From Alphaproteobacteria bacterium (lineage in GTDB: Bacteria > Pseudomonadota > Alphaproteobacteria > Bin95): 64,000 bases of DNA. A model generated the notes under the pieces. That model made no database searches. It was not told the origin of the DNA and worked only from the letters and a program-made list of their open reading frames with translations. This document shows positions 1-64,000 of the stretch, in pieces. The position numbers and the translations under genes were made by a program. The stretch covers positions 32,001 through 96,000 of the forward strand of contig CAXXWS020000001.1 in assembly GCA_963665325.3 (NCBI GenBank). Reading direction: 5' to 3'. Numbering within the stretch: the first letter of the stretch is position 1; every line of letters starts with the position of its first letter.

Positions 1-803
1 GCGTCCTTGATCGGTGTCGCCGAGATCGCAAGCGCCATCGCCATGACGTAGAGGAACAGGAAGGCGATCGGCTCGACCTGGACGAGCACGTTGCTCAGCA
101 ATTCCCGGAACGATATGAAGGCCCGTTCGACCTCGACGATGGCATCGAGGTCGAACGCCATGGGGCGGATGGCGAGCAGCGCCTCGGCCTCTTCGACCAG
201 TCGCCGCGAGGCCGCCTCGTTGCGCTTCCAGTCGTGGCCGAACTGCAGCGCGACCTTGGCAAGCGCGAGACCGCCGAGGCCGAACAGGATGCAGGAATAG
301 ACATTGTAGGTGCGATAGCCGTTCCGCAAATCCCGCTCGACGCCTTCGGGATCCGCGGGGTCGCCGGCGTTGGATGGGGCGTTGTCCTCGTCGGTATCGA
401 CCGTGTCGTCGGCTTTTGCTGGCGGCGCGTCGTTCTCCTCGCGGGACCGGTCGTTGTTCCCGCCCGGTTTGCTTTTGCTCTTCGAGTACACGTGGACGCC
501 GCCATAGACACCGGCAAACCAGAGGATGACTAGGGCGAACGCCGGACCGTCGGCATGGTAGAGCGGGACGTCCGGGCAAAAGACGATCACGATGCCCACC
601 GCCCCGGCCGCCATGGCCAAAACCGCGAACTCGGCGAACAAGCCGCTATAGGGGTGCGGCGACAACTTGCCGCCGATGCGGACCGAATGGCGTTCGCGCC
701 AGGTACCCCCGCCCAACAGGTAGCCGGCCCCCAGCGCGAGCGCGCCTACGCCGAACAGCAGGAGCGTGGGGAAGACCTCATCCCAAAGGGGAACCTGAAA
801 CAT
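1..803 (-). CDS. Hypothetical multi-pass membrane protein, runs off the left edge (partial)
   Basis: Not in the ORF track. Manual translation from ATG at 803: MFQVPLWDEVFPTLLLFGVGALALGAGYLL..., several hydrophobic segments and an acidic loop (DDTVDTDEDNAPS); open to position 1. Confidence 0.6.
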   Translation of the reverse strand, partial: MFQVPLWDEVFPTLLLFGVGALALGAGYLLGGGTWRERHSVRIGGKLSPHPYSGLFAEFAVLAMAAGAVGIVIVFCPDVPLYHADGPAFALVILWFAGVYGGVHVYSKSKSKPGGNNDRSREENDAPPAKADDTVDTDEDNAPSNAGDPADPEGVERDLRNGYRTYNVYSCILFGLGGLALAKVALQFGHDWKRNEAASRRLVEEAEALLAIRPMAFDLDAIVEVERAFISFRELLSNVLVQVEPIAFLFLYVMAMALAISATPIKD

Positions 804-1165
804 TCGGCGGAACGCTATCGCGGCGGAGATGCCGGCTGGCGTGGCGGCGTTCTTCGCGGCCGGATGCCGGTCGTGGCGGCACTGATTTTCCTGGACGAAT
901 CCATGACGTAGCCCTTACCCCGGAAGGACGCGCGAAGCCCTTCACCCATCTCGCTGAGGGCGGTTCCGATGCCCATCGCCGCGCCGGACTATTCAACCCG
1001 TTCGACCGCGGGGGATCAACTTGTGGTGGCGAGCGGTCGTTCCGGACGGCTGCCCGGCATCGCTACGCTCCGCCGGCCATCCAGCTTGGGCGACAAACCG
1101 GCATGCACCAGCATTCGAGCCGGACCAACCAGTGGGGGCTGGTCACGCCGGCGGGAGCCGATTTG

Positions 1166-1906
1166 CTATGCCGACGCAGCGCCCATCAGGTCCTGGCGCG
1201 CCTTCTCCAGATGCTCGTTGATGTGCTTGATCGCAGAGATCATGTCCCGGTGTTCGATCGCTTCGAACACGGCACGATGCTGGCGGTTGTATTCGTCGAT
1301 CTCTTCCGGAGACAGGATCTTGTTTCTCATGGCGACCCACTGGTCGTGGCCGCGAACCGCGTTGATCTGCTGGTAGAGGTGGAGCAGCAGGGGATTCTTG
1401 GAGCTCCTGGCAAGCCATTCGTGGAACATGCTGTCGTGCCGGGTAAAGGCTTCCTTGTCGTTCCGGCACTGCTCGAGATCTTCCAGTATCGATCCCAGCA
1501 TCTTGATTTCGTTGCCGGTCGCGTTGAGCACTGCCAGACGGATCATGTGCGGCTCGACCGCCAGGCGTGCTTCGATCAGCTCCAGCGGGCTGACGCGGCT
1601 GACGATGTCTTGTGCGGCGCTCATCGACATGTCGTCGCTCTTGACGAACGTGCCGCTGCCGACCCGTCGTTCGATCAGTCCGTCGGTCTCCAGATTGAGC
1701 AGAACCTTGCGGATGGTGCTGCGCGCGGTGTCGAAACGCTCGGCGAGTTCACGCTCGGCGGGCAGCTGGTCTCCGTTCACGTAGAATCCGTTGCGAATGG
1801 CCTCGCGCAACTGGGCCGTGATTTGGCCGACATGGCGGCCGCGCTCCCCTTGGCCCGGTCCGGGAACCGGCTGGAATTCCTGTGCGGACCCGCGTGTGTC
1901 GTCCAT
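1166..1906 (-). CDS. GntR/FadR-family transcriptional regulator (candidate TmoR-like repressor of the island)
   Basis: wHTH LPAERELAERFDTARSTIRKVL...GSGTFV plus FCD domain (D..FH..LARSSKNPLL, H..VFEAI). GGGAGG RBS before ATG 1906. Divergent from gmaS. Confidence 0.9.
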   Translation of the reverse strand: MDDTRGSAQEFQPVPGPGQGERGRHVGQITAQLREAIRNGFYVNGDQLPAERELAERFDTARSTIRKVLLNLETDGLIERRVGSGTFVKSDDMSMSAAQDIVSRVSPLELIEARLAVEPHMIRLAVLNATGNEIKMLGSILEDLEQCRNDKEAFTRHDSMFHEWLARSSKNPLLLHLYQQINAVRGHDQWVAMRNKILSPEEIDEYNRQHRAVFEAIEHRDMISAIKHINEHLEKARQDLMGAASA

Positions 1907-1949
1907 GACGGCACCCTCCCGAATTGACCCAAAACGCCACCGCCGGGCT

Positions 1950-2145
1950 AATTGGTTGACATTGGCACTATTGGTTTGCAATTGGTCACGAAGCAGTACA
2001 AAATAGAAATCGTTCAGTCCGGCCGTGTTGTCGGTCTGAAACGGTTGTCAAACTCGCAAATGCCAATGACACCATGGTCCTTCGATGCCTACTATGCTAG
2101 CCAACGCCATTCGTTCGGGGCAAGTGTAATGGTTCGTATTGGTCA
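1950..2145. promoter_or_regulatory. Divergent gntR/gmaS promoter with ~10-bp-phased ATTGGT repeats (putative GntR operator)
   Basis: ATTGG(T/C) at 1951, 1961, 1970, 1981; AATGGT 2128 and ATTGGT 2138. Confidence 0.6.
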
Positions 2146-2205
2146 CGTCAACGGCCCGAGCGATGCGACAAGCTTTGGGAAATCGCGCGAGGAGGGGACG
2201 ACGAT

Positions 2206-3675
2206 ATGATGGATATCGAGGCCTTTGTGCAACAGGACGGCCGCGACGAATTGGTCAGGCGGGTGCGCGAGATGATCGACGAGAAGGGGGTCCAGTACCT
2301 GTATCTCCAGTTCGTGTCGATCACCGGCCGGATATGCGGCAAGGGCATTCCGGCGGACCACTGGGAAACGGTGGCCGAACGAGGCTTCCAGCTGGTCTAC
2401 GGCGCGACCGTCAACCTGTTCCTGAACAGACATGGCGAATATCTGGGCTATGGACCGCAGGAAAAGGAGCTGGTCGGCATTCCGGAGCCCGAAACATTCT
2501 GCCAGCTGGCCTGGGACAAGCGGGTCGCCCGGATCTGGTGCACCCTGTTTCGCAACCGGGAAGAACGTGAGAATCCCGGCGCCTTCCTGACCTCCGACGG
2601 CCGCGGCAATTTGCGCCGCATCCACGCGCAATTCCAAGAAGACCATGACGGCCTGCATCTGCGCCACGGCACCGAGCCGGAGATGATGTGGCTGAAACGG
2701 GACGAGGACGGCAAGCCCGACGGCGGCTTCTCCAAGCCCTATTGCTACCATATCGACCAGTTCGAGAGCCTGCGTCCCGTCTATATGCGGGTGATCGAAT
2801 ATTCGCGGGCGATGGGACTGGACATGATCCAGGGGGATCACGAGGACGCGCCCGGCCAGCTCGAACTCAACTTCACCTTCGACGACGCGCTGCGCACCGC
2901 CGACCGGCTGACGACCTACCGCCAGATCTGCGCCCAGGTCGCACGCGAGTTCAACCTGATCGCCTGCTTCATGACGAAGCCGTTCATGGGCGTGTCGGCT
3001 TCGGGTTGCCACCACAATATTTCGCTGTGGCGCGGCGGCGAGGAGGTGGTGAAGCCCCTCGGCAACGATCCGTTGCCGGGCATGGAGAACAATTTTACCT
3101 ATCTGAGGGGCGGCGAGAACACCTTCATGCCCGATACCGACGATGTGCAGCTGCCCGGCAAGGTGGGCCTGCAGGTGGTCGGCGGCATCGTCAAGCATCT
3201 GGGCGCGCTGACGGCTATCGGCGCATCCACCGTCAACTCCTATCGCCGGCTATGGGATACCGGCTTCTGGGCGCCGGTCTTCGCGGACTGGGGCTACCAG
3301 AACCGCACGACCGGGCTGCGCATATCCGCGCCGGGCCGCTTCGAATACCGGTCGGTGGATTCGATGGTAAACCCGTATCTGATGGCAGGCGCGATCCTCA
3401 AGGCGGCCGATGACGGCATCAATAACGACATCGACCCGGGCCCGCCGGAAGACCGCAACATTTACCAGGCCATGGAGGCCGGCAAGCAGGTCAAGAAACT
3501 GCCCATGACGCTCGGCGCCGCACTGGATGCGCTTGCCGAGGACGAGGTGATCCAGTCCGCCATGCCGGGCGACATGTACCGCCTGTACGAGGAGTACAAG
3601 CGGGACGAGTGGGAGCGTTTCCTGCACACCACGACCGAGTGGGACATGGACACCTATCTGAATTGCCTGCCTTAG
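2206..3675 (+). CDS. gmaS: Gamma-glutamylmethylamide synthetase (glutamine synthetase family)
   Basis: GS motifs GTEPEM, HEDAPGQLELNF, KPFMGVSASGCHHNISLW, NRT, FEYRSVD; first gene of an operon with mgsABC. Confidence 0.85.
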   Translation: MMDIEAFVQQDGRDELVRRVREMIDEKGVQYLYLQFVSITGRICGKGIPADHWETVAERGFQLVYGATVNLFLNRHGEYLGYGPQEKELVGIPEPETFCQLAWDKRVARIWCTLFRNREERENPGAFLTSDGRGNLRRIHAQFQEDHDGLHLRHGTEPEMMWLKRDEDGKPDGGFSKPYCYHIDQFESLRPVYMRVIEYSRAMGLDMIQGDHEDAPGQLELNFTFDDALRTADRLTTYRQICAQVAREFNLIACFMTKPFMGVSASGCHHNISLWRGGEEVVKPLGNDPLPGMENNFTYLRGGENTFMPDTDDVQLPGKVGLQVVGGIVKHLGALTAIGASTVNSYRRLWDTGFWAPVFADWGYQNRTTGLRISAPGRFEYRSVDSMVNPYLMAGAILKAADDGINNDIDPGPPEDRNIYQAMEAGKQVKKLPMTLGAALDALAEDEVIQSAMPGDMYRLYEEYKRDEWERFLHTTTEWDMDTYLNCLP

Positions 3676-3703
3676 GGTCAGCGCTGGAAGGGAGAGACAT
3701 TCT

Positions 3704-4639
3704 ATGTGCGGTATTGCAGGACTGATCTACCGCGATGGCGCCCGCAATATCGGCGGGGAAATGACCGCCATGCTGCAGGCGCTGAAGCATCGCGGCCCGG
3801 ATTCGACCGGGTTCGCGGTCTATGGCGAGCCCGGACCGAACGAGTACATCTTGCGGTTCAAGGTGGCCGAGCAGGAAGACTTGGGCCGCGGGAGGAAAAT
3901 CCGCCGGGCGATCGCCGAACGTAAGGCGGCGGTCGACGAGTTGCTGGAGGAACTCGGCGTAGCCGTCCTCGATTTGGACGGGCCGACGGAATATGCGAGC
4001 CGTTATCGCATCTCCTACGACGGCGACATGAAGGACCTTGCCGACCAGATGGAGGAGATCGAGGGTACGGAGATCCTGTCGATCGGCAACGCCCTGGAAC
4101 TGGTCAAGGATCTGGGCGACGCGGCCGACGTGTCCGGCGCTTACGACCTCGGCGGGTTCAGGGGAACTCACGGCATCGGCCATACGAGGATGGCCACCGA
4201 GTCGGATGTCGATATTCGTTCCGCCCACCCTTACTGGGCCTATCCGTATAACGACATCGCGGTCGTCCACAACGGCCAGATCACCAACTACTGGCTGATG
4301 CGCCGGCAGCTCGAGCGCAGCGGACAGCGCTTCGTCAGCAACTGCGATTCGGAACTTCTGGCGGTCTACACTGCGGTCAATCTCGAAAGGGGCATGACCC
4401 TGGAGGACTCCCTTCAGAGGTCGATCCACGAGATCGACGGGGTATTCACCTATCTGATCACCACGCGGAACGAACTCGGCATGGCCAAGGACACCATGGC
4501 CGCGAAGCCGATGGTTCTCTACGAGGCGGATGACATGGTGGCGCTGGCTTCCGAGGAAGTCGCGATCAGGGCGATCATCCCGCACGAGATCGACACCACC
4601 GACCCGTATGACGAGGAGGTCCGGGTATGGCAGGCGTGA
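3704..4639 (+). CDS. mgsA: N-methylglutamate synthase subunit A (class II glutamine amidotransferase)
   Basis: MCGIAG Ntn start, HRGPDSTG, GHTRMATES, VHNGQITN, DSE. Confidence 0.85.
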   Translation: MCGIAGLIYRDGARNIGGEMTAMLQALKHRGPDSTGFAVYGEPGPNEYILRFKVAEQEDLGRGRKIRRAIAERKAAVDELLEELGVAVLDLDGPTEYASRYRISYDGDMKDLADQMEEIEGTEILSIGNALELVKDLGDAADVSGAYDLGGFRGTHGIGHTRMATESDVDIRSAHPYWAYPYNDIAVVHNGQITNYWLMRRQLERSGQRFVSNCDSELLAVYTAVNLERGMTLEDSLQRSIHEIDGVFTYLITTRNELGMAKDTMAAKPMVLYEADDMVALASEEVAIRAIIPHEIDTTDPYDEEVRVWQA

Positions 4640-5469
4640 GCGACTCCGTCTCCACACAGATGGGCATGCATACCGAGCCCCTGACGGGCCGGGACATCAA
4701 GACCAAGTTCACGCTCCGGAACGAGGGCGGTTTCGCTTACCACTTCGCGCGGGATGTCGACTTCAACCGGCGCGCCGAAATCGACTGCGCCGAGCTGGAG
4801 CCGTCGGAAATCAACCGGAAGATACGTGACCTGATGGATGCCGGTCACGGCAGCATCGTGCTCAGGAATCCGGGCGCGAAACATTCTCTGATCGTCGGCA
4901 TCCTCAACCGGATGAACATCATTGTCGAAGGCAGCCTGGGTTATTTCGGCTGCGGCCTGCTCGACGGGCCGAATGTCCGGATTTCCGGCCGGGTCGGCTG
5001 GTCGTTCGGCGAGAACATGATGGCCGGGGTATGCGTGATCGAGAAGAACGCCGGCTCCACGTTCGGGGCGGCGCTGCGCGGAGGCGATCTGGTGTGCAAG
5101 GGCTCGGTCGGCTCGCGCACCGGAATCGACCAGAAGGGCGGCACCATCATCGTCGGCGGCGATACCGGCGCGTTTTCCGGATTCATGATGCAGCGCGGGC
5201 GCATCGTGGTCTGCGGCAATGCTGGAAAGAACCTCGGCGACTCGATGTATGACGGCACCATCTATATCGGCGGCGAGATCCAGGACCTGGGCGTCGATGC
5301 GGTCCCGGCGGAGCTGACCGACCTCGACCGCGCCTGGCTGACCCGCAAGCTGACCATGTACGAATTGCTGCCCGAGAACGGCGTCGATCACTTCACCAAG
5401 ATCGTCGCCGGCAAGCAGCTCTGGAGCTACGACAATCTCGAACCGACGGAGAAGAAGCTGGTCCTCTAG
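4627..5469 (+). CDS. mgsB: N-methylglutamate synthase subunit B (GXGXG / GltB domain 3)
   Basis: Gly-rich beta-helix repeats (GENMMAG, GAALRGG, GIDQKGG, GFMMQRG, GDSMYDG); overlaps mgsA. Confidence 0.85.
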   Translation: MAGVSDSVSTQMGMHTEPLTGRDIKTKFTLRNEGGFAYHFARDVDFNRRAEIDCAELEPSEINRKIRDLMDAGHGSIVLRNPGAKHSLIVGILNRMNIIVEGSLGYFGCGLLDGPNVRISGRVGWSFGENMMAGVCVIEKNAGSTFGAALRGGDLVCKGSVGSRTGIDQKGGTIIVGGDTGAFSGFMMQRGRIVVCGNAGKNLGDSMYDGTIYIGGEIQDLGVDAVPAELTDLDRAWLTRKLTMYELLPENGVDHFTKIVAGKQLWSYDNLEPTEKKLVL

Positions 5470-5517
5470 GCAGGGCCCGCTTTGCGAATCGCCGTCGAAC
5501 CGCAGGAAGAGACCGAT

Positions 5518-6894
5518 ATGCTGGACGATCCGACCCCGGGCGACACCGGCCATTCCAAGCTGGAAGTCGAGGAAAAGTACATTCTTGGCAAGAGCCGGAT
5601 TTTCACGCCGGAAGTCATCAACGACATCCATGTGAAGTCGGAGCTCGGCCGCTACCGGATGCGCGGGTTCTCGCTGTTCAAGAAGATTCCGCACTGGGAC
5701 GACCTGACCTTCCTGCCCGGTACGCTGACGCGTTTCGTGATCGAGGGCTATCGCGAGAAGTGCGAGACCAGGACGGTGATCGGCCCGCGCGCGAAGCGGC
5801 CGCTGGAACTGGACATTCCGGTCTACATAACCGGCATGAGCTTCGGCGCACTCTCGTTCGAGGCCAAGACGGCGCTCGCCCGCGGCGCCACCATGGCCGG
5901 CACCGCCACCTGTTCCGGCGAAGGCGGCATGATCCCCGACGAACGGCGCTATTCGTCCAAATGGTTCTACCAGTGCATCCAGTCGCGCTACGGCTTCAAC
6001 CCGCACCATCTGCTGCTGGCGGACGGGTGCGAATTCTTCATCGGCCAGGGCTGCAAGGTCGGGCTCGGAGGCCATCTAATGGGCCAGAAGGTGACCGACC
6101 AGGTGGCGGAGATGCGCTCGCTGCCTGCCGGTATCGACCAGCGCTCGCCGGCTCGCCATCCCGACTGGCTGGGGCCGGACGACCTGGCCTTGAAGATCCT
6201 GGAAATCAGGGAAGCCACCGACTGGCAGATTCCGATCCAGCTCAAGCTCGGCGCTGCACGCGTGTATGACGATGTTCGCATGGCGGTGAAGTGCGATCCG
6301 GATTCGATCTATATCGACGGCATGGAAGGCGGCACCGGCGCCGGTCCGCATCTGGCGACCGAGGAGACCGGCGTGCCGGGCATCGCCGCGATCCGGCAGG
6401 CCCGGCGGGCAATCGACGATCTCGGCAAACGGGGCGAGATTTCGCTGGTCTATGCCGGCGGCATTCGCAATGGCGGCGATGTGGCCAAGGCGCTCGCGCT
6501 TGGCGCGGACGCTATCGCGATCGGCCATTCGGCGCTGATGGCCCTCAACTGCAACAAGGACATTCCCGAAGCCGACTACCCGTCGGAGATGGGGGTTCGG
6601 CCCGGCGCTTGCTATCACTGCCACACCGGCCGCTGCCCGGTCGGCGTCGCCACCCAGGATCCGGATTTGCGCAGGCGGCTCAATCCGGACGAGGCGGCGG
6701 AGCGCGTCTACAACTTCCTGCACACGCTGACCATGGAAGCGCAGATGATGGCCCGTGCCTGCGGCAAGACCGACATCCACAGCCTCGAGCCCGAAGACCT
6801 GGCCGCGCTGACGATGGAAGCTTCCGCAATCGCGCAGGTTCCGCTTGCCGGCACCGACTACACAATCGGTGTCAAAGATTATCACCACATCTAG
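5518..6894 (+). CDS. mgsC: N-methylglutamate synthase subunit C (FMN-binding glutamate synthase family)
   Basis: GMSFGALS, SGEGGM, GQGCKVGLGGHL, DGMEGGTGA, GGIRNGGDVAKALALGAD, Cys cluster CYHCHTGRCPVGVATQD. Confidence 0.88.
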   Translation: MLDDPTPGDTGHSKLEVEEKYILGKSRIFTPEVINDIHVKSELGRYRMRGFSLFKKIPHWDDLTFLPGTLTRFVIEGYREKCETRTVIGPRAKRPLELDIPVYITGMSFGALSFEAKTALARGATMAGTATCSGEGGMIPDERRYSSKWFYQCIQSRYGFNPHHLLLADGCEFFIGQGCKVGLGGHLMGQKVTDQVAEMRSLPAGIDQRSPARHPDWLGPDDLALKILEIREATDWQIPIQLKLGAARVYDDVRMAVKCDPDSIYIDGMEGGTGAGPHLATEETGVPGIAAIRQARRAIDDLGKRGEISLVYAGGIRNGGDVAKALALGADAIAIGHSALMALNCNKDIPEADYPSEMGVRPGACYHCHTGRCPVGVATQDPDLRRRLNPDEAAERVYNFLHTLTMEAQMMARACGKTDIHSLEPEDLAALTMEASAIAQVPLAGTDYTIGVKDYHHI

Positions 6895-6911
6895 ACGGAA
6901 GGGCTCGCAAG

Positions 6912-7322
6912 ATGGCCGGATCCGGATACAAGGGCGCCAAGATCGACGATGTCGATCATTTCCTGAAAGGCGGCGGGCTCGATTCAGAGCGCGAGCAGAC
7001 CATCGGGCAGCACATCGGCTACCGCTACGATGTCAACCTGCTACCCGACTACGACAGGCTTACCCCGTTTCTGAGGGACTATCTGGAGTTCATGGGCTGG
7101 GATGACCTGAATTGGCTGGAAGATGTCCATATGGGCTATGACGACGGTCAGGCTGCGGTGTTCGACAGGAACATCAACGGCTGGGTCGCGATCCCCGAGG
7201 ACATGGATTTACCGGACAACCAGCAGGACCGGGACATGATCGCCAGGGAAATGCTGATCAAGTTCCAGATGTCGCCCGACCATCCGATGGTGGACCTGTA
7301 CAAGGCGTATCGGAAGTTCTGA
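6912..7322 (+). CDS. Hypothetical acidic protein (136 aa), last gene of the gmaS-mgs operon
   Basis: C-terminal part of the 343-aa track ORF; ATG 17 bp after the mgsC stop; protein-like composition (MAGSGYKGAKIDDVDHFLKGG...). Confidence 0.75.
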   Translation: MAGSGYKGAKIDDVDHFLKGGGLDSEREQTIGQHIGYRYDVNLLPDYDRLTPFLRDYLEFMGWDDLNWLEDVHMGYDDGQAAVFDRNINGWVAIPEDMDLPDNQQDRDMIAREMLIKFQMSPDHPMVDLYKAYRKF

Positions 7323-7326
7323 GGCT

Positions 7327-7887
7327 TCAGTCGGCCCGGACCAGGAGCGAGAGGGCTGCCGTCCAGTCCGGTTTGAAACCCAGAATGCGCACACCGTCCG
7401 ACAGCTGGGTGTTGAACAGCCGGTTGTGCCACAGCGTGTTGCGGTACGCCGGCTCCTCGGGCGCCATCTCGCGCACGGCCGAGGGCAGTCGGTAGGACTG
7501 GCCGAACTGCCGGAACTCCAGCCGACAGGCCCCAAGCTCCGCCAACAGGGCCGCAAGCCGGGACTCCGACAGGAAGAGGGCGGTCAGCTCGTCCGAGAAC
7601 CAGTTGGCCCGTTGGTAGTGGGTCGATTGCAGGAAGGTGAGGCCTTTCTGGTAGACCTCGTTGGGGTCGTGGTTTTTCCGGACCTGGAATTCGAAAAAGT
7701 CCGAGCTTTCCGACGGGTCGCTGCGGACCAGCAGGACGATCGTGCCTTCGGAGAGGGTGCGGCCATCGGGAGACAGGATCACCGGCCGCATCCCCTCGGA
7801 CGGTCGCCCGCCATCCTCGCGCATGGCGATCTGGCGCAGCCGGCACTGCCAGATGAGGAACTGTTGGCGCAGGGTTTCCGGGGTCAC
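7327..7887 (-). CDS. Hypothetical protein (186 aa)
   Basis: Fills the gap between convergent genes; protein-like composition (FLIWQCRLRQIAMREDGGRPSEGMRP). Confidence 0.7.
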   Translation of the reverse strand: MTPETLRQQFLIWQCRLRQIAMREDGGRPSEGMRPVILSPDGRTLSEGTIVLLVRSDPSESSDFFEFQVRKNHDPNEVYQKGLTFLQSTHYQRANWFSDELTALFLSESRLAALLAELGACRLEFRQFGQSYRLPSAVREMAPEEPAYRNTLWHNRLFNTQLSDGVRILGFKPDWTAALSLLVRAD

Positions 7888-7944
7888 GATGCTCGCCCTG
7901 TCTCGTTTGCGGGCAGCGACGTTAGCAAGGCGGCAGACGGGTTG

Positions 7945-8916
7945 CTAGACGCCGCGGCGCCACTGTCCCGGCGTCGTGCCACGACGCTGCTTGAGGTGCC
8001 GGCCCAAGTGGGACGCCGACTGGAATCCGCAGCCGACGGCGATTTCCGAAACGCTCATGCCGGTCTGCCGGAGCAGGCTGGCGGCGCGGTCGATCCGCAG
8101 ATCGAGATAGAACTGCCCCGGCGGCCGCCCGAGCCGGCTGCGGAACAGCCTCGTGAGCTGCCGGGCCGAAAGCCCGACCGCGGCGGCGATCCTGTCCAGG
8201 GACAAGGTGTCTTCGAGATTCCGTTCCATGAGCAGGATGGCCTCGGCGAGATGCGGGTTGCGGCCGGCCATGCGGATTGCGGCGGTCACATGCCGTTCCT
8301 GCCCGGCCTCGCGAATCCGGTCGTGGACGTAGTTTTCCGCCACTAGGGACGCGGTCTCTCCGCCATGGGCCTCCATGATGAAGGTCAGCATGAGGTCCAG
8401 GCTGGTGGTTCCCCCGGCGCAGCTGAACCGGTTGCGGTCGATCTCGTAGATCGAGGTGCGGATATCGAGATCGGGAAACCGCTCCCGGTAGCTGTCCAGG
8501 CATTTCCAGTGGATGGTCGAGCGATGACCGTCGAACAGTCCGGCGGCGGCGACCGGGAAGGCGCCGTCCGATATCGACCCGATCCGGGCGCCGCCGCCTG
8601 CGGCCTGCGCCAACGCTGCCGCAAGCGCCTGCGACTCGTAGTTGTGAGATCGTTCACCGCCGACAACGGCAATCAGATCGGGCGCCTCTCCGGCTCCGCG
8701 CCCTTTGACCAAAGATGCCGCCGGCAACCGGATATGGCTGGAAGAAGGGATCGGATCTCCAGCCGGAGGATCGCCCAGATCGGCGGTGAGGCGCCATTCA
8801 TAGGCGCTGCGGCCGAGCACCAGATTGGTTGCCCGCAGGGCATCGACCGCGCAGGACAGGGCGAGCAGCGAAAAGCCCGGAACCAGGGCGAACTCCACCC
8901 TAACCGGCTCTTCCAT
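7945..8916 (-). CDS. GlxA-family AraC transcriptional regulator (DJ-1/amidase-like + AraC)
   Basis: LVPGFSLLALSCAVDALRATN, TIHW, CAGGTTSLDLML, C-terminal AraC double HTH (SEIAVGCGFQSASHL). True start at 8916, not 9507. Confidence 0.9.
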   Translation of the reverse strand: MEEPVRVEFALVPGFSLLALSCAVDALRATNLVLGRSAYEWRLTADLGDPPAGDPIPSSSHIRLPAASLVKGRGAGEAPDLIAVVGGERSHNYESQALAAALAQAAGGGARIGSISDGAFPVAAAGLFDGHRSTIHWKCLDSYRERFPDLDIRTSIYEIDRNRFSCAGGTTSLDLMLTFIMEAHGGETASLVAENYVHDRIREAGQERHVTAAIRMAGRNPHLAEAILLMERNLEDTLSLDRIAAAVGLSARQLTRLFRSRLGRPPGQFYLDLRIDRAASLLRQTGMSVSEIAVGCGFQSASHLGRHLKQRRGTTPGQWRRGV

Positions 8917-9057
8917 CGCTTTCGACCTCCCGGGGAGCACAGCGCAATTCCGGCAAAATAGTATCTTTTTCTGTCTGCCAGGTTGTTTTTCTTGTGTGCC
9001 AAGGGACGCAGGATTCGATGACGCCGCTCTTCCAATCCTGTTCGAAAGGTATGCCCC

Positions 9058-10401
9058 ATGAGCTTTCCGACCCATGCGCGCCATGTCGTCATCGGCGCTG
9101 GAATCCACGGCCTGTCGACCGCCTGGCGGTTGGCCGAACGCCTGCGGGCGGCCGGCAAGGGCAGCGGCGCCGACATCCTTGTGCTCGACAAGTCGGCCAT
9201 CGCCGCGGGCGCGAGCGGAATCGCCTGCGGTGTGGTCCGCAACAACTATTTCCAGCCGGCGATGCGCGAGCTGATGGCGCACAGCGTGGATGTCTGGGAA
9301 ACCGACCCGAAGGGTTTCAGCTACCACCCCGTGGGCTACATGCAGGTCAGCCACGAGGCCATGCGCGAGGATGTGACGAGCATCTACGAACAGCAGAAGG
9401 AGATCGGCTATCCCTCCGAATTCATCGAGGGTGAGAAGGACTGTATGACCTATATGAAGGGTCTGCTGTCCGATTGGCGGGCCGAAGGCGTCACCTCCGT
9501 CCTGCACGAGAAGAAAGGCGGTTACGCCAACAATACCGCCGCCATTTACGGCCTCGCCAACAAGGCGGAGGCTCAGGGCGTCCGAATCATAACCGGCGTG
9601 ACGGTGACCGGCTTCGAGCGAGGCAGCAATTCCGATGCGGTCTCAGCCGTCGTCACCGACCGGGGAACCATCGAATGCGACCGGGTCGTTGTCGCGGTCG
9701 GTCCCTGGGTCAAGACGATCTGGGACATGCTCGACCTGCCGCGCGAGGTGTCGATCAAGGGACCCGACGGCAGAATGCATCGCGGCATCCCGACCTGGCG
9801 CTACTGGTGCCTGGAGGAAGGCGTCATCGGCGTCGATCCCGACCTGCAGAAGCTCAATGACGGAGGCATGCCCCCGGTCATCCATGTCGATACAGATGCG
9901 CCGCTGCGCTCGGACGTCGACGGGTCGGTCATTACCGAGAAACCGTGGGGCATCTACTACAAGCCGGATCTCCAATTCGACGGTGTCCAGGGAGGCGCCA
10001 TGCCCTATGAGGTGAAAACGCCCGCCGACGACGTGGCGATCGATCCCTACGGCCCGGGATCGCCGGAGTTCGTCGTAGGCGACGATTTCGCCCACATGTG
10101 GTGCTCGGCGCTGGCCTTCTGCCAAGAGCGCTTCTCCGGCCAGATCGGCAAATTCAGAAAGGAGCCGTCGGGCGGTCTGGGCTGCTTCACACCGGACAGC
10201 TTCCCGGTGTTCGACACCTTCTGCGAGAACGTCCACATCATCGCAGACAGCAACCACGGTTTCAAAATGATTGGCGTCGGCCACCTGGTTGCGGGAGAAA
10301 TGATGGGTGACAAGCAGGCCCTGCTCGAACCGTTCCGTTTCAGCCGCTACGCCGAGGGCAGGCTGCACCCGACGAGCAAGAGCCCGTTCCCCTGGAGCTG
10401 A
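9058..10401 (+). CDS. FAD-dependent oxidoreductase (DAO / monomeric sarcosine oxidase-like)
   Basis: VIGAGIHGLSTA dinucleotide motif, GASGIACG, TPDSFPV, DSNHGFK, PFRFSRY. Confidence 0.88.
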   Translation: MSFPTHARHVVIGAGIHGLSTAWRLAERLRAAGKGSGADILVLDKSAIAAGASGIACGVVRNNYFQPAMRELMAHSVDVWETDPKGFSYHPVGYMQVSHEAMREDVTSIYEQQKEIGYPSEFIEGEKDCMTYMKGLLSDWRAEGVTSVLHEKKGGYANNTAAIYGLANKAEAQGVRIITGVTVTGFERGSNSDAVSAVVTDRGTIECDRVVVAVGPWVKTIWDMLDLPREVSIKGPDGRMHRGIPTWRYWCLEEGVIGVDPDLQKLNDGGMPPVIHVDTDAPLRSDVDGSVITEKPWGIYYKPDLQFDGVQGGAMPYEVKTPADDVAIDPYGPGSPEFVVGDDFAHMWCSALAFCQERFSGQIGKFRKEPSGGLGCFTPDSFPVFDTFCENVHIIADSNHGFKMIGVGHLVAGEMMGDKQALLEPFRFSRYAEGRLHPTSKSPFPWS

Positions 10402-10418
10402 TCCAGGGAAGGACAACG

Positions 10419-10452
10419 AAAAAGCCCCCGCCAGTCTCCCGGCGGGGGCTTG
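10419..10452. terminator. Bidirectional intrinsic terminator
   Basis: AAAAAGCCCCCGCC-agtctccc-GGCGGGGGCTTG hairpin between convergent genes. Confidence 0.75.
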
Positions 10453-10479
10453 TTCGTTGGGTTGCGCCCCTGGTCGCGG

Positions 10480-10698
10480 TCAGTCGCCTTCGAGGGCCTC
10501 GTTGATCGAGCCTTCGTCGCCGTGCCGGCTGACAATTCCCTCATAGTCGGCTTTCTCGGCCCGGATCTGCAGGACGTGCCAGCCGAGCCACAGAACCACG
10601 CCGATAATCAGAAACAGCCCTTCCGTGCCCTGGAAGGGGTAAAGGGCGCCGATGTCTTTCAGATCGACCGCCCAGCTCTCGATGCCTGTCGTTGACAT
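10480..10698 (-). CDS. Small single-pass membrane protein (72 aa) downstream of amt
   Basis: AGGAG RBS; one TM segment (LFLIIGVVLWLGWHVLQI); YPFQGTE motif. Confidence 0.75.
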   Translation of the reverse strand: MSTTGIESWAVDLKDIGALYPFQGTEGLFLIIGVVLWLGWHVLQIRAEKADYEGIVSRHGDEGSINEALEGD

Positions 10699-10775
10699 GC
10701 TTCTTTCTCCTTTCCGGCCTCCGGTCCGCCGGCGTCGAGGCGCCGGTGGATGTCGGTGCGAATGGGGTCAACCCG

Positions 10776-12128
10776 TCAGACGGCTGCCTTCTCGGTTGCG
10801 CGGACATCGGCCGCTGCGGCCTGTTCGTCGCGGTTGGTCGCGAAGTCCAGTCCCAGCAGTTCGATCTGCTTGGGAATTCGCAGCATTCCCGCTGCGGCAA
10901 GGATCTTGGCGACCACCCAGCCCGGCAGGAAACCGAGCACGAAGAACATGATGATCGCGCCGGCGAACTGGCCGAGCGGGTTGATCGTGGCGTAGCCTTC
11001 GTAGGGCGAACTCGGATGGCCCCACAGCACGAAGCCGCAGACGACCAGGCCGATGAAGCCGGCATAGCCGTGGACCGCCACGGCGCCGACGGCATCGTCG
11101 ATCTTGAACTTCCGCTCCACCCAGAAGTGCAGCTTGTAGGCACAGAATGTGCCGAAGCCGCCGATGATCATGGCGTGGATGGGATGGTACAGATCGTTGC
11201 CGGCCGATGCTGTGATGATGCCTGCCAGACCGCCGGAATAGGTCCAGAAGGCATTGCCCTTGGAGACCAGATAGCCGGCCAGCAGACCGCCTGAGAGCGA
11301 CATCAGGAAGTTTACCGTGATGGCGCCGAGCGTCGTCGGCGTCAGGTAGATGGTCGTCGCCGTCCAAGTATCGCCCGTGATCTGGCCGCCGATAGTCCCA
11401 GGGTCGATGAGCGGCACATTGCAGGCAACGTAGAAGCCCCAGAAGCCGGCATAGATCAGGAACAGGCCGATGCACACCATCCACGGGTTATGGGGATTGA
11501 TGTCCCGCGGCGTGCCGTCGGGTGCGAACTTGCCGAGCCGTGGCCCCAGTACCACCAGGATGCCGAGCGCGAACCCGCCGGCGATCGCGTGGATCACGCC
11601 GGAAGCGTAGGCGTCGTGATAGCCCAGCAGTTGGACCATCCAGCCGCCGTAATGCCAGCCCCAGGCCGCGTCGATGATCCAGGCGCCCGATCCGATCACG
11701 ACCGCGAGAATCCAGAAGGCGCCCGAATTGATCCGCTCGATCACCGAACCGGACACGATGGAGGCCGCCGTCCACGAGAACAGCAGGAAGGCCGCCCAGA
11801 ACACGCCGGTGATCCGGTCGCCGGCGTTCGGGCCCATGGTCTCCGACCAGGGCGTGTTGGCCTCACCCATCGCAAGATCGAGGCCTCCCGTAATCCACGG
11901 CCCGTTCGGCATGGCCCAGTAAAGCCACCAGCCGAAGAAGAAGAACGTGATCGTCACCAGCGGGATCAGCATCGTGTTCTTCATCAGGGTGTGCATGTGG
12001 TTGCGCCGCCGGCTCGCGCCGACTTCGTACATGCAGAACCCGATATGGATGAAGAACATCAACGGTATGGTCGCCCAGTAGTAGAACTCGGTGAATACCG
12101 TCGTCAGGGCGTTGAGATTGCCTTCCAT
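10776..12128 (-). CDS. amt: Amt-family (ammonium/methylammonium) transporter, non-canonical
   Basis: GFCMYEVG..RRRN...LMKN, IVSGSVIER, twin His (VIHAIAG, VAVHGYAG), GPRLGKF, IDDAVG. Confidence 0.9.
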   Translation of the reverse strand: MEGNLNALTTVFTEFYYWATIPLMFFIHIGFCMYEVGASRRRNHMHTLMKNTMLIPLVTITFFFFGWWLYWAMPNGPWITGGLDLAMGEANTPWSETMGPNAGDRITGVFWAAFLLFSWTAASIVSGSVIERINSGAFWILAVVIGSGAWIIDAAWGWHYGGWMVQLLGYHDAYASGVIHAIAGGFALGILVVLGPRLGKFAPDGTPRDINPHNPWMVCIGLFLIYAGFWGFYVACNVPLIDPGTIGGQITGDTWTATTIYLTPTTLGAITVNFLMSLSGGLLAGYLVSKGNAFWTYSGGLAGIITASAGNDLYHPIHAMIIGGFGTFCAYKLHFWVERKFKIDDAVGAVAVHGYAGFIGLVVCGFVLWGHPSSPYEGYATINPLGQFAGAIIMFFVLGFLPGWVVAKILAAAGMLRIPKQIELLGLDFATNRDEQAAAADVRATEKAAV

Positions 12129-12185
12129 GGCTCTGGCTCTCCGAACGGTTGTCTCTTGGCGCCGGTCGGCGGCAAGACCGGTTCG

Positions 12186-12298
12186 AACCAATTTCTCCCG
12201 GCCGGCGACCGCCCAGTCCAATGAAGCATGGCGGTTTTTCCGGAATGTTTCAATAATTTTGACGACCATTCGATTCTAATTGGTCAAGAATGGTTCAA
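12186..12298. promoter_or_regulatory. amt upstream region with (A)ATTGGT/ACCAAT motifs
   Basis: GAACCAATT 12185, ACCATT 12265, AATTGGTC 12278, AATGGTTC 12289. Confidence 0.5.
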
Positions 12299-12313
12299 TA
12301 GAACATTAAGCAG

Positions 12314-13294
12314 TCAACGCCTGTGAAGCACTTCAAGGCGATGGTGCGACGGTGTTTCGCCAAACCGCTTCCGGTAGGCGGTGGCGAAATGGGCGGCGCC
12401 GGAAAAGCCTGTGGCAATTGCAATTTCGAGTATGGGCAGGTCGGTCTGGCGTAATAGTTCGCGGGATTTCTCCAGCCGCAGGTCGCGATAGAACGCCCCG
12501 GCGCTGCGGCCCAGCCCGGCGCGGAATTGCCGATTCAGATGACGCGCGCTCACGCCGGCAATTTGGCCAAGGTCGGAAAGCGGCAGCGGGTCGGCGATAT
12601 GGTTTTCCATTGCCTCTATAGCGGCCAGTACGGCGTGTCGGTTCGTGCCGTAACGCTCCGCGAGGCCGGCCCGCTGCGGACCGCCGGCGGGACGCACATC
12701 GGTATGCATGAACCAGTCGCTGACCCTCCGCGCGAAGTCCGCACCGTGATGCTCGGCGATAAGGGCGTGCATCATGTCCAGCGGCGCCGTCCCGCCGGCG
12801 CAGGTGATGCGGTCGCGGTCCACGACATAAAGGGTACGCTCCAGGAGGAGGCCGGGGTGCCGCTCGGCCAGGGCGGCGGCGTGCTCCCAGTGAAGCGTCA
12901 TCCGCCGGTTTTCCATGATGCCGGCATTGGCGAGTACCGCCGGCCCGCCGGAGACGCCGCCCAGCATGCGGCCATGCCGGGCCTGATGCCGCAGCCATTG
13001 AAACACCCGGTCGTCCTGAAAGCCGACCGGGTCGCCGCCGGCGACGACGAATGCGAGGTCGTATGCACCGGTCGCTTCCCCGAGCCCGGCGACCGCGACC
13101 GAAGCCGCGGACGAACTGTTCAGCAGCTCCGCCGTCTTCGGCCCGGCGGCGAAATGGAAGACTTCGTATAGCCGTCTGCCGGCCAGCAGATTGGCGGCGC
13201 GCAACGGTTCGCTCACGGCGGCGAACGACATCAGCGCAAAACCCTCGACAAGGACGAACGCAACCCGGCGGACGGGAAGAGTCGGTTCAAGCAT
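12314..13294 (-). CDS. GlxA-family AraC transcriptional regulator
   Basis: VLVEGFALMSFAAVSEPLRAAN, TLHWEH, TCAGGTAPLDMM, AraC C-terminus; divergent from sox/mgd. Confidence 0.9.
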   Translation of the reverse strand: MLEPTLPVRRVAFVLVEGFALMSFAAVSEPLRAANLLAGRRLYEVFHFAAGPKTAELLNSSSAASVAVAGLGEATGAYDLAFVVAGGDPVGFQDDRVFQWLRHQARHGRMLGGVSGGPAVLANAGIMENRRMTLHWEHAAALAERHPGLLLERTLYVVDRDRITCAGGTAPLDMMHALIAEHHGADFARRVSDWFMHTDVRPAGGPQRAGLAERYGTNRHAVLAAIEAMENHIADPLPLSDLGQIAGVSARHLNRQFRAGLGRSAGAFYRDLRLEKSRELLRQTDLPILEIAIATGFSGAAHFATAYRKRFGETPSHHRLEVLHRR

Positions 13295-13380
13295 GTCTTG
13301 ATTATTAAAGAATACGTCCACAAACGGGAAGCGTAGAATTGGAGATCGGCGCATCAATCGGGCGTTGGACCGAGGACGCC

Positions 13381-14631
13381 ATGCGCTATTCCGTATTGCA
13401 AATCCTCAGGCAGGGCCTGACAGGCAATCGCGGCTGGAAGCCGGTCTGGCGCGAGCCGGAACCGAAGCGGCACTACGACACCATCGTTGTCGGCGGCGGC
13501 GGGCACGGCCTCGCCACAGCCTACTATCTGGCCTCGGTGCACGGCCTGACCGATGTCGCGGTGCTTGAAAAGGGCTGGCTCGGCTCCGGCAATGTCGGCC
13601 GCAACACGACGATCGTCCGCTCCAACTATCTGCTGCCCGGCAACGAGCCCTTCTACGAACTGTCGATGAAGCTGTGGGAAGGCCTGGAGCAGGACGTCAA
13701 CTACAACGCCATGGTCTCGCAGCGCGGGATCATCAACCTGTACCACAGCGACGGTCAGCGCGATGCCGCCGCCCGGCGCGGCAATGCCATGATCCTCGCC
13801 GGAGCCGATGCAGTCCTGCTCGACCGCGAGGCGTTGCAAAGGAAATGCCCCTACCTGGACTTCGACAACGAACGCTTCCCGATCAAGGGTGGGCTGTGGC
13901 AGCCGCGCGGCGGCACGGTGCGCCACGATGCGGTCGCCTGGGGTTATGCCCGCGGCGCCGACCGGCGCGGCGTGGATTTGATCCAGAACTGCGAAGTGAC
14001 CGGCTTCGACATTCGTAACGGCGTGTGCCACGGCGTCGAGACGCCGCGCGGCACGATCGGGGCCGACAGGGTGGCGGTCTGCGTTGCCGGTTCCTCCGGC
14101 CGGGTCATGGGCTATGCCGGTCTGCGCCTGCCGATCGAAAGCCATGTCCTGCAGGCCTTCGTCACCGAAGGGCTGAAACCCGCCATTCCCGGTGTCATCA
14201 CTTACGGGGCCGGGCACTTCTATGTCAGCCAGTCCGACAAGGGCGGCCTGGTCTTCGGCGGCGATATCGACGGCTACAACTCCTACGCCCAGCGCGGCAA
14301 CCTGCCGATGGTCGAGGATGTCTGCGAGGGCGGCATGGCGCTGATGCCGATGATCGGCCGGGCGCGGGTGCTGCGCATGTGGGGCGGCCTGGTCGACATG
14401 TCGATGGACGGCTCGCCCTTCATCGACAAGACGCCGGTCGAGGGGCTCTATTTCAACGGCGGCTGGAACTATGGCGGCTTCAAGGCGACTCCGGCGAGCG
14501 GCTACTGCTACGCCCACCTGATTGCGACCGGCGCGCCGCACCCGGTCGCCGCCGAGATGCGGCTGGACCGTTTCGAGCGCGGCGCCCCGATCGACGAAAA
14601 GGGCGTCGGCGCCCAGCCGAACCTGCATTAG
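13381..14631 (+). CDS. soxB: Heterotetrameric sarcosine oxidase beta subunit / N-methylglutamate dehydrogenase MgdA-like
   Basis: VGGGGHGLATAYYLA, GNVGRNTTIVRSNY, RHDAVAWGYARGA, GGFKATPASG. Confidence 0.9.
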   Translation: MRYSVLQILRQGLTGNRGWKPVWREPEPKRHYDTIVVGGGGHGLATAYYLASVHGLTDVAVLEKGWLGSGNVGRNTTIVRSNYLLPGNEPFYELSMKLWEGLEQDVNYNAMVSQRGIINLYHSDGQRDAAARRGNAMILAGADAVLLDREALQRKCPYLDFDNERFPIKGGLWQPRGGTVRHDAVAWGYARGADRRGVDLIQNCEVTGFDIRNGVCHGVETPRGTIGADRVAVCVAGSSGRVMGYAGLRLPIESHVLQAFVTEGLKPAIPGVITYGAGHFYVSQSDKGGLVFGGDIDGYNSYAQRGNLPMVEDVCEGGMALMPMIGRARVLRMWGGLVDMSMDGSPFIDKTPVEGLYFNGGWNYGGFKATPASGYCYAHLIATGAPHPVAAEMRLDRFERGAPIDEKGVGAQPNLH

Positions 14632-14641
14632 GGCGCGCGGG

Positions 14642-14929
14642 ATGATTATCGACCATCCGCTCCTCGGCCCGCGCGACGCGCAGGAGTTCGTCATTCTTGG
14701 CGATGCGAGCCTGATCGACCGGCCCGACTGGCAGGCCGAGGACGCCGCGCAACTCTTCCACGACTATCTGCACCTGCGGGACAACCCGGCCGGCGAGCAT
14801 CGGGAGCTGTGGTTCCACGAGCAGGGCGACCGCTCCTGGCTGGTCGTCACCCGCAGCACGCTGACCCACGAGGTCCTCAAGGTCGAACTGGCGCGCGATG
14901 TCGCCGTTGCCCGGGGGCGAGACCGGTGA
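14642..14929 (+). CDS. soxD: Sarcosine oxidase delta subunit (Cys-free variant) / MgdB-like
   Basis: GPRD..EF, YLHLRDNPAG, ELWFH..G...W..VTR.T.THEV; lies between beta and alpha subunits. Confidence 0.85.
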   Translation: MIIDHPLLGPRDAQEFVILGDASLIDRPDWQAEDAAQLFHDYLHLRDNPAGEHRELWFHEQGDRSWLVVTRSTLTHEVLKVELARDVAVARGRDR

Positions 14930-17871
14930 GCGGGCCGTTCCGCCTCGATGGCGGCCGGGTCGACCGGAGCGCGAGCCTCGATTTCCGGTTCGATGGCCGG
15001 AGCCTTTCGGGCCATCCCGGCGATACGCTGGCCTCGGCGCTACTCGCCAACGGGGTTCGGCTGGTCGGCCGGAGCTTCAAGTATCACCGGCCTCGCGGTG
15101 TCTTCACCGCCGGTTCGGAAGAGCCCAGTGCGTTGGTCGAGCTGCGCGGCGGCGCCTGGCGCGAGCCGAATACGAGGGCGACCGTCGCGGAGCTGTTCGA
15201 CGGGCTGGAGGCGTTCAGCCAGAACTATCGCGGTTCGCTGCGCCGCGACCTGCTGGCGGTCAACGATCTGCTCGCCCCCTTCCTGTCGGCCGGCTTCTAT
15301 TACAAGACCTTCATGTGGCCGAAATCCTTCTGGGAGCGGGTCTATGAGCCGGCCATCCGGGCCTCGGCCGGTCTCGGCCGCTTGTCCGGCGAGGCCGATC
15401 CGGACAGCTACGACAAGGGTTTCCTGCATTGCGACCTGCTGATCGTCGGCGCAGGTCCCGCCGGGCTTGCCGCCGCGCTGGCGGCCGGGCGCAGCGGCGC
15501 GCGGGTCATACTGGCCGACGAGGACTTCGTCATGGGCGGGCGGCTCAACGCCGAGACCCATGAGGTGAACGGTCGGTCCGGCGCGGATTGGGCCACCGAA
15601 GCCGTGCGCGAACTGGCGTCCATGAACCGGGTCCGTCTCCTCCCGCGGACCACGGTCACCGGCGCCTACGACCACGGCGTTTACAGTGCGCTAGAGCGCC
15701 GGACCGACCATCTGGCCACCGCCAACGGCAAGCCGCGTCAGATCCTGTGGCGGATCTACAGCAAGCGGGCGATCCTGGCCGCCGGCGCCACGGAACGGCC
15801 CATTGCATTCGGCGGCAACGACCGGCCCGGCGTGATGCTGGCCGGGGCGGTGCGCGCTTACGCCAACCGGTTCGCCGTCGGCGCCGGCCAGCGCGTCGGC
15901 CTGTTCACCAACAATGACGACGGCTGGCGCACGGCCGCCGATCTCGCCCGGAAGGGAGTCGAGGTCACAGCGATTATCGACGCGCGGGACCGCGAATCCG
16001 TCGCCGAGGTGCCGGGCGCCCGGATCGTAATGGGCGGCCGCGTGACGGCGACCCGGGGGCGCCACGGTTTGAAGGGGATCGCCTTGGCGACCGGCGAGTG
16101 GATCGCGCTGGACTGCCTTGCGGTTTCCGGCGGCTGGAACCCCAACGTCCATCTGACCTGCCATCATGGCGGCAAGCCGGTCTGGCGCGACGGGATCGCC
16201 GCCTTCGTGCCCGGCGACCTGCCGCCCGGCATGACCGTTGCCGGCGCGGCGGGCGGCGCTTTCACTACCGCAGCCGCGCTGATCGAGGGGCATCGGGCGG
16301 CGGTCGAGGCGCTTGGCGAACTTGGACTTCCGGCCGACGCAGGCGATGCGCCGGGGGCGAGCGACGAGGCAGCCGACGTTGCGCCCTTCTGGCATGTCGC
16401 GGAGAGCCGGGGCCGGGCGTGGCTTGACCTGCAGAACGATGTGACGGTGAAGGACGTCGTGCAGGCGCATGGCGAGGGCTTCCGCTCGGTCGAGCACCTG
16501 AAGCGCTACACCACGCTCGGCATGGCGACCGACCAGGGCAAGACCGCGAATGTCGGCGCGCTCGCCATCATGGCCGAGCAGACCGGCCGCACCATCGCCG
16601 AGACCGGCACCACGATGTTCCGCCCGCCCTATACGCCCGTGCCGATCGCCGCCTTCGCCGGGCGTTCGCGCGGCATGGAGTTCCGCCCGACCCGCCTGAC
16701 GCCGAGCCACGACTGGGCGGCGAAGCGGAGCGCCGTCTTCGTCGAGGCCGGCGCGTGGTTGCGCGCCCAGTGGTTCCCCCGGCCCGGCGAGACCTACTGG
16801 CGGCAGTCGGTTGACCGGGAGGTCCTGCAGACCCGGGGCTCGGTCGGCATCTGCGATGTCACGACGCTCGGCAAGATCGATATCCAGGGGCGCGATGCGC
16901 AAGAATTCCTCAACCGCATCTATGCCAACGGCTTCGCCACGCTGGCGGTCGGCAAGGTGCGCTACGGTCTGATGCTGCGGGAGGACGGCATCGCCTACGA
17001 TGACGGCACGACCGCACGGCTCGGCGAAAACCATTTCGTCATGACGACGACGACGGTGAACGCCGTGCTGGTGTTCCGCAACATGGAGTTCGCCCGCCAA
17101 TGCCTGTGGCCGGGGCTGGACGTCCATCTGATCTCGGTCACCGAACAATGGGCGCAGTTCGCCGTGGCCGGCCCCAATTCGCGCGCGCTGCTTGGGAAGA
17201 TCGTCGATCCGGAGCACGACATCTCCAACGAGGCCTTCCCCTTCATGGCCTGCGGCGAGGTCGGCGTGTGCGGCGGCGCCCCGGCCCGGCTGTTCCGCAT
17301 TTCCTTCTCCGGCGAGCTGGCCTACGAGCTTGCGGTGCCGGCGCGTTACGGCGAAGCCCTGATGGAAGCGCTGATGGCAGCGGGCGAGGAGTTCGACGCG
17401 GTCGCCTACGGCACCGAGGCGCTCGGCGTCATGCGGATCGAAAAGGGACACGCGGCAGCTAACGAGCTGAACGGCCAGACCACGGCGCGCATGCTCGGCA
17501 TGCAGCGCATGGTGTCGAAGAGGAAGGACTGCATCGGCAATATCCTGTCCGAACGCCCCGAAATGAACCGCGAGGACGGACTGGAGCTGGTGGGCTTCAG
17601 GCCGGTAAACCGTTCGGAGGAATTGCCCTCCGGCGCCCACTTCCTCTCAATCGGCGCCGAGGCGGCGATGGCGAATGACGAGGGCTGGATGACATCGGTC
17701 GCCTGGTCGCCGGAACTGGGCCATTCGATCGGCCTCGGGTTCATCCGCAACGGCCACGCCCGGATCGGCGAAACCGTGCGCGCCTGGGACGGGGTACGCG
17801 GCAGGGACGTGGCGGTCGAAATCGTCTCGGCGCATTTCCTCGATCCGGACGGGGAGCGGCTCCGTGGCTGA
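14926..17871 (+). CDS. soxA: Sarcosine oxidase alpha subunit / MgdC-like
   Basis: GDTLASALLANG..GRSFKYHRPRG, VGAGPAGL, EHLKRYTTLGMATDQGK, GcvT-like C-terminus; GTGA overlap with soxD. Confidence 0.92.
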   Translation: MSGPFRLDGGRVDRSASLDFRFDGRSLSGHPGDTLASALLANGVRLVGRSFKYHRPRGVFTAGSEEPSALVELRGGAWREPNTRATVAELFDGLEAFSQNYRGSLRRDLLAVNDLLAPFLSAGFYYKTFMWPKSFWERVYEPAIRASAGLGRLSGEADPDSYDKGFLHCDLLIVGAGPAGLAAALAAGRSGARVILADEDFVMGGRLNAETHEVNGRSGADWATEAVRELASMNRVRLLPRTTVTGAYDHGVYSALERRTDHLATANGKPRQILWRIYSKRAILAAGATERPIAFGGNDRPGVMLAGAVRAYANRFAVGAGQRVGLFTNNDDGWRTAADLARKGVEVTAIIDARDRESVAEVPGARIVMGGRVTATRGRHGLKGIALATGEWIALDCLAVSGGWNPNVHLTCHHGGKPVWRDGIAAFVPGDLPPGMTVAGAAGGAFTTAAALIEGHRAAVEALGELGLPADAGDAPGASDEAADVAPFWHVAESRGRAWLDLQNDVTVKDVVQAHGEGFRSVEHLKRYTTLGMATDQGKTANVGALAIMAEQTGRTIAETGTTMFRPPYTPVPIAAFAGRSRGMEFRPTRLTPSHDWAAKRSAVFVEAGAWLRAQWFPRPGETYWRQSVDREVLQTRGSVGICDVTTLGKIDIQGRDAQEFLNRIYANGFATLAVGKVRYGLMLREDGIAYDDGTTARLGENHFVMTTTTVNAVLVFRNMEFARQCLWPGLDVHLISVTEQWAQFAVAGPNSRALLGKIVDPEHDISNEAFPFMACGEVGVCGGAPARLFRISFSGELAYELAVPARYGEALMEALMAAGEEFDAVAYGTEALGVMRIEKGHAAANELNGQTTARMLGMQRMVSKRKDCIGNILSERPEMNREDGLELVGFRPVNRSEELPSGAHFLSIGAEAAMANDEGWMTSVAWSPELGHSIGLGFIRNGHARIGETVRAWDGVRGRDVAVEIVSAHFLDPDGERLRG

Positions 17872-18439
17872 GACCCCTCTCAGGGCCCGACCGGCGCTCG
17901 ACGGCTACAACCGGACGGTCGGCCCGGTAGCGCTCGCCGAGGTTTCCGGCCTGGCGCTGGTGTCGGCGGCGGTGCCGCAGGGCGGGGACGAGGCCTTCGC
18001 CGCGGCGCTGGCCGAAGGCTTGGGCGCCTCCCGCCCGGCGACCGGCGACTCGACTCCCGGCGACCGGCACATGGCACGAATCCTTGGCATGCAACCCGAC
18101 CAGTTGTTCATCCTGTTCGAATCGCCGGACCCGGACCGTCCAGCCGAATCGGTGCTGGCGGCGCTCGGCGGAGCCGCCTACGTCACCGACCAGACCGACA
18201 GCTGGGCCATGCTGCGCATCGCCGGCGCCGGCGTCCGCAGCGCGCTCGAGCGCATCTGCATGCTCGACCTCGCCGACGAAGCTTTCCCCGAAGGCCGGGT
18301 GGCGCGCACCGTTATGGAGCATCTGGCGGTCATTATCCTGCGGGACGGTGCCGACAGCTTCCTGCTGATGAGTCCGCGCTCCTCCGCCCGCTCTTTCCTG
18401 CATGCGGTGGAACTGTCGGTCCTGAACCTGTCCGAATAG
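17864..18439 (+). CDS. soxG: Sarcosine oxidase gamma subunit / MgdD-like
   Basis: TDQTDSW, LERICMLDL, F..G.VART, RSSARSF; overlaps soxA. Confidence 0.85.
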   Translation: MAETPLRARPALDGYNRTVGPVALAEVSGLALVSAAVPQGGDEAFAAALAEGLGASRPATGDSTPGDRHMARILGMQPDQLFILFESPDPDRPAESVLAALGGAAYVTDQTDSWAMLRIAGAGVRSALERICMLDLADEAFPEGRVARTVMEHLAVIILRDGADSFLLMSPRSSARSFLHAVELSVLNLSE

Positions 18440-18540
18440 CGATCCGGTGCCGGCGCGGCTTCAGGCGTCCGAGGCGACGATTTCGTACCTGGCCCGAAAT
18501 GCTGTGCAATCCGAAACGTGTTCGCCCATCCAGCAGCCTG

Positions 18541-18812
18541 CTAGCCCGCATTTCTCACCAGGGTCACGGCCTGCGTCGCTGTCCAGGCGTTCGCTCCGCA
18601 AGGAGCGGGCCGAAAAGCGTAGCGGTGCCTACGGTTGAGGCCCGCGACGCCGCGGGCGGACGCCTGGGCGCGACCCGAAGGGCGGTGCTGTCGGGCCGAC
18701 AGGGTGCGTCGAGCCGCTTGCCCGATGCCCCGCATCGCGCTGCACGGCTCTCCTACCCTGCCGGCCCGACAGCACCGCGCAGACCATGACCCTGGTGAGA
18801 AATGCGGGCTAG
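18541..18812. mobile_element. 272-bp MITE with ~35-bp terminal inverted repeats beginning and ending in CTAG
   Basis: Left CTAGCCCGCATTTCTCACCAGGGTCACGGCCTGCG vs reverse complement of right end CTAGCCCGCATTTCTCACCAGGGTCATGGTCTGCG; internal hairpins; no credible ORF. Confidence 0.85.
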
Positions 18813-21181
18813 GCCCGAACCCGGGACTTCGTCGGATCGTAGAAGGGGAAGGGCACCACCCGGGCAGGGATGCGTTTCTGGTGGCCGTCGAGCTTGCCGA
18901 CTTCGACCGTCGTTCCTTCCGTCGATGCCGTCACGTCCATCCGGCACAGCGCGATATTCTTGCGCAGGATGGGTGAGCGCATGCCGCTCGTGATGACACC
19001 GACCTGGGCACGGCCGATATGCACGCAGTCGCCGTGCGCAGCCGCCTCCTGCCCTTCCAGTTCCAGACCGACCAGCTTGCGCTGCGGCGATTCCTTGCGC
19101 CGGATCAGGGCTTCCCGCCCTATAAAGTCATCCTCCTTCGTCTTTAGTGGCACGGTGAAGCCGATACCGGCCTCGAAGGGGTCGGTCTGATCGTCGAACT
19201 CGTGGTTGGCGAAAACCAGGCCGGCCTCGATCCGCACCATGTCGAGCGCTTCCAGACCGAAGGGCGAGAGCCCATGCGGTTCGCCGGCCGCCCAGATGGC
19301 GTCCCACACGCCCGCGGCGTCACGCGGATGGCACCATACCTCGAACCCAAGCTCGCCGGTATAGCCGGTGCGGGAGACAACGATCGGGATCCCGGCATGA
19401 TCGCCGATCCGTCCGATCGCAAACCGGAACCAGCCGAGCTCCTCGATCGAGGGCTGGGCGGGGGGCGTCCACACGACCTCCTTCAGGATGTCCCGGCTCT
19501 TGGGACCCTGGACGGCCACGTTATGCAGCTGGTCGGTAGAAGAGCGAACCCAGACATTGAGGCCCAGCTTTCCGGCCTGCTCGCGCATCCATTCACCACC
19601 ATAGTCGGAGCCCCCGATCCAGCGGAAATTGTCGTCGCCGAGGCGGAAGGCGGTGCCGTCGTCGATCATGCCGCCGGTCTCGTAGCACATGGCGGAATAG
19701 ACCACTTGGCCGGTCGCCAGCCGGCGCATGTTCCGGGTGAGCACCCATTGCAACAGGCGTTCGGCATCCGGCCCCAGCACCTCGAATTTCCGCAGCGGCG
19801 ACAGGTCCATGATGACCGCCCGCTCGCGACACGCCCAGTATTCGTCCAGCGCGCCCCGGTTGGTGAAACTGTTGGCTAGCCAGTAGCCGTTATATTCGGT
19901 GAAGTTCCGCGTGTGTGTGGAAAACCGGGCATGGAAACCGGTTTCCTTGGTCAGCTTGGGATCGGCGTCGGGAGTCATACGAAAAGCCACCGCTTTGGAA
20001 AACAGGTTCTCGCGCGGGTAGACCCGCACATGGATGTCGGTCGGGTTCCAGCCATTGGCTGCGTCGATATCGTCCGGACAGGCGGACGATACGCAGACCA
20101 AGTCGGTCAAGGCCTGCAACAGCACGTAGTCGCCTGGCCGAGACCAGGGATTGTCGTGGAATCCCTGGTTGGCATCGTCGAACCCGGTGTTGAAGAAAAA
20201 GTTCAGCGCCATCCAGCCGCGCCGCGGCGCAACCCCGAACGGCGCCAGCACCCGGTTGAAGTTGTCGGTGCAGTTGACGTGGCCGGGATATCCCGTGTCG
20301 TCGTAGTACTTTGCCGTGCAGGCATACAGGAAACTGTCGTGGCGACCGCAGGTGTCGCGGATGACTTCGACCATCGGCTGGAGATCCTGGTCGAAGCATT
20401 TCGACAGCAGGCCCGGCGCCGGATAGGCGCTGCCCATCAAGGTGCGGGTGGCCGTCGCGTCCAGGCAGAGTTCGTGCCCTCCGTCCAGACCGGCGGCGGT
20501 GAAGGCTTGGAAGTCGGAACACTGCCGACCCTGCACGTCGATGATCTGGATGAACTCTCCGGCCTTGACCTCGTAGGCCTCGGCCGTACTGGCGGCGATG
20601 CGCAGGTCGAGACCCGGATCGGTCAGGGGCTCCGGTACCGGGTGCTCGGTGTGCGCAACCGGGTTGGTATGGGTCACGAAAATCTCGATGCGGGTCGGCG
20701 GGTCCTGCCGGTCGACGCGCATGGCGGGTCCCGGCGCCGCGACGAAACACACCAGCGGCCGCTCGGCGACGAACATTGCCTCATCGCCCGGGCGCGACTC
20801 GCCGCCAAGAACGTCGATGGACCGCGCCGCGGCGATATCGAGGCCGCGTCGCTGCAGGGAACCGGCGAGCGACCGGGCGGCCTCGTCATTGCTGCCCAGT
20901 ATCGCCTTCAGGCCCTCGGCGGTTCCGTTCGACGCGGCGCCCAGCGCCTCCGTGTCCGCGGAGCCGCTTGGCGCGAATGCAGCGATCTGAGCGGCCTGTC
21001 GCCCTTCCCGGTCGCGAACCGTGACGCTGTCGCCCGGCTCAAGTGAAAATACGGTCGCGCCACCGCCCTCGGCGACATACCGCTCGACCCCGAAGCCCAG
21101 GGTGGGCACACCGGGAAGCAGCACGGCGCCGGCGGTCGAGGGCCGTTGCGCGAGTGCCGGTATGCGTGTCTCGTCGGTCAT
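18809..21181 (-). CDS. tdm: Trimethylamine N-oxide demethylase (DUF1989 + GcvT)
   Basis: DUF1989 with Zn-type Cys (YACTAKYY, HVNCTDN, SSACPDD) fused to GcvT (DLSPLRKFEV, SRTGYTGELGFE, VRIEAGL); ATGA overlap with the permease. Confidence 0.93.
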   Translation of the reverse strand: MTDETRIPALAQRPSTAGAVLLPGVPTLGFGVERYVAEGGGATVFSLEPGDSVTVRDREGRQAAQIAAFAPSGSADTEALGAASNGTAEGLKAILGSNDEAARSLAGSLQRRGLDIAAARSIDVLGGESRPGDEAMFVAERPLVCFVAAPGPAMRVDRQDPPTRIEIFVTHTNPVAHTEHPVPEPLTDPGLDLRIAASTAEAYEVKAGEFIQIIDVQGRQCSDFQAFTAAGLDGGHELCLDATATRTLMGSAYPAPGLLSKCFDQDLQPMVEVIRDTCGRHDSFLYACTAKYYDDTGYPGHVNCTDNFNRVLAPFGVAPRRGWMALNFFFNTGFDDANQGFHDNPWSRPGDYVLLQALTDLVCVSSACPDDIDAANGWNPTDIHVRVYPRENLFSKAVAFRMTPDADPKLTKETGFHARFSTHTRNFTEYNGYWLANSFTNRGALDEYWACRERAVIMDLSPLRKFEVLGPDAERLLQWVLTRNMRRLATGQVVYSAMCYETGGMIDDGTAFRLGDDNFRWIGGSDYGGEWMREQAGKLGLNVWVRSSTDQLHNVAVQGPKSRDILKEVVWTPPAQPSIEELGWFRFAIGRIGDHAGIPIVVSRTGYTGELGFEVWCHPRDAAGVWDAIWAAGEPHGLSPFGLEALDMVRIEAGLVFANHEFDDQTDPFEAGIGFTVPLKTKEDDFIGREALIRRKESPQRKLVGLELEGQEAAAHGDCVHIGRAQVGVITSGMRSPILRKNIALCRMDVTASTEGTTVEVGKLDGHQKRIPARVVPFPFYDPTKSRVRA

Positions 21182-23172
21182 TCCAGCCCCAACACTTTCT
21201 TGCGTTCCCGGGCCCAGGCGTTGATCAGCTGATCGGCGATCAGGCCCAGGAAGGCGATGCACAGCCCGACGACCAGAGACTGGCCGGCATTGTTATCGGC
21301 CTTGGACCGGAAAATCTCCTGGCCGAGATCCGTGGTGCCGATGAAGGCGGCGATCACCACCATGAACAGCGCGTACATGATCGTCTGGTTGATGCCCAGC
21401 ATGATCGCCGGGAAGGCGAGCGGCATGCGCACCTTCCACAACACTTGGCGCGGCGTGCAGCCCGACGTGATTGCCGCCTCGACAATCTCGTGCGGCACTG
21501 TCCGCAACCCGAAGATCGTCAACCGGGTCGTCGGGATCGTCGCGTAGATCACGATCGCCATGATGGCAGCGAAGTCGTTGACGCTGAACAGCATGATCGC
21601 CGGGATGAGGTAGATGAAGGACGGGAAGGTCTGGAAGGTGTCCAGGATCAGCTCCACAACCCTCGTTCGCCTGGGCCCGGCCGCCGCCCAGATGCCGACG
21701 ATGGACCCGAAGATCACGCAGACGACCACGGCGAAGCTGACCATGTAGGCGGTGATCAACGTCCGCTCCCAATAGCCGGCGAAGGCGAGATAGAGGACAA
21801 ACAGCGCCTGGATGCCGGCGACCTGCCAGCCGCCGTAATACCATCCGAGCGTGACCGCGAAGACCAGCAGCGCCGACCAGGGAAGCATCAGGTACAGGTC
21901 GCGCATCGGGATCAGGACATGGACAAGAAGCGTGTCCTTGATCAGCTCCAGATAGTCGAAGGCGTAGATGATGATGTCGTCGATCAGCGCGTCCCACAGC
22001 GGCGCGGTGGTGATCGACAGCGATTTCGGCCAGAGCTGCAGCGCGGGAATGAACGCCGCCAGAATATAGGAGACGGCGACGACCGCGGCGCCGGCGGTAA
22101 GGAAGGGATGGCGGACGTGGAACGGCCCTTCCCGCATACGCTCCGGTTCCTTGCGCGCCCAGGCCTGGCTCAGCCGGTCGAGGATGATCGCCATGAACAC
22201 GATCACCACGCCGATCTCCAGCGCTTGGCCGATCCACAGCGAACGCAGCCGGTTCAGGAGATCGTGCCCCAGCCCCTTGGCGCCGACGAAGGATGCGAGG
22301 ACGACCATCGCCAGACACAGCATGATGACCTGATTGACGCCGACCATCAGGGTCGGCCGCGCCGCCGGCAGTTCGACCTTCCACAGCATCTGGCGCCTGG
22401 TGCAGCCGGCCATGATGCCGGCCTCCCGCACCTCCGGCGACACCCCCTTCAGCCCCAGAAGGGTCAGCCGCGCCATCACCGGGAAGGCGAAGATGATGGT
22501 GGCGATCGTGCCGGCTTTGTGGCCGATGCCGATGAAGATGGCGACCGGGATCATGTATGAGAAGTGCGGCAGCGCCTGCATGACGTTCAGGATCGGCCAC
22601 AGCAGTGCCTCGAACCAGCGCGTCTTGTAGGCCATGATGCCGAGCACTACCCCGATCGCGCCGGCAATCGGTGCTGCCACCAGGACCACCGACAGGGTAA
22701 CCATCGACAGTTCCCATTTGCCGAAGATCGCCATATAGGCGAAGCAGAACCCGGCGATGATTCCGAGCTGGCGGCCCTGCAGATGCCAGCCGAGGACGAC
22801 CGCCAGCCCGGTCACCGCTATCCAGGGCAGTCCCGGAACCGACTCTGAGAAACCGGCGACCAGAACGGCCTCGACGAAATCCAGCGGGAAATCGATCAGG
22901 TTGGCTATGGCCCGGGTCATGTCCCGGAAGGTGAGGAGGCCGAATATCTCCTCCTTTCGCAGGACTTCAACCGCTGCGTTAATCCACCCGACGAACGGCG
23001 CCGACCACTCCTGCGGGACGATTCTCAGCCAGTCAGGCAGAAACGGGCCGATCAACAGGACGAACACGGCCGGCGCCAGCAGGAAGACCGCGACGCGGAG
23101 ACCGGATTGCCCTGCGCCAACGACCCAGCGGCGGACCGTGAGTTCGCCGCTCAGGACCGCTGCTTCAGCCAC
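21178..23172 (-). CDS. tmoV: TMAO ABC transporter permease (two fused ProW-like domains)
   Basis: Two EAA loops (EVREAGIMAGCT, EIVEAAITSGCT), MQALPHFSYMIP and FQTFPSFIYLIP, GVNQ/GINQ. Confidence 0.85.
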   Translation of the reverse strand: MAEAAVLSGELTVRRWVVGAGQSGLRVAVFLLAPAVFVLLIGPFLPDWLRIVPQEWSAPFVGWINAAVEVLRKEEIFGLLTFRDMTRAIANLIDFPLDFVEAVLVAGFSESVPGLPWIAVTGLAVVLGWHLQGRQLGIIAGFCFAYMAIFGKWELSMVTLSVVLVAAPIAGAIGVVLGIMAYKTRWFEALLWPILNVMQALPHFSYMIPVAIFIGIGHKAGTIATIIFAFPVMARLTLLGLKGVSPEVREAGIMAGCTRRQMLWKVELPAARPTLMVGVNQVIMLCLAMVVLASFVGAKGLGHDLLNRLRSLWIGQALEIGVVIVFMAIILDRLSQAWARKEPERMREGPFHVRHPFLTAGAAVVAVSYILAAFIPALQLWPKSLSITTAPLWDALIDDIIIYAFDYLELIKDTLLVHVLIPMRDLYLMLPWSALLVFAVTLGWYYGGWQVAGIQALFVLYLAFAGYWERTLITAYMVSFAVVVCVIFGSIVGIWAAAGPRRTRVVELILDTFQTFPSFIYLIPAIMLFSVNDFAAIMAIVIYATIPTTRLTIFGLRTVPHEIVEAAITSGCTPRQVLWKVRMPLAFPAIMLGINQTIMYALFMVVIAAFIGTTDLGQEIFRSKADNNAGQSLVVGLCIAFLGLIADQLINAWARERKKVLGLE

Positions 23173-24214
23173 CGGAGTCCGGCTCCCGGGAGAACAGCAC
23201 ATCGAGGATGCGGGTACGGCTCACCACCCCGACGATCCGGTCGCTGTCGTCGGCGACCTGCAGGGGACGCTCGCTGTCGACGATCATCCGCGCGACGTCG
23301 GCCACCTTGTCGGTCTGGCGCACCGTGCGATCCGACACTGGCTGTCCCTCCGCCGGCGCTTGCATGACCGAGGCGATTGTCAGCAGCTTTTCGCGGGCGA
23401 CGTCGCGGGTGAAGTTGGCGACATAGCCGTCGGCGGGCCGTGTCACCAGTTCTTCCGGTGTGCCGATCTGCACGATCCGGCCTTCGTTCATGATCGCGAT
23501 GCGGTCGGCAAGCCGGATCGCTTCGTCGAAATCGTGGGTGATGAACGCAATCGTTTTCTGCAGCATCGTTTGCAGGCGCAGGAACTCGTCCTGCATTTCG
23601 CGCCGGATCAGCGGGTCGAGCGCCGAGAAGGGTTCGTCGAGAAACCAGACATCCGGCTCGACCGCCAGCGACCTCGCGATGCCGACACGCTGCTGCTGGC
23701 CGCCCGACAGCTCGCGCGGATAGTAGCGGTCGCGCCCTTTGAGCCCGACCAGCTCGATGATCTCCAGCGCCCGCTTCTCCCGCGTCGTGCGGTCGACGCC
23801 CTGCACCTCCAGCGGGAAAGCGACATTCTGCAATACCGTCCGGTGGGGCAGCAGGGCGAAATGCTGGAACACCATCCCCATCTTGTGACGGCGGATTTCG
23901 ATCAGCTCCCGGGCGGGAATCTTCAGCAGGTCCTGGCCGTCGAACAGCACTTCGCCGGCGGTCGGTTCGATCAGTCGGGACAGGCAGCGCACCAGCGTCG
24001 ACTTGCCGGAGCCGCTGAGCCCCATGATGACGAGGATTTCGCCGGGAAAGACCTCCAGGCTGGCATGGCGCACGGCGGGAATGTAGCCATCGGCCTCAAT
24101 GGCGCCGTCCGGAGGATCGCCGCCATGCGCGGCAAGAAAACCTTCTGGGTCCCTGCCGTACAGCTTCCAGATGCTTCGGCAGGCGATCTTGGCGTCCAAA
24201 ATCTTCCTCTCCAT
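23165..24214 (-). CDS. tmoW: TMAO ABC transporter ATP-binding subunit (ProV-like, CBS tail)
   Basis: MGLSGSGKST, LSGGQQQRV, LDEPFSALDPLIRREMQDE, ITHD. Confidence 0.88.
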   Translation of the reverse strand: MERKILDAKIACRSIWKLYGRDPEGFLAAHGGDPPDGAIEADGYIPAVRHASLEVFPGEILVIMGLSGSGKSTLVRCLSRLIEPTAGEVLFDGQDLLKIPARELIEIRRHKMGMVFQHFALLPHRTVLQNVAFPLEVQGVDRTTREKRALEIIELVGLKGRDRYYPRELSGGQQQRVGIARSLAVEPDVWFLDEPFSALDPLIRREMQDEFLRLQTMLQKTIAFITHDFDEAIRLADRIAIMNEGRIVQIGTPEELVTRPADGYVANFTRDVAREKLLTIASVMQAPAEGQPVSDRTVRQTDKVADVARMIVDSERPLQVADDSDRIVGVVSRTRILDVLFSREPDSGG

Positions 24215-24297
24215 TCGGCCGCCCCGAAGCGGGAGGATCACGGTACGACTTTTTCCCGGATCGGGAAACGCCGTACCGTCCCCGGCCCGGAACGATA

Positions 24298-24428
24298 ACG
24301 CCATTACGAACCATTACCAACCATTTATCACTGTTGCTGACCTCTATAATCGGTTGACAGCTTGTATTTGAGGTGAATGATGGATCAAGAGCGTCGACGA
24401 GCCCGCACAATTGGTGCAAATTGGTTCG
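24298..24428. promoter_or_regulatory. Divergent tmoW/tmoX promoter with 10-bp-phased CCATT and AATTGGT repeats
   Basis: CCATT at 24301, 24311, 24321; AATTGGT at 24409 and 24419; TTGACA at 24354. Confidence 0.6.
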
Positions 24429-24455
24429 ACGCCAAACGACCGAGGGAGAATCCTG

Positions 24456-25400
24456 ATGCGAAAGATGGCGAAAGCGGCCGGTGCGGCCGTATTGCTGATC
24501 GCAGGCGCCCAGGCCGCCACGGCCGAAACGATCAACATTCCACTCCACAACTGGTCGAGCCAGCTTGTGGGCGCCCGTATCGTGGGCAACATGCTGGAGA
24601 TGGTGGGCGAGAAGGTCGCCTATGTGTCGGCGGACAGCCAGGTGGTCTACACCTCGATGTGCGAAGGCGACATCCACCTCGTGCACGAGGTTTGGCAGGG
24701 CGCATTCGGCGTCAGCTACGAGAAGCAGCTGAATGCGGGCTGCGTGGTCACGGCGGCGACCCATGAGGCCAAGACCCGCGAGGAATGGTGGTATCCCGAC
24801 TATGTCGAGGAGGCCTGCCCCGGCCTGCCCGACTGGGAGGCGCTGAACAAGTGCGCCGAGATGTTCGCGACAGCCGCGACCAAGCCGCAGGGCCGCTTCC
24901 TTGCCGGTCCCGTGGACTGGCTGAAGCACGACCAGGAGCGCGTCGACGGGCTTGGAATGAACTTCAAGGTGGTGAACGCGGGCTCGGCCGCCGCGCTCTG
25001 GGCGGAGTTGAAATCGGCCAGCAAGCGCAAGGCGCCGATCGTGCTGTTCAACTGGACGCCGAACTTCATCGAGGCCCTGTACGAGGGCAAGTTCGTGGAG
25101 TTCCCGACCTATGATGAGGCTTGCCGCAAAGATCCTGCATGGGGCCTGAACCCTGACAAGGCTTATGACTGCGGCAACCCGAAGGACGGCTATCTGAAGC
25201 TTGGCGTGTGGAAGGGCTTCGCCGAGAAATGGCCGAAGGCCTACAAGGTGCTGCAGAAGATGAGCTTCTCGAACCTCGACATCGCCGTCATGGCCAAGCT
25301 GGTCGACGTCGACAAGATGGAGGCGGATGCCGCAGCGGCCAAATGGATGGAAGACAACAAGGCCAAATGGGAGCCTTGGGTGGCTGCGGCCACGATGTAA
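24456..25400 (+). CDS. tmoX: TMAO ABC transporter substrate-binding protein
   Basis: Signal peptide; IPLHNWSSQ, EVWQGAFG, TREEWWYP, ACPGLPDW, GPVDWLKH, NAGSAAALWAE, FNWTPNF match recalled TmoX motifs. Confidence 0.9.
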   Translation: MRKMAKAAGAAVLLIAGAQAATAETINIPLHNWSSQLVGARIVGNMLEMVGEKVAYVSADSQVVYTSMCEGDIHLVHEVWQGAFGVSYEKQLNAGCVVTAATHEAKTREEWWYPDYVEEACPGLPDWEALNKCAEMFATAATKPQGRFLAGPVDWLKHDQERVDGLGMNFKVVNAGSAAALWAELKSASKRKAPIVLFNWTPNFIEALYEGKFVEFPTYDEACRKDPAWGLNPDKAYDCGNPKDGYLKLGVWKGFAEKWPKAYKVLQKMSFSNLDIAVMAKLVDVDKMEADAAAAKWMEDNKAKWEPWVAAATM

Positions 25401-25430
25401 ATTCGGGCCGGAAGCTCGATACCGCGATCG

Positions 25431-25460
25431 GGGCCCGCCAGCGATGGCGGGCCCTTTTCT
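25431..25460 (+). terminator. Intrinsic terminator after tmoX
   Basis: GGGCCCGCCA-gcga-TGGCGGGCCC-TTTT. Confidence 0.8.
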
Positions 25461-25490
25461 TGCGCGTTTCAACCGACAGGGCACTGGATC

Positions 25491-26942
25491 ATGACGGTAC
25501 TGCTGGAAACTCGGGCCGATCTCACGCTCGAAACCGCCCGGCGGGTAGCCTGGGATGGCGAAGGTGTCGAACTCGGCGCCACGGCCCTCGCGGCGATGCA
25601 GCAGGGGCGGGATCGGCTGGAACGCATTCTCGACCATGACCCCGAGGTCACGATCTATGGCGTGACGACCGGTTACGGCCAGTTCGCCCGCAAGCGGCTC
25701 ACGCCGGAGGAGCGCGAACAGTGGGCCGGCATGTCACCGGCCCGCATCGCCGCGTCGTGGGGCGATCCGCTGCCCGAACGCGTCGTGCGCGCCATCGTCC
25801 TGGCGCGCCTGGCCAACTTCGTGGAAGGACATGCTGCGATATCGCCGGAAGTCGCCCTGGGTGTCGCTGCCATGCTGGACGGGGACAGCTTGCCGGCCGT
25901 CCCGGCGCAGGGTCAGGGTGGGGCGGGCGAGATCCTCTCGCTGAGCCACCTGTTTACCGGTCTGGCGGAAAGGATGAAACCCGCGGCTAAGGACGTGTTG
26001 TGCCTGATCAATGGATCGCCGGCGGCCACGGGCCTTGTCGTCGACGCCGCGCTTGCCGCGGACAGGCGCTTCGATATGGCGGCGCGGGTCTTTGCGCTCT
26101 CCTTCGAGGCCTTCAACGCGCCGCTGGGCCATCTCGATCCCGCGCTGGACGGTTACTGGAACAACCCCCATGACAGCTGGGCGCTTCGGCGTCTTCGCGA
26201 ACTGGTGGGCGACGGTCACGGCGGAGAAAGGCGTCCCTATCAGGCGCCCGTAAGCTATCGCATCGTGCCGCGGATGCTGGGCCAGGCGCGGCGGGCAGCG
26301 GCCATGGCCGCGGAGGTCGCGGCCGAGTCGCTCCAGGCGGTGACGGACAACCCGGTATGGATCGATGCCGTCGACGGGGACCACCCCTTCGGTCGCTTCA
26401 TATCGACGGGCGGCTATCACAACCCCCATGCGGCGCTCGCCATGGACGCCCTGACCGCCGCCTGCGCCAATCTCTGCGTTCTTGCCGGACGTCAGGGCGC
26501 CAAGCTTCTGGACGGCGCCGTTTCGCTGCTTCCCGATCAGCTCACTGCCGGCGAACCCGGCGGCGAGGGCCGCCGGGCCCATATGGGAGGCCTGCCGATG
26601 GCCCAGACCGGATATGAAGAGGAAGCCCGTCTCTACGCCCAGCCGACATTGCTCCCCGGCGGGGAATCCGGCGGTTTCGGCCAGAACGACGTCGCCAGCC
26701 CCGTGTTCCTGGCGTGGTCCAAGCAGGACCGCGCCGGGCGGTGTCTCGACATGGCGCTCGCCAGTCTCGTGCCGATCGCCCTGCGTGCGCTCGACGTCAC
26801 CGACCGTCCCGTTCCGCCGCGACTGGCCGGACTCGAGGCCGCAGTCCGGGAGATCGAGCCCGACTTTACGCGGCCCATGGCGTTGGGGCCCGTGGTGGCA
26901 TCGATTGCCGGGGCCCTGCGCCACGACATCTATCCGCAGTGA
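25491..26942 (+). CDS. Aromatic amino acid ammonia-lyase (HAL/PAL) family protein lacking the Ala-Ser-Gly MIO motif
   Basis: IYGVTTGYG, LINGS, TDNP retained; MIO loop reads GQGGAGEILSLSH instead of GSVGASGDLAPLAH. Confidence 0.85.
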   Translation: MTVLLETRADLTLETARRVAWDGEGVELGATALAAMQQGRDRLERILDHDPEVTIYGVTTGYGQFARKRLTPEEREQWAGMSPARIAASWGDPLPERVVRAIVLARLANFVEGHAAISPEVALGVAAMLDGDSLPAVPAQGQGGAGEILSLSHLFTGLAERMKPAAKDVLCLINGSPAATGLVVDAALAADRRFDMAARVFALSFEAFNAPLGHLDPALDGYWNNPHDSWALRRLRELVGDGHGGERRPYQAPVSYRIVPRMLGQARRAAAMAAEVAAESLQAVTDNPVWIDAVDGDHPFGRFISTGGYHNPHAALAMDALTAACANLCVLAGRQGAKLLDGAVSLLPDQLTAGEPGGEGRRAHMGGLPMAQTGYEEEARLYAQPTLLPGGESGGFGQNDVASPVFLAWSKQDRAGRCLDMALASLVPIALRALDVTDRPVPPRLAGLEAAVREIEPDFTRPMALGPVVASIAGALRHDIYPQ

Positions 26943-26966
26943 TGCGAACGAAGCGGCGCGGCCCCG

Positions 26967-27701
26967 CTACAGAAAATCCCGTTCGTGTACGATTGCCGTC
27001 AGATAGCCTGCGGCCAGAAGCCGGCGGGTGTCGGTCATCTCCAGCGGCTGCTCCCGGCGCCAGATGTCGAGCACATCGCGCGCACGGTTCCCGGCAGCGG
27101 CCTGGATCTTGGCGTCGTACAAAGCCATCCGGGCATCGTCCCCGGCGGCATCGGCCCGGCCGGACAGCACCCGCGCGATTTCGACGACTTCCGTGTTGTT
27201 CGGCCCGAACGCCTGCTCGCGTTCGGCGAGCGCGGCTGTGAGCAGGGCGTCGGCCGTTTCGTCGTCGTCCAGGAAAAGCCGGGCAATCGCGAGGTTGAAG
27301 CGGGTCAGGGCCGCCGCACCGGTCAGGAACTCGCGGTGCCGCGCACGCCGGACGTCGCCATAGGCCGCGACATGGCGCTGTTCCATGCGCTGGTGGAAAA
27401 GCGAACTGCGAGCCGCGGCGCTGACCGCCATGCTTTGCGTCCACTCCATCGCGGCGTCCCACGAGGCTAGCGCTGACGACAGGGCGGGGACCGCGCCGTT
27501 GTGGTCCTGATCGATCAGGAGGGCGAGCGCGCTGTTGTTCTCGCTGGCGGCCCGGCGCGGATCCCCCTCCGGAAAGCCCCGCGCCAAGGTGCCCGCCTGG
27601 CGCCACAGGTGGACCGCCTCCTCACGCCGCGCCGAGCGGTAAGCGTCGAGCGCCGCCGCTGAAAGGGCATCCCACTCCCATTCCGCCGTCACCTCGGCCA
27701 T
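26967..27701 (-). CDS. TPR-like all-helical hypothetical protein co-transcribed with tmm
   Basis: DPRRAASENNSALAL and LAEREQAFGPNNTEV resemble TPR helices; starts 20 bp after the tmm stop. Confidence 0.7.
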   Translation of the reverse strand: MAEVTAEWEWDALSAAALDAYRSARREEAVHLWRQAGTLARGFPEGDPRRAASENNSALALLIDQDHNGAVPALSSALASWDAAMEWTQSMAVSAAARSSLFHQRMEQRHVAAYGDVRRARHREFLTGAAALTRFNLAIARLFLDDDETADALLTAALAEREQAFGPNNTEVVEIARVLSGRADAAGDDARMALYDAKIQAAAGNRARDVLDIWRREQPLEMTDTRRLLAAGYLTAIVHERDFL

Positions 27702-27721
27702 GGCCGGGGGTCCGAACAGCG

Positions 27722-29065
27722 TCAATCCTCCCGGAGATAGCTCTCCATCGAATCGTCCATGGCATCGACCCAGGCGGTGTGGTGGGTCGGGGCCATCGTG
27801 CCGGTCATCACCGACTTGTACGCGTTGTCCCGGAATGTCATGATGTTCTGCTTCTTGTGCTTCTTCCACTGGAAGAAGGCGTCGTTCGCGCCGTCCACAT
27901 CGAAACTCGGATAGTCGGTCTCGGCGATCAATTCCCTGACATAGTCGCCCTGGTAGCGGATCGCGCCATAGTCGTCTTCGAGGGCGTCTTCCGCGGCCAC
28001 CCGATCGACGACGTCGGCTGCCCGGGCGTCACGGTCCGGCACCTGAATGCGGTCCATGACGATGTCCCGGACATACCAAGCCTGAGCGTCGAACATGTTG
28101 AAGGTGTACCACTGGTCCTGCATGCCGAGATAGAACAGCTTCGGATTGTCCACCCACGCAACACCCTTGTAGAGGTCGGCCGTCGCCAGCCGGTTGGCGC
28201 TCCGAAGGCGCAGCTCCGGCGCCATGAACGGGAAGTGGAGCAGATAGCCCGTGCACAGGATGATGGCATCGACGTTGGCCGTCGAGCCGTCCTTGAATGT
28301 GCAGGTATTGCCCTCGACCTTCTGCAGCAGAGGCACCTCTTTCCAGTTGTCCGGCCAGTCGAAGCCCATGGCCGCGGTGCGGTGACTGACGGTGACGGAC
28401 CTGCAGCCGTACTTCCAGCACTGGGAGCCGATGTCCTCGGCCGAATAGCTGGTGCCGATGATCAGGATGTCCTTGTCCTTGAACTCAACGGCGTCGCGAA
28501 AATCGTGGGCGTGCAGCACGCGGCCGTTGAACCGGTCCAGACCGTCGAAATGCGGCACGTTCGGGGTCGAGAAATGACCGGTCGCGACGACGACATGATC
28601 GAAGCTCTCGGTGGTCTCCTCGTCGGTCGTGAGATTCTGCGCCGTGACGGCGAAGAGGCCCGTCGCGTCGTCATAGTCGACCCGCCGGACAGCCGTAAGG
28701 AAGCGAATTGCATCGCGCACGCCCGCCCTCTTTACCCGGCCCTCGATGTAATCAAACAGCACTTCACGCGGCGGATAGGAGGCGATCTGCTTTCCGAAAT
28801 GCTCCTCGAACGTATAGTCCGCAAACTCCAGTCCCTCTTTGGGCCCGTTCGACCACAAGTACCGGTACATGGAGCAGTGGACCGGTTCGCCGTATTCATC
28901 CAGCCCGGTCCGCCAAGTGTAGTTCCACAAGCCGCCCCAGTCCGCCTGCTTCTCGTAGCAGACGATCTCCGGAACGTCCGCGCCGCCGGCCTTTGCCGAC
29001 TGGAACGCCCTCAGCTGGGCGAGGCCGGACGGCCCTGCACCGATCACAGCAACTCGTTTACTCAT
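27722..29065 (-). CDS. tmm: Trimethylamine monooxygenase (bacterial FMO)
   Basis: [36 protein letters not shown] motif [22 protein letters not shown]; adjacent to tdm/tmoXWV. Confidence 0.93.
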
Positions 29066-29142
29066 GGTTTCGCTCACTGTTCTGGCCGGCGGTCGGGACT
29101 GGCCCGAATCGCCCGCACGGTTTCATGACATGTCTCGGTAGC

Positions 29143-29370
29143 CGAAACCAATTTTTACCAATCTACACCACTTTGTGCCACCTTATCCCCATGTGGATTC
29201 GATTTCCAGCGGCAATTCGGCTCGTCGGGATTGGGCGCAAACAATTGCATTCGCGGGGTTAATGCAACTTTCTCTTGTATCCAGTCCCTGATTTGTCATA
29301 CTGTACGGGATTGGCCGCAATCGTGCAAATTCGGGCGATCCGCCGTACGAATTGGTCAAAATTGGTCTTG
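29143..29370. promoter_or_regulatory. Divergent tmm/ABC promoter with 10-bp-phased ACCA and AATTGGTC repeats
   Basis: ACCA at 29147, 29157, 29167; AATTGGTC at 29350 and 29360. Confidence 0.6.
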
Positions 29371-29495
29371 GAGTAGACGGATCGGCCTCCGATTGCGGAC
29401 GCGCAGACCTTGCAGTGCGTTACTGGGCTGCCCTTCGGCCCCTTGGCGACACCGCGGGGCAACGGACGCCGGCGTAGCAATTCTGGGAGGCAGGT

Positions 29496-30806
29496 ATGTC
29501 GCGCAAGTCACTTGACCGCAAAATCAGCAGGCGGAAATTTCTGGGGACCACGGCAGCGTCGGGGACGGCGCTGGCAGCGATGGGCAGCGGCCTGTCGCGC
29601 GTCGCCTTCGCCGACAGCCACACCATCAAGATTGGCTTCCTGGCCCCGCTCACGGGCCCGGTGTCGGCCTGGGGCAAGCCCGGCCTGGACGGCTGCCTGA
29701 TCTGGGCGGACTGGGTCAACGCCAAGGGCGGGGTCAACATCGGCGGCCAGTCCTACAACATCGAATTCGTCGGCTATGACAACGAGTACGACGCCGCCAA
29801 GGCGCGCACCGGCGCCACCAAGCTGATCAAGGAAGACGGCGTCAAGTTCGTCATGATGCTGGGCGGCGACACCTGGCCCGGCGTGCAGAAGATCGCCGAA
29901 CGCGAAGGCATGCTGTTCTCGACGCTGCTGCCGAGCGACCTGTCGCCCGACAGCACAACCCTAGTGGCGCCCTGTGAGGTGCATCCCATCTACAATGTGA
30001 CCGGCGTCGAATGGCTGGCGGAAAACAAGCCAGAACTGAAGACCGCCGCCATGTGCGCGCAGGACGATGCCCTCGGAAAGCCATCGGTGGCGACTTATCT
30101 GGCAGCCTTCGAGGCGGCCGGGATCGAGATGCAGGACGAGCCCCTGTTCTTCGACCCGGCGACCACGGACTTCGCGCCGGTCATGACCAAGCTGCTGGCC
30201 GGGAACCCGGACATCCTCTGTCTGGACACCTGCTACGCCGACTATGTCCATCCGCTCTGCGAACAGGCGTTCCAGCAGGGTTACAAGGGGCAGATCATTT
30301 CCTGTACCGCCGACTTCTACCAGAAGATCATCGAGAAGACGTCGGCGGAGTTCATGGAAGGCTTCATCTTCCAGTTCCCGGACTTCGACGACCCGGCGCT
30401 GAACAGCGAGGGGGTGAACTTCGTCAACCCGAACGAGTTCTACGCGGAATACGCCAAGCGTTACGGTGCCTCGGAATGGGGCGCCGTTTCCTGGGAGTAC
30501 GCCTCGATCATGGATCTGTGGGCCGACGCCGCGGGCAAGGCGGGCAGCGCCGAGCCGGCGGCCGTCCTGGAGGCAATGAAGGCGGGCGGCACCGGCAAGC
30601 ACGCTTTCGGCACCGCCGACTGGTGGGGCACGGAGCTGTTCGGCATCGACAACGCCCTGGTCGGCAACTGGCCGGTCGTGGCGATCGAAGGCGGCAAGGC
30701 CACGATCAAGGAGTTCAGGTCCATTCCCGCCTGGTGGGACAAGCACAAGGACCTGATGATCAAGCACATGACGGCTCTCGGCCAGATGTGGAACCAGCGC
30801 GGATAA
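29496..30806 (+). CDS. ABC transporter substrate-binding protein, LivJ/HAAT family, Tat-exported
   Basis: SRRKFLG twin-arginine signal; IKIGFLAPLTGPVSAWG, VNAKGG, TTDFAPVMTKL. Confidence 0.88.
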   Translation: MSRKSLDRKISRRKFLGTTAASGTALAAMGSGLSRVAFADSHTIKIGFLAPLTGPVSAWGKPGLDGCLIWADWVNAKGGVNIGGQSYNIEFVGYDNEYDAAKARTGATKLIKEDGVKFVMMLGGDTWPGVQKIAEREGMLFSTLLPSDLSPDSTTLVAPCEVHPIYNVTGVEWLAENKPELKTAAMCAQDDALGKPSVATYLAAFEAAGIEMQDEPLFFDPATTDFAPVMTKLLAGNPDILCLDTCYADYVHPLCEQAFQQGYKGQIISCTADFYQKIIEKTSAEFMEGFIFQFPDFDDPALNSEGVNFVNPNEFYAEYAKRYGASEWGAVSWEYASIMDLWADAAGKAGSAEPAAVLEAMKAGGTGKHAFGTADWWGTELFGIDNALVGNWPVVAIEGGKATIKEFRSIPAWWDKHKDLMIKHMTALGQMWNQRG

Positions 30807-30913
30807 CCCTCCGCGTTCCGCATGGCTGCGCCGCCATGCTACCAATGGCAGCCGGGGCCGGGCACCGCCCGGTCCCGGCATCGTTTGTCCGCCCCGGCCG
30901 TTGAGACACGCTG

Positions 30914-31777
30914 ATGGACCTGCTGTGGCAGACCGCCGTCAACGCGACCTATGCCGCCAGCTACATGGCGCTGATCGCGGTCGGGCTGGTCATGATCTTC
31001 GGCGTGATGGGCGTCATCAACTTCGCCCATGGCGAGCTCTACATGGTGGGCGCTTATTGCGTGGTGTTCCTGTACGCCCAGGAGAACTTCCCCTTCCTGC
31101 TAGCAGTCGCAGCCGGCCTCGTCTTCGTCGGCCTCGTCGGCGTCGTCATGGAACGGACGATGTTCCGTCCGCTGCGCGACAATCCGCTGGGCGGCCTTAT
31201 CGCCTCCATCGGATTCCTGCTGATCCTGCAAACGCTGGTCGTGTTCGGCTTCGGCCGGCGTATGGGCCATGTACCGCCCTCGACCCAGGGCAAGCTCGAG
31301 ATATTCGGTGCCATCCTGACCTATCAGAGGCTTTTTGTGGTTGTCGCCGCCATCCTGTTGCTCGCCGCTCTATGGGCCTTCCTCAGGCGCTCGAAATTCG
31401 GCCGGGCATTGCGCGCCTGCGCCCAGGACGCCGAAGCTGCCTCCCTCCAGGGCATCTCGATGAACCAGACGGCGCGCATCGCCATGTTCATCGGCGCCGG
31501 ACTGGCAGGCGTGGCCGGCGCCCTGACGGCGCCCCTGGTCAGCCCGACACCCTATATCGGCCACTCGATCATCGTCACGGCCTTCATCATCATCATCGTC
31601 GGCGGTGTAGGCAGCCTTGAAGGCGCCGTCATTGCGGCGGTGCTCTATGCCTTCGTCCACACCTTCGTCACCACTTTCTTCGACGGGGTGATCGCTAACA
31701 TCGTCGGGCTGGCCCTGATGCTCTCTGTGCTGGTGGTCCGGCCGACCGGTCTGTTCGGAGCGAGGGAACGTGCCTGA
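30914..31777 (+). CDS. LivH-like ABC permease
   Basis: GLVMIFGVMGVINFAHGELYMVG, GRALRACAQD.EAA.LQGI, GGVGSLEGA. Confidence 0.9.
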   Translation: MDLLWQTAVNATYAASYMALIAVGLVMIFGVMGVINFAHGELYMVGAYCVVFLYAQENFPFLLAVAAGLVFVGLVGVVMERTMFRPLRDNPLGGLIASIGFLLILQTLVVFGFGRRMGHVPPSTQGKLEIFGAILTYQRLFVVVAAILLLAALWAFLRRSKFGRALRACAQDAEAASLQGISMNQTARIAMFIGAGLAGVAGALTAPLVSPTPYIGHSIIVTAFIIIIVGGVGSLEGAVIAAVLYAFVHTFVTTFFDGVIANIVGLALMLSVLVVRPTGLFGARERA

Positions 31778-32816
31778 ACCGGTGGGCGCCATGCCGGCAA
31801 CCGGGACCGGCGGTTCGATCGGACGGATCGCATGGCGGCTGCGGCCGGTCTTCCTGTTCGCGGCGCTGGCGGCACTGCCCTACCTGCTGAGCTACTCGCA
31901 GCAGGAAATCGCGGTCCTCCTCGTCATCAACGTCCTCCTGGTTTCCAGCTACCGGCTGTTGACGCTGACCGGCGAATGGTCGCTCGGCCACGTCGTCATC
32001 ATGGGGGTCGGGGCCTATGCCAGTGCGCTGCTGGCGAAGCAGCTTGGCGTTCCGGTGCCGCTCTCCATGCTCCTCGGCGGCTGCATGGCGGCCGCGACCG
32101 CCGCGCTCCTGAGCTTCCCGTTGTTCCGGATGAAGGGTTTCTATTTCCTGATCGGCTCGTTCGCGGCCGGCGAAATCATCCGGCTGATCTGGAAACGCTT
32201 CACCGATCCCTTCGGCGGTCCCAAGGGCCTGAAGCGCATCGACCCATTTCCCGACATCGAAACCGGTTTCCTGTCGATCGATTTCTACGAGCCGGTCAAC
32301 TACTACTTCCTGGCGCTGGCCGTCGTCTCGGCCTCGCTGTTTGTCCTCTACCGCATCGAACGCTCGCGCATAGGACTGACCTTCCACGCAATCCACTGGC
32401 AGGACCGGCTCGCCGAATCTGTCGGCGTGGACACGTTCCGCTACCGCACCCTCGCCTTCGTCATTGCCTCCTTTTTCGCCGGAATCGCCGGCGGCCTGTA
32501 CGCCCACTATATCGGCGCAGTGAACCCGACCCGTTTCAGCGTCGACCAGATGGTCTATGTCCTTGTCTGGGCAATCGTCGGCGGCACCGCCACCTTCCAC
32601 GGCCCGATCCTCGGTGTTGTCGTGCTCACCGTCATCAACGAAATTGTCCTGCGCGCGCTGGGTCTGGACACGGCGCGTCCCCTGATCTACGGCGCCATCC
32701 TGATCCTCTCCGTCCTCTACCTCCCGAACGGGCTTGAAAGCCTCGGACCCCGGCTGCGGGCCCAGTGGCAGCGTCGGCGCGGCGGGCCGCCCGCGGCCGG
32801 AAGTGAGCCGGCATGA
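31770..32816 (+). CDS. LivM-like ABC permease
   Basis: SLGH...GVGAY, GGPKGL, AESVGVD, IVGG..TF.GPILG, YLPNGL. Confidence 0.9.
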   Translation: MPEPVGAMPATGTGGSIGRIAWRLRPVFLFAALAALPYLLSYSQQEIAVLLVINVLLVSSYRLLTLTGEWSLGHVVIMGVGAYASALLAKQLGVPVPLSMLLGGCMAAATAALLSFPLFRMKGFYFLIGSFAAGEIIRLIWKRFTDPFGGPKGLKRIDPFPDIETGFLSIDFYEPVNYYFLALAVVSASLFVLYRIERSRIGLTFHAIHWQDRLAESVGVDTFRYRTLAFVIASFFAGIAGGLYAHYIGAVNPTRFSVDQMVYVLVWAIVGGTATFHGPILGVVVLTVINEIVLRALGLDTARPLIYGAILILSVLYLPNGLESLGPRLRAQWQRRRGGPPAAGSEPA

Positions 32817-33610
32817 GTGTGCATGGTGAACGGCCGATTCTCGAAGCCCGCGGGCTGACCCGCCGGTTCGGCGGCTTGGTGGCGGTCGACAATTTCAGTT
32901 TCTCGGTACACGAGGGTGCGATCCACGGCCTGATCGGGCCGAACGGTGCAGGAAAGACGACGACCTTCAACGTGATCAGCGGTTTCTACGCGCCGACCGC
33001 CGGGCGGGTGTTCTTTCGCGGCCTCGACATCTCAGGCCGCAAGACCAGCGCGCTCGCTGCGATGGGGCTGGTACGCACATTCCAAGGCTCGACCTTGTTC
33101 CAGGAATTTTCGGTCCTCGACAATGTCCGGGTCGGGCGCCATCTCGGCGCCCGGGCCGGTTTCCTCAGCCGCCTGATCGGCACGGACCGGGCGTCCGAGC
33201 GGGAAGCGGACGACAAGGCGCGGGAAACGCTGGCCTTTTTCGGACTGAAGGAACTGGCCGACGAGCCGGTGTCGAACCTGCCGCACGGCCACCAGCGAAT
33301 GCTCGGCATGGCGGTCGCGCTCGCGGCCGAGCCGAAGGTGCTGCTGCTCGACGAGCCCTTCACCGGCATGAACCCCGAGGAGACGCGGCGCATGATGGCG
33401 CTGGTCCGGCGCATCCGCGACCGGGGCGTCACCGTCATGCTGGTCGAGCACGACATGCAGGCGGTGATGAATCTGTGCGACACCATCACGGTGATGAATT
33501 TCGGCGCCCTGCTGGTCGAGGGCGCGCCGGAGGCGGTGCGCAACGATCCCGCGGTCATCGAGGCCTATCTCGGTTCCGCCACCGGCAACGGAGCCGGCGA
33601 TGCTGCTTGA
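32813..33610 (+). CDS. LivG-like ABC ATP-binding protein
   Basis: FGGLVAV, GPNGAGKTT, LPHGHQR, LLDEP, VEHDM, VIEAYLG. Confidence 0.92.
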   Translation: MSVHGERPILEARGLTRRFGGLVAVDNFSFSVHEGAIHGLIGPNGAGKTTTFNVISGFYAPTAGRVFFRGLDISGRKTSALAAMGLVRTFQGSTLFQEFSVLDNVRVGRHLGARAGFLSRLIGTDRASEREADDKARETLAFFGLKELADEPVSNLPHGHQRMLGMAVALAAEPKVLLLDEPFTGMNPEETRRMMALVRRIRDRGVTVMLVEHDMQAVMNLCDTITVMNFGALLVEGAPEAVRNDPAVIEAYLGSATGNGAGDAA

Positions 33611-34307
33611 GATCGGCGATATCGAGGTGCGCTACCAGAAGACCGTGGCGCTCAAGGGCGTTTCGATGACGGTGCCGGCGGGCGGCATCGTGACCATCAT
33701 CGGCGCCAACGGCGCCGGAAAGACAACGACCCTGCGCGCCATTTCCGGGCTGGAACCGCTGACCCGGGGAGAAATCCGCTTCGACGATGCAAGGATCGAC
33801 GGACTGGCGCCGGAAGAGATCGTGCGCCGGGGCATCGCCCATGTGCCGGAGGGGCGGCGGGTGTTTCCGGACCTGACGGTCGAGGAAAACCTGCACACGG
33901 GCGCCTTCTTGCGCACGGACAAGGCAGCCATCCAGGCGTCGCTGGCGGAGGTGTTCGACCGCTTCCCGCGCCTCGCCGAGCGGCGCCGGCAATGGGCGCG
34001 GTCGATGTCCGGCGGCGAGCAGCAGATGCTGGCGATCGGCCGGGCGTTGATGAGCGCGCCCCGCATGCTGTTGCTGGACGAGCCGTCGATGGGCCTGTCA
34101 CCAGTGATGGTCCAGGAGATCGCGCGGATCGTTATCGATATCTCGGGGCGCGGCATCCCGGTCGTGCTGGTCGAACAGAATGCGGAGATGGCGCTGCGGC
34201 TGGCGCGGTATGCCTATGTGCTTGAAACCGGGGCTGTGGCGCTGGAGGGCCCGGCAGGCGACCTGCACGAGAACGCTCACGTTCGCCGTGCATATCTCGG
34301 CGGATAA
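33600..34307 (+). CDS. LivF-like ABC ATP-binding protein
   Basis: GANGAGKTT, HVPEGRRVF, MSGGEQQMLAIGRALM, LVEQNA, AYLGG. Confidence 0.92.
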   Translation: MLLEIGDIEVRYQKTVALKGVSMTVPAGGIVTIIGANGAGKTTTLRAISGLEPLTRGEIRFDDARIDGLAPEEIVRRGIAHVPEGRRVFPDLTVEENLHTGAFLRTDKAAIQASLAEVFDRFPRLAERRRQWARSMSGGEQQMLAIGRALMSAPRMLLLDEPSMGLSPVMVQEIARIVIDISGRGIPVVLVEQNAEMALRLARYAYVLETGAVALEGPAGDLHENAHVRRAYLGG

Positions 34308-34532
34308 CACCGGCAGGACAGCGGCGGATGCGGGCGGCACGATGGTCGCGAGGTCGTGGCGGCCATCGAGCTCGCCGGCGGCATATGCCTAGCCATTGCA
34401 CCCGGGAGGCGTCCACTCACGGCTCGGGGCCGGGGCGGGAGGGATCCGGAGCGCATGCAATCCGGTTCCGGGGATGGTAAACGGTGCATCTTCGCACTCC
34501 CTGCATACCCGATGCCCGTGAAGGACGACGAC

Positions 34533-35408
34533 ATGACCGACGCCTCCGCTTACGAACCGCCGAAAGTCTGGACTTGGGAGCGCGAGAGCGGCGGCCGCTT
34601 CGCCTCGGTCAACCGCCCCATCGCCGGCGCCACGCATGAGCAGGAGCTGCCGCGCGGCAAACACCCGCTCCAGCTCTATTCGCTGGCCACGCCCAACGGC
34701 GTGAAGGTCACGGTGATGCTGGAGGAGCTGCTGGCGGCCGGGCACAGCGGTGCGGAATACGACGCCTATGTCATCAGGATTGGCGACGGCGACCAGTTCG
34801 GCTCCGGTTTCGTCGCCATCAACCCGAACTCGAAAATTCCGGCGCTTGTCGATCACTCCACGCCGAAGCCGACGCGGGTGTTCGAATCCGGCGCGATCCT
34901 GCTCTATCTCGCCGAGAAGTTCGGCGCCTTCATTCCGGAAGATCCCACGGAGCGGGCGGAATGCCTCTCCTGGCTGTTCTGGCAGATGGGCTCCGCGCCC
35001 TATCTGGGTGGCGGCTTCGGGCATTTCTATGCCTATGCTCCCGAGAAATTCCAATATCCGATCGACCGCTACACGATGGAAGTGAAGCGCCAGCTCGACG
35101 TGCTCGACAGGCAGCTCGCCGAGACGCGTTTCGTGGGGGGCGACGACTACACCGTCGCCGACATGGCGATCTGGCCGTGGTACGGCGTGCTGACCACGAA
35201 TGCGCTCTACGACGGAGCGGAGTTCCTAGGGGCGCAGGACTACAGGAATGTGGTGCGCTGGTACGAGGAGATCGCGGCGCGCGACGCCGTGATCCGGGGG
35301 CGCAAGGTGAACCGGATCAGGGGACCGCTCGAGGACCAGCTGCACGAGCGCCACGACGCATCCGATTTCGAGCTCCGTACCCAGGACAAGCTCGAACCGG
35401 CCGAATAG
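34533..35408 (+). CDS. yghU: Glutathione-dependent disulfide-bond oxidoreductase (Nu-class GST)
   Basis: YEPPKVWTW, NRPIAGATH, LYSLATPNGVKV, NPNSKIP, FESGAIL, ERHDASDF. Confidence 0.9.
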   Translation: MTDASAYEPPKVWTWERESGGRFASVNRPIAGATHEQELPRGKHPLQLYSLATPNGVKVTVMLEELLAAGHSGAEYDAYVIRIGDGDQFGSGFVAINPNSKIPALVDHSTPKPTRVFESGAILLYLAEKFGAFIPEDPTERAECLSWLFWQMGSAPYLGGGFGHFYAYAPEKFQYPIDRYTMEVKRQLDVLDRQLAETRFVGGDDYTVADMAIWPWYGVLTTNALYDGAEFLGAQDYRNVVRWYEEIAARDAVIRGRKVNRIRGPLEDQLHERHDASDFELRTQDKLEPAE

Positions 35409-35427
35409 GCGGCAGGAGGTGTCGACG

Positions 35428-37143
35428 ATGGCGGACCTGCCGCAACAGCCGATGGTCACGGCGCGCCGCCATATGTGCGTCGCCGGCCACTATCTGGCGA
35501 CCGAGGCGGGTTTCGCCATGCTGGAGGCTGGCGGCAATGCTGTCGATGCGGGCGTTGCCGCCGGAATCGCGCTCGGCGTGGTCCACAGCGACCAGGTGCA
35601 GTTCTCCGGCGTGGCACCGATGCTCATCTATCTTGCCGAACGCGACGAGGTGGTAAGCATCGCCGGCCTCGGATACTGGCCAAAGGGGGCGAGCCTGGAG
35701 CTGTTTCGCGACCGGCATGGCGGCACGATCCCCGTCGGGCTGCTTCGCACGGTCGTGCCGGCCGCCCCCGATGCCTGGACCACCGCGCTGGCGAGGTTCG
35801 GCACGATGTCCTTCGCGGAGGTCGCCGCGCCCGCCATCCGCTATGCCCGCGAAGGCTTCACCGTGCATCCGGTTATGGCGAAATTCATTGCCCGCAACCG
35901 GGACCGCTACCGGATGTGGCCGGGCAATGCGGCGATCTGGCTGAAGGACGGCGAACCCCCGGCAGTGGGCGACCTGCTGGTGCAGGCCGACCTCGCCGCG
36001 ACCCTGCAATATATGGCGGACGAGGAAAGCGCCGCCTCCGGCGACCGCGGAGACGGACTCCGGGCGGCGCGCGACGCCTTTTACGTCGGCGACATCGCAA
36101 GCAAGATCGTCGCCTATCATGAGGCCAACGGCGGCCTGCTGACGGCCGCCGACCTTGCCGGCTACCGCACACCCGTCGAGGCGCCGGTCAGCATCGGGTT
36201 CGAGGACGTGCGGGTCTATAGCTGCCGTCCCTGGTGCCAGGGCCCGACCCTGCTGCAGATGCTGCGGATCCTGGAGGGCTGCGACCTTGCGGGCCTCGGG
36301 CACAACTCGGCCGACTATGTCCACACGCTGGCGGAGGCGATCAAGCTGGTCTTCGCGGACCGCGAGACGTTCTACGGCGACCCGAACGTGATCGACGTGC
36401 CCATCGACCGCCTGCTTTCGGCGGACTACGCCGAAGAGCGCCGGAGGGACATCGACCCGGCCCGCGCCTGGCCCGGAATGCCGCCGGCCGGGGAAATAGC
36501 CGGATATGGAGGCGTGAGCTTCATTCCGCCCGTGGACCGGTCGGCCTCGATTGCGGCAGCCGACACTTCCTACGCCTGCGCCATCGACAGCACCGGCAAC
36601 GTCTGTTCCGCAACGCCGAGCGATGTCTCCTTCGAGGGGCCAGCCATTCCCGGCCTGGGATTTTGCCCGTCCTCGCGCGGTTCGCAGTCCTTCGCGCTCG
36701 CCGGGCATGCCTCGGCCGTGGCGCCCGGCAAGCGGCCGCGCCTGACGCCGAATCCCGCGCTCGCGCTCGCGCCGGGTCGGCTGGCTATGCCGTTCGGCGC
36801 GCCGGGCGGCGATGCGCAGCCGCAGGGCATGTTGCAGGTCCTGTTGAACCATCTGGTCTTCGGCATGGACATCCAGCCGGCAATCGAGGCGCCGCGCTTC
36901 ACGACCCTGAGTCATCCGAACTCCTTCGAGCCCCATGAGGCGAAGCCGGGTCGGCTGGTTGTGGAGGAGGGGATTGCGCCGGAAGTCGGCGCCGACCTTG
37001 CAGCGCGGGGCCACGATGTGGAATGGCACGGGGCCCGTTCGGATGCGGTTGCCGGCGTGTGCGCGATCAGCGCGAATCTCGAGACCGGCCTGATCTGCGG
37101 CGGTGCCGACCCGCGCCGTTCCGGCCGGGCCATGGGATGGTGA
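35428..37143 (+). CDS. Gamma-glutamyltransferase family Ntn-hydrolase
   Basis: GGNAVDAGVA, DRETFYGDP, Thr nucleophile in DTSYACAID, PGKRP, GAPGGDAQPQ, GGADPRR. Confidence 0.9.
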   Translation: MADLPQQPMVTARRHMCVAGHYLATEAGFAMLEAGGNAVDAGVAAGIALGVVHSDQVQFSGVAPMLIYLAERDEVVSIAGLGYWPKGASLELFRDRHGGTIPVGLLRTVVPAAPDAWTTALARFGTMSFAEVAAPAIRYAREGFTVHPVMAKFIARNRDRYRMWPGNAAIWLKDGEPPAVGDLLVQADLAATLQYMADEESAASGDRGDGLRAARDAFYVGDIASKIVAYHEANGGLLTAADLAGYRTPVEAPVSIGFEDVRVYSCRPWCQGPTLLQMLRILEGCDLAGLGHNSADYVHTLAEAIKLVFADRETFYGDPNVIDVPIDRLLSADYAEERRRDIDPARAWPGMPPAGEIAGYGGVSFIPPVDRSASIAAADTSYACAIDSTGNVCSATPSDVSFEGPAIPGLGFCPSSRGSQSFALAGHASAVAPGKRPRLTPNPALALAPGRLAMPFGAPGGDAQPQGMLQVLLNHLVFGMDIQPAIEAPRFTTLSHPNSFEPHEAKPGRLVVEEGIAPEVGADLAARGHDVEWHGARSDAVAGVCAISANLETGLICGGADPRRSGRAMGW

Positions 37144-37302
37144 CCGGAAGCGGAAACCGGCACGCAAGCAGGATGCCGGCGGCCCGTTCCGAGGCCAACT
37201 GGCGGCGAGGCCGCAGGCGTCGGGTATGCTGTCCGGCGAAATGAACTTGCGAGACGAACTCGTGCAGGGCAGGCAATGCGAACCAGACTGGAGGGTCGCG
37301 GG

Positions 37303-39036
37303 ATGAAGACGCGGGAATTCGAAGGCGGCGGCGCGGGGATACGGACCGTTCCCGTCTATCAGGCGTTGGCCGAGGACATCAAGGCGATGGGCGTCGACAC
37401 GGTCTTCGGGCTGATGAGCGATGACACGGCCGCTTTCGCGGTCACGCTGGACGCAATGGGAATCGGCCTGATCGGCGCGCGGCACGAGAATGTCGCCATA
37501 GGCATGGCCGACGGCTATGCGGCCGCAACGGGGCGGCTTGGCGTGGTCTGTGTCGGGCGGGGGCCTGCGCTCGCCAACGGGCTGCAGGCTGCCTCTTTCG
37601 CCGCGCGAACCGGCAATCCCGTTCTCATCATCTATGGCGAGGCGGCGCTGCCGGCTGGCCCGGCGAATGCCTTGGGCCCCGACTACAAGGCGCTCGACGG
37701 GCCGGGCGTGCTGAAGGCGGCCGGGGTCCGCGTGTTCGTACCCACCGGCGCCGCGACCGCCCGCGCCACGCTCGCGGATGCGGCCGCCCTTGCGCGGACC
37801 GGGCAGGCCGTGGCGCTGCTCCTGCCGGTCGATGTGCAGCATGCGGAAATCGCAGTCGAACCGGGCGAAGTGGCTCCGGAGCCGCTGGACGCCGGGCCGG
37901 TCCCCGCGCGTCCGGCGCTTCCGGCGCGCGCTCATGCAATCGCAGCCGCTGCGTCCCTTCTGGATGGGGCGAAGCGGCCGCTCATCCTTGCGGGCCACGG
38001 CGCCTGGAGGTCGGGCGCGCGCGACGCGCTGGTCCGGCTGGCGGAGAAGACCGGCGCGATGCTGTCCACGACGGCCAGGGGCAAGGACATGTTCCGGGGC
38101 CATCCGCTCAACCTCGGCATCATCGGCTCGTTCTCCCATTCCGCTGCGCGGCGCATGGCGGGCGAGTCCGATTGCGTGCTTGCGGTCGGCGCGGGTCTGA
38201 ACATCCTCACCATGAGCTTCGGCGAGTCGCTGCCGGATGCGCCGCTGATCCAGATTGACGCCTCGCGGGTCAGCATCGGCCGCTGGACTACGGCCGATGT
38301 CGCTGTGGTGGGCGACGCCAGGCTGGCTGTCGAACAACTTCTCGAAGCGACGGCGGACAAGCCGGCCGCCGACAAGCCCCAGCACAGCGCCGAGAGCATG
38401 GCCGTCCTCGGCAGCTTCACCATCGCAAACGACTTCCAGCCGGCCAATACGGCGCGCACGATCGACCCGCGCTCGCTTGCCGTCATGCTCGACCGGATGC
38501 TGCCGGAAGCCCGGAATGTCGTTTACGACGCGGGCAATTTCCTTGGTGCCGTGCCCTATCTGTCGGTCCCGGATCCCGGGCATTTCAAGATGACCAACGA
38601 TTTCGCCTCCATCGGGCTGGGGTTCGGCGCGGCGCTCGGCTTCGCCCGGGCGCGTCCGCAGATTCCGACGGTGTTCGTGGTGGGCGACGGCGGCTTCCTG
38701 ATGACCATGGGCGAGCTGGAAACCGTCGTGCGCGAGGACCTGCCACTGGTCATCGTGCTGATGAACGACTGTGCCTACGGCGCGGAACTACATCACCTGA
38801 GACTGCGCCAGCTCCCGGTCGCCAAATCGGTCTTCCCCGATGTCGATTTCGCGCCGGTCGCCGAGGCTTTCGGTTACGACGCCCACACGGTGCGCACGCC
38901 CGACGACCTGAGCGCGCTTGCCTCGTTGCTGGCGGCGCCCGACGGCCCGGTCTTCCTCGATTGCAAGATCAATGCCGACGTCGCCGCGCCGTTTATGAGC
39001 GAGGTCGCGGCGTACGAGGCGAAGCAGCACGCGTAA
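37303..39036 (+). CDS. Thiamine diphosphate-dependent enzyme (acetolactate synthase-like)
   Basis: RHENVAIGMADGYA, GPALAN, ThDP motif GDGGFLMT...LMNDCAYG. Confidence 0.9.
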   Translation: MKTREFEGGGAGIRTVPVYQALAEDIKAMGVDTVFGLMSDDTAAFAVTLDAMGIGLIGARHENVAIGMADGYAAATGRLGVVCVGRGPALANGLQAASFAARTGNPVLIIYGEAALPAGPANALGPDYKALDGPGVLKAAGVRVFVPTGAATARATLADAAALARTGQAVALLLPVDVQHAEIAVEPGEVAPEPLDAGPVPARPALPARAHAIAAAASLLDGAKRPLILAGHGAWRSGARDALVRLAEKTGAMLSTTARGKDMFRGHPLNLGIIGSFSHSAARRMAGESDCVLAVGAGLNILTMSFGESLPDAPLIQIDASRVSIGRWTTADVAVVGDARLAVEQLLEATADKPAADKPQHSAESMAVLGSFTIANDFQPANTARTIDPRSLAVMLDRMLPEARNVVYDAGNFLGAVPYLSVPDPGHFKMTNDFASIGLGFGAALGFARARPQIPTVFVVGDGGFLMTMGELETVVREDLPLVIVLMNDCAYGAELHHLRLRQLPVAKSVFPDVDFAPVAEAFGYDAHTVRTPDDLSALASLLAAPDGPVFLDCKINADVAAPFMSEVAAYEAKQHA

Positions 39037-39336
39037 GGCCGGACGTTCCGGGGCCGCCCGGTTTTGCCTGCGTTGGGCGGCGAGACCGATCTGTGCGCCG
39101 GGCAGGTGCGCCGCGACCGGGCTGCTACCCACGGGAAATTCTCAATGGCCGCTTGCGGCGGGACAGGCGGCCGGAATCCGTGTCGTTCGGCTTGGATATA
39201 GGACGCCGACAAGCGCTAAACCGTAGTGATCCTGTCCGGTTGCTTGCCGGGCTTGTGATCGCCGCGGCATCTCCCATAGCCTGTCATGATCGGACGCCAG
39301 ATGCCGTTCAGGCGGCTTGGCTCGACGGAGGCGAGG

Positions 39337-40650
39337 ATGAAACGCCAACTCCACCTGAACCTGTTCATGTATGCCCGCGGCCACCACGAGGCGGCCTGGC
39401 GGCACCCCAAGGCGACTCAGCACGAATTGCTGGACATAGACCATATCGTCGCCTGCGCGCAGAAGGCCGAGGCGGCGAACATGGATTCGATCTTCCTCGC
39501 CGATACGCTGGGTCTGGCGCCCGACTCGGACCGCACGGCCCGCATGTATCTGGACCCGTTCACCACACTGGCGGCAGTCGCCATGGCGACAAGCCGCATC
39601 GGGCTGATCGGCACGGCTTCGACAACGCACGCGGAGCCCTTCAATATCGCGCGCATGTTCGCCTCCCTGGACCATATCAGCCGGGGGCGGGCCGGTTGGA
39701 ACATCGTCACGTCCTTCTCCATCGCCGGCGCCAACAACTTCGACAGCAGGGGCCGGCGCTCCCATGCCGACCGGTACGAGCGGGCGGACGAGTTCGTGGA
39801 GGTCGCCAAGAAACTCTGGGACAGCTGGGCGGATGACGCCATCCTGGACGACCGCGAGGCCGGCTATTTCTACCGCCACGAGCGGGTAAGGCCCATCGAC
39901 CACCACGGCCCCCACTACGATGTGGCGGGGCCGCTGAACATCCCGCGCGGCCCCCAGGGGTGGCCGGTGCTCGTTCAGGCCGGGTCCTCGGACGCCGGCA
40001 AGAATTTCGCGGCAAGGCACGCCGAGGCGGTTTTCACCGCCCACATGACCAAGGCAACCGCGCAGGAATTCTATATGGACCTGAAGGCGCGAACGGTCGC
40101 CGGCGGACGGCCCGCCGACCAGTGCCTGATCCTGCCCGGCATCAGCATGATCATTGCCGGCACGGAGGTCGACGCCAAACGGATGGAGCGGGAACTCAAC
40201 GAGATGGCCGATGTCGAGACGAGCCTCTCACGCCTCTCCCAGCGCTTCGACGGTCACGACTTCTCGCATATCCCCCTCGACCGCGTGCTCACGGCCGGCG
40301 ATTTCCCCGACCCGGCCGAAAATCAGAGCTCGCGCGGCCGCACGGAGCTGATCGTAGGCGCTGTCGAGCGGGAAAGGCTGACGATGCGACAGCTCCTGGG
40401 AAAGCTGGCCGGCGCGCGTGGGCATTTCGTCATGGCGGGAACGCCCGAGCAGATCGCCGACACCATCGAAGAGTGGCTCGACGACGGCGCGGCCGACGGC
40501 TTCAACGTCATGCCGCTGCTTCTCCCGCATATGCTGGACGTGTTCGCCGACGAGGTCGTGCCGATCCTCAAGCGCCGCGGGCGCTTCCGCACGGAGTATA
40601 CTGGCGCGACGCTGCGCGACCACTACGGCCTGCAGCGGCCTGCTGCATAG
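39337..40650 (+). CDS. NtaA/DmoA/DszA-family FMNH2-dependent (LLM) monooxygenase
   Basis: GHHEAAWRHP, FLAD, ARMFASLDHISRGRAGWNIVTS, PQGWPVLVQAGSS, ADGFNVMP, TLRDHYGL. Confidence 0.92.
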   Translation: MKRQLHLNLFMYARGHHEAAWRHPKATQHELLDIDHIVACAQKAEAANMDSIFLADTLGLAPDSDRTARMYLDPFTTLAAVAMATSRIGLIGTASTTHAEPFNIARMFASLDHISRGRAGWNIVTSFSIAGANNFDSRGRRSHADRYERADEFVEVAKKLWDSWADDAILDDREAGYFYRHERVRPIDHHGPHYDVAGPLNIPRGPQGWPVLVQAGSSDAGKNFAARHAEAVFTAHMTKATAQEFYMDLKARTVAGGRPADQCLILPGISMIIAGTEVDAKRMERELNEMADVETSLSRLSQRFDGHDFSHIPLDRVLTAGDFPDPAENQSSRGRTELIVGAVERERLTMRQLLGKLAGARGHFVMAGTPEQIADTIEEWLDDGAADGFNVMPLLLPHMLDVFADEVVPILKRRGRFRTEYTGATLRDHYGLQRPAA

Positions 40651-40709
40651 CGCACTGGCAATGACGCAAGGCGGCCGCCGGGAGATTTCTCCAAAGAGGA
40701 ACGTTAGAT

Positions 40710-42032
40710 ATGGCAGATGGCATGCGAGCAAATGCAGGCGTGAGCGCGAACGCTGAGGCCGCGCGGTATATCGACGAAGCCATACGCGCGATTACGCTCA
40801 ACTACGGCGACGCCAACGGGTATCTGGCGCAGGCGCGCGAGGCCGATCCCGGCTGCGCGATGGCGGATATCCTCGAAGCCTGGCTTCTGGCGCTGACCAA
40901 GGACGGAGCCCAGCTTGCGCGCGCGCGGGAACTGCTCTCCGGCATCGCCGGGGCCGGGCTGACGAGGCGGGAGACGCAGCATCTGGCGGCGGTGCGCCAT
41001 GCTGCGAACGGCCGATGGCCGTCGGCCGTTGCCGTGCTTGACCGCCACCTGATGGAGGATCCGCACGATCTGGCGGGCCATCAATGCGCCCTTCGTCTCG
41101 ACGGCTATCTCGGCCGCTTCCATCGCGAGGCCGCCCGCGCCGCCCGCGCCCTGCCGTTCTGGTCGAAGGACGACCCCGGCTACGGCATCATGCTGTCGTT
41201 CTACGGTTTCGGCCTGGAGGAACTCGGGGACTTCGCCCGCGCGGAGGACGTCGCCCGCGCCGCAGCAGAGCTCACGCCTTACGGCTACTGGCCGCATCAC
41301 GCTGTCTCCCATGTATTGGAGATGACCGGCCGGCCGGACGAGGGCATCGCCTGGATGGAGGACCGCCTGCCCTACTGGTCCGATCCGAAATGCAACAACC
41401 GGGTCCATATCTGGTGGCACAAGGCGCTGTTCCACATCGAACTCGGCCAGTTCGAGGACGCGCTCGCGCTCTATGACGGCGAAATCCTGCCTGTGATGCG
41501 CGTTGCCGGCACACAACTCTGCAACGCTGCGTCGCTGCTCTGGCGGCTCGAGACGCTCGGTTGCGAGGCGGGCGAGCGCTGGAGCCGGCTGCTTCCGCTC
41601 TGGCAGGGGCTGCTCCCCGGCATGACGAGCCCGTTCAATGAGGTCCATGCCGCAATGACCGCGCTGCGCGCGGGCGACAGGGCCGCCTACGAGGCGGTGC
41701 TCGGCGGCATGAAGCGGACCGCCGCCGCGAACAGCGAGATCGCGCCCGCCTATCGGGACATTTCCATCCCCGCCGCCGAGGCGATGGCCTGCTTCGTCGA
41801 TCACGACTATGCCGGCGCCGTTGACGGTCTCCTCGCGGCCGAAGCCCATCTTTGGCGCATGGGCGGAAGCGTTGCGCAGCGCGATCTCGTGGCGTGGACG
41901 CTCACCGAGGCGGCCATCCGCTCAGGCCGGCGAAATGTTGCGCTGGCGCTCGCCAACGAACGGCTGGCGCTCAGACCCGGGAGCGCTGTGAACGGACACT
42001 TCCTGCAAGAGGCCCGGGCCATCGCCGCCTGA
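40710..42032 (+). CDS. TTC38-like tetratricopeptide repeat protein
   Basis: FGLEELG, WPHHAVSHVLEM, HIWWHKALF, NAASLLWRL, GGSVAQRD. Confidence 0.8.
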   Translation: MADGMRANAGVSANAEAARYIDEAIRAITLNYGDANGYLAQAREADPGCAMADILEAWLLALTKDGAQLARARELLSGIAGAGLTRRETQHLAAVRHAANGRWPSAVAVLDRHLMEDPHDLAGHQCALRLDGYLGRFHREAARAARALPFWSKDDPGYGIMLSFYGFGLEELGDFARAEDVARAAAELTPYGYWPHHAVSHVLEMTGRPDEGIAWMEDRLPYWSDPKCNNRVHIWWHKALFHIELGQFEDALALYDGEILPVMRVAGTQLCNAASLLWRLETLGCEAGERWSRLLPLWQGLLPGMTSPFNEVHAAMTALRAGDRAAYEAVLGGMKRTAAANSEIAPAYRDISIPAAEAMACFVDHDYAGAVDGLLAAEAHLWRMGGSVAQRDLVAWTLTEAAIRSGRRNVALALANERLALRPGSAVNGHFLQEARAIAA

Positions 42033-42301
42033 CGCCCACTGAATGTGCGCCAGCAGACGAAAACCCGTTCAAATGCGGTTCATGGGCGACTATCTGGAGC
42101 GCCATGCAGATGATGTTCCCGAGTGTTGTCAGGCACCGGGTCTTGACCCATCGCGATCCAACCCGATCAATCGCCTAGGGCGCTGATCGGCGTTGAAGCA
42201 GTGCGCTGGGCTGGGGAACGACTGACCATGGGCCTTGGAATGAAGCACCGAGTTCGCGGACCGTGTCCGCAGACCCCTAGCACTTCTGGGAGGAGACAAG
42301 C

Positions 42302-43051
42302 ATGCCGTTTTTCGAAAAAGGCGACGCCCGCATCCGTTACGAGGAGGTCGGCAGCGGCTTTCCGCTTCTGGTTACCCCGGGCGGCGGCCTCAACTCTCGT
42401 ATGAGCAACTGGCCGACAGCGGTCATTAACGCGATGGACGTATTCAAGGACGACTTTCGCTGCATTACGATGGATCAGCGCAACGCCAATGGCGGCGAGA
42501 GTGTGGGGCCGATAGCCGTCGACGATCCGTGGGGCGCCTTCGCGGACGACCAACTCGGCCTGATGGATCACTTGGGCATCCGCGAATTCGCCTTCATGGG
42601 CTACTGTATCGGCGGTTGCTTCGCCGGAACGCTTCTCGACAGAGCCCCCGAGCGCGTCACCGCCGCAATATTCTGCCAGTCTGTGGGCCACCGTCCGGAA
42701 GACCCCGATGTCATGTACCGGTCCGGTCGGGACGGGTGGGCTCCCGAACTGCTCGCAGGGCGCCCCGACCTGACGCAGGACCAGGTCGACAAATATCTGC
42801 ACAATCTGTACCGGGCGAACCCCGACTTTCTCTACAGCGTGTCGCGGGAAGTAATCCGCAACTGCCGGACGCCGATTCTGGTACTACCGGACGACACTCC
42901 GTCTCACCCGCACCAGACCTCGGTGGACGTTGCCTCGCTGGCGCCGAGCGCCGAGATCACGGTCTTTCCGTGGACCTCTCCGCCTGAGCTGAAGGAACGC
43001 ACGATCGGGCGTGTACGCCAATTCATCCACACGCACGGTGCCGCGCCGTAG
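42302..43051 (+). CDS. Alpha/beta hydrolase with a Cys nucleophile elbow
   Basis: IRYEEVGSGFPLL, MDQRN, LMDHLGI, GYCIGG. Confidence 0.85.
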   Translation: MPFFEKGDARIRYEEVGSGFPLLVTPGGGLNSRMSNWPTAVINAMDVFKDDFRCITMDQRNANGGESVGPIAVDDPWGAFADDQLGLMDHLGIREFAFMGYCIGGCFAGTLLDRAPERVTAAIFCQSVGHRPEDPDVMYRSGRDGWAPELLAGRPDLTQDQVDKYLHNLYRANPDFLYSVSREVIRNCRTPILVLPDDTPSHPHQTSVDVASLAPSAEITVFPWTSPPELKERTIGRVRQFIHTHGAAP

Positions 43052-43053
43052 AG

Positions 43054-43686
43054 TCAGCCCTTCAGTCGCTCGGCCGTTTCCGCATCCGCATTCTCCGCTG
43101 CCGTGTAGGACGGCAGCGCCGTCACCCTGTCGAAATAGGCCTGGGCCGCCGCGGGCAGCGTTTCGCTGACCATGCGGCGGTATCCGTGCATGGTGTAGCA
43201 GATGCTCAGATCCGCGGCGCTCATTGCCTCGCCCAGCAGATAGGACCGTCCGGACAGCGCCGCATCGATCGCCGCGACACAGGCCGTCGCCCGGCTCTTC
43301 ATCTCCGCCACGACGGCATCGAGTTCCGGGTCGAACTCACGGCGATGATTGACGATCTCGCCCAGCGGCCGGGCGAAGGTCGCCTCCGCGAACCAGCTCC
43401 ATTGCAGGTAGTGCGCGTAGCCGGGGTCGTCCCGGGACGGCCGCAGCCGGCCGTCGCCATAGCGGTCCAGGATGTATTGCAGCATGGCGCAGGACTCGAA
43501 CATGGTCATGTCGTTATCGGTCATGACCGGCACCTTGCCGACCGGGTTGAGCGCCCGCCATTCCGGCGTGGCGCGATATTCGGCGGCGAAGTCCACCGGC
43601 ACGATCTCGTAGGGGACGGACAGTTCCTCGCACACCCAGATGACGCGAAAGCCACGAGTCTGCGGGGCGTGGTAGATTTTCAGCAT
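43054..43686 (-). CDS. Glutathione S-transferase family protein
   Basis: TRGFRVIWVCEEL, LNPVGKVP, FESCAMLQY, YLLGE.MSAAD. Confidence 0.9.
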   Translation of the reverse strand: MLKIYHAPQTRGFRVIWVCEELSVPYEIVPVDFAAEYRATPEWRALNPVGKVPVMTDNDMTMFESCAMLQYILDRYGDGRLRPSRDDPGYAHYLQWSWFAEATFARPLGEIVNHRREFDPELDAVVAEMKSRATACVAAIDAALSGRSYLLGEAMSAADLSICYTMHGYRRMVSETLPAAAQAYFDRVTALPSYTAAENADAETAERLKG

Positions 43687-43783
43687 GGCGGTGCGCCTTC
43701 GGTCCTGTGCACTTATTATTGCGCATAGTACGACAAACGCATCGCCCTTGGACCGCAGCCTTTAAAACGGGAGAGAGATCGAT

Positions 43784-45010
43784 ATGCAGGAGTTCCCATT
43801 GAATACCGCGCCGGAGGATCTGGAAGACCGGTTCGCGACCGCATTCGGCGGGCAGGTGGCGGTCAAGGGCCCTCTCGCCGCCAGCGGCATGGGCGCGCGC
43901 GTGTCCGGCATCGACCTCAGCCTCCCGTTGCGTCCTGCGCAGGTGGAACTCCTGCTGGATACGCTCAGCCACTGCCGGTTGATGACCCTCGCCGGACAGG
44001 ACCTCGACCGGTTTTCCCTCGCGGCGTTCGAACGCTTCGCGAACCACTGGGGCGCGCCGGTCGCGCATCCCTCGAACTTCCTGCGCGGCGGCAAGCCGGC
44101 GCAGCAGGACGGCGCCAGCGACGGCGCTATCGTGTATCGGCCCTATGCGGACCGGAGGGCTGCCGCCGCCGACGCCACGCTACCCGGAGAAGTCGAGTGC
44201 CTGCCGCACGAGTCGCCGGCGGTGCTCGTTGCGACGAATTTGCTCGGCGATGGCAAGAGTGACGCGCCCACACTGAAGAACGGCGGGTCCTGGCACACCG
44301 ACATCGAATACGAGCCGCTGCCCATCTATGTGTCGATGTTCCTCGTCCATCACGTGCCCGTGGCGCGGGAGGCGCCCAACGGGCAATGGGTCGAGCCGCC
44401 GGCCGATACGGGCCCGGCCCCCTACCACCCCGGCTCCGATGATGAGCTCATGGCGCTCCGCAAGCGCCTGCCGCTGAACGGCGAAACCGCATTTGCCGAT
44501 ACCGCGGCCGCATTTGCCGCACTACCGCCGGAAGAGCAGGCAAGGCTTGAAGCGCTCCGGGTCCGCCGTCGTCTGAACGCAGGCGATGAAGGCTGGCTGA
44601 CGGAACTCGTGCGCACCGACCCACGCTCCGGTGTCAAGTCGCTGCACAGCCCGGTTTGGGCTTCACGGCCGGGAATCCGTCCCCCGATCGAGGTCGACGG
44701 CATAACGCCCGACGCCTCCCGCAGCTTTCTGGACGACCTCGAGAAACACGTCCTGCAGCCGCAATTCCGCTACGACCACCCGCACACGCCGGGCGACGTC
44801 ACCATCTGGAACAACTACATGTCCCTGCACAACTCGCCGCCGATCAAGATCGGAATTGACAAGGCGGACGATGCGCGGTTGCTGTACCGGCTGAGCTGCA
44901 AGGGCGCGCCCGCTGCCGTCCTGCCGCGCGACGACGATCCGGCCTGGATCGAGAGCCACATCACGGCAGGCTACCGCTCGCCGGACTCCATCGTCGGCGC
45001 GGCGCGTTAA
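43784..45010 (+). CDS. TauD/TfdA-family Fe(II)/2-oxoglutarate dioxygenase
   Basis: GARVSGIDL, WHTD, GETAFAD, GDVTIWNN..LH, downstream Arg. Confidence 0.85.
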   Translation: MQEFPLNTAPEDLEDRFATAFGGQVAVKGPLAASGMGARVSGIDLSLPLRPAQVELLLDTLSHCRLMTLAGQDLDRFSLAAFERFANHWGAPVAHPSNFLRGGKPAQQDGASDGAIVYRPYADRRAAAADATLPGEVECLPHESPAVLVATNLLGDGKSDAPTLKNGGSWHTDIEYEPLPIYVSMFLVHHVPVAREAPNGQWVEPPADTGPAPYHPGSDDELMALRKRLPLNGETAFADTAAAFAALPPEEQARLEALRVRRRLNAGDEGWLTELVRTDPRSGVKSLHSPVWASRPGIRPPIEVDGITPDASRSFLDDLEKHVLQPQFRYDHPHTPGDVTIWNNYMSLHNSPPIKIGIDKADDARLLYRLSCKGAPAAVLPRDDDPAWIESHITAGYRSPDSIVGAAR

Positions 45011-45061
45011 ACCGGACCGGGACTCTGTGGACATGGATGTGGACCGGTAACCGGCGCCGGC

Positions 45062-45865
45062 ATGGATACCGGATCGTCGGTTGAGAGTGCGCCACTGTCG
45101 CGCGGCGGCGTCGATATCCGCTTCGACGCCGGCGGCAGCGGGGGGCCTGTGCTGGTCATGCTGCACGGCATCGGCGGCAATGCGGCGGTATGGAACCGAA
45201 TGCTGCCGGTTGTGGAGCGGAATTGGCCAGGGCGCTGGGTCGCCGCCGATTTGCGCGGCCACGGGCGCTCGGCCCACGCGCCGCCCTACGGCTATGCCGT
45301 CTTCGCCGCCGACGTGGCGGGCGTGATCGGCAACCCGGACGATGAACTGGTTTTGCTCGGCCATTCGATGGGCGGCGTCGTGGCGATGGCGCTGGCGACC
45401 GGGTGGTTTGGCGTCAGCGTGCGCCATGTCTTCGCGTTCGGCGTCAAGATCGGCTGGACGGCGGAGGAGGTCGCGCAGATGAAGGGGCTGGCCGCCAGGC
45501 CGGCACGGATCTTCGACAGCCGCGCGGAAGCGGTCGAGCGCTATCTTCGGGTCTCGGGCCTCGCCGGCCTGGTCGACCCCGACGCGCCGGAGGCTCTGGC
45601 CGGCATCGTCGAGGCGAAGGGCGGCTTCCGGCTGGCGGCCGACCGGGGCATCTACGCCGCAGTCGGCCCAGCGGTCGGCGATTTCTACCGGGCTGCGGCG
45701 GCGCCGGTCCGGCTCGCTGCCGGCGAAGCCGACCCGATGGTGTCGCTGGCCGAGATGCAGACGCACGATCCGCAGGCCGCGCTGCTGTCCGGCCTTGGCC
45801 ACAACTGCCATGTCGAGGCGCCGGAGCGGGTCTGGGAGCTGTTCGAAAGGACCCTGGAGGGTTGA
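45062..45865 (+). CDS. Alpha/beta hydrolase
   Basis: LHGIGG, DLRGHGRS, GHSMGG, GH.CHVEAP. Confidence 0.88.
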   Translation: MDTGSSVESAPLSRGGVDIRFDAGGSGGPVLVMLHGIGGNAAVWNRMLPVVERNWPGRWVAADLRGHGRSAHAPPYGYAVFAADVAGVIGNPDDELVLLGHSMGGVVAMALATGWFGVSVRHVFAFGVKIGWTAEEVAQMKGLAARPARIFDSRAEAVERYLRVSGLAGLVDPDAPEALAGIVEAKGGFRLAADRGIYAAVGPAVGDFYRAAAAPVRLAAGEADPMVSLAEMQTHDPQAALLSGLGHNCHVEAPERVWELFERTLEG

Positions 45866-45914
45866 CCCGCATTTCCCAACCGGGGGTCATGGTCTACCCG
45901 GTGCTGTCGGGCGG

Positions 45915-47015
45915 TCAGCCTTCGTAGAGGTTCCTGGCGACAACATCTTCGTTCCAGTCCAGGCCCACCCCGGGCACATCCGGAATGTGCACATGGCTGT
46001 CCCTGATCTCATAGGGAGTTTGCAGGATCGGATCGGCCCAATCCTGCCACTCCAGCCAATGCGCGGTTTCGGTCGCCCGCATCGCATGGGCGCCAACCTC
46101 GGGATAGAGGTGCGTTGACATCGGGACACCGGCCGCGCCGGCAATGGCTGCCGCGCGCATCCATCCGGTTACGCCGCCGATGCGCATGAAATCCGGCATC
46201 GCATAGTCGCAGGCCCCGGCGCGCAATGCCTTGTGCAAGTCGCGCGGCCCGTAGAAATTCTCGCCGATCTGCAACGGTGTCTTCAGCTCCCGGGCGAGTT
46301 GGGCGTATCCGTCGAAATTGTCGTAGACAACCGGCTCTTCCAACCAGGTCAGACCGAGATCGTCGAGCATGTGGCACCGGCGCAATGCTTCCGCCATGTC
46401 CAGGCCCTGGTTGAAATCGATCATCAGGTGCATGTCTTCGCCAACGGTCCGGCGAACCGCATCGACCGTGGCGAGGTCGTCCCTGGGATCGTCCCGGCCG
46501 AGACGCAGTTTCAAACCATCGAACTGCCCTTCGTCGCGGATCTCGATGGCCTCGGCGGCAACTTCAGACGGAGATTTCAGCCAGAGCCCATTGCTGTTGT
46601 ATGCGCGCACCGGACCGGGCGAACCGCCGAGCAATGTGCACAGCGGCATGCCGGCGGCTTTGGCCAGGGCGTCCCAGGCTGCCATGTCGATGCCTGAAAC
46701 GGCGATCATTGCCATGCCTTCGTAACCGACGAAGTGCAGCGACTTTCGCGCGGTTTCGTAGATTTCGGCCGGCGCCAGCCTTTGGCCCTTGAGCATTGCC
46801 CCCATGTCGCGCAGGGCCGGCACGAGGTAGTTCATCGACTTGACGATATAGGGCTCCAGATAGGTGCGCCCGACGATCCCTTCATCGGTCTTCAGATCGA
46901 TCAGGATAAGCGGCCAATCCGCAATGGTTGCGATTCTGGCGATTACGGGGCGCTTCAGCTTAAGAATCACGGCGCGCACATCGACGCTGTGGAAGGTCAG
47001 TGTTTCGGGCGCCAT
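45915..47015 (-). CDS. Mandelate racemase-like enolase superfamily enzyme
   Basis: GIDMAAWDALAK, metal ligands in DFNQ, WLEEP, GEN; MSTHL; PGVG. Confidence 0.88.
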   Translation of the reverse strand: MAPETLTFHSVDVRAVILKLKRPVIARIATIADWPLILIDLKTDEGIVGRTYLEPYIVKSMNYLVPALRDMGAMLKGQRLAPAEIYETARKSLHFVGYEGMAMIAVSGIDMAAWDALAKAAGMPLCTLLGGSPGPVRAYNSNGLWLKSPSEVAAEAIEIRDEGQFDGLKLRLGRDDPRDDLATVDAVRRTVGEDMHLMIDFNQGLDMAEALRRCHMLDDLGLTWLEEPVVYDNFDGYAQLARELKTPLQIGENFYGPRDLHKALRAGACDYAMPDFMRIGGVTGWMRAAAIAGAAGVPMSTHLYPEVGAHAMRATETAHWLEWQDWADPILQTPYEIRDSHVHIPDVPGVGLDWNEDVVARNLYEG

Positions 47016-47175
47016 CTATCGGGACTCCATCAGTGTTGCGGGGGCTCTCGGCACAGGACGCTCAATATGTCATGCCCGTGGCCGACTTCTTCGCCCGTGT
47101 AAAGAGGAATCGCCGGATTCCGGTGGGTCCAGGATGGGTTAGGATATGCGTTGGATTGGACCGGAGGGCGCGGCG

Positions 47176-47847
47176 ATGAACGAAGAGGGTGCGTTGCGCG
47201 TTGTCCACGACGAGATCGTGGCGCCCGGCGCTCCGTGGTCGGCCCGCGTGAGACGGGGCCGGGTGTTGCGCATCGTCGACCTGGAGGGCGAACAGGGCGT
47301 CGATTTCCTGTGTTACGACGCGGCCGACCCGCAGGAACGCTACTACGCGCCGAATACGATCAAGAAAAGCGGCACTCTTCGCCTGACCGAAGGCCATACG
47401 CTCTACTCGGACCGGGGACGGCCGCTCTTCACCATCGTGGCCGACTCCTGCGGCAACCACGATACCATCGCCGGTTGCTGCAGCGCCCCCAGCAACGCCA
47501 TGCTCTACGGCGTGGAAGGAGTGCCGGGGTGCCGAGAAAACTTCCTGGCCGCGCTGGCGGGACACGGCCTGGGATGGACGGACATCGTGCCCAACGTGAA
47601 CTTTTTCGCCGCCGTGCCGGTCTATGAAGGAGGCCGTCTGGCAGAGCGGACCTTCGTCGGCGGCCCGTCTAGGCCCGGCGATCGCGTCGAATTGAGGGCC
47701 GAGCGCGACGTCCTCGCAATCGTCTCCAACTGTCCCCAGGTCAACAATCCGGCTGCCGGGGGCCGACCGACCCCGATCCGCGTGCAGATTCTCGAAGCCG
47801 GTGTCGTTCGGCGCACAGGTGGCGATACGAGGAGAACCGGACCATGA
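47176..47847 (+). CDS. Stand-alone DUF1989 (urea carboxylase-associated / CgdB-like) protein
   Basis: RIVDLEGEQGVDF, HDTIAGCCS, GCRENF, NVNFF, SNCPQVNNP. Confidence 0.85.
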   Translation: MNEEGALRVVHDEIVAPGAPWSARVRRGRVLRIVDLEGEQGVDFLCYDAADPQERYYAPNTIKKSGTLRLTEGHTLYSDRGRPLFTIVADSCGNHDTIAGCCSAPSNAMLYGVEGVPGCRENFLAALAGHGLGWTDIVPNVNFFAAVPVYEGGRLAERTFVGGPSRPGDRVELRAERDVLAIVSNCPQVNNPAAGGRPTPIRVQILEAGVVRRTGGDTRRTGP

Positions 47848-48677
47848 CCGACGACAGAATTTCCGACGCTGCGGCGCTGTTTGCGCAAGCGTGGCTCGAC
47901 GGCACGACCATCGACGCGCTGCTGAACGACCTCGCGCCGCGCGACGAGGCCGAAGCGACGGCAATGCAGGATGCGATGGCCGCGCAGATCGGGGAAGACA
48001 TTGTCGGCTGGAAGGTCGCCGGCAGCCCGGGCGCGCCCTTCGGCCGGATATTCGCTTCGACCAGCTTCGACAGTGGGGCCACCCTTCCGCTGCCCCGCTA
48101 TGCAGGCAATCTCATCGAGTGCGAAGTCGGCTTCAAGCTGAAAAGGGATCTGCGCCCACGCACGGAACCCTACGAGCGCGAAGAAGTGGCCGCCGCCGCT
48201 GACCTCTCCTTCAACATCGAGCTGGTCGGCTTTCGTCGAACCGGCGTAGTCGGGCAGGTAGCGGCGGCGCTCGCCGCCGGCAGGCCCTATCCCGAAAACG
48301 AGATCGAACGGTTGATCAACATTGCCGACAATGGAGGGAACCTCGGCCTCATCAACGGTCCCGCGGTCGAGGATTGGCAACACCGTTCGCTGCTCGACAT
48401 CACCGTGGACCTGCGCATCGACGGCGGGGAGAGCCGGCCGTTGCTCCCGAAGCGCGTCCGCGCGGAACCGTTCGATGTGTTCCTCTGGGCGGCGAACGAG
48501 CTGTCCCGGCGCGGCATCGGCTTGAAGGCCGGTCAGATAGTCACCCCCGGCAGCGTCAATGTGCCCGAACCGCTGCCAAGGGGCAGTACCGCCGTCGCTG
48601 TGTTCGAGAATTTCGGCCAGGTCGCCGTCAGCCTCGCCAACCGGGGCGGGGAACTCCCGGACACGTCCCGTGAATAG
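47844..48677 (+). CDS. 2-keto-4-pentenoate hydratase / fumarylacetoacetate hydrolase family protein
   Basis: GWKVA, IECEVGF, IADNG, GLKAGQIVTPGS; ATGA overlap. Confidence 0.8.
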   Translation: MTDDRISDAAALFAQAWLDGTTIDALLNDLAPRDEAEATAMQDAMAAQIGEDIVGWKVAGSPGAPFGRIFASTSFDSGATLPLPRYAGNLIECEVGFKLKRDLRPRTEPYEREEVAAAADLSFNIELVGFRRTGVVGQVAAALAAGRPYPENEIERLINIADNGGNLGLINGPAVEDWQHRSLLDITVDLRIDGGESRPLLPKRVRAEPFDVFLWAANELSRRGIGLKAGQIVTPGSVNVPEPLPRGSTAVAVFENFGQVAVSLANRGGELPDTSRE

Positions 48678-49332
48678 CGGTGACGGGGGCAAATCGCTCC
48701 GCGGATTCGTCGGGAAGCTCACCGCGATGACCGCCGGGGACGATGCGCACGAGGTCTACGAAGCCTGGGCGCCGAGCTACGAAAACGATCTCGTCGACGG
48801 CTACGGCTACACCGCTCACCGGATCGCGGCCGCAGCGATAGCGGCCGCCTGCCCGGACCGCGCCACGTCGATTCTGGATATTGGCTGCGGCACCGGGCTG
48901 GTGGCCGTCGAGCTCGCCGCGCGCGGGTTCGCGACCATCGACGGGCTCGACGCATCGTCTCGCATGCTGGACAGGGCCCGGGCCAAGGGGGTCTATCGCC
49001 ACCTCATCGAGGGCGATGTGCGCCGACCGGACGTGATCGGCTCCCGCTGCTACGACGCGGTAATCGCGGTCGGGGTGTTCGGCGGCGGCCATGTCGGGCC
49101 CGAGGATCTCGAGTGCTTTGCCCGGCCCGTGCGTGCGGGGGGCGCGATCGTGCTCTACGCGAACGGCATCCCCTGGGTAGCGGATGGCTATCCGTCCCAC
49201 CTCCGGCGTCTCGAGGAAGACGGCGTCTGGACCATCCAACGCACCGAGGAGTCCAACTACATGGAACGGATCGAACGCCCGGGCTGGCTCGTCGTCGCCC
49301 GGCGTGAGGTGGGAGCGGCGGGCCGTGGCTGA
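48670..49332 (+). CDS. Class I SAM-dependent methyltransferase
   Basis: Y..WA..YENDL, ILDIGCGTGL, IDGLDASSRML..A..KGVY; overlaps the preceding gene. Confidence 0.85.
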   Translation: MNSGDGGKSLRGFVGKLTAMTAGDDAHEVYEAWAPSYENDLVDGYGYTAHRIAAAAIAAACPDRATSILDIGCGTGLVAVELAARGFATIDGLDASSRMLDRARAKGVYRHLIEGDVRRPDVIGSRCYDAVIAVGVFGGGHVGPEDLECFARPVRAGGAIVLYANGIPWVADGYPSHLRRLEEDGVWTIQRTEESNYMERIERPGWLVVARREVGAAGRG

Positions 49333-50377
49333 GTCCGGTCGGGGTGAAATCGGGGACCCGGATGCGCGGCGCGCCGCCGCCACGGACGTCGCCGGGAAAG
49401 AGGTCGAGTCGCTCTACGCCGATGCCTTCGTCTGGGACGCCCACGCCGGCTTCGAGTCATGGCCGACCACGGATCTCCGGAACCTCGGGATCTGGAAGGA
49501 CGCGGGGATCGACTTTCTCTCCGTCAATGTCAGCTACGACCTGCAGCGCTGGTCGGACACCGTCCGGGTGCTGGCCGCGTTCCGGCGATGGTTCGAGGCA
49601 TCGGACGAATACGCACTCGCAGGCAGCGCCGCGGACGTGCGCGCCGCCCGTGCGGCGGGACGAATGGCGGTTGCCTTCGACCTTGAGGGGATGAACGTTC
49701 TCGGCGGCTCGCTCGACCGACTGCACCTGGCCCACGCGCTCGGGGTGCGCCAGATCCTCTTCGCCTACAACCGGAACAGCGTCGCGGGCGGCGGCTGCCA
49801 CGACGAGGACACCGGCCTCACCGACTTCGGGCGGGCGGCGGTTGGCGAGATGAACGCGCTCGGGATACTCGTCGACTGCTCCCACTGCGGCTATCGCACC
49901 ACCATGGAGGCGATGGAGCTCTCGTCGGCCCCCGTCGTCTTCTCGCATTCCAATCCGCGCGCGCTCTGCGACCACGAGCGGAACATCCGCGACGAACAGG
50001 CCGAGGCGTGCGCGGCGACCGGCGGGGTCGTCGGCGTCAACGGGATCGGCCTCTTCCTCGGCGAGGACGACATCCGCACATCGACCCTGGCGGACCATGT
50101 CGAGTATCTGCTCGACCTCGTCGGTCCGAAGCATGTGGGGATCGGGCTCGACTACTTCTTCGAGGCCGACGTCGACGCGAGCTTCCAGCAAGCGCTCGCC
50201 GCGAACGCAGACTTCTGGCCGCGCGAGCAATATCCGGGAGGCGAGATACGGTGCGCGGCGCCGTCGCAGCTTCGCGAGCTCGCCGCCGAGCTCCTCCGCC
50301 GGGGGCGGAACGGGTCGGACGTCCGCGCAGTGCTCGGCGGCAACTTCCTGCGGGTCGCGGAGGCAGTCTGGGGCTGA
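49325..50377 (+). CDS. Membrane (renal-type) dipeptidase, peptidase M19
   Basis: WDAH, DLEG, GLTDFGR...EMNALGILVDCSH, FSHSN, RNI.D, HVGIGLD, GGNFLRV. Confidence 0.88.
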   Translation: MAESGRGEIGDPDARRAAATDVAGKEVESLYADAFVWDAHAGFESWPTTDLRNLGIWKDAGIDFLSVNVSYDLQRWSDTVRVLAAFRRWFEASDEYALAGSAADVRAARAAGRMAVAFDLEGMNVLGGSLDRLHLAHALGVRQILFAYNRNSVAGGGCHDEDTGLTDFGRAAVGEMNALGILVDCSHCGYRTTMEAMELSSAPVVFSHSNPRALCDHERNIRDEQAEACAATGGVVGVNGIGLFLGEDDIRTSTLADHVEYLLDLVGPKHVGIGLDYFFEADVDASFQQALAANADFWPREQYPGGEIRCAAPSQLRELAAELLRRGRNGSDVRAVLGGNFLRVAEAVWG

Positions 50378-50411
50378 ACGAACGGGGCCGCGAAGCCCCC
50401 GCGCCTGCCCG

Positions 50412-51107
50412 CTACCGAACCAGCCGGGTGCTCGGGAACGCGGCGTGCCAGCCGAACCAGAACGCTCGCTGCGCCGGGATACGGCGGAGCACACGCCCGT
50501 CTTCGGCGGTCAAGGCGTGCTCGTCCATTGTCCAGATCATGCCCGATCCGTCCTCGACGCGCCGGTCGCCGTCGTACCGGGCGAACGTCACATCTTCGCT
50601 CGCGTAGGCGCGGTTCGCGCCCGACGGATCGGTGAGCACCACGAGCGCCGTGCCTTCGATCGCATCGTGATGAACGGGGGTTGCGGCGAGGAACTCGGCC
50701 GATATGGCAAGTGGCGCCTCGGGGTGACGGGCGAGCAGTACCGTGAACACCTCGTCCTTGTTCTTCAGCCGGGTGTCGAGGACCGGGACCGAGAACATCA
50801 GCTCGTCGGTCGCGAAATAGTCGCGGTAGGCAGCCCCTTCGGAGTAGTCGCGCCCGTGGCCGGTATCGAGCGAGAGCACCCGGGTTCCGGGGTGCCGCCG
50901 GCGCCACTCGCCCCAGGTGGTCGTCACCACGGCCCCGCTCTTCAGCGCGATGCCCTTCCCGGCAAGCGGCCCGACGACCGGCGCGCCCCGCATCGTGCTC
51001 CACAGCGACTGGGTGGCCTGATCGAACATGAGCTTGTTCGAACGGTAGAGGAAGCCGCTCGTGCCGAGCCGGTGATTTATGCCTTCGTGCTCGGTGTGGA
51101 CCTTCAA
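50412..51107 (-). pseudogene. DUF3179-family protein, 5'-truncated
   Basis: LGTSGFLYRSNKLMFD..TQSLWS, TTWGEWRRRHP.T, FWFGWHAAFPST. The expected N-terminal CxxC region is absent; an in-frame TAG and lower-GC DNA lie just upstream. Confidence 0.7.
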
Positions 51108-51467
51108 TAGAAGGATTTCAAGTTCGGACTATCTGACGCAGGGTCGCTTTCCCTCCCTGAGAAGTCCTTTGTATAGAATGCCTTGATGGCAATGTCAAGG
51201 ATATATTTTTCAGACAGTGAGGACAACAATTATCGAAGCTGTGTGGCCGATTTATGGTATCCGGGGAACTGGACAGTGTGGATAGAGGTGGGATCGAAGT
51301 GGTCTGGATGACATGCTGTCGCTGATTTTTTCTGGACCATAGGTAACGACGTATGTACGATGCGCCAGTGGGATGGGAGAAGCTCGCATGCGGACCGGAA
51401 CAGGAGATTTATCATTAGTTATCTCATATAGGGATAGCCGTGTGTTGCGGAGTGGGGGCTCCGTTTC

Positions 51468-51854
51468 ATGCCGGAGGCGTCCATGAGCGACGGGGAGGAA
51501 GGGCGTCGCCAGCGGGCGGTGATGGCGACCGACGAGGAATGGGAGCGCGTCGGGCGCAGGGCCGCGGCGAGCGGCATGGAGCTCTCGCGCTTCGTGATCC
51601 ATCGCGCGCTTGCGACGGACATGCTGCCGCCGGAAGTCCTGCGCCGGGCGGTGCGCCAGGCGCTGGCGATGTCGCTGCTCGAGGAGCGGCGGCTGCGCGA
51701 GGCGGGCCTGGGCGCTGTCTGGGAGGACGCCTGCGACACGGTGGACGAGTGGATCGACCGGGAGGGCATGCTGGACCGCCTGACCGATCCCGGTGCGGCC
51801 AACCGCTGGAAGGCGGTGGGGCGGGAGCCGGATGACGAGGAGGAGGAGTCGTGA
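51468..51854 (+). CDS. Ribbon-helix-helix (MobC/NikA-like) protein 1
   Basis: RQRAVMATDEEWERVGRRAAASGMELSRFVIHRAL RHH pattern. Confidence 0.7.
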   Translation: MPEASMSDGEEGRRQRAVMATDEEWERVGRRAAASGMELSRFVIHRALATDMLPPEVLRRAVRQALAMSLLEERRLREAGLGAVWEDACDTVDEWIDREGMLDRLTDPGAANRWKAVGREPDDEEEES

Positions 51855-52162
51855 CGGAAGAGGCGGCGCGTCCCCTCAGGCGCCAGCGGAGCCTGCATTG
51901 CACGCCGGCGGAGCAGGCGATGATCCGGGAGAAGGCGGCGGAGGCCGGCAAGCCGGTGTCGCGCCATGTGCTCGACCTTGCGCTTGCCGACGACCCGGAC
52001 CGCCACCCCCTGGTGCTGACGGAGGAGGAGCAGCGGGAACTCCTGGACGGCATTCGCGAGGTGGGGGCGTTCGTGCTGGCGCTGAGGCGCGAGCTTCCGG
52101 GCGGCAGCGGGCTCAGCCTGCTGGGGGCGATCTCCCTGCTGGCAGGGGAGTGGAGCCGATGA
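51851..52162 (+). CDS. Ribbon-helix-helix (MobC/NikA-like) protein 2
   Basis: RQRSLHCTPAEQAMIREKAAEAGKPVSRHVLDLAL; GTGA overlap. Confidence 0.7.
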   Translation: MTEEAARPLRRQRSLHCTPAEQAMIREKAAEAGKPVSRHVLDLALADDPDRHPLVLTEEEQRELLDGIREVGAFVLALRRELPGGSGLSLLGAISLLAGEWSR

Positions 52163-52614
52163 GGCGGGCCAGGCGGGGCCGCAGGGCGAAGCCGTCCTCG
52201 AAGCATATCTCGATCTCGGCGTGGGACAGCGAGTGGGAGACGGTGCGCCGGCATGCGGACCGGCGGGGGCTGTCGATCGCGCGCTACCTTGTGGGTCTGG
52301 TGGAGCGCGGCGGCCCGGAGGAGATCGCGGGACCGGTTCTTGCGCTCGATGCGGCCGAGCAGCGGGAACTGCTGGCAGCGGTGCGGGAGGTCCGGTCGCT
52401 GATGCTGGAGGGAACGGATGCGGCGCCTCTCGTGCGGGACATGCAGGAGCGGGTCGCGGTGCAGTTCGCGTCCTGGATGTCGGCCATGGCCAGCGCGGGC
52501 CGCGGGAAGGAGTTGCACGCCGCGCTCGCCTCAGTGCTCGGCGAGGCCCGCGCCCGGCTTGTCGCCGCCCCGGTCATGCCGGCTGCCGCCGGGACGGCGG
52601 ACCCGCCGTCGTGA
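52159..52614 (+). CDS. Ribbon-helix-helix (MobC/NikA-like) protein 3
   Basis: KHISISAWDSEWETVRRHADRRGLSIARYLVGLV; ATGA overlap. Confidence 0.7.
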   Translation: MRRARRGRRAKPSSKHISISAWDSEWETVRRHADRRGLSIARYLVGLVERGGPEEIAGPVLALDAAEQRELLAAVREVRSLMLEGTDAAPLVRDMQERVAVQFASWMSAMASAGRGKELHAALASVLGEARARLVAAPVMPAAAGTADPPS

Positions 52615-52724
52615 CGGCCCCGGCGTTCCGGGCGTTTCGCGCCACGCCGGCGCCGTTGCCACGGACGCCGGATAACGGCGGCGGTACGGACGGTTCGATA
52701 GCCGGTCATACAGCCGCGAGGTAC

Positions 52725-52850
52725 GGCATGCGGGTTGTCATTGCACTATATATTGAACACATGAATATCGTTCATATGTCTTCGATAACACACTTCATGA
52801 AAAAGGTTAAATGGATAGGAAAATTGTATATAACCCACACGACACCGCTA
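52725..52850. other. Candidate oriT (AT-rich non-coding tract)
   Basis: Sharp AT-rich island between the RHH genes and the relaxase operon; nic site not identified. Confidence 0.4.
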
Positions 52851-53275
52851 TCGAGCGCATGCGATTTCGCCTGCCCGGGCGAGAGGGTGAAACGGCCGCT
52901 CGCGAAGAATGCGCCGCGGCGCGCGGCGCGCGGCGCGTGCCATCGCCACGAAGATTATGTGGCGATTACATGGTCGATCATGCCGTCGGCGGATGCGGCA
53001 TGGGCGGCTTGCTCCGCTCATGCATGTTTCGCAGAAGTGTCGTTCCTGTGTCTTGCGGCTGGCCACGAGATTACAGGGATTTCGGGCATGCGTATGTCGC
53101 CGGTATGTGGCACGGATTCTCTATCGTGGCGCGGTCTTCGCCGGACCGTACGGGACGGAGAGAGGCCATGTTCATCCAGGAAGCGGCGGCATGGAACGGT
53201 GAGTTCGACATCCAGGGGCCGGATTGTCACCAACGATGCCGGGCGCCCGGCGATGAAGAGGAGATTGAGGGAACG

Positions 53276-53959
53276 ATGACGACGGGACATGACGACACCG
53301 GCCGGCGGGACGGCGGGCCGAACCTCCTGGCGCCTCTTCCGGGGGACCGGGCGGCGCCGGGCAGCGATCCGGCCGGGTCCGAGGCGCTGCTGACGGCGGT
53401 GCTGGAGATGCGGGAGGAACAGGCCAGGTTTCGGAAGGAGGTGCGGGAAGAGCTGGCGGGGCTGCGGAACGAGGCGCAGGCGGATCGACCCGAGCCGGTC
53501 ACGGGCGACGCGCTGGACGCCTGGAGCGGGGCGTTGCTGGAGAAGATCGGCGAGATGGTTCCGAAGGAGACCGGAGCCGGCGCCGCCATGACGGAGCATG
53601 CCGGAAGGATGGAGGCGGCGGCCGAACGGATCGACGCGGGGCTGGAGCGGACCGCGAAGCGCTTCTCGGCGGACGTTGCGGGGATGGAGAAGTGGCTTGC
53701 GGAGGACCGTTCGGCGATCCGGGCATCGATGAGCGGGATCGAGAGCGCCGCGGCGCGCATTGAGGCCGGGCTCGGCGAATTCCACAAACGGGCCGACAGC
53801 CGGTTCAACGATATCGCCTCGGTCGCTTCCGACACGCTGCGTAAGGTCCGGACGTTGCAAATCAAGTGGCAGGCATTGCTCTCGCCCTGGGCGGCTGTTG
53901 TCTTCATTATGGGCATCGTCTTTGCCAACATCCTCAAACTGGTCGATCGGCTGTTATGA
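53276..53959 (+). CDS. Coiled-coil protein with C-terminal membrane anchor, upstream of the relaxase
   Basis: GAGG RBS; heptad-like helices; C-terminal WAAVVFIMGIVFANILKLV. Confidence 0.65.
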   Translation: MTTGHDDTGRRDGGPNLLAPLPGDRAAPGSDPAGSEALLTAVLEMREEQARFRKEVREELAGLRNEAQADRPEPVTGDALDAWSGALLEKIGEMVPKETGAGAAMTEHAGRMEAAAERIDAGLERTAKRFSADVAGMEKWLAEDRSAIRASMSGIESAAARIEAGLGEFHKRADSRFNDIASVASDTLRKVRTLQIKWQALLSPWAAVVFIMGIVFANILKLVDRLL

Positions 53960-54021
53960 GGCCATTGCCCGCTTGCCGTTGCCTGCCGCCGCCGCCGTCG
54001 GCTGCGTGTTAGGCCGGCCGC

Positions 54022-54276
54022 ATGGTCGCGACGTTCGTCGAGCTCCGTTCCTCCGCGGTGACGGTGTCCTATTTCGAGCGGGACGGCTACTACGCGAGGA
54101 ACGACCCGGAGCACCGGCAGGCGAGTTTCTGGCACGGGGGCGCGGCGCAGGCGCTGGGGCTCGGGGGCCATGTGCGCCCGAAGCGGTTCGAGTCGGTTCT
54201 GGCGGGGTTCGTGCCGGGGACGGACATCCGGCTCGGTCGGATGCGCGAGGGCGAGCGCGTTCACCGGCCCGGCTGG
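54022..54276 (+). pseudogene. MOBF (TrwC/TraI-like) relaxase, N-terminal 85 aa, cut off by a transposon
   Basis: Catalytic Tyr motif YFERDGYY, WHG..A.ALGL.G, HRPGW; the stop TGA is supplied by the transposon end. Confidence 0.9.
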
Positions 54277-54522
54277 TGAGTGTGCTCTCGGTATCTGATG
54301 GCGGGATGGTCACGTTGTTCGATGGTTTTCAGGCGTCGGGCCGGGCGTGACGGCGGGGGTGTCGGACGGCCGTCGGCGCGTCAAGCCGCTTCGCGGCTCC
54401 TGCGCTGCGCTCCGGCCCTTCGGGTGACCCGCCGCCGTCCCTCCGACGGAGTGCATCCATGGCCGTAAGCAAGCTTCCGGCCACGGGCCGGCCGCTTTAC
54501 GCAGTGTGACAATGGGAGCGGT

Positions 54523-54583
54523 GTTACCCGTTACCGTTACCCTCTCTCCCTAGGGGTTCGAGGCGGTAACGGTTTTCGGTAAC
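54523..54583. repeat. GTTACC x3 direct and GGTAAC x2 inverted repeats (iteron-like)
   Basis: GTTACC 54523, 54530, 54536; GGTAAC 54565, 54578; central CCCTAGGG palindrome contains the helicase stop. Confidence 0.7.
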
Positions 54584-55548
54584 GTGTCCCTGCGGTCGTT
54601 GCCGTTGAGGGCGGCGAGGCGGTATCCGCCTTCGGATGCGCGCTCGACGCGTCCTTCGCGGACGAGCCTGTGCAGCGCCTCGGCGACGGTTGCGGGCCGG
54701 GTTGCCGCGCGCTCGCGGATCCGGCGCTGGGAGAGCGGCGCGTCGGCGTCGGCGAGGGCCTGCAGGATGCGCCGTTCGGGGGTATCCGGCTCCGGCGCCT
54801 GGTCTTCCGGCGTCTCGCGCAACCGCAGGGCGGGGCGCTCGTCGTCGTCGGCGAGTTCGATCTCGAGGTCTTCGAGGCCAGGGGCGTCGCGATGCTCGAC
54901 GGTCATGAGGATCTGGCGGTCTCGCCGGCGCAGGTACAGATTCGAATCGCCCCAGGCGTGAAGTTCGCTGCTGCCGCGCAGCGCCTGCCCGGGCCGGGAG
55001 CCGCCGCTCTTTCGTGCGTGATGGACGAGGAGGACGGCGGTTTCGAAGCGGCGCTGTATGTCGCGCAGGAAGCCCAGCATGGGGGCGACCTCGGCGACGG
55101 TATTTTCGTCGACGCCGTGCAGGCGCACGAGGGGGTCGAGGACGACGAGGCGGGGTGAGACGCGCTCCACCGTCTCGACCAGGCGCTGGCGATCGGCGCG
55201 ATGGTCGAGACGCAGCGTGGGCACGTCGATGACGGCGATGTCGAGGGTCTCGAACGCGGTGCCTGCCGCCTTTGCGATGCCCTGGAGGCGTGCGCGCACG
55301 ATATGGCCGGCGTCCTCGGCGGCGAACAGCAGCACGGGGCCGCTTGCGGCGGGACGGAAGTGGCGCAGGCAGGGGACGCCGGCGGCGACCGCGACGGCGA
55401 TGTCGAGTGCGAGGAAGGATTTGCCGCACTTGGGCTCGCCGCCGACGATGCCGACGCCCTGCTCGGACCACAACGCCTCGACCATCCAGCGGCGCGCCTG
55501 GGGGCGCTCTTCGAGCTCCGCCGGCGCCCGTGTCGGGAAGCCCTTCAC
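54550..55548 (-). CDS. AAA_25 / RSF1010 RepA-like RecA-fold (SF4-type) ATPase/helicase with C-terminal wHTH
   Basis: Walker A GGEPKCGKS, AAED, LVVLDPL, DEN, LLVHHARK, LRGSS; C-terminal LSQRRIRERAATRPATVAEALHRLVREGRV; GTGA overlap with the ATPase. Confidence 0.85.
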   Translation of the reverse strand: MKGFPTRAPAELEERPQARRWMVEALWSEQGVGIVGGEPKCGKSFLALDIAVAVAAGVPCLRHFRPAASGPVLLFAAEDAGHIVRARLQGIAKAAGTAFETLDIAVIDVPTLRLDHRADRQRLVETVERVSPRLVVLDPLVRLHGVDENTVAEVAPMLGFLRDIQRRFETAVLLVHHARKSGGSRPGQALRGSSELHAWGDSNLYLRRRDRQILMTVEHRDAPGLEDLEIELADDDERPALRLRETPEDQAPEPDTPERRILQALADADAPLSQRRIRERAATRPATVAEALHRLVREGRVERASEGGYRLAALNGNDRRDTLPKTVTASNP

Positions 55549-56378
55549 CGCCGCGCCCTCCTCGGCTTGGCGGGTTCGCCCAGGGTCTCGATGAAGAGCT
55601 TCTCGTCGAGGACCTCGCGCTCCTTCTCGGCGGCGGCGGCGAGCAGGGCGTCGGCCATGACGGTGAGCGCCCGCGGGTTGCCGTCGGCATGGGCGACCAG
55701 GGTGTCCTTGAGGCCCGCGGTCATGAGGCCGGGATTGCCGGCCTGCTCGATCAGATGGTCGAGCAGGGCCGCGAGGTCGCCGGCCTCGGCCTTGGTCATG
55801 ACCAGGCGCTGGCGGATGCGCGAGGCGATGGGCTGCAGATCGGGCTGGCGGAGCTTGTCGAGCAGGCGCGTGTCGCCGGCGAGGACGACCGAGAGGATGG
55901 CGCGCGAGTCGAAGTCGGTCGAAGCCAGCAGGCGGATCTCGGAGAACACCGAGGGCAGCAGCTCCTGGGCCTCGTCGACGAGCACGACGGGGCGCATGCG
56001 GGTATCGTCGACATGGGCGAGCCAGCGCTCGCGCAGGCTTTTGAAGCTGGCCCAGCGGTTGTTGTACATCAGGTCGACGCCGAACATCTCGCCGATCTCG
56101 CGGTAGAAGTCGGACAGCCGGGAGGAGGGATGGGTGATGGCGGCGATGCTGAGCCCCTCGCAGCGGCCGAGACGGTCGGCGAGCAGGCGCAACGCCACAC
56201 TCTTTCCGGCGCCGGGCTCGCCGGCGATCAAGGCGAAGCCGCCCTGGCGCACCAGGTGGCGCTCGATCCTGAGGCAGAAGCTGTCGACGGCAGGCGTCGC
56301 CATGAGACTGTCGACCGGCAGGTCGGTGGCGAAGGGGTTCCACTTGAGCCCGTAGAAGGTGAGCAGTTCCCGGTTCAT
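55545..56378 (-). CDS. ExeA-like AAA+ transposition ATPase
   Basis: FYGLKWNPF, GEPGAGKS, LVDEAQEL, VVLAG, IASRI, GNPR; ATGA overlap with the transposase. Confidence 0.88.
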   Translation of the reverse strand: MNRELLTFYGLKWNPFATDLPVDSLMATPAVDSFCLRIERHLVRQGGFALIAGEPGAGKSVALRLLADRLGRCEGLSIAAITHPSSRLSDFYREIGEMFGVDLMYNNRWASFKSLRERWLAHVDDTRMRPVVLVDEAQELLPSVFSEIRLLASTDFDSRAILSVVLAGDTRLLDKLRQPDLQPIASRIRQRLVMTKAEAGDLAALLDHLIEQAGNPGLMTAGLKDTLVAHADGNPRALTVMADALLAAAAEKEREVLDEKLFIETLGEPAKPRRARR

Positions 56379-57850
56379 GGCGCATCTCCCCGATCTTCGT
56401 CCTCGCCCGGACCGGGCGTCTTGTCATGGGGCAGCCAGGCCGGCGGCAGGCCGGTTGCGGCCTGGGCGTCGAGCATGCCCTTGAGCAGCGGCGGAAGTTC
56501 CCCCGTCCCCGCGCCGCCATTGCCATCGTTGCCGCCGGGGCCGGCGGGACGGCGCACGCCATCGGCGTTGCCGCGCTTGTCGAGGGGGTACAGCGTGCAC
56601 AGGCGCTCGCCGCCTCGACCGTCGATCAGATCGACGCTGGCGAGGTTCCAGCGCGCGTAACGGATCCAGGCCTCGCGCAGGTGGCGCCACGGCTGTGGCA
56701 CCTGGTAGCGGATGCCCTCGACCGAGACGGTGCCGTCCGAGCGCCTGAGCGTGCGCTTCCTGGTGATGCGGAAGGCCGCCTTGAGCTCGGCCGAGCCGGG
56801 GCAGGATCTCGACGCGTCGACGCTCCCGGCCAGGCGTTGATGCGGCGTCATGCCGAGCTCGCGGTGCTTGCGGCGGTGATAGTCCTGCTCCAGCCAGGCG
56901 ATGGTGGCGTCGTTGAGCATCTTCAAGGTAAGCGCGTCGACGCCTTCGAGCTGAGCCATCAGGCGCGATTCGACCGTGCCCCAGAACGACTCGATCTTGC
57001 CGTTCTGATGGGGGCTGTAAGCGAGCGTCGTGACCCCCGCGATGCCGAGCCGGTGCAACCCCTCCTCGACCTCGCCCGCGGTCATCGCCGCGCCGTTGTC
57101 GGTCAGCAGGGACCTCGGCAGACCGCGCTTCATGAAGGCCTGGCAAAGGCCGTGGACGAACACCTCGGCGGTCTCGGCGAGGTACCACTGAAGGTGGCAG
57201 CCGAGGCGCGAGTGGTCGTCGAGGAAGCCGAGCAGGATCGGCGTCTTCCACTCGCCCGAGGCGGTCAGCACGCGACGCTTGGCGCTGTGCATGTCGGCGT
57301 GCCACAGGGCGTGAGAGCGCGAGACCTCGTAGCTCAATACCTCGCGGGCTTCGACCGCCGGCCTGGCCTCGCTCTCATGCCACTTGCGCCGGCGCTTGCG
57401 TACCAGCCCGCGAGCCCGCATCGCCCGGGTCAGCGTCGCGTAGGACGGTATCGGGCCGAGCTCGGGATCGGCCTCGACCCGCGCGGCCAGATTCTCGTGA
57501 TGAAGCTGCGCCGACCACGACGGATGCGCCCGGTACTGCTCGTGCAGCGCCTCGATCAGCGTCGGCGACATCGCGCGCGGGCGCCCGGCATCGGCGCGCG
57601 GGCGCCGCTTGAGCGCCCCCACCGGATCGTTGTCCGCCGCCCGCGCCTGGTAGTACCAGCGCTCGATCGTGGACACCGCGAAGCGCACCCGGCCCTTGCC
57701 GGACGGGTGATCCCACTCGCGTTCGGCAAGCCGCTCAAGCTCGGCGTGCAGCCGCCCCGCCGGCGGCGGCGAGGCCAGAAGCGGCCCGACCACCGCGAAG
57801 CGCAACCGCGCCCACCGGTCGCGACGCTCGCTCCCGTCGTTGCTGTTCAT
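56375..57850 (-). CDS. DDE integrase/transposase (rve core, N-terminal HTH, Mu-like C-terminus)
   Basis: STIERW HTH, WHAD, DDHSR, TDNG, NGKIE, DGTVSVEG.RYQVP. Confidence 0.93.
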   Translation of the reverse strand: MNSNDGSERRDRWARLRFAVVGPLLASPPPAGRLHAELERLAEREWDHPSGKGRVRFAVSTIERWYYQARAADNDPVGALKRRPRADAGRPRAMSPTLIEALHEQYRAHPSWSAQLHHENLAARVEADPELGPIPSYATLTRAMRARGLVRKRRRKWHESEARPAVEAREVLSYEVSRSHALWHADMHSAKRRVLTASGEWKTPILLGFLDDHSRLGCHLQWYLAETAEVFVHGLCQAFMKRGLPRSLLTDNGAAMTAGEVEEGLHRLGIAGVTTLAYSPHQNGKIESFWGTVESRLMAQLEGVDALTLKMLNDATIAWLEQDYHRRKHRELGMTPHQRLAGSVDASRSCPGSAELKAAFRITRKRTLRRSDGTVSVEGIRYQVPQPWRHLREAWIRYARWNLASVDLIDGRGGERLCTLYPLDKRGNADGVRRPAGPGGNDGNGGAGTGELPPLLKGMLDAQAATGLPPAWLPHDKTPGPGEDEDRGDAP

Positions 57851-57898
57851 TCCGGCATCCCCCTCGCTGCTTCGTGGAGGTGCCGATGATGCGGTGCC

Positions 57899-58513
57899 CT
57901 ATCCGTGCATCATAGAAACGCTTTCTGCGGGCGAAGCCGGACCTGCGCCGAGCGCGCAAAAGCCGGTCCACGGCATCAGCCAGACCAGGCTCCGCAGCAG
58001 CCGCGAGCGGAAGCCACGGCCCCGCATGATGCGCAGCAGCCGGCGCAGCGGCGCCTCTTCGGGCGGCGCCGCCAGCTCGCCCCGTCTCGCCTGCCACTCC
58101 CGGGTCAGCGGGAAGGCTTCCAGCCACCAGCGCCGCCAGCGCTTCAGCGTCGAGGCCGGAACCCCGCACCGCCGCGCGATCGTCTGCAACCGCGCGCCGC
58201 CGGCCACAGCCAGCGCACTCACCACAAGGAACAGCGCCCCGACGTAAAAGCGCCTGCCGAAGAAACGCACCGACGGCGGCTTCACGCGGCGTCGGCACAC
58301 CGAACAGCACAGGCTGAAGCGCCGAACGTCGTTCCGAAGATTCGCCGCCAGACCGTGCGGCTTGCGCGGGTAGCTCGCGCTGTGAAGCGCGCCGCCGCAG
58401 CGCGGGCAACCCGCCGCCCGGCACGCCTCCGCCTCGGCCGCGTCGACCTGCTTCAGAAAATCCCAAACCCGGGCGTTGGAGAGATTGGAGTGCCGGAACA
58501 GCTTGTGCGACAT
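57899..58513 (-). CDS. Zn-ribbon + HTH transposon accessory protein
   Basis: CPRCGG...CCSVCRRR, then HTH ARRCGVPASTLKRWRRWW; first gene inside the right end. Confidence 0.75.
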   Translation of the reverse strand: MSHKLFRHSNLSNARVWDFLKQVDAAEAEACRAAGCPRCGGALHSASYPRKPHGLAANLRNDVRRFSLCCSVCRRRVKPPSVRFFGRRFYVGALFLVVSALAVAGGARLQTIARRCGVPASTLKRWRRWWLEAFPLTREWQARRGELAAPPEEAPLRRLLRIMRGRGFRSRLLRSLVWLMPWTGFCALGAGPASPAESVSMMHG

Positions 58514-58660
58514 TGGGGCCGTCTCAGGTTGATGTCACTGTCACCGAGACAAGCCCTCCGGCGGCCTTCTTGCAAGATCGCCGGGGGGCACCCAATCCAA
58601 AACCTCGATTAATCCGAGCCGATCAGCCCCTGATCGCCGCTGAAAGCCTGCGCCCGCTCA

Positions 58661-61600
58661 ACTGGGACCTCACCTTCTCGGCGCCGAAGTCTGTGTCGAT
58701 CGAGGCGCTGGTGATGGGCGACCGGCGGGTGATCCGGGCGCATGACGAGGCAGTGCGCGCGACGCTCGACTGGGTGGAACGGGACCTGTTGCAGACGCGG
58801 GGGTGGGATGCGGTGACGCGGCGGCGCCCGCGGGTGAAGGCCGGCGGCATGGTCGCGGCCGGGTTCCGGCACCTGACCAGCCGCGACCGGGACCCGACGC
58901 TGCACACGCACTGCGTGCTGGCCAACATGACGCGCAATGCGGACGGCCAGTGGCGCAGCGTCGAGCCGACGGCCATCAAGTGGAACAAGAAGCTGATCGG
59001 GTCCTATTACCGCAACGAGCTGGCGCGGCGGCTGGAGGCGCTCGGCATGGCGGTCGCGCCGCGGCTGGTCGGACGCATCCCGGGCTTCGAGCTTGCGGGC
59101 TACTCGCGCGACTTCGTCGAGGCGTTCTCGGCCCGGCGGCTGGCGATCGAGGCCGACCTGAAGCGCAACAAGCTGCCATACACGGCGAAGAATGCGCAGG
59201 CGGCGGCGCTGCGCACCCGCAGGCGCAAGAGCGAGGAGAGCCTGGCGGACCTCGTGCCGGAATGGCGCGCGCGGGTCCGCGAGCTGGGCCTCGTGCGCGA
59301 GAAGGCGGCGCTGGCGCCGCCCCGGCCGCTGGACCCGCTGACGGGAGAGCGGACGGCGCGGCCATGCATGCCGGCGCTCGATGCGACGGCGAACGAGCTG
59401 AGGCGGCAGAGGCGCGCGCCGGCCCTGCCGAAGCTGCCGCGCGACGGGGCGGCGGTCCGGGCGGACAAGGCGTCCCTGCGGCTGGCGCGCTCGACGGCGC
59501 GGGCGGAACTCTCATATGGGCCGGCGCCAGGCCTGCTGGAAGTGGTGGCGCGCGCGGTGGCGCATGTCGAGGAACGGCGGGTGCACATCCCGGAGGCGGA
59601 GATAAGGGCCGTCGCGCTCGGCCATGCGCCGGGGCGCTACACGCTGGCAGAGGTCGATACCGCCATCGCACGCCTGGTGCGGAGCGGCGAGCTGGTCGAG
59701 ACCGAGAGCCGGGGCGCGGACCGGGCCTTCGTCACCGACCGCGCCGTGAAGACCGAGCGGCGCATGCTGGCGGCGATGCGCGCGGAGTGCGGCAGGGGAA
59801 CGGCGCAGGCGGAGGCGGTCGCGGTCGAGGCGCGGCTTCGGCAAAGCGGCCTCACAAGCGGCCAGCAGCAGGCGGTCCGCGCGATCCTGCTCTCCCGCGA
59901 CCGTATCGTCGGCGTGCAGGGCCATGCCGGCAGCGGCAAGACCACCATGCTGCGCACGGTTAAGGAGTTGCTGGACGGCAGGACGATCATGGGCCTTGCG
60001 CCCTCGGCGTCGGCGGCCAGGGTTCTGGCAAGGGAGGCGGACATCCCGTCCCGGACACTGCAATGGTTCCTCACCCGCCACGGGGACCTATCCGATCCCG
60101 CGCGGCTCGCCCGGGCGCGGGCCGAGTTCGGGCGCGCGGTGCTGGCGGTGGATGAGGCCTCGATGATCGACACGGTGCGCATGGAGGCGCTGCTCCGGAT
60201 CGCGCGCAATCTCGGCGTGGCCCGCATTGTCCTTGTCGGCGACACGGCGCAGCTGCGCGCCGTCGATGCGGGCCAGCCCTTCCGGGTGCTGCAGAAGGCC
60301 GGCATGGCGACGGCGGTCATGGACGAGGTGCTGCGCCAGAAGGACCCGGAACTGAAGACGGCGGCGGGCCGCGCCCGGGAAGGCGAGCCGGGGGCGGCGA
60401 TCCGGGAACTCGGCCCGCGTGTGCATGAACATTCCCGCGAGGAGCTCGGCCCGGATGCGGGCCGGCGCTGGCTGGCGCTATCGCCGGAGGAGCGCGCCGA
60501 CGCCCTCATCCTGGCGCCGACCCATGCGATCCGCCGGCAGGTGAACGAGACCGTGCGCGAGGGGCTGGAGGCGGAGGGGCTGCTGCACGGGCGCGCGCTG
60601 GCGATCGACCGCCTTGTGGACCGCCGCCTGACGCGCGCGCAGGCCTCCGACATACGCAGCTACGAGCCGGGCGACACGGTGGTCTTCCATCGTGATGTGT
60701 TCGGCTGCCGGGCGGGCGACGTCTGCATGGTGACGGGCAAGGATGAGGGGCATGTGGCGATGGCCGGTCCGGACGGCGGCGAGCGCCGGTTCCGGCCCTC
60801 GGGCAATGCGGCGGCATATCTCGGGCTCTACGACACCGAGCGGATCGAGGTCATGACGGGCGACCGTATCCGCTGGACCCGCAACCGCAAGGCGCCGCCC
60901 GCAAGGTTCGGCCACCCGCGCCAGCCGGACCTGGTAAACGGCGGCGAGGCGGAGATCGTGGAGATTGACCGCCAGCGGGTGCTGTTCCGCGACGATGCGG
61001 GGCGGACGTTCCCGCTCCGGCGCAAGGACCCCCAGCTTCGCCACCTGGACCACGCGTATTGCTCCACCGTGCATGGCGCGCAGGGCCGCACCGCGCGCGC
61101 CGTCATCGCGGTGCTGGACGCGCATGGCGCCGTCGACCAGGCGATGTTCCATGTCGAGGTCAGCCGGGCCTCGGAGTCGTTCCAGCTGCTGACCGACGAC
61201 CGCGAGGCGCTGGTGGAGATGCTGGAGGCGCGCCCCGACCGCGAGGACGGCGCGCTGGAGGCGCTGGGCCTCGACCCGGCCGCGCTTCCCGTCGTCGAGC
61301 CGGAACTGTTCGAGGCGCTGGCGGCGGACTGGCGCACCCTGCAACGGCAGGGCGAGGAGACGGATACGCCGCCGTTCCTGCTTCCGGGCGCAGACGAGGT
61401 CATGGCGCGCGCGGTCGCGCTCTCCCTCGTCGAGGACCTGCCGGCGGACATGCGGGTATTCCTCGACGGCATGCTGAATGAACACGAACGGCATATCGCG
61501 CATGAGCAGGAGGTGCGGGGCCTGGCCGACCGCCTCCGCGCGCACTGGCGGCGCTGGCCGGAACTCGGCTGGATCGCCTCGGCGCGGGGCTGCGCGCGGC

Positions 61601-63168
61601 AGGACCTGCCGGAACGTGCGGCGTGGCGCGAGGAAGGCGAGGCGCTGCTGGACGAGGCATGCGGCCTGGACGTGATACCGGACATTGCCGCCGGGCTTGA
61701 AGGCGAGATGGCGGCGGTGGAGCGCATGCGGCTGCGTGACGATGCCGAACGATTCCGGCGCGACCGGACGGCGCTCGGCGCGGGCGCCGTCCGCGAGGGC
61801 GTGCCGGAGCTGCATATGGAGGGCTGCGCCGAACTTGCCGCACTGGCCGGACGGCTCGCGCAAGCCGAGGGCCTCGACCCGGCCGACCGGCGCCTGGTGG
61901 ACGAGTGGCTGACGGTCCATGACAGGCAGACGGCGCTTGCCGGTGCGGTCCGCTCGCTGCCGAGCCGGGCGGAGGCATGGCGGGCGCGCAGGGAGACGGA
62001 CCTGCCGCTTGACAGGCATGGCGGGGCCGACCCGGTCGATCCCGCCTGCCGCGCCTGGCGCGAGGAGGGCGAGGCGCTCCGGGAAGAGGCCGCCGGCATG
62101 TTGGAGGGGACAAGCCCGCACGGTCCTCACATGGGCGCCGTGCCGGGAGCACGGGAGGCGGTCGCCGCGGCGCTGGCGGAGATCGACGCCGCGGTCTTCG
62201 AGGACCGCTTTCAGCGGTTCGCCTGGCTGACGCGGCATATCACCGGCCAGGCGAAGGAGGCAGGAACCGTATGGTACTATGCGCCCCGCTACCCGGAGAC
62301 GGTCGCCCATGTCCGTTCGCTCTTCGGGGAAGAAAGCCTCGATGAAGACCGGAGGCGGGCCGTCGGAGACTGGCTCCGGTATGACGACCGGTGCGAACGG
62401 CTCCGCCGGGAGATCCGGGACTGGCCGGCGCGCGCCGATGCGCTCCTCGGCGAGCGGCCCGGGCCGGGGAAGGACCTGGGGCCGATGCGGCGCTGGCGCG
62501 CCAGGGCGGAGCCGATGCTGACCGAGGGCCGCGCGATGCAGGCGAAGGAAAGCCCGCATGCGCCCCACCTTGCCGCCATGCCGGACGAATGCAGGGCGCT
62601 GGCCGAAACGGCCGGCCGGCTCGAAAACGCACTGGCCGAAATCGAGACGGCGGAGGTCGACCGCCTTCTGAAGATTGCCGGACTGGCCTCCGAACGGACC
62701 GGCGGCATCGCGTCCGACACGGCCGAACATGCCGATCCGACGCGACACGAGCGCCTGGCAAGGGACCGGGCCCGCGTCGAGGCGTTCCTCGATCTGGCGC
62801 GCAAGCAGCTGGACGAGCGCGACCGCATGGACGGCCTTCCTCGCGAGGTCCGGGCGATGGCGGGGCTGCCGCTCACGCCGGAGGCATGGAAGCAGGACGC
62901 CGATGCGGTGCTTGCCGAGGCAAACGCGCTCGGGCGGGACATCCCGGCGGGGGAACTCAAGGCCCATCTCGCCGCCGCCGGCGCCGGGCCCGATGCGATC
63001 GATGAGAATGCCGCGAAAATTGCCGAACGGCTGCGCGAGGACGAGGAAGCCCGTGCCGCCGAGCGGCAACGGCAGGCGGAGCAACAGGCGCAGGCCCGGG
63101 AGGCCGAACGCCTGAAGCTCGAAGAGGAACGGGAACAGAGCGAGGGCGGCGGGATGTCGATGTCGTAG
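58661..63168 (+). pseudogene. MOBF relaxase-helicase, C-terminal ~1500 aa (lacks the catalytic Tyr segment)
   Basis: DLTFSAPKSVS, AHDEAV, HUH motif HLTSRDRDPTLHTH, GFEL, FSAR; RecD-like helicase GHAGSGKTT, VDEASM, GDTAQL, HAYCSTVHGAQGRT; long helical tail ending EGGGMSMS. Confidence 0.9.
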
Positions 63169-63290
63169 AGCGCGAGCGCGCGTCCGGCGCGCGGCACACA
63201 GTCGCCAACCCCGTCAACGCCTCAAGAACCCGAACCGGCAAGCCCGATAGACCGATGGACGACGACAGCGCAGGCTGCGACACTGGCATG

Positions 63291-63545
63291 GGACGAAAGC
63301 GGTCTCTACGGTGCCACCGTGGCGGCCAAGGTCCACCGCGAACCGAGACGGGCAGGAGGCGTTCGCCCGCCGCGCGAATTCGTGCTGATGGACCGCGCCG
63401 CCGTCGGCCTCGGCTCCGTCTTCATGCGGCTGCGTGCCGAAATCAACTGGCATCGCCTCTTCCATGGCCTGATCGACGGTTTCGAGATCGAGGCGCTCGC
63501 CGCGCGGCAACGATCCGCGCTTGAGGCCGCTGGTCTGCGCCAGGT
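63291..63545 (+). pseudogene. C-terminal fragment of an ABC1/UbiB (AarF) kinase-like gene
   Basis: GLYGATVAAKVHRE...PPREFVLMDRAAVGLGSVFMRLRAEINWHRLF...LAARQ..AL..AGL resembles the C-terminus of alphaproteobacterial ABC1 kinases; no kinase core upstream. Confidence 0.6.
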
Positions 63546-63763
63546 TACGCTGGGCCCAGGGTTGTCCCCGACGACGCCGACCGGTGCGGCATTATTGCTT
63601 GCCGCCCGGCTGCTATCCGGTGCACGGTTATATTCGATTCGTCGATTCAACGGCGTTGTCGCGCTCCCGAAACACGGGGACGGAGCGCGTCTGTTGCGCC
63701 TGCCGATGAACAGGCAGGACTTCAAGGAGGCCCCCTCGCGGCAGCGGATAAGGAGACGACGTC

Positions 63764-64000
63764 ATGGCAGGGAACCGACCTGAGACCCTCGTGGCGGAAA
63801 GGGGGCTGATGAAGGGCCTTCACTCCGGCATGGGATTCGCGGCGAAAGGCATGGTGGCCGCTTTTGTCGTGTTCACCGTGCTGAATGTCGAGTTCGCCAA
63901 CGGCATCTACTCGGCGGTCCGGGACTGGATCCAAGTGTCCCTGGCTTGGTACTACATTCTCATCGTCGTCTTCCTGGTGTTCGTCTGCCTCTACCTGCTG
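63764..64000 (+). CDS. BCCT-family (betaine/carnitine/choline) transporter, runs off the right edge (partial)
   Basis: AGGAG RBS; MAGNRPETLVAERGLMKGLHSGMGFAAKGMVAAFVVFTVLNVEFANGIYSAVRDWIQVSLAWYYILIV resembles a BCCT N-terminus. Confidence 0.7.
   Translation, partial: MAGNRPETLVAERGLMKGLHSGMGFAAKGMVAAFVVFTVLNVEFANGIYSAVRDWIQVSLAWYYILIVVFLVFVCLYLL

Follow-up and report, generated by a model that had tools for sequence, protein, structure and literature searches.

The stretch of DNA analysed here (the window, 64,000 nucleotides) carries an island of genes related to methylated-amine metabolism in the order Amt-family gene, AraC/DJ-1 regulator, soxB..A..G, tdm, tmoW, tmoV, tmoX, X, a conserved ORF, tmm and a Peripla_BP_6 ABC transporter (Table 1). 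The gene of interest, X (protein P0001, 483 aa), lies between tmoX and tmm, as a sequence-only reading of the stretch had placed it. The tmoX gene is transcribed divergently from tmoWV and tmm is convergent with X. The interval between tmoX and X contains a terminator-like hairpin, and co-transcription of these two genes is therefore not assured.

Table 1. Features of the methylated-amine island and of gene X, in nucleotide positions of the window
Feature	Position	Strand	Basis or remark
AraC/DJ-1-type regulator (-) and sarcosine-oxidase-like soxB..A..G (+), flanking the island	12314..18439	.	
tdm, TMAO demethylase	18809..21262	-	NF053776, 1245.7 vs cut-off 1100
tmoW permease and tmoV ATPase	21178..24304	-	
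tmoX, TMAO-type OpuAC substrate-binding protein	24411..25400	+	PDB 4xz6 at 2.3e-116
Terminator-like hairpin between tmoX and X, 11 pairs then T run	25430..25455	+	sequence
X, MIO-less HAL-fold lyase (predicted)	25491..26942	+	PF00221 profile, AlphaFold2 model
Catalytic Tyr loop YGVTTGYG, residues 56-63	25656..25679	+	Tyr56 aligned with base Tyr of SgTAM and HAL
Former MIO loop GQGGAGEIL, residues 141-149	25911..25937	+	Gly-Ala-Gly-Glu vs Ala-Ser-Gly-Asp, one residue shorter
QAPVSYRI, residues 251-258	26241..26264	+	Gln251 and Arg257 (carboxylate clamp) retained; HAL Tyr280 equivalent is Val
GQNDVAS	26679..26699	+	HAL Glu414 equivalent is Asn
Conserved ORF of no known family, downstream of tmm	26967..27869	-	true start probably later than listed
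tmm, trimethylamine monooxygenase	27722..29077	-	NF058570, 823.6 vs cut-off 675

The same reading had noted that hut genes were missing nearby, which was borne out: no hut gene was found near X in the window, and the single urocanase of this genome (hutU type) and its canonical hutH are both located on another contig. EgtD was not found in the window genome. There was also no evident hercynine transporter; TmoX is of the TMAO type. In two congeners that carry X within a hut operon, tmm and the conserved ORF directly abut soxA, and the 8-kb block tdm-tmoWV-tmoX-X is absent from this tmm/soxA site in both. One of the two (G008, the same as G003) does have tdm on that contig, at a distance of approximately 16 kb.

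Fold, motifs and active site of X

The PF00221 profile (aromatic amino acid lyase superfamily, HAL fold) spans the whole length of X (E 1.4e-65), which scored under every NCBIfam cut-off, with hutH (TIGR01225) at 149.7 against a cut-off of 539.15. The AlphaFold2 model had a mean pLDDT of 93 and in Foldseek matched HAL 1b8f, the tyrosine aminomutase 2ohy and ergothionase 6s7j about equally (TM 0.86-0.87), with HutH (PDB 1b8f; TM 0.87, 23% identity) as the best structural match. Of 8000 candidates scored in a search with X, 2066 proteins passed E<=0.001, and their names went no further than "aromatic amino acid lyase" or "histidine ammonia-lyase". In the full scan 3439 of the 50%-identity representatives reached E<=0.001 and 186 reached E<=1e-30, and the ESM Atlas held only "aromatic amino acid lyase" clusters for X. 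X is a real gene and not a chance ORF, given the 2066 search matches, the 186 close representatives and the confidently modelled fold. Pieces of X at 95-99% identity occur in short RNA-library contigs from three studies; these are weak evidence for transcription because DNA carry-over is possible. Parts of the stretch to which no RNA contig corresponded are uninformative. The N-terminus of the translated sequence contains no signal-like hydrophobic stretch.

An intact catalytic Tyr loop, a MIO loop devoid of Ser, and the motifs QAPVSYRI and GGYH (residues 307-310) had been described from the letters alone, and all were confirmed, the MIO loop at exactly the nucleotides then given. The window genome encodes a canonical HutH of its own (L084:1456-2988) with the motifs GASGD, SH, QDPYSVRC, GGNFH and NQEDH. 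In an alignment with this protein the equivalents of HutH Tyr53, Asn195, Gln277 and Arg283 were retained (Tyr56, Asn174, Gln251 and Arg257 in X), but Ala-Ser-Gly-Asp was replaced by Gly-Ala-Gly-Glu in a loop one residue shorter, and HAL His83 was replaced by Ile, Tyr280 by Val, Asn313 by Gly and Glu414 by Asn. His83 and Glu414 (P. putida numbering) are the imidazole-binding residues of HAL. The His and Glu that bind N-tau and N-pi of the imidazole in trimethylammonia-lyases were not found in X by alignment and are present in L093, a lyase of the 6s7j type. The hallmark of trimethylammonia-lyases, an absent MIO-forming tripeptide together with a catalytic Tyr, was seen in X. Among the carboxylate binders of those enzymes Gln251 and Arg257 were kept, and the equivalent of Asn313 is Gly. 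From these alignments X is predicted to form no MIO, yet to keep the catalytic base and the carboxylate clamp.

These features extended across the family. In an alignment of 68 full-length sequences (P0001 and 67 of 150 listed representatives), Ala-Ser-Gly was present in only three and absent from 65, and the tripeptide before the conserved acidic residue was most often GAG (17 sequences), GPG (10), AAG (7) or GSG (6). Signatures of the X family were YQAPVS[YWF]R, GG[YF]HN and Q[NDST]D. The pattern [GA]ASGD was found in none of the 82 family ORFs in the homologous loci, all of which were intact and carried the motifs. Thirteen loci of hut, tmm and sox type were compared for motifs, with L008 lacking a qualifying ORF in the set. 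In the 11 loci printed, the X proteins had identical GGYHNP and YQAPVSYRI; nine of these carried the same loop, GQGGAGEILSLSHLF, and the loop pattern was unmatched in L031 and L034. The loss of the cofactor and of four HAL active-site residues could suggest a catalytically dead paralogue with, for example, a binding or regulatory role. This is extremely improbable, as Tyr56, Glu147, Asn174, Gln251, Arg257, His310 and Asp400 are conserved in 90% or more of 69 diverse family members, some with as little as 26% identity, every locus ORF was intact, and pieces of X occur, albeit as weak evidence, in RNA-library contigs.

Gene neighbourhoods and co-occurrence across genomes

Eighty homologous loci (50-92% identity to X) were surveyed for conserved neighbours. 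X directly follows hutU in seven of these (L006-L010, L012 and L072; 83-90% identical, same motifs), and in L006 the stop codon of hutU and the start codon of X share the sequence GTGA. The partner hutU scored 944.7 against an NCBIfam cut-off of 375, and 700.9 against a cut-off of 930 with the thiourocanate hydratase model. Other partners at the hut-type loci were HutI (467.8 vs 298), HutF (597.4 vs 525), HutC (271.2 vs 220) and a HutG-like gene. In these seven loci X occupies the position of hutH within genuine hut operons. A genome search found no canonical HutH in G001, G002, G003 and G005. The TRAP and zinc-ABC genes in the vicinity of hut-type loci were considered and found uninformative.

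Linkage to the methylated-amine genes was rarer. The tmoX and/or tmm genes adjoin the homologue in three of the 80 loci (L004, L005 and L014, all at least 89% identical), and a 60% relative of Tdm was located 6-8 kb away in two more (L049 and L069). The expectation of synteny with tmm and tdm therefore mostly failed, and by this test the homologues are largely unlinked to them. X directly follows soxBDAG-like genes in another three loci. The remaining surroundings were sorted into context groups B to G, which were set aside as a functional clue for want of a coherent theme; they include XRE with an ArrX-like binding protein, an aminotransferase with SnoaL, PALP, cupin, CN-hydrolase, and aldehyde dehydrogenase with ECH and 3HCDH genes.

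The association with Tmm and Tdm emerged only at the level of whole genomes. X was present at 81% identity or more in nine of 17 genomes sampled from the genus, and Tmm was found in 8/9 X-carriers against 0/8 others, Tdm in 7/9 against 0/8, and HutU in 8/9 against 3/8. Canonical HutH occurred in four genus genomes, all of them X-carriers, and in five of the 17 X was the sole PF00221 gene despite the presence of HutU. In a sample of 400 genomes from the class (at least 90% complete), X was found in 15. HutU was present in 12/15 carriers and 97/385 others (one-sided Fisher p 2e-5), Tmm in 5/15 and 14/385 (p 3e-4), and canonical HutH over its cut-off in 12/15 and 93/385 (p 1e-5), counts and p values that overstate the association because related genomes are not independent. 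Among 50 carrier genomes (four of 54 loci were left out for size), Tmm was found in 18 and HutU in 34, with both in 17, HutU only in 17, Tmm only in one and neither in 15.

The sequence-only interpretation is partly upheld: the MIO-less HAL fold with its base and clamp, the methylamine island and the genome-level co-occurrence speak for it, but physical linkage to tmoX/tmm was seen in only three loci. The canonical HutH in 12 of the 15 class carriers indicates that X is an addition to HutH and not its replacement. The possibility that X deaminates histidine as a MIO-free ammonia-lyase and stands in for HutH would agree with its place in the hutH slot and with the five genus genomes in which it is the only PF00221 gene beside HutU. 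A HAL that lacks the loop Ser is, however, nearly inactive on histidine, canonical HutH coexists with X in those carriers and in the window genome, and the association with Tmm and Tdm would be left unexplained, so that this explanation is very improbable.

In a quick tree, with SH-aLRT support only and midpoint rooting, the window gene fell within a starred clade whose 14 rows include both hut-type and tmm-type loci. When L008 is counted with this clade, HutU was present in 14/15 genomes and Tmm in 12/15. In the sister clade of 13 rows the figures were 2/13 and 0/13, and only seven conservative fixed differences separate the two clades.

Relation to ergothionases and to the Shewanella lyases

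Ergothionase had also been named as a MIO-independent precedent, but a close kinship of X with it did not hold. The Treponema denticola enzyme (6s7j) shares the MIO-less HAL fold with X (Foldseek TM 0.87) but is only 18% identical, and phmmer aligned the two at 23 bits (E 2.2e-4) over the N-terminal third. The thiolate-binding Lys of that ergothionase is Lys384. True ert clusters were confirmed in two genomes of the class sample (G368 and G075), where thiourocanate hydratase scored 1006 and 1038 (cut-off 930) and the desulfurase 574 and 599 (cut-off 440). Their lyase differs from X and has 6s7j as its best PDB match; the ert-cluster lyase L093 matches 6s7j at 1.5e-46, keeps the His and Glu-Asp that X does not, and is 28% identical to X over 112 aa only. 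Among the lyases of the true ert clusters examined, L093 and L097 were of the 6s7j type and L100 carried Ala-Ser-Gly. The ert-cluster lyases pair with thiourocanate hydratase, whereas X pairs with hutU. Among the NCBIfam accessions beside NF058530, NF058529 and NF058532 were useful, NF058527 and NF058533 had no relation to the subject, and no lyase model was found. X is not a close relative of ergothionase and belongs to a large uncharacterised clade remote from the Treponema type.

A role in ergothioneine breakdown is disfavoured because X has a hutU equivalog as its partner hydratase, and thiohydantoin desulfurase (NF058529) was not found in the window genome at E<=10. Among the amino-acid betaines first put forward as substrates, ergothioneine accordingly loses ground, and hercynine is favoured by the hutH slot in 7/80 loci and by the co-occurrence with HutU.

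Two Shewanella enzymes are among the nearest known parallels. Swoo_3913 of Shewanella woodyi has been described as a histidine betaine trimethylammonia-lyase (bioRxiv 10.1101/2025.08.13.670108). It resembles X in its PF00221 fold, its lack of Ala-Ser-Gly, and its catalytic Tyr and Gln/Arg carboxylate binders, and its reaction, hercynine to urocanate and trimethylamine, is the one proposed here for X. Swoo_3913 is reported to be periplasmic, Mg2+-dependent and coupled to urocanate reductase in anaerobic respiration, whereas X has no signal peptide and a hut and Tmm/Tdm context. Compared by description, Swoo_3913 keeps His117, Glu467 and Asn339, and X is without all three. SO_3299 of Shewanella oneidensis has been described as an N-pi-methyl histidine betaine lyase (bioRxiv 10.64898/2026.04.22.720169). 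This enzyme shows that MIO-less lyases have branched out to different histidine-betaine derivatives; the 11 paralogues found in genome G133 (below) suggest a similar diversification for the X family. By its description SO_3299 is set apart from X as periplasmic, flavocytochrome-linked and keeping most ergothionase residues. Retention of the His and Glu by known ergothionases and the histidine-betaine lyase is stated in the preprints.

In the literature searched, trimethylamine formation from histidine betaine appeared only in these two 2025-2026 preprints, both on periplasmic respiratory Shewanella enzymes. The searched literature contained nothing on the X family under hutH1/hutH2, MIO independence or hypaphorine degradation. 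Likewise, it made no mention of "S-methyl thiourocanate" or "thiourocanate hydratase", and the source of these NCBIfam names may already assign a lyase.

Proposed reaction of X and its alternatives

By analogy with the MIO-less relatives described in the two preprints, a substrate, products and chemistry can be suggested for X. We lean modestly towards X being a cytoplasmic, MIO-independent lyase that converts histidine betaine (hercynine) to urocanate and trimethylamine. Under this proposal no MIO would be needed because the substrate already carries a trimethylammonium leaving group. Arg257, Gln251 and Asn174 would bind the carboxylate of N-alpha-trimethyl-L-histidine, Tyr56 on its mobile loop would abstract the beta-proton, and trimethylamine would leave directly to give trans-urocanate. 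Urocanate would then enter the HutU pathway, which is encoded on another contig, and trimethylamine could be oxidised to TMAO by the adjacent Tmm and converted by Tdm to dimethylamine and a C1 unit. This reaction best joins the absence of MIO in the presence of base and clamp, the pairing with urocanase-family enzymes, the operon with a betaine transporter in Rhizobium (below), and the association with Tmm and Tdm.

Several observations count against the hercynine reading. The His83 and Glu414 that hold the imidazole are replaced in X, both HutU and Tmm are missing from 15 of the 50 carrier genomes, and linkage is exceptional (hutU 7/80, tmoX/tmm 3/80, sox 3/80, the rest varied). The sister clade is nearly devoid of HutU and lacks Tmm despite the small number of conservative differences. 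To these are added hints of aryl-acrylate products in the form of a Rieske oxygenase and UbiD (below), and in the window genome the missing EgtD, the missing evident hercynine transporter and the hairpin between tmoX and X.

It is conceivable, though unlikely, that X releases trimethylamine from a betaine that derives from histidine but is not plain hercynine, for example S-methyl-ergothioneine, ergothioneine, selenoneine or N-pi-methyl histidine betaine. Genome G133 has two arrays of X-family genes, one of five tandem members preceded by an AraC-type regulator, an S-methyl-thiourocanate hydratase (890.5 vs 880) and a desulfurase-like gene, and a second of six. These paralogues have a hypervariable loop at the position of HAL His83. 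The 54% homologue of Rhizobium jaguaris is the first gene of an operon that also encodes a transporter of betaine type (an ABC ATPase, two permeases and an OpuAC binding protein), and it is divergent from hydantoinase-like, M20 and UbiD genes; the hydantoinase-like and M20 products share 64% and 51% identity with their counterparts in a true ert cluster. These arrangements point to such substrates, but the window clade pairs with hutU equivalogs and not with thio- or S-methyl-thiourocanate hydratases, the window genome has one urocanase and no desulfurase, and true ert clusters use the other lyases mentioned above.

That X lacks the His and Glu of the imidazole site and has new aromatic residues (Trp89, Tyr256 and Tyr309) would also fit a trimethylamine lyase, perhaps of broad specificity, for a non-imidazole alpha-betaine of Tyr, Phe or Trp, possibly brominated and of sponge origin, with an aryl acrylate as product. 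Sponges contain aromatic betaines. A Rieske alpha/beta oxygenase pair, with cinnamate dioxygenase as its best PDB match, is located upstream of the homologue in four loci, UbiD lies beside both Rhizobium homologues (the pairing is retained in Rhizobium tropici CIAT 899), and HutU is absent from 16 of the 50 carrier genomes. However, the Rieske genes are at least 334 nt from the homologue in an arrangement that is not fixed, and neither the hutH slot with its start/stop overlap, nor the enrichment of HutU, nor the array behind a urocanase-family hydratase would be explained. We regard a non-imidazole substrate as distinctly unlikely.

Returning to hercynine, a broader reading, which we hold tentatively and at slightly less than an even chance, is that the X family represents a second origin of MIO-independent HAL-fold lyases apart from the Treponema type. 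It would form a large clade (the 186 representatives at E<=1e-30) with a hypervariable substrate loop and as many as 11 tandem paralogues in a single genome. Its members would be cytoplasmic, would release trimethylamine from betaines of histidine origin and would supply hydratases of the urocanase family, coupling hercynine catabolism through Hut to trimethylamine oxidation by Tmm/Tdm in sponge-associated Alphaproteobacteria. If so, marine trimethylamine would have an aerobic source and sink that has gone unrecognised.

Were the reaction proposed for X correct, sponge-associated and soil bacteria would have a new aerobic route to trimethylamine, and X would be a cytoplasmic, assimilatory counterpart of the Shewanella enzymes from a different lineage. 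The enzyme would add an entry point into the methylated-amine metabolism of aerobic marine and soil bacteria, located within hut operons or Tmm/Tdm islands. A large family annotated only as "aromatic amino acid lyase" would gain a function, and hut operons without hutH would be explained. Homologues with 51-54% identity to X are carried by the culturable strains Rhizobium tropici CIAT 899 and R. jaguaris, which makes the idea directly testable.

The methylamine island and its flanks

The block tdm-tmoW-tmoV-tmoX-lyase, which ends with the gene for the MIO-less lyase, spans 8 kb and is an indel when the window is compared with two congeners (L090 and L091) that carry the lyase in a hut operon. 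In both congeners soxA-soxB-AraC was directly adjoined by tmm and an ORF of the type found downstream of tmm in the window. The adjacency of this ORF to tmm was retained even in places lacking the lyase, and part of the ORF was covered by contigs from RNA libraries. Searches of Pfam, NCBIfam and PDB with the ORF returned zero matches, and with the boundaries listed in the table it failed the GC3 coding test. The regions flanking the island are also listed there.

Features of the window and of related loci
Locus	Coordinates	Strand	Feature	Remark
Window	10776-18439		Amt-family transporter, AraC/DJ-1 (GbdR-like) regulator, heterotetrameric sarcosine-oxidase-like set	Beside tdm
Window	18809-26942		tdm-tmoW-tmoV-tmoX-lyase block	
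Window	26967-27869	-	Conserved ORF directly downstream of tmm	Identity to congener copies 83-88% (tmoX/tmm-type loci L004, L005, L014), 85-88% (hut-type genomes L090, L091)
Window	29496-40650		Five-gene Peripla_BP_6 ABC transporter, then GST-like, gamma-glutamyltranspeptidase, TPP-enzyme and luciferase-like monooxygenase genes	
L087	4719-14037		Lyase homologue, OpuAC-type ABC transporter, hydantoinase-like, M20, UbiD decarboxylase	Rhizobium jaguaris pRCCGE525c
L098	9082-16460		Tandem array of lyase-family paralogues	Genome G133
L099	565-10985		Tandem array of lyase-family paralogues	Genome G133
L100	4814-6700		HAL-like lyase preceding true ert cluster	G133:C4

Lyase relatives and urocanate genes in other genomes

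At the Rhizobium jaguaris locus the hydantoinase-like and M20 genes were 64% and 51% identical, respectively, to their counterparts in a true ergothioneine-degradation (ert) cluster, and no urocanase-family gene was located within 9 kb. Three genomes of the window's genus (G015, G017 and G007) encoded urocanase (HutU), while neither a canonical histidine ammonia-lyase (HutH) nor a close relative of the MIO-less lyase was found in them; the sole relative in G007 was a paralogue at 40% identity. It seems that some members of this genus use urocanate without possessing a lyase.

Paralogue arrays and the cofactor loop

The 2.7-Mb genome G133 contained eleven lyase-family paralogues in two tandem arrays, among which the loop at the position of HAL His83 was hypervariable. 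The hydratase-lyase array of this genome was preceded by a regulator 38% identical to the AraC/DJ-1 regulator of the window. Among the 68 family representatives, three (P0128, P0133 and P0172) had Ala-Ser-Gly-Glu in the shortened cofactor loop and a further eight had x-Ser-Gly; some members of the family might retain MIO formation. G133 also carried a true ert cluster (thiohydantoin desulfurase, 598.6 bits; thiourocanate hydratase, 963 bits). The HAL-like lyase preceding it kept the Ala-Ser-Gly, His and Glu residues and scored 491 bits on the hutH model, under the cut-off; such an enzyme is odd in an ergothionase slot.

What the first reader, a model, noticed from the sequence alone, without database searches (positions are those of the whole stretch)
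54277..58660. Four-gene Mu/IS21-like transposon carrying its own RepA-type (AAA_25) helicase
Seen: sharply delimited 4384-bp TG...CA element with only weak terminal IRs; operon of Zn-ribbon/HTH, DDE transposase, ExeA-like ATPase and AAA_25 helicase-wHTH, the last three coupled by 4-bp overlaps, so the helicase looks like core machinery and not cargo. Established: IS21, Tn552 and Mu use a transposase plus one ATPase, Tn7 adds target selectors, and RSF1010 RepA is a replicative hexameric helicase. I know of no described IS with this fourth gene. Inference: a transposon that drives its own replicative or copy-out step, replicates as a circle, or uses the helicase-wHTH to choose targets such as conjugative DNA; here it hit a relaxase.
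Basis: partly seen in the sequence, partly recalled or inferred. Interest (0 to 1): 0.82.

Follow-up and report, generated by a model that had tools for sequence, protein, structure and literature searches.

The report
Jumping gene carrying its own helicase
This is an active 4.4-kb bacterial transposon, present in 24 copies in its genome, that carries a plasmid-type replicative helicase with origin-like DNA beside the usual cut-and-insert genes, so it may help to copy itself.

Summary
Window 54277-58660 is a 4384-bp TG...CA element with four minus-strand genes. The genome has 24 copies: 21 identical, 2 with a 1-bp indel, 1 interrupted. Target duplications are 4-5 bp. This copy splits a TrwC relaxase gene.

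The first three genes are homologues (40-52% identity) of the catalogued transposon Tn6049. They encode a Zn-ribbon/HTH protein, a Mu/IS481-like DDE transposase and a GspA/ExeA-like AAA_22 ATPase. Tn6049 has a 71-aa ORF where this element has an AAA_25-wHTH protein, whose only solved sequence relative is RSF1010 RepA.

This helicase subfamily was found only inside such transposons (80 of 80 loci, 17 assemblies, 4 phyla). It is as constrained as the core genes (dN/dS 0.28 against 0.34). It moved once into a second transposon lineage whose transposase and ATPase are only about 27% identical. With it come an iteron-like inverted repeat that co-varies with the wHTH recognition helix and a roughly 140-nt structured block with compensatory changes. 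Eight related loci add a DUF3991-Toprim gene.

Best reading: an origin-plus-helicase module that promotes the element's own replication (inferred, untested). Helicase-less Tn6049 relatives are multicopy too, so the module is probably not needed for the DDE chemistry. No paper describing this architecture was found.

The parts
54277..58660 (-). Whole transposon, 4384 bp, TG...CA ends, genes on the minus strand
   Evidence: 24 copies with identical ends in the own genome. An empty-site joint 54272->58662 appears in contigs of 4 of 4 runs laid.
58514..58660 (-). Left end in gene orientation: terminal TGAGCGGGCGC... and the 147-nt leader before orf1
   Evidence: The left end is conserved at 84-91% in relatives L051, L059, L079, L090 and L076.
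57899..58513 (-). orf1, 204 aa: four-Cys zinc ribbon plus HTH; function unknown, possibly a DNA-binding accessory or regulator
   Evidence: Pfam HTH_23, E 3.4e-6. 40% identical to the 181-aa first gene of Tn6049, E 2e-29. Invariant C36, C39, C70, C73. AF2 model mean pLDDT 61, with no PDB fold match at E <= 0.001.
56375..57850 (-). DDE transposase, 491 aa (HTH_32 plus rve), Mu/IS481-like
   Evidence: Pfam. NCBIfam IS481 model 123.9 bits, below its 224-bit cut-off. PHROG phrog_310 'transposase', E 2.4e-40. 50% identical to the Tn6049 transposase.
55545..56378 (-). AAA_22 (GspA/ExeA-like) ATPase, 277 aa; the presumed MuB/TniB-like transposition partner
   Evidence: Pfam AAA_22, E 5e-20. PHROG phrog_296 'DNA transposition protein', E 1.4e-23. 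52% identical to Tn6049 GspA. ATGA overlap with the transposase gene.
54550..55548 (-). RepA-like AAA_25 helicase with a C-terminal winged HTH, 332 aa, GTG start
   Evidence: Pfam AAA_25, E 5.5e-36, plus wHTH families. PDB sequence hit only to RSF1010 RepA 1g8y, E 2.4e-8. AF2 model with Foldseek: 1g8y TMt 0.68, rmsd 3.0. Walker A GGEPKCGKS, Walker B LDP and HHARK are invariant or nearly so in 28 sequences. PHROG hits are to primase/helicase families. No PADLOC hit.
54523..54583 (.). Iteron-like inverted repeat around the helicase stop codon: GTTACC units on one arm, GGTAAC x3 on the other, centre CCCTAGGG
   Evidence: the repeat finder I20. Present, with arms that change together, in relatives as GGTAAC, GGAAAC, GGGAAC or GGAACC. 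The repeat type tracks residue 285 of the wHTH recognition helix.
54340..54500 (-). Conserved structured non-coding block of about 140 nt: one 12-bp hairpin, then a long stem enclosing three GNA-triloop mini-hairpins
   Evidence: 15 distinct sequences, mean column identity 80%. 48 pairs, 97.1% paired. 8 pairs carry compensatory changes, against 3.1 +/- 1.1 in shuffles (0 of 500 reach it) and 1-2 in slid controls. No Rfam family matches. Shared by both transposon lineages.
54277..54339 (-). Right end in gene orientation: ...CCATCAGATACCGAGAGCACACTCA
   Evidence: The terminal 20-32 nt are conserved in L019 and L049.
54022..54276 (+). 5' fragment of the interrupted TrwC-type relaxase gene (target, not part of the element)
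   Evidence: Pfam TrwC profile positions 5-76.
58661..63168 (+). 3' part of the interrupted relaxase-helicase gene (target, not part of the element)
   Evidence: Pfam TrwC profile positions 76-285 plus AAA_30.

Best explanation
The element is a currently active member of the Tn6049 group of bacterial transposons. That group has a Mu/Tn552-style pair of a DDE transposase and an AAA+ target ATPase, plus a small Zn-ribbon/HTH protein. This member carries in addition a compact replication-type module at its right end: a RepA-like (RecA-fold, AAA_25) helicase fused to a winged-helix DNA-binding domain, an iteron-like inverted repeat over the helicase stop codon, and a structured block of about 140 nt.

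Proposed mechanism:
1. The transposase and ATPase do the cutting and joining. This is inferred from homology and from the TG/CA ends and 4-5-bp duplications.
2. The helicase recognises the element's own iterons through its wHTH, loads there and unwinds the element.
3. The exposed sense strand folds into the hairpin block, which serves as a priming or loading signal. Some relatives instead encode a Toprim primase.
4. This promotes replication of the transposon, either at the strand-transfer or copy-out step or as an excised circle, without needing the host's helicase-loading system.

Shown: the architecture, its mobility, the conservation of the module, its exchange between lineages, and the co-variation of iteron with recognition helix and within the RNA/DNA structure.

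Inferred: DNA binding by the wHTH, helicase activity, and any role in replication.
For: 1. Activity. 24 copies, 21 of them identical, with 4-5-bp target duplications.
2. Core homology to Tn6049. orf1 40%, transposase 50%, ATPase 52% identical. PHROG matches to transposable-phage A-like and B-like proteins.
3. Helicase type. AAA_25 E 5.5e-36. RSF1010 RepA is the only PDB sequence hit and the best target-normalised fold match, TMt 0.68. Catalytic motifs are invariant in 28 sequences. PHROG hits are to primase-helicases, and there is no PADLOC hit.
4. Exclusive association. In a scan of one genome per species, 140 loci encode relatives of the helicase and 80 were kept. All 80 place it directly after an AAA_22 ATPase, and 78 of 80 also show the transposase; the other 2 are cut by contig starts.
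5. Constraint. Median dN/dS over 21 pairs is 0.28 for the helicase, against 0.34 (transposase), 0.34 (ATPase) and 0.36 (orf1).
6. Modular transfer. A second lineage (33 of the 80 loci) has a transposase and ATPase only 26-29% identical, yet a helicase 72-80% identical. On the helicase tree its 10 representatives form one clade (98*) nested inside the window's clade (100*, 23 rows). The structured block travels with the helicase.
7. Origin-like features. The arms of the iteron inverted repeat change together between elements. The first residue of the predicted recognition helix tracks the repeat type: P with GGTAAC in 4 of 4, N with GGGAAC in 5 of 5, A with GGAAAC in 3 of 3, H with GGAACC in 6 of 7.
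8. Structured block. 8 compensated pairs, 0 of 500 shuffles reach this. The sense strand shows G.U pairs and no A.C cells (my count).
9. Primase variants. 8 related loci carry a DUF3991-Toprim gene after the helicase. It lies inside the element's ends in L079, L090 and L098, making a five-gene element of about 5.2 kb.
Against: - Helicase-less relatives transpose. Tn6049 has 12 copies in CH34 (PMC2864759), and 55 of the 72 metagenome loci that could be judged lack the helicase. The module is therefore dispensable for the basic reaction.
- There is no DNA polymerase and, in this element, no primase or separate initiator.
- No end-to-end circle junction was seen in contigs of 4 runs. Contigs cannot show rare forms, so this is not evidence either way.
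- The Foldseek E-value ranking puts Rad51/RadA-type recombinases alongside RepA and DnaB. The fold alone does not prove helicase activity.
- The structured block could be an RNA element such as a 3' UTR, a stabiliser or a regulator. It also occurs once away from any transposon, 3' of a RecD-like helicase gene.
- The link between iteron type and residue 285 rests on few independent lineages, and two distant sequences with GGAAAC have T or G there.
- The ATPase tree is FastTree only. Its root is uncertain because the outgroup lineage got its helicase by transfer, so gain cannot be told from loss.
Confidence: 0.5

Rival explanations
1. The helicase-wHTH protein controls or steers transposition and does not act in replication. 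It binds the iteron repeat next to the right end to regulate transposase access, copy number or immunity. Alternatively it acts as a last-gene target selector, analogous in position to TnsD/TnsE/TniQ of Tn7-like elements, using ATP to remodel DNA or the transpososome.
For: - It is the last gene, beside the right end.
- The wHTH co-varies with a repeat that lies about 250 nt from the terminus.
- 7 of 24 copies cluster in one ICE/plasmid-like 120-kb region and 2 lie on a 196-kb contig.
- Helicase-less relatives still move, as expected for an accessory regulator.
Against: - Targets show only a weak CC(N)GG-like bias and lie in many different genes and on all five contigs.
- The same helicase works with two transposase/ATPase sets that are about 27% identical, which argues against a specific protein-protein partnership.
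- Sequence and profile relatives are replicative helicases and primase-helicases.
- Some relatives add a Toprim primase, which a regulator would not explain.
Confidence: 0.2
2. The module is a hitchhiker. It is a tiny plasmid- or satellite-derived replicon (initiator-helicase, iterons, priming signal) that settled in the one permissive slot of these transposons and uses them as vehicles. Seen the other way, the whole element is an integrative mini-plasmid that borrowed a DDE integration module. The helicase then serves persistence or transfer of a free circular form, not the transposition reaction.
For: - The module moved as a unit between two unrelated transposon lineages.
- The slot after the helicase varies: structured block, Toprim gene, or other sequence in L049.
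- The block also occurs in a plasmid/ICE-like context next to SSB and a RecD-like helicase.
- Near-identical helicases occur in 4 phyla, as for broad-host-range IncQ functions (recalled knowledge).
Against: - None of the 80 helicase loci is free-standing or on a small circular contig without the transposon genes.
- The PLSDB plasmid collection holds no close relative: best 30.5% identity in 4 records and no DNA match.
- Within the Tn6049 group, helicase divergence (45-66%) roughly tracks ATPase divergence (52-61%), as expected for long co-inheritance.
Confidence: 0.2
3. The fourth gene is ordinary cargo with a host-level or defence function, for example a RecA/KaiC-like ATPase of an anti-phage system, unrelated to the element's own life cycle.
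For: - Transposons often carry cargo at one end.
- RecA-fold ATPases are functionally diverse, and Foldseek ranks Rad51/RadA high.
Against: - No PADLOC match.
- It is found only in transposons (80 of 80).
- It is retained in all 24 copies here.
- Cis elements co-evolve with it.
- Elements of 4.4 kb have no other cargo.
Confidence: 0.07

Closest known systems
Tn6049 of Cupriavidus metallidurans CH34 (also on Pseudomonas aeruginosa plasmid pHS87a and Paraburkholderia plasmids)
   Same: Same gene order and homologous first three genes: orf1 40%, DDE transposase 50%, GspA-like AAA_22 ATPase 52% identical. TG...CA ends with short imperfect inverted repeats, and a 4-bp direct repeat (PMC4739549, passages read). 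Multicopy in its host: 12 copies (PMC2864759).
   Different: Tn6049 is 3.5 kb, and its fourth gene is a 71-aa ORF with no similarity to the helicase. It has no helicase, no iteron repeat or structured block, and different terminal bases (TGTGC... against TGAG...).
Mu, Tn552, Tn7 and Tn5053-type transposons (DDE transposase plus AAA+ target ATPase)
   Same: A two-protein core of an rve-fold transposase and a P-loop ATPase, TG/CA termini, and target duplications of about 5 bp. PHROG matches to transposable-phage transposase and 'DNA transposition protein'. The second lineage's transposase carries Mu-transpos_C.
   Different: None of these is described as encoding a replicative helicase (recalled knowledge). 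Mu hands its strand-transfer product to host restart proteins (recalled). Here an element-encoded helicase, and in relatives a primase, is present.
RSF1010 (IncQ) RepA helicase and its oriV (iterons, ssiA/ssiB, RepB' primase, RepC initiator)
   Same: The only solved sequence relative (1g8y, E 2.4e-8) and the best target-normalised fold match. Like IncQ, the module combines a helicase, short repeated units and hairpin-forming DNA, and some relatives add a primase. The IncQ details are recalled knowledge.
   Different: About 20% identity. The wHTH is fused to the helicase and there is no separate RepC-like initiator. This element has no primase. It sits inside a transposon and not on a plasmid. 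No origin activity has been shown.
SCCmec Cch helicase with the CcPol-MP primase pair
   Same: A precedent for an integrative mobile element that encodes its own helicase and primase and is therefore thought to replicate after excision (PMC7581432; seen as title and abstract in the listing).
   Different: SCCmec is a large cassette moved by serine recombinases, and its helicase is of another family (recalled). Here the carrier is an IS-sized DDE transposon.
IS481 and IS21 families
   Same: RefSeq labels the Tn6049 transposase 'IS481 family'. The best NCBIfam match is IS481. IS21 also has a transposase plus an ATPase.
   Different: The IS481 model scores 123.9 bits against a 224-bit cut-off, and the IS21 model 45 against 160. 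The ATPase is AAA_22, with no IstB-type hit listed. There are four genes, not one or two.

Membership tests
Tn6049 group | Homologous orf1 (Zn-ribbon/HTH), DDE transposase and GspA-like ATPase in this order | tested here: met
   BLASTP E 2e-29 (orf1) and 3e-94 (ATPase). tblastn 50% identity over 94% of the transposase. Same order in L011 and L012.
Tn6049 group | TG...CA ends, short imperfect terminal inverted repeats, direct repeats of about 4 bp | tested here: met
   Ends TGAG...CTCA. Duplications of 4 bp (8 copies), 5 bp (10 copies) and 6 bp (2 copies). Tn6049 has a 12-bp imperfect inverted repeat and a 4-bp direct repeat (PMC4739549).
Tn6049 group | 3.5-kb element whose fourth gene is a small ORF of about 71 aa | tested here: not met
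   The element is 4384 bp. Its fourth gene is a 332-aa AAA_25-wHTH protein with no similarity to the 71-aa ORF (best E 1.6).
IS481 family | Transposase reaches the NCBIfam equivalog cut-off; single-gene IS | tested here: not met
   NF033577 scores 123.9 bits against a 224-bit cut-off. The element has four genes.
IS21 family | IstA-type transposase and IstB-type ATPase | tested here: not met
   NF033546 scores 45.1 bits against a 160-bit cut-off. The ATPase matches AAA_22, and no IstB family is listed at E <= 0.01.
Mu-like A/B transposition systems | rve-fold DDE transposase with a Mu-type C-terminal domain, plus an ATP-dependent target-binding partner | tested here: inconclusive
   phrog_310 E 2.4e-40 and phrog_296 E 1.4e-23. 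Pfam Mu-transpos_C was found in the second lineage's transposase but is not listed for the window's at E <= 0.01. Biochemistry cannot be tested here.
RSF1010 RepA-type hexameric helicase (Pfam AAA_25) | AAA_25 domain with intact Walker A/B; RecA-like fold closest to RepA | tested here: met
   PF13481 at 124.5 bits against a cut-off of 27. 1g8y E 2.4e-8. TMt 0.68, rmsd 3.0. Invariant GGEPKxxKS, LDP and HHARK.
RSF1010 RepA-type hexameric helicase (Pfam AAA_25) | Forms hexamers and unwinds DNA 5'->3' | not testable with these tools
   Six copies exceed the size limit of the complex predictor. No biochemical data.
IncQ-type replicon | Separate initiator (RepC), primase (RepB') and helicase, acting on iterons plus two ssi sites | tested here: not met
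   This element has no initiator or primase gene. Only iteron-like repeats and one structured strand are present. A Toprim gene occurs in some relatives only.
Any Rfam RNA family, for the structured block | Match to a curated covariance model | tested here: not met
   0 matches at E <= 1 over 54200-58750, both strands.

The most novel reading that the evidence does not exclude
This is a self-priming, self-unwinding DDE transposon: a minimal transposon-replicon hybrid. Its wHTH-helicase acts as initiator and helicase in one protein, fires an internal iteron origin and exposes a single-stranded hairpin signal. In the five-gene relatives a Toprim primase takes the place of that signal. The element would then copy itself during or after transposition with little help from host initiation factors. 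That would explain near-identical modules in four phyla and bursts of dozens of copies per genome.
Probability: 0.35. Interest if true: 0.88.

Novelty: new variant of a known kind. Interest (0 to 1): 0.72.

Why it matters
As far as I know and could find, bacterial DDE transposons are not described as carrying replicative helicases. Replicative transposition is thought to depend on host replication-restart machinery.

A widespread, IS-sized transposon group with its own RepA-like helicase, origin-like repeats, a conserved structured strand and sometimes a primase would be a new way for a transposon to secure its replication. It would blur the line between transposon and plasmid.

It also gives a small, tractable system (4.4 kb, four genes) for asking how strand-transfer or copy-out intermediates are converted into replication forks.

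The transfer of the module between two distantly related transposon lineages suggests it works as a portable 'replication booster'.

In practical terms, the element is a strong driver of genome rearrangement here: 24 copies, gene disruptions and hybrid flanks between contigs.

Tried and rejected
- Plasmid collection. No DNA match to the element. Helicase relatives reach at most 30.5% identity, in 4 records. This gave no annotated close relative.
- Random sample of 400 other genomes of the same class. The helicase at E <= 1e-20 appeared in only 1 (G283, 45% identity, at a contig end). Too sparse to use for synteny.
- Rfam: no family matched.
- Circle junction. Only Logan contigs were available for the runs found. 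Laying X1, X2, X3 and X17 showed no joint from 58660 back to 54277. Contigs drop rare forms, so this says nothing either way. Low-depth 'go back' records (depth 2-4) were treated as noise.
- Expression. Contigs of the metatranscriptome run X17 cover most of the element at 90-99% likeness. DNA carry-over and relatives cannot be excluded, so expression is not claimed.
- Habitat. No habitat claim is made.
- Orientation relative to replication. GC skew of the contigs is irregular, with no clear origin or terminus, so no test was possible.
- orf1 fold. The AF2 model is weak (pLDDT 61) and has no PDB match at E <= 0.001. MqsA-like and NudC zinc-ribbon rows at E about 1 were not used.
- Tn6049's 71-aa ORF as a remnant of the wHTH: rejected, no similarity.
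- Subterminal transposase-binding repeats. The repeat finder gave mainly GC-rich chance pairs and none was adopted.
- Defence role. No PADLOC hit for the helicase. A weak mads_8 hit covers only the P-loop of the ATPase.
- Literature. Searches for Tn6049; transposon with AAA_25 and transposase; 'RepA-like helicase' with transposon; 'transposon-encoded helicase'; ExeA with IS481 and helicase; DDE transposase with replicative helicase, primase and iterons; and GspA with transposon and IS481 found no description of a helicase-bearing element of this kind. The AAA_25 hits were accession-number artefacts. ISfinder and TnCentral could not be queried. Supplements of the papers are closed and may list gene contents that I could not see. 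The original description of Tn6049 (Van Houdt et al. 2009, recalled) was not read.
- Complex prediction was not used. The same helicase serves two very different transposase/ATPase sets, so I make no claim of specific binding.

Full report
**1. What is there**

Window 54277-58660 is a discrete mobile element.
- A DNA search of the window's own five-contig, 5.58-Mb genome found 24 copies with the same first and last bases.
- 21 copies are 100% identical over 4384 bp. Two carry a single 1-bp gap; in C1:503215-507597 the gap splits the transposase frame. One is interrupted by a 2070-bp insertion.
- The flanks of the 24 copies show exact direct repeats of 5 bp in 10, 4 bp in 8 and 6 bp in 2.
- Two more copies have a 5-bp repeat with one mismatch. 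One of these is the window copy, GCTGG/ACTGG.
- The last two (C2:25283 and C4:930514) have reciprocally swapped flanks.
- The ends are TGAG...CTCA, with only about 8 of 11 bases of inverted-repeat match.

All four genes lie on the minus strand:
- orf1, 204 aa, a four-Cys zinc ribbon plus HTH_23.
- A 491-aa DDE transposase with HTH_32 and rve. Its best NCBIfam model is IS481, but at 123.9 bits it falls below the 224-bit cut-off.
- A 277-aa AAA_22 ATPase.
- A 332-aa AAA_25 protein with a C-terminal winged HTH, starting at a GTG.

The last three genes overlap by 4 bp each (ATGA, GTGA).

The copy in the window splits a TrwC relaxase gene exactly at profile position 76.

**2. The core is a catalogued transposon type**

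The closest annotated relatives of the transposase, at 50% identity, lie on Cupriavidus, Pseudomonas and Paraburkholderia plasmids.
- In pMOL30 and pBPHYT01 the neighbourhood is a small 'transposase', then an 'IS481 family transposase', then an 'AAA family ATPase', then a 71-aa hypothetical protein.
- This is Tn6049: 3.5 kb, 12 copies in strain CH34, carrying 'gspA' (PMC2864759, passages read). It has 12-bp imperfect inverted repeats and a 4-bp direct repeat (PMC4739549, passages read).
- orf1, the transposase and the ATPase of the window element are 40%, 50% and 52% identical to those of Tn6049.
- The 71-aa ORF is unrelated to the helicase.
- PHROG profiles link the transposase and ATPase to the A-like and B-like proteins of transposable phages: phrog_310 at E 2.4e-40 and phrog_296 'DNA transposition protein' at E 1.4e-23.

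**3. The helicase belongs to the transposon**

How common the helicase is:
- It has at least 120 protein clusters at 72-100% identity in public data.
- A scan of one genome per prokaryotic species found 140 loci. The best 80 were kept. They come from 17 assemblies in Pseudomonadota (12), Chloroflexota (3), Actinomycetota (1) and Acidobacteriota (1).

Where it sits in those 80 loci:
- In all 80 the helicase follows an AAA_22 ATPase directly.
- In 78 of 80 a DDE transposase precedes the ATPase. The other two are cut by contig starts.
- Many of these genomes hold dozens of copies.

Two lineages appear. The labels are mine.
- Class A, 47 loci: orf1, transposase and ATPase are 62-91% identical to the window's, with ends TGAG...CTCA.
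- Class B, 33 loci: its own 214-aa orf1, a transposase with Mu-transpos_C, and an ATPase. The transposase and ATPase are only 26-29% identical to the window's, and the ends are TGTTGTC...GACAACA. Yet its helicase is 72-80% identical.
- Both classes make 4-5-bp duplications. Class A: 5 bp in 15, 4 bp in 11 and 3 bp in 1 of 27 copies. Class B: 4 bp in 8, 5 bp in 4, 6 bp in 1 and none in 1 of 14 copies.

Evidence for a single transfer and for constraint:
- On a helicase tree (35 rows, quick IQ-TREE), the class B helicases are one clade (98*) nested inside the window's class A clade (100*, 23 rows). The module therefore moved once between two very different transposons, into the same position.
- Median dN/dS over 21 pairs is 0.28 for the helicase, against 0.34, 0.34 and 0.36 for transposase, ATPase and orf1.

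**4. It is not universal in the group**

I scanned metagenome contigs with an ATPase alignment that included Tn6049. This returned 560 relatives, of which 80 were kept, all 52-61% identical to the window's ATPase.
- 17 of the 80 have a helicase (45-66% identical) directly downstream.
- 55 lack one despite at least 300 bp of downstream sequence. Many of these have a Tn6049-like small ORF.
- 8 could not be judged.

On a FastTree ATPase tree (105 rows), helicase presence needs at least 5 changes, against a mean of 31 for shuffled labels.
- Helicase-bearing elements form the basal grade.
- A 59-row clade that includes Tn6049 lacks the helicase.
- The root rests on class B, whose helicase was acquired laterally, so I cannot say whether the Tn6049 clade lost the gene or the others gained it.

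Either way the association is old and stable in several sub-lineages. Helicase-less members also multiply, so the helicase is an accessory to the DDE reaction and not a requirement.

**5. What kind of protein**

- Its only solved sequence relative is the RSF1010 RepA hexameric replicative helicase (1g8y, E 2.4e-8).
- An AlphaFold2 model built from a 28-sequence alignment (mean pLDDT 74) has a RecA-like core. RepA entries give the highest target-normalised TM-scores (0.63-0.68; rmsd 3.0 for 1g8y). Rad51, RadA and DnaB rank alongside by E-value.
- Walker A (GGEPKCGKS), Walker B (LDP), HHARK and the GQALRGSSELHAWGDS stretch are invariant or nearly so.
- PHROG matches are to the helicase parts of phage primase-helicases and to DnaB-like helicases.
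- There is no PADLOC match.
- Residues 257-311 are modelled as a three-helix winged HTH.

**6. Cis elements that travel with it**

(a) An inverted repeat lies around, or just after, the helicase stop codon.
- Its arms are two or three tandem 6-7-mers. In the window these are GTTACC units facing GGTAAC x3, centred on CCCTAGGG (54523-54583).
- Between elements both arms change together: GGTAAC, GGAAAC, GGGAAC or GGAACC.
- The first residue of the predicted recognition helix (position 285) tracks the repeat type: P with GGTAAC in 4 of 4, N with GGGAAC in 5 of 5, A with GGAAAC in 3 of 3 (one from a distant clade), and H with GGAACC in 6 of 7.
- Two distant sequences with GGAAAC have T or G at that position.
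- This fits the wHTH reading these repeats, but the number of independent lineages is small.

(b) A conserved non-coding block of about 140 nt lies downstream (about 54340-54500). Class A and class B share it.
- It occurs in 15 distinct versions with mean column identity of 80%.
- The predicted consensus fold has a 12-bp hairpin, then a long stem of about 18 bp enclosing three mini-hairpins with GNA triloops: CCC-GAA-GGG, GC-GNA-GC and AGCCGC-GNA-GCGGCT.
- 97.1% of cells are paired. 8 pairs have compensatory changes, against 3.1 +/- 1.1 in shuffles (0 of 500 reach the observed value) and 1-2 in slid controls.
- By my count, the gene strand has 29 G.U cells and no A.C cells. So it is the sense strand that folds.
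- No Rfam family matches.
- Whether the folded molecule is RNA or single-stranded DNA cannot be decided here. GNA triloops with a variable middle base are known as very stable DNA mini-hairpins in single-strand origins (recalled knowledge), which is why I favour a DNA signal.
- The block has extra copies elsewhere. It is 1.5-2.2 times deeper than the rest of the element in three DNA runs. One solo copy lies 3' of a RecD-like helicase gene near an SSB gene in L086.

(c) In 8 related loci a 289-aa DUF3991-Toprim_2 protein is encoded after the helicase in place of the block: L047, L049, L055, L059, L076, L079, L090 and L098.
- In L079, L090 and L098 the shared sequence runs on to a ...GCGCACGCTCA end beyond this gene. 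This makes a five-gene element of about 5.2 kb.

**7. Mechanism**

*Shown:* mobility, architecture, conservation, one inter-lineage transfer, and co-variation within the cis elements and between the wHTH and its repeats.

*Inferred:*
- The transposase and ATPase carry out Mu/Tn552-like strand transfer.
- The helicase binds its own iterons, loads and unwinds.
- The exposed sense strand folds into a priming or loading signal, or a Toprim primase is supplied instead.
- This promotes replication of the element at the strand-transfer or copy-out stage, or as a free circle.
- Independence from host helicase loaders would fit the presence of 70-85%-identical modules in four phyla.

I put about 0.5 on a replication role. 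I put about 0.2 on a regulatory or targeting role, about 0.2 on a hitchhiking mini-replicon or integrative-plasmid reading (which overlaps with the first), and less than 0.1 on unrelated cargo.

**8. Targets**

- Target sequences show only a weak CC(N)GG-like preference (51 sites).
- Copies lie on all five contigs.
- 7 copies cluster in C1:1.98-2.10 Mb. That region has strong GC skew and ICE/plasmid-like genes: a VirB11-type ATPase, DUF7146-Toprim, a Strawberry-notch-like helicase and YAcAr.
- Only 1 of 24 copies is in a relaxase gene.
- Preferential insertion into conjugative DNA is therefore not shown.

**9. Novelty**

Seven literature searches found no description of a Tn6049-like, or any bacterial DDE, transposon with a RepA-type helicase. 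ISfinder and TnCentral could not be queried, and supplements were closed. The nearest concept in print is SCCmec, a recombinase-moved cassette with its own helicase and primase (PMC7581432, title and abstract seen).

Noticed in passing
G000:C2:25283-29666 and G000:C4:930514-934897 (outside the window): These two copies have reciprocally swapped flanks. C4-left and C2-right share GGTCG, and C2-left and C4-right share CCGT. This x-IS-y / y-IS-x pattern would arise from recombination between two simple insertions, or from an unresolved cointegrate produced by replicative transposition between the two contigs.
   Followed up: partly
G000:C1:2290873-2292942: One copy is interrupted, 277 bp from the end that corresponds to window 54277, by a 2070-bp insertion with a 4-bp overlap of element positions 274-277. 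This is presumably another insertion sequence.
   Followed up: no
G000:C1:1,982,775-2,101,890: Seven copies lie within 120 kb. The region has unusually strong GC skew (up to 0.17 per 50 kb) and ICE/plasmid-like genes: T2SSE/VirB11-like, DUF7146-Toprim_3, AAA_34 with Helicase_C_4 (Strawberry-notch-like), and YAcAr.
   Followed up: partly
L086:1332-1512 (minus strand): A solo copy of the structured block (79% identical) sits just 3' of a RecD-like helicase gene (AAA_30, UvrD_C_2, SH3_13). An SSB-like ORF and a HigA-like ORF lie nearby; both were named by eye from their translations and not tested. The block is therefore not restricted to these transposons.
   Followed up: partly
window 54330-54482: In three DNA runs the contig depth over the structured block is 1.5-2.2 times that of the rest of the element. 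This suggests further block copies elsewhere in those genomes.
   Followed up: no
G000:C1:446404-446535 and C1:452288-452348: These are remnants of a diverged relative: a 44-aa helicase C-terminal fragment (70% identical) and a 61-nt piece of the block (89% identical), about 6 kb apart.
   Followed up: no
L049:2493-4166: In this Chloroflexota contig the helicase is followed by about 700 nt of different sequence, which may hold a small ORF. Next come a partial block and a right-end-like sequence at 3204-3235, and only then a Toprim gene at 3309-4166. This may be a nested or composite arrangement. The one Pfam attempt on this stretch failed on stop codons.
   Followed up: no
G000, several contigs: The short query flanks from the interrupted relaxase gene match at about ten other places in the genome (75-100% identity), which suggests relaxase paralogues. 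One is a near-identical uninterrupted paralogue at C5:335949-336110.
   Followed up: no
L019-L098 (assembly with contigs CBDEUT0100000xx): One alphaproteobacterial assembly holds 28 class A and 18 class B loci among the 80 kept, so both helicase-bearing lineages have expanded side by side in one genome.
   Followed up: partly
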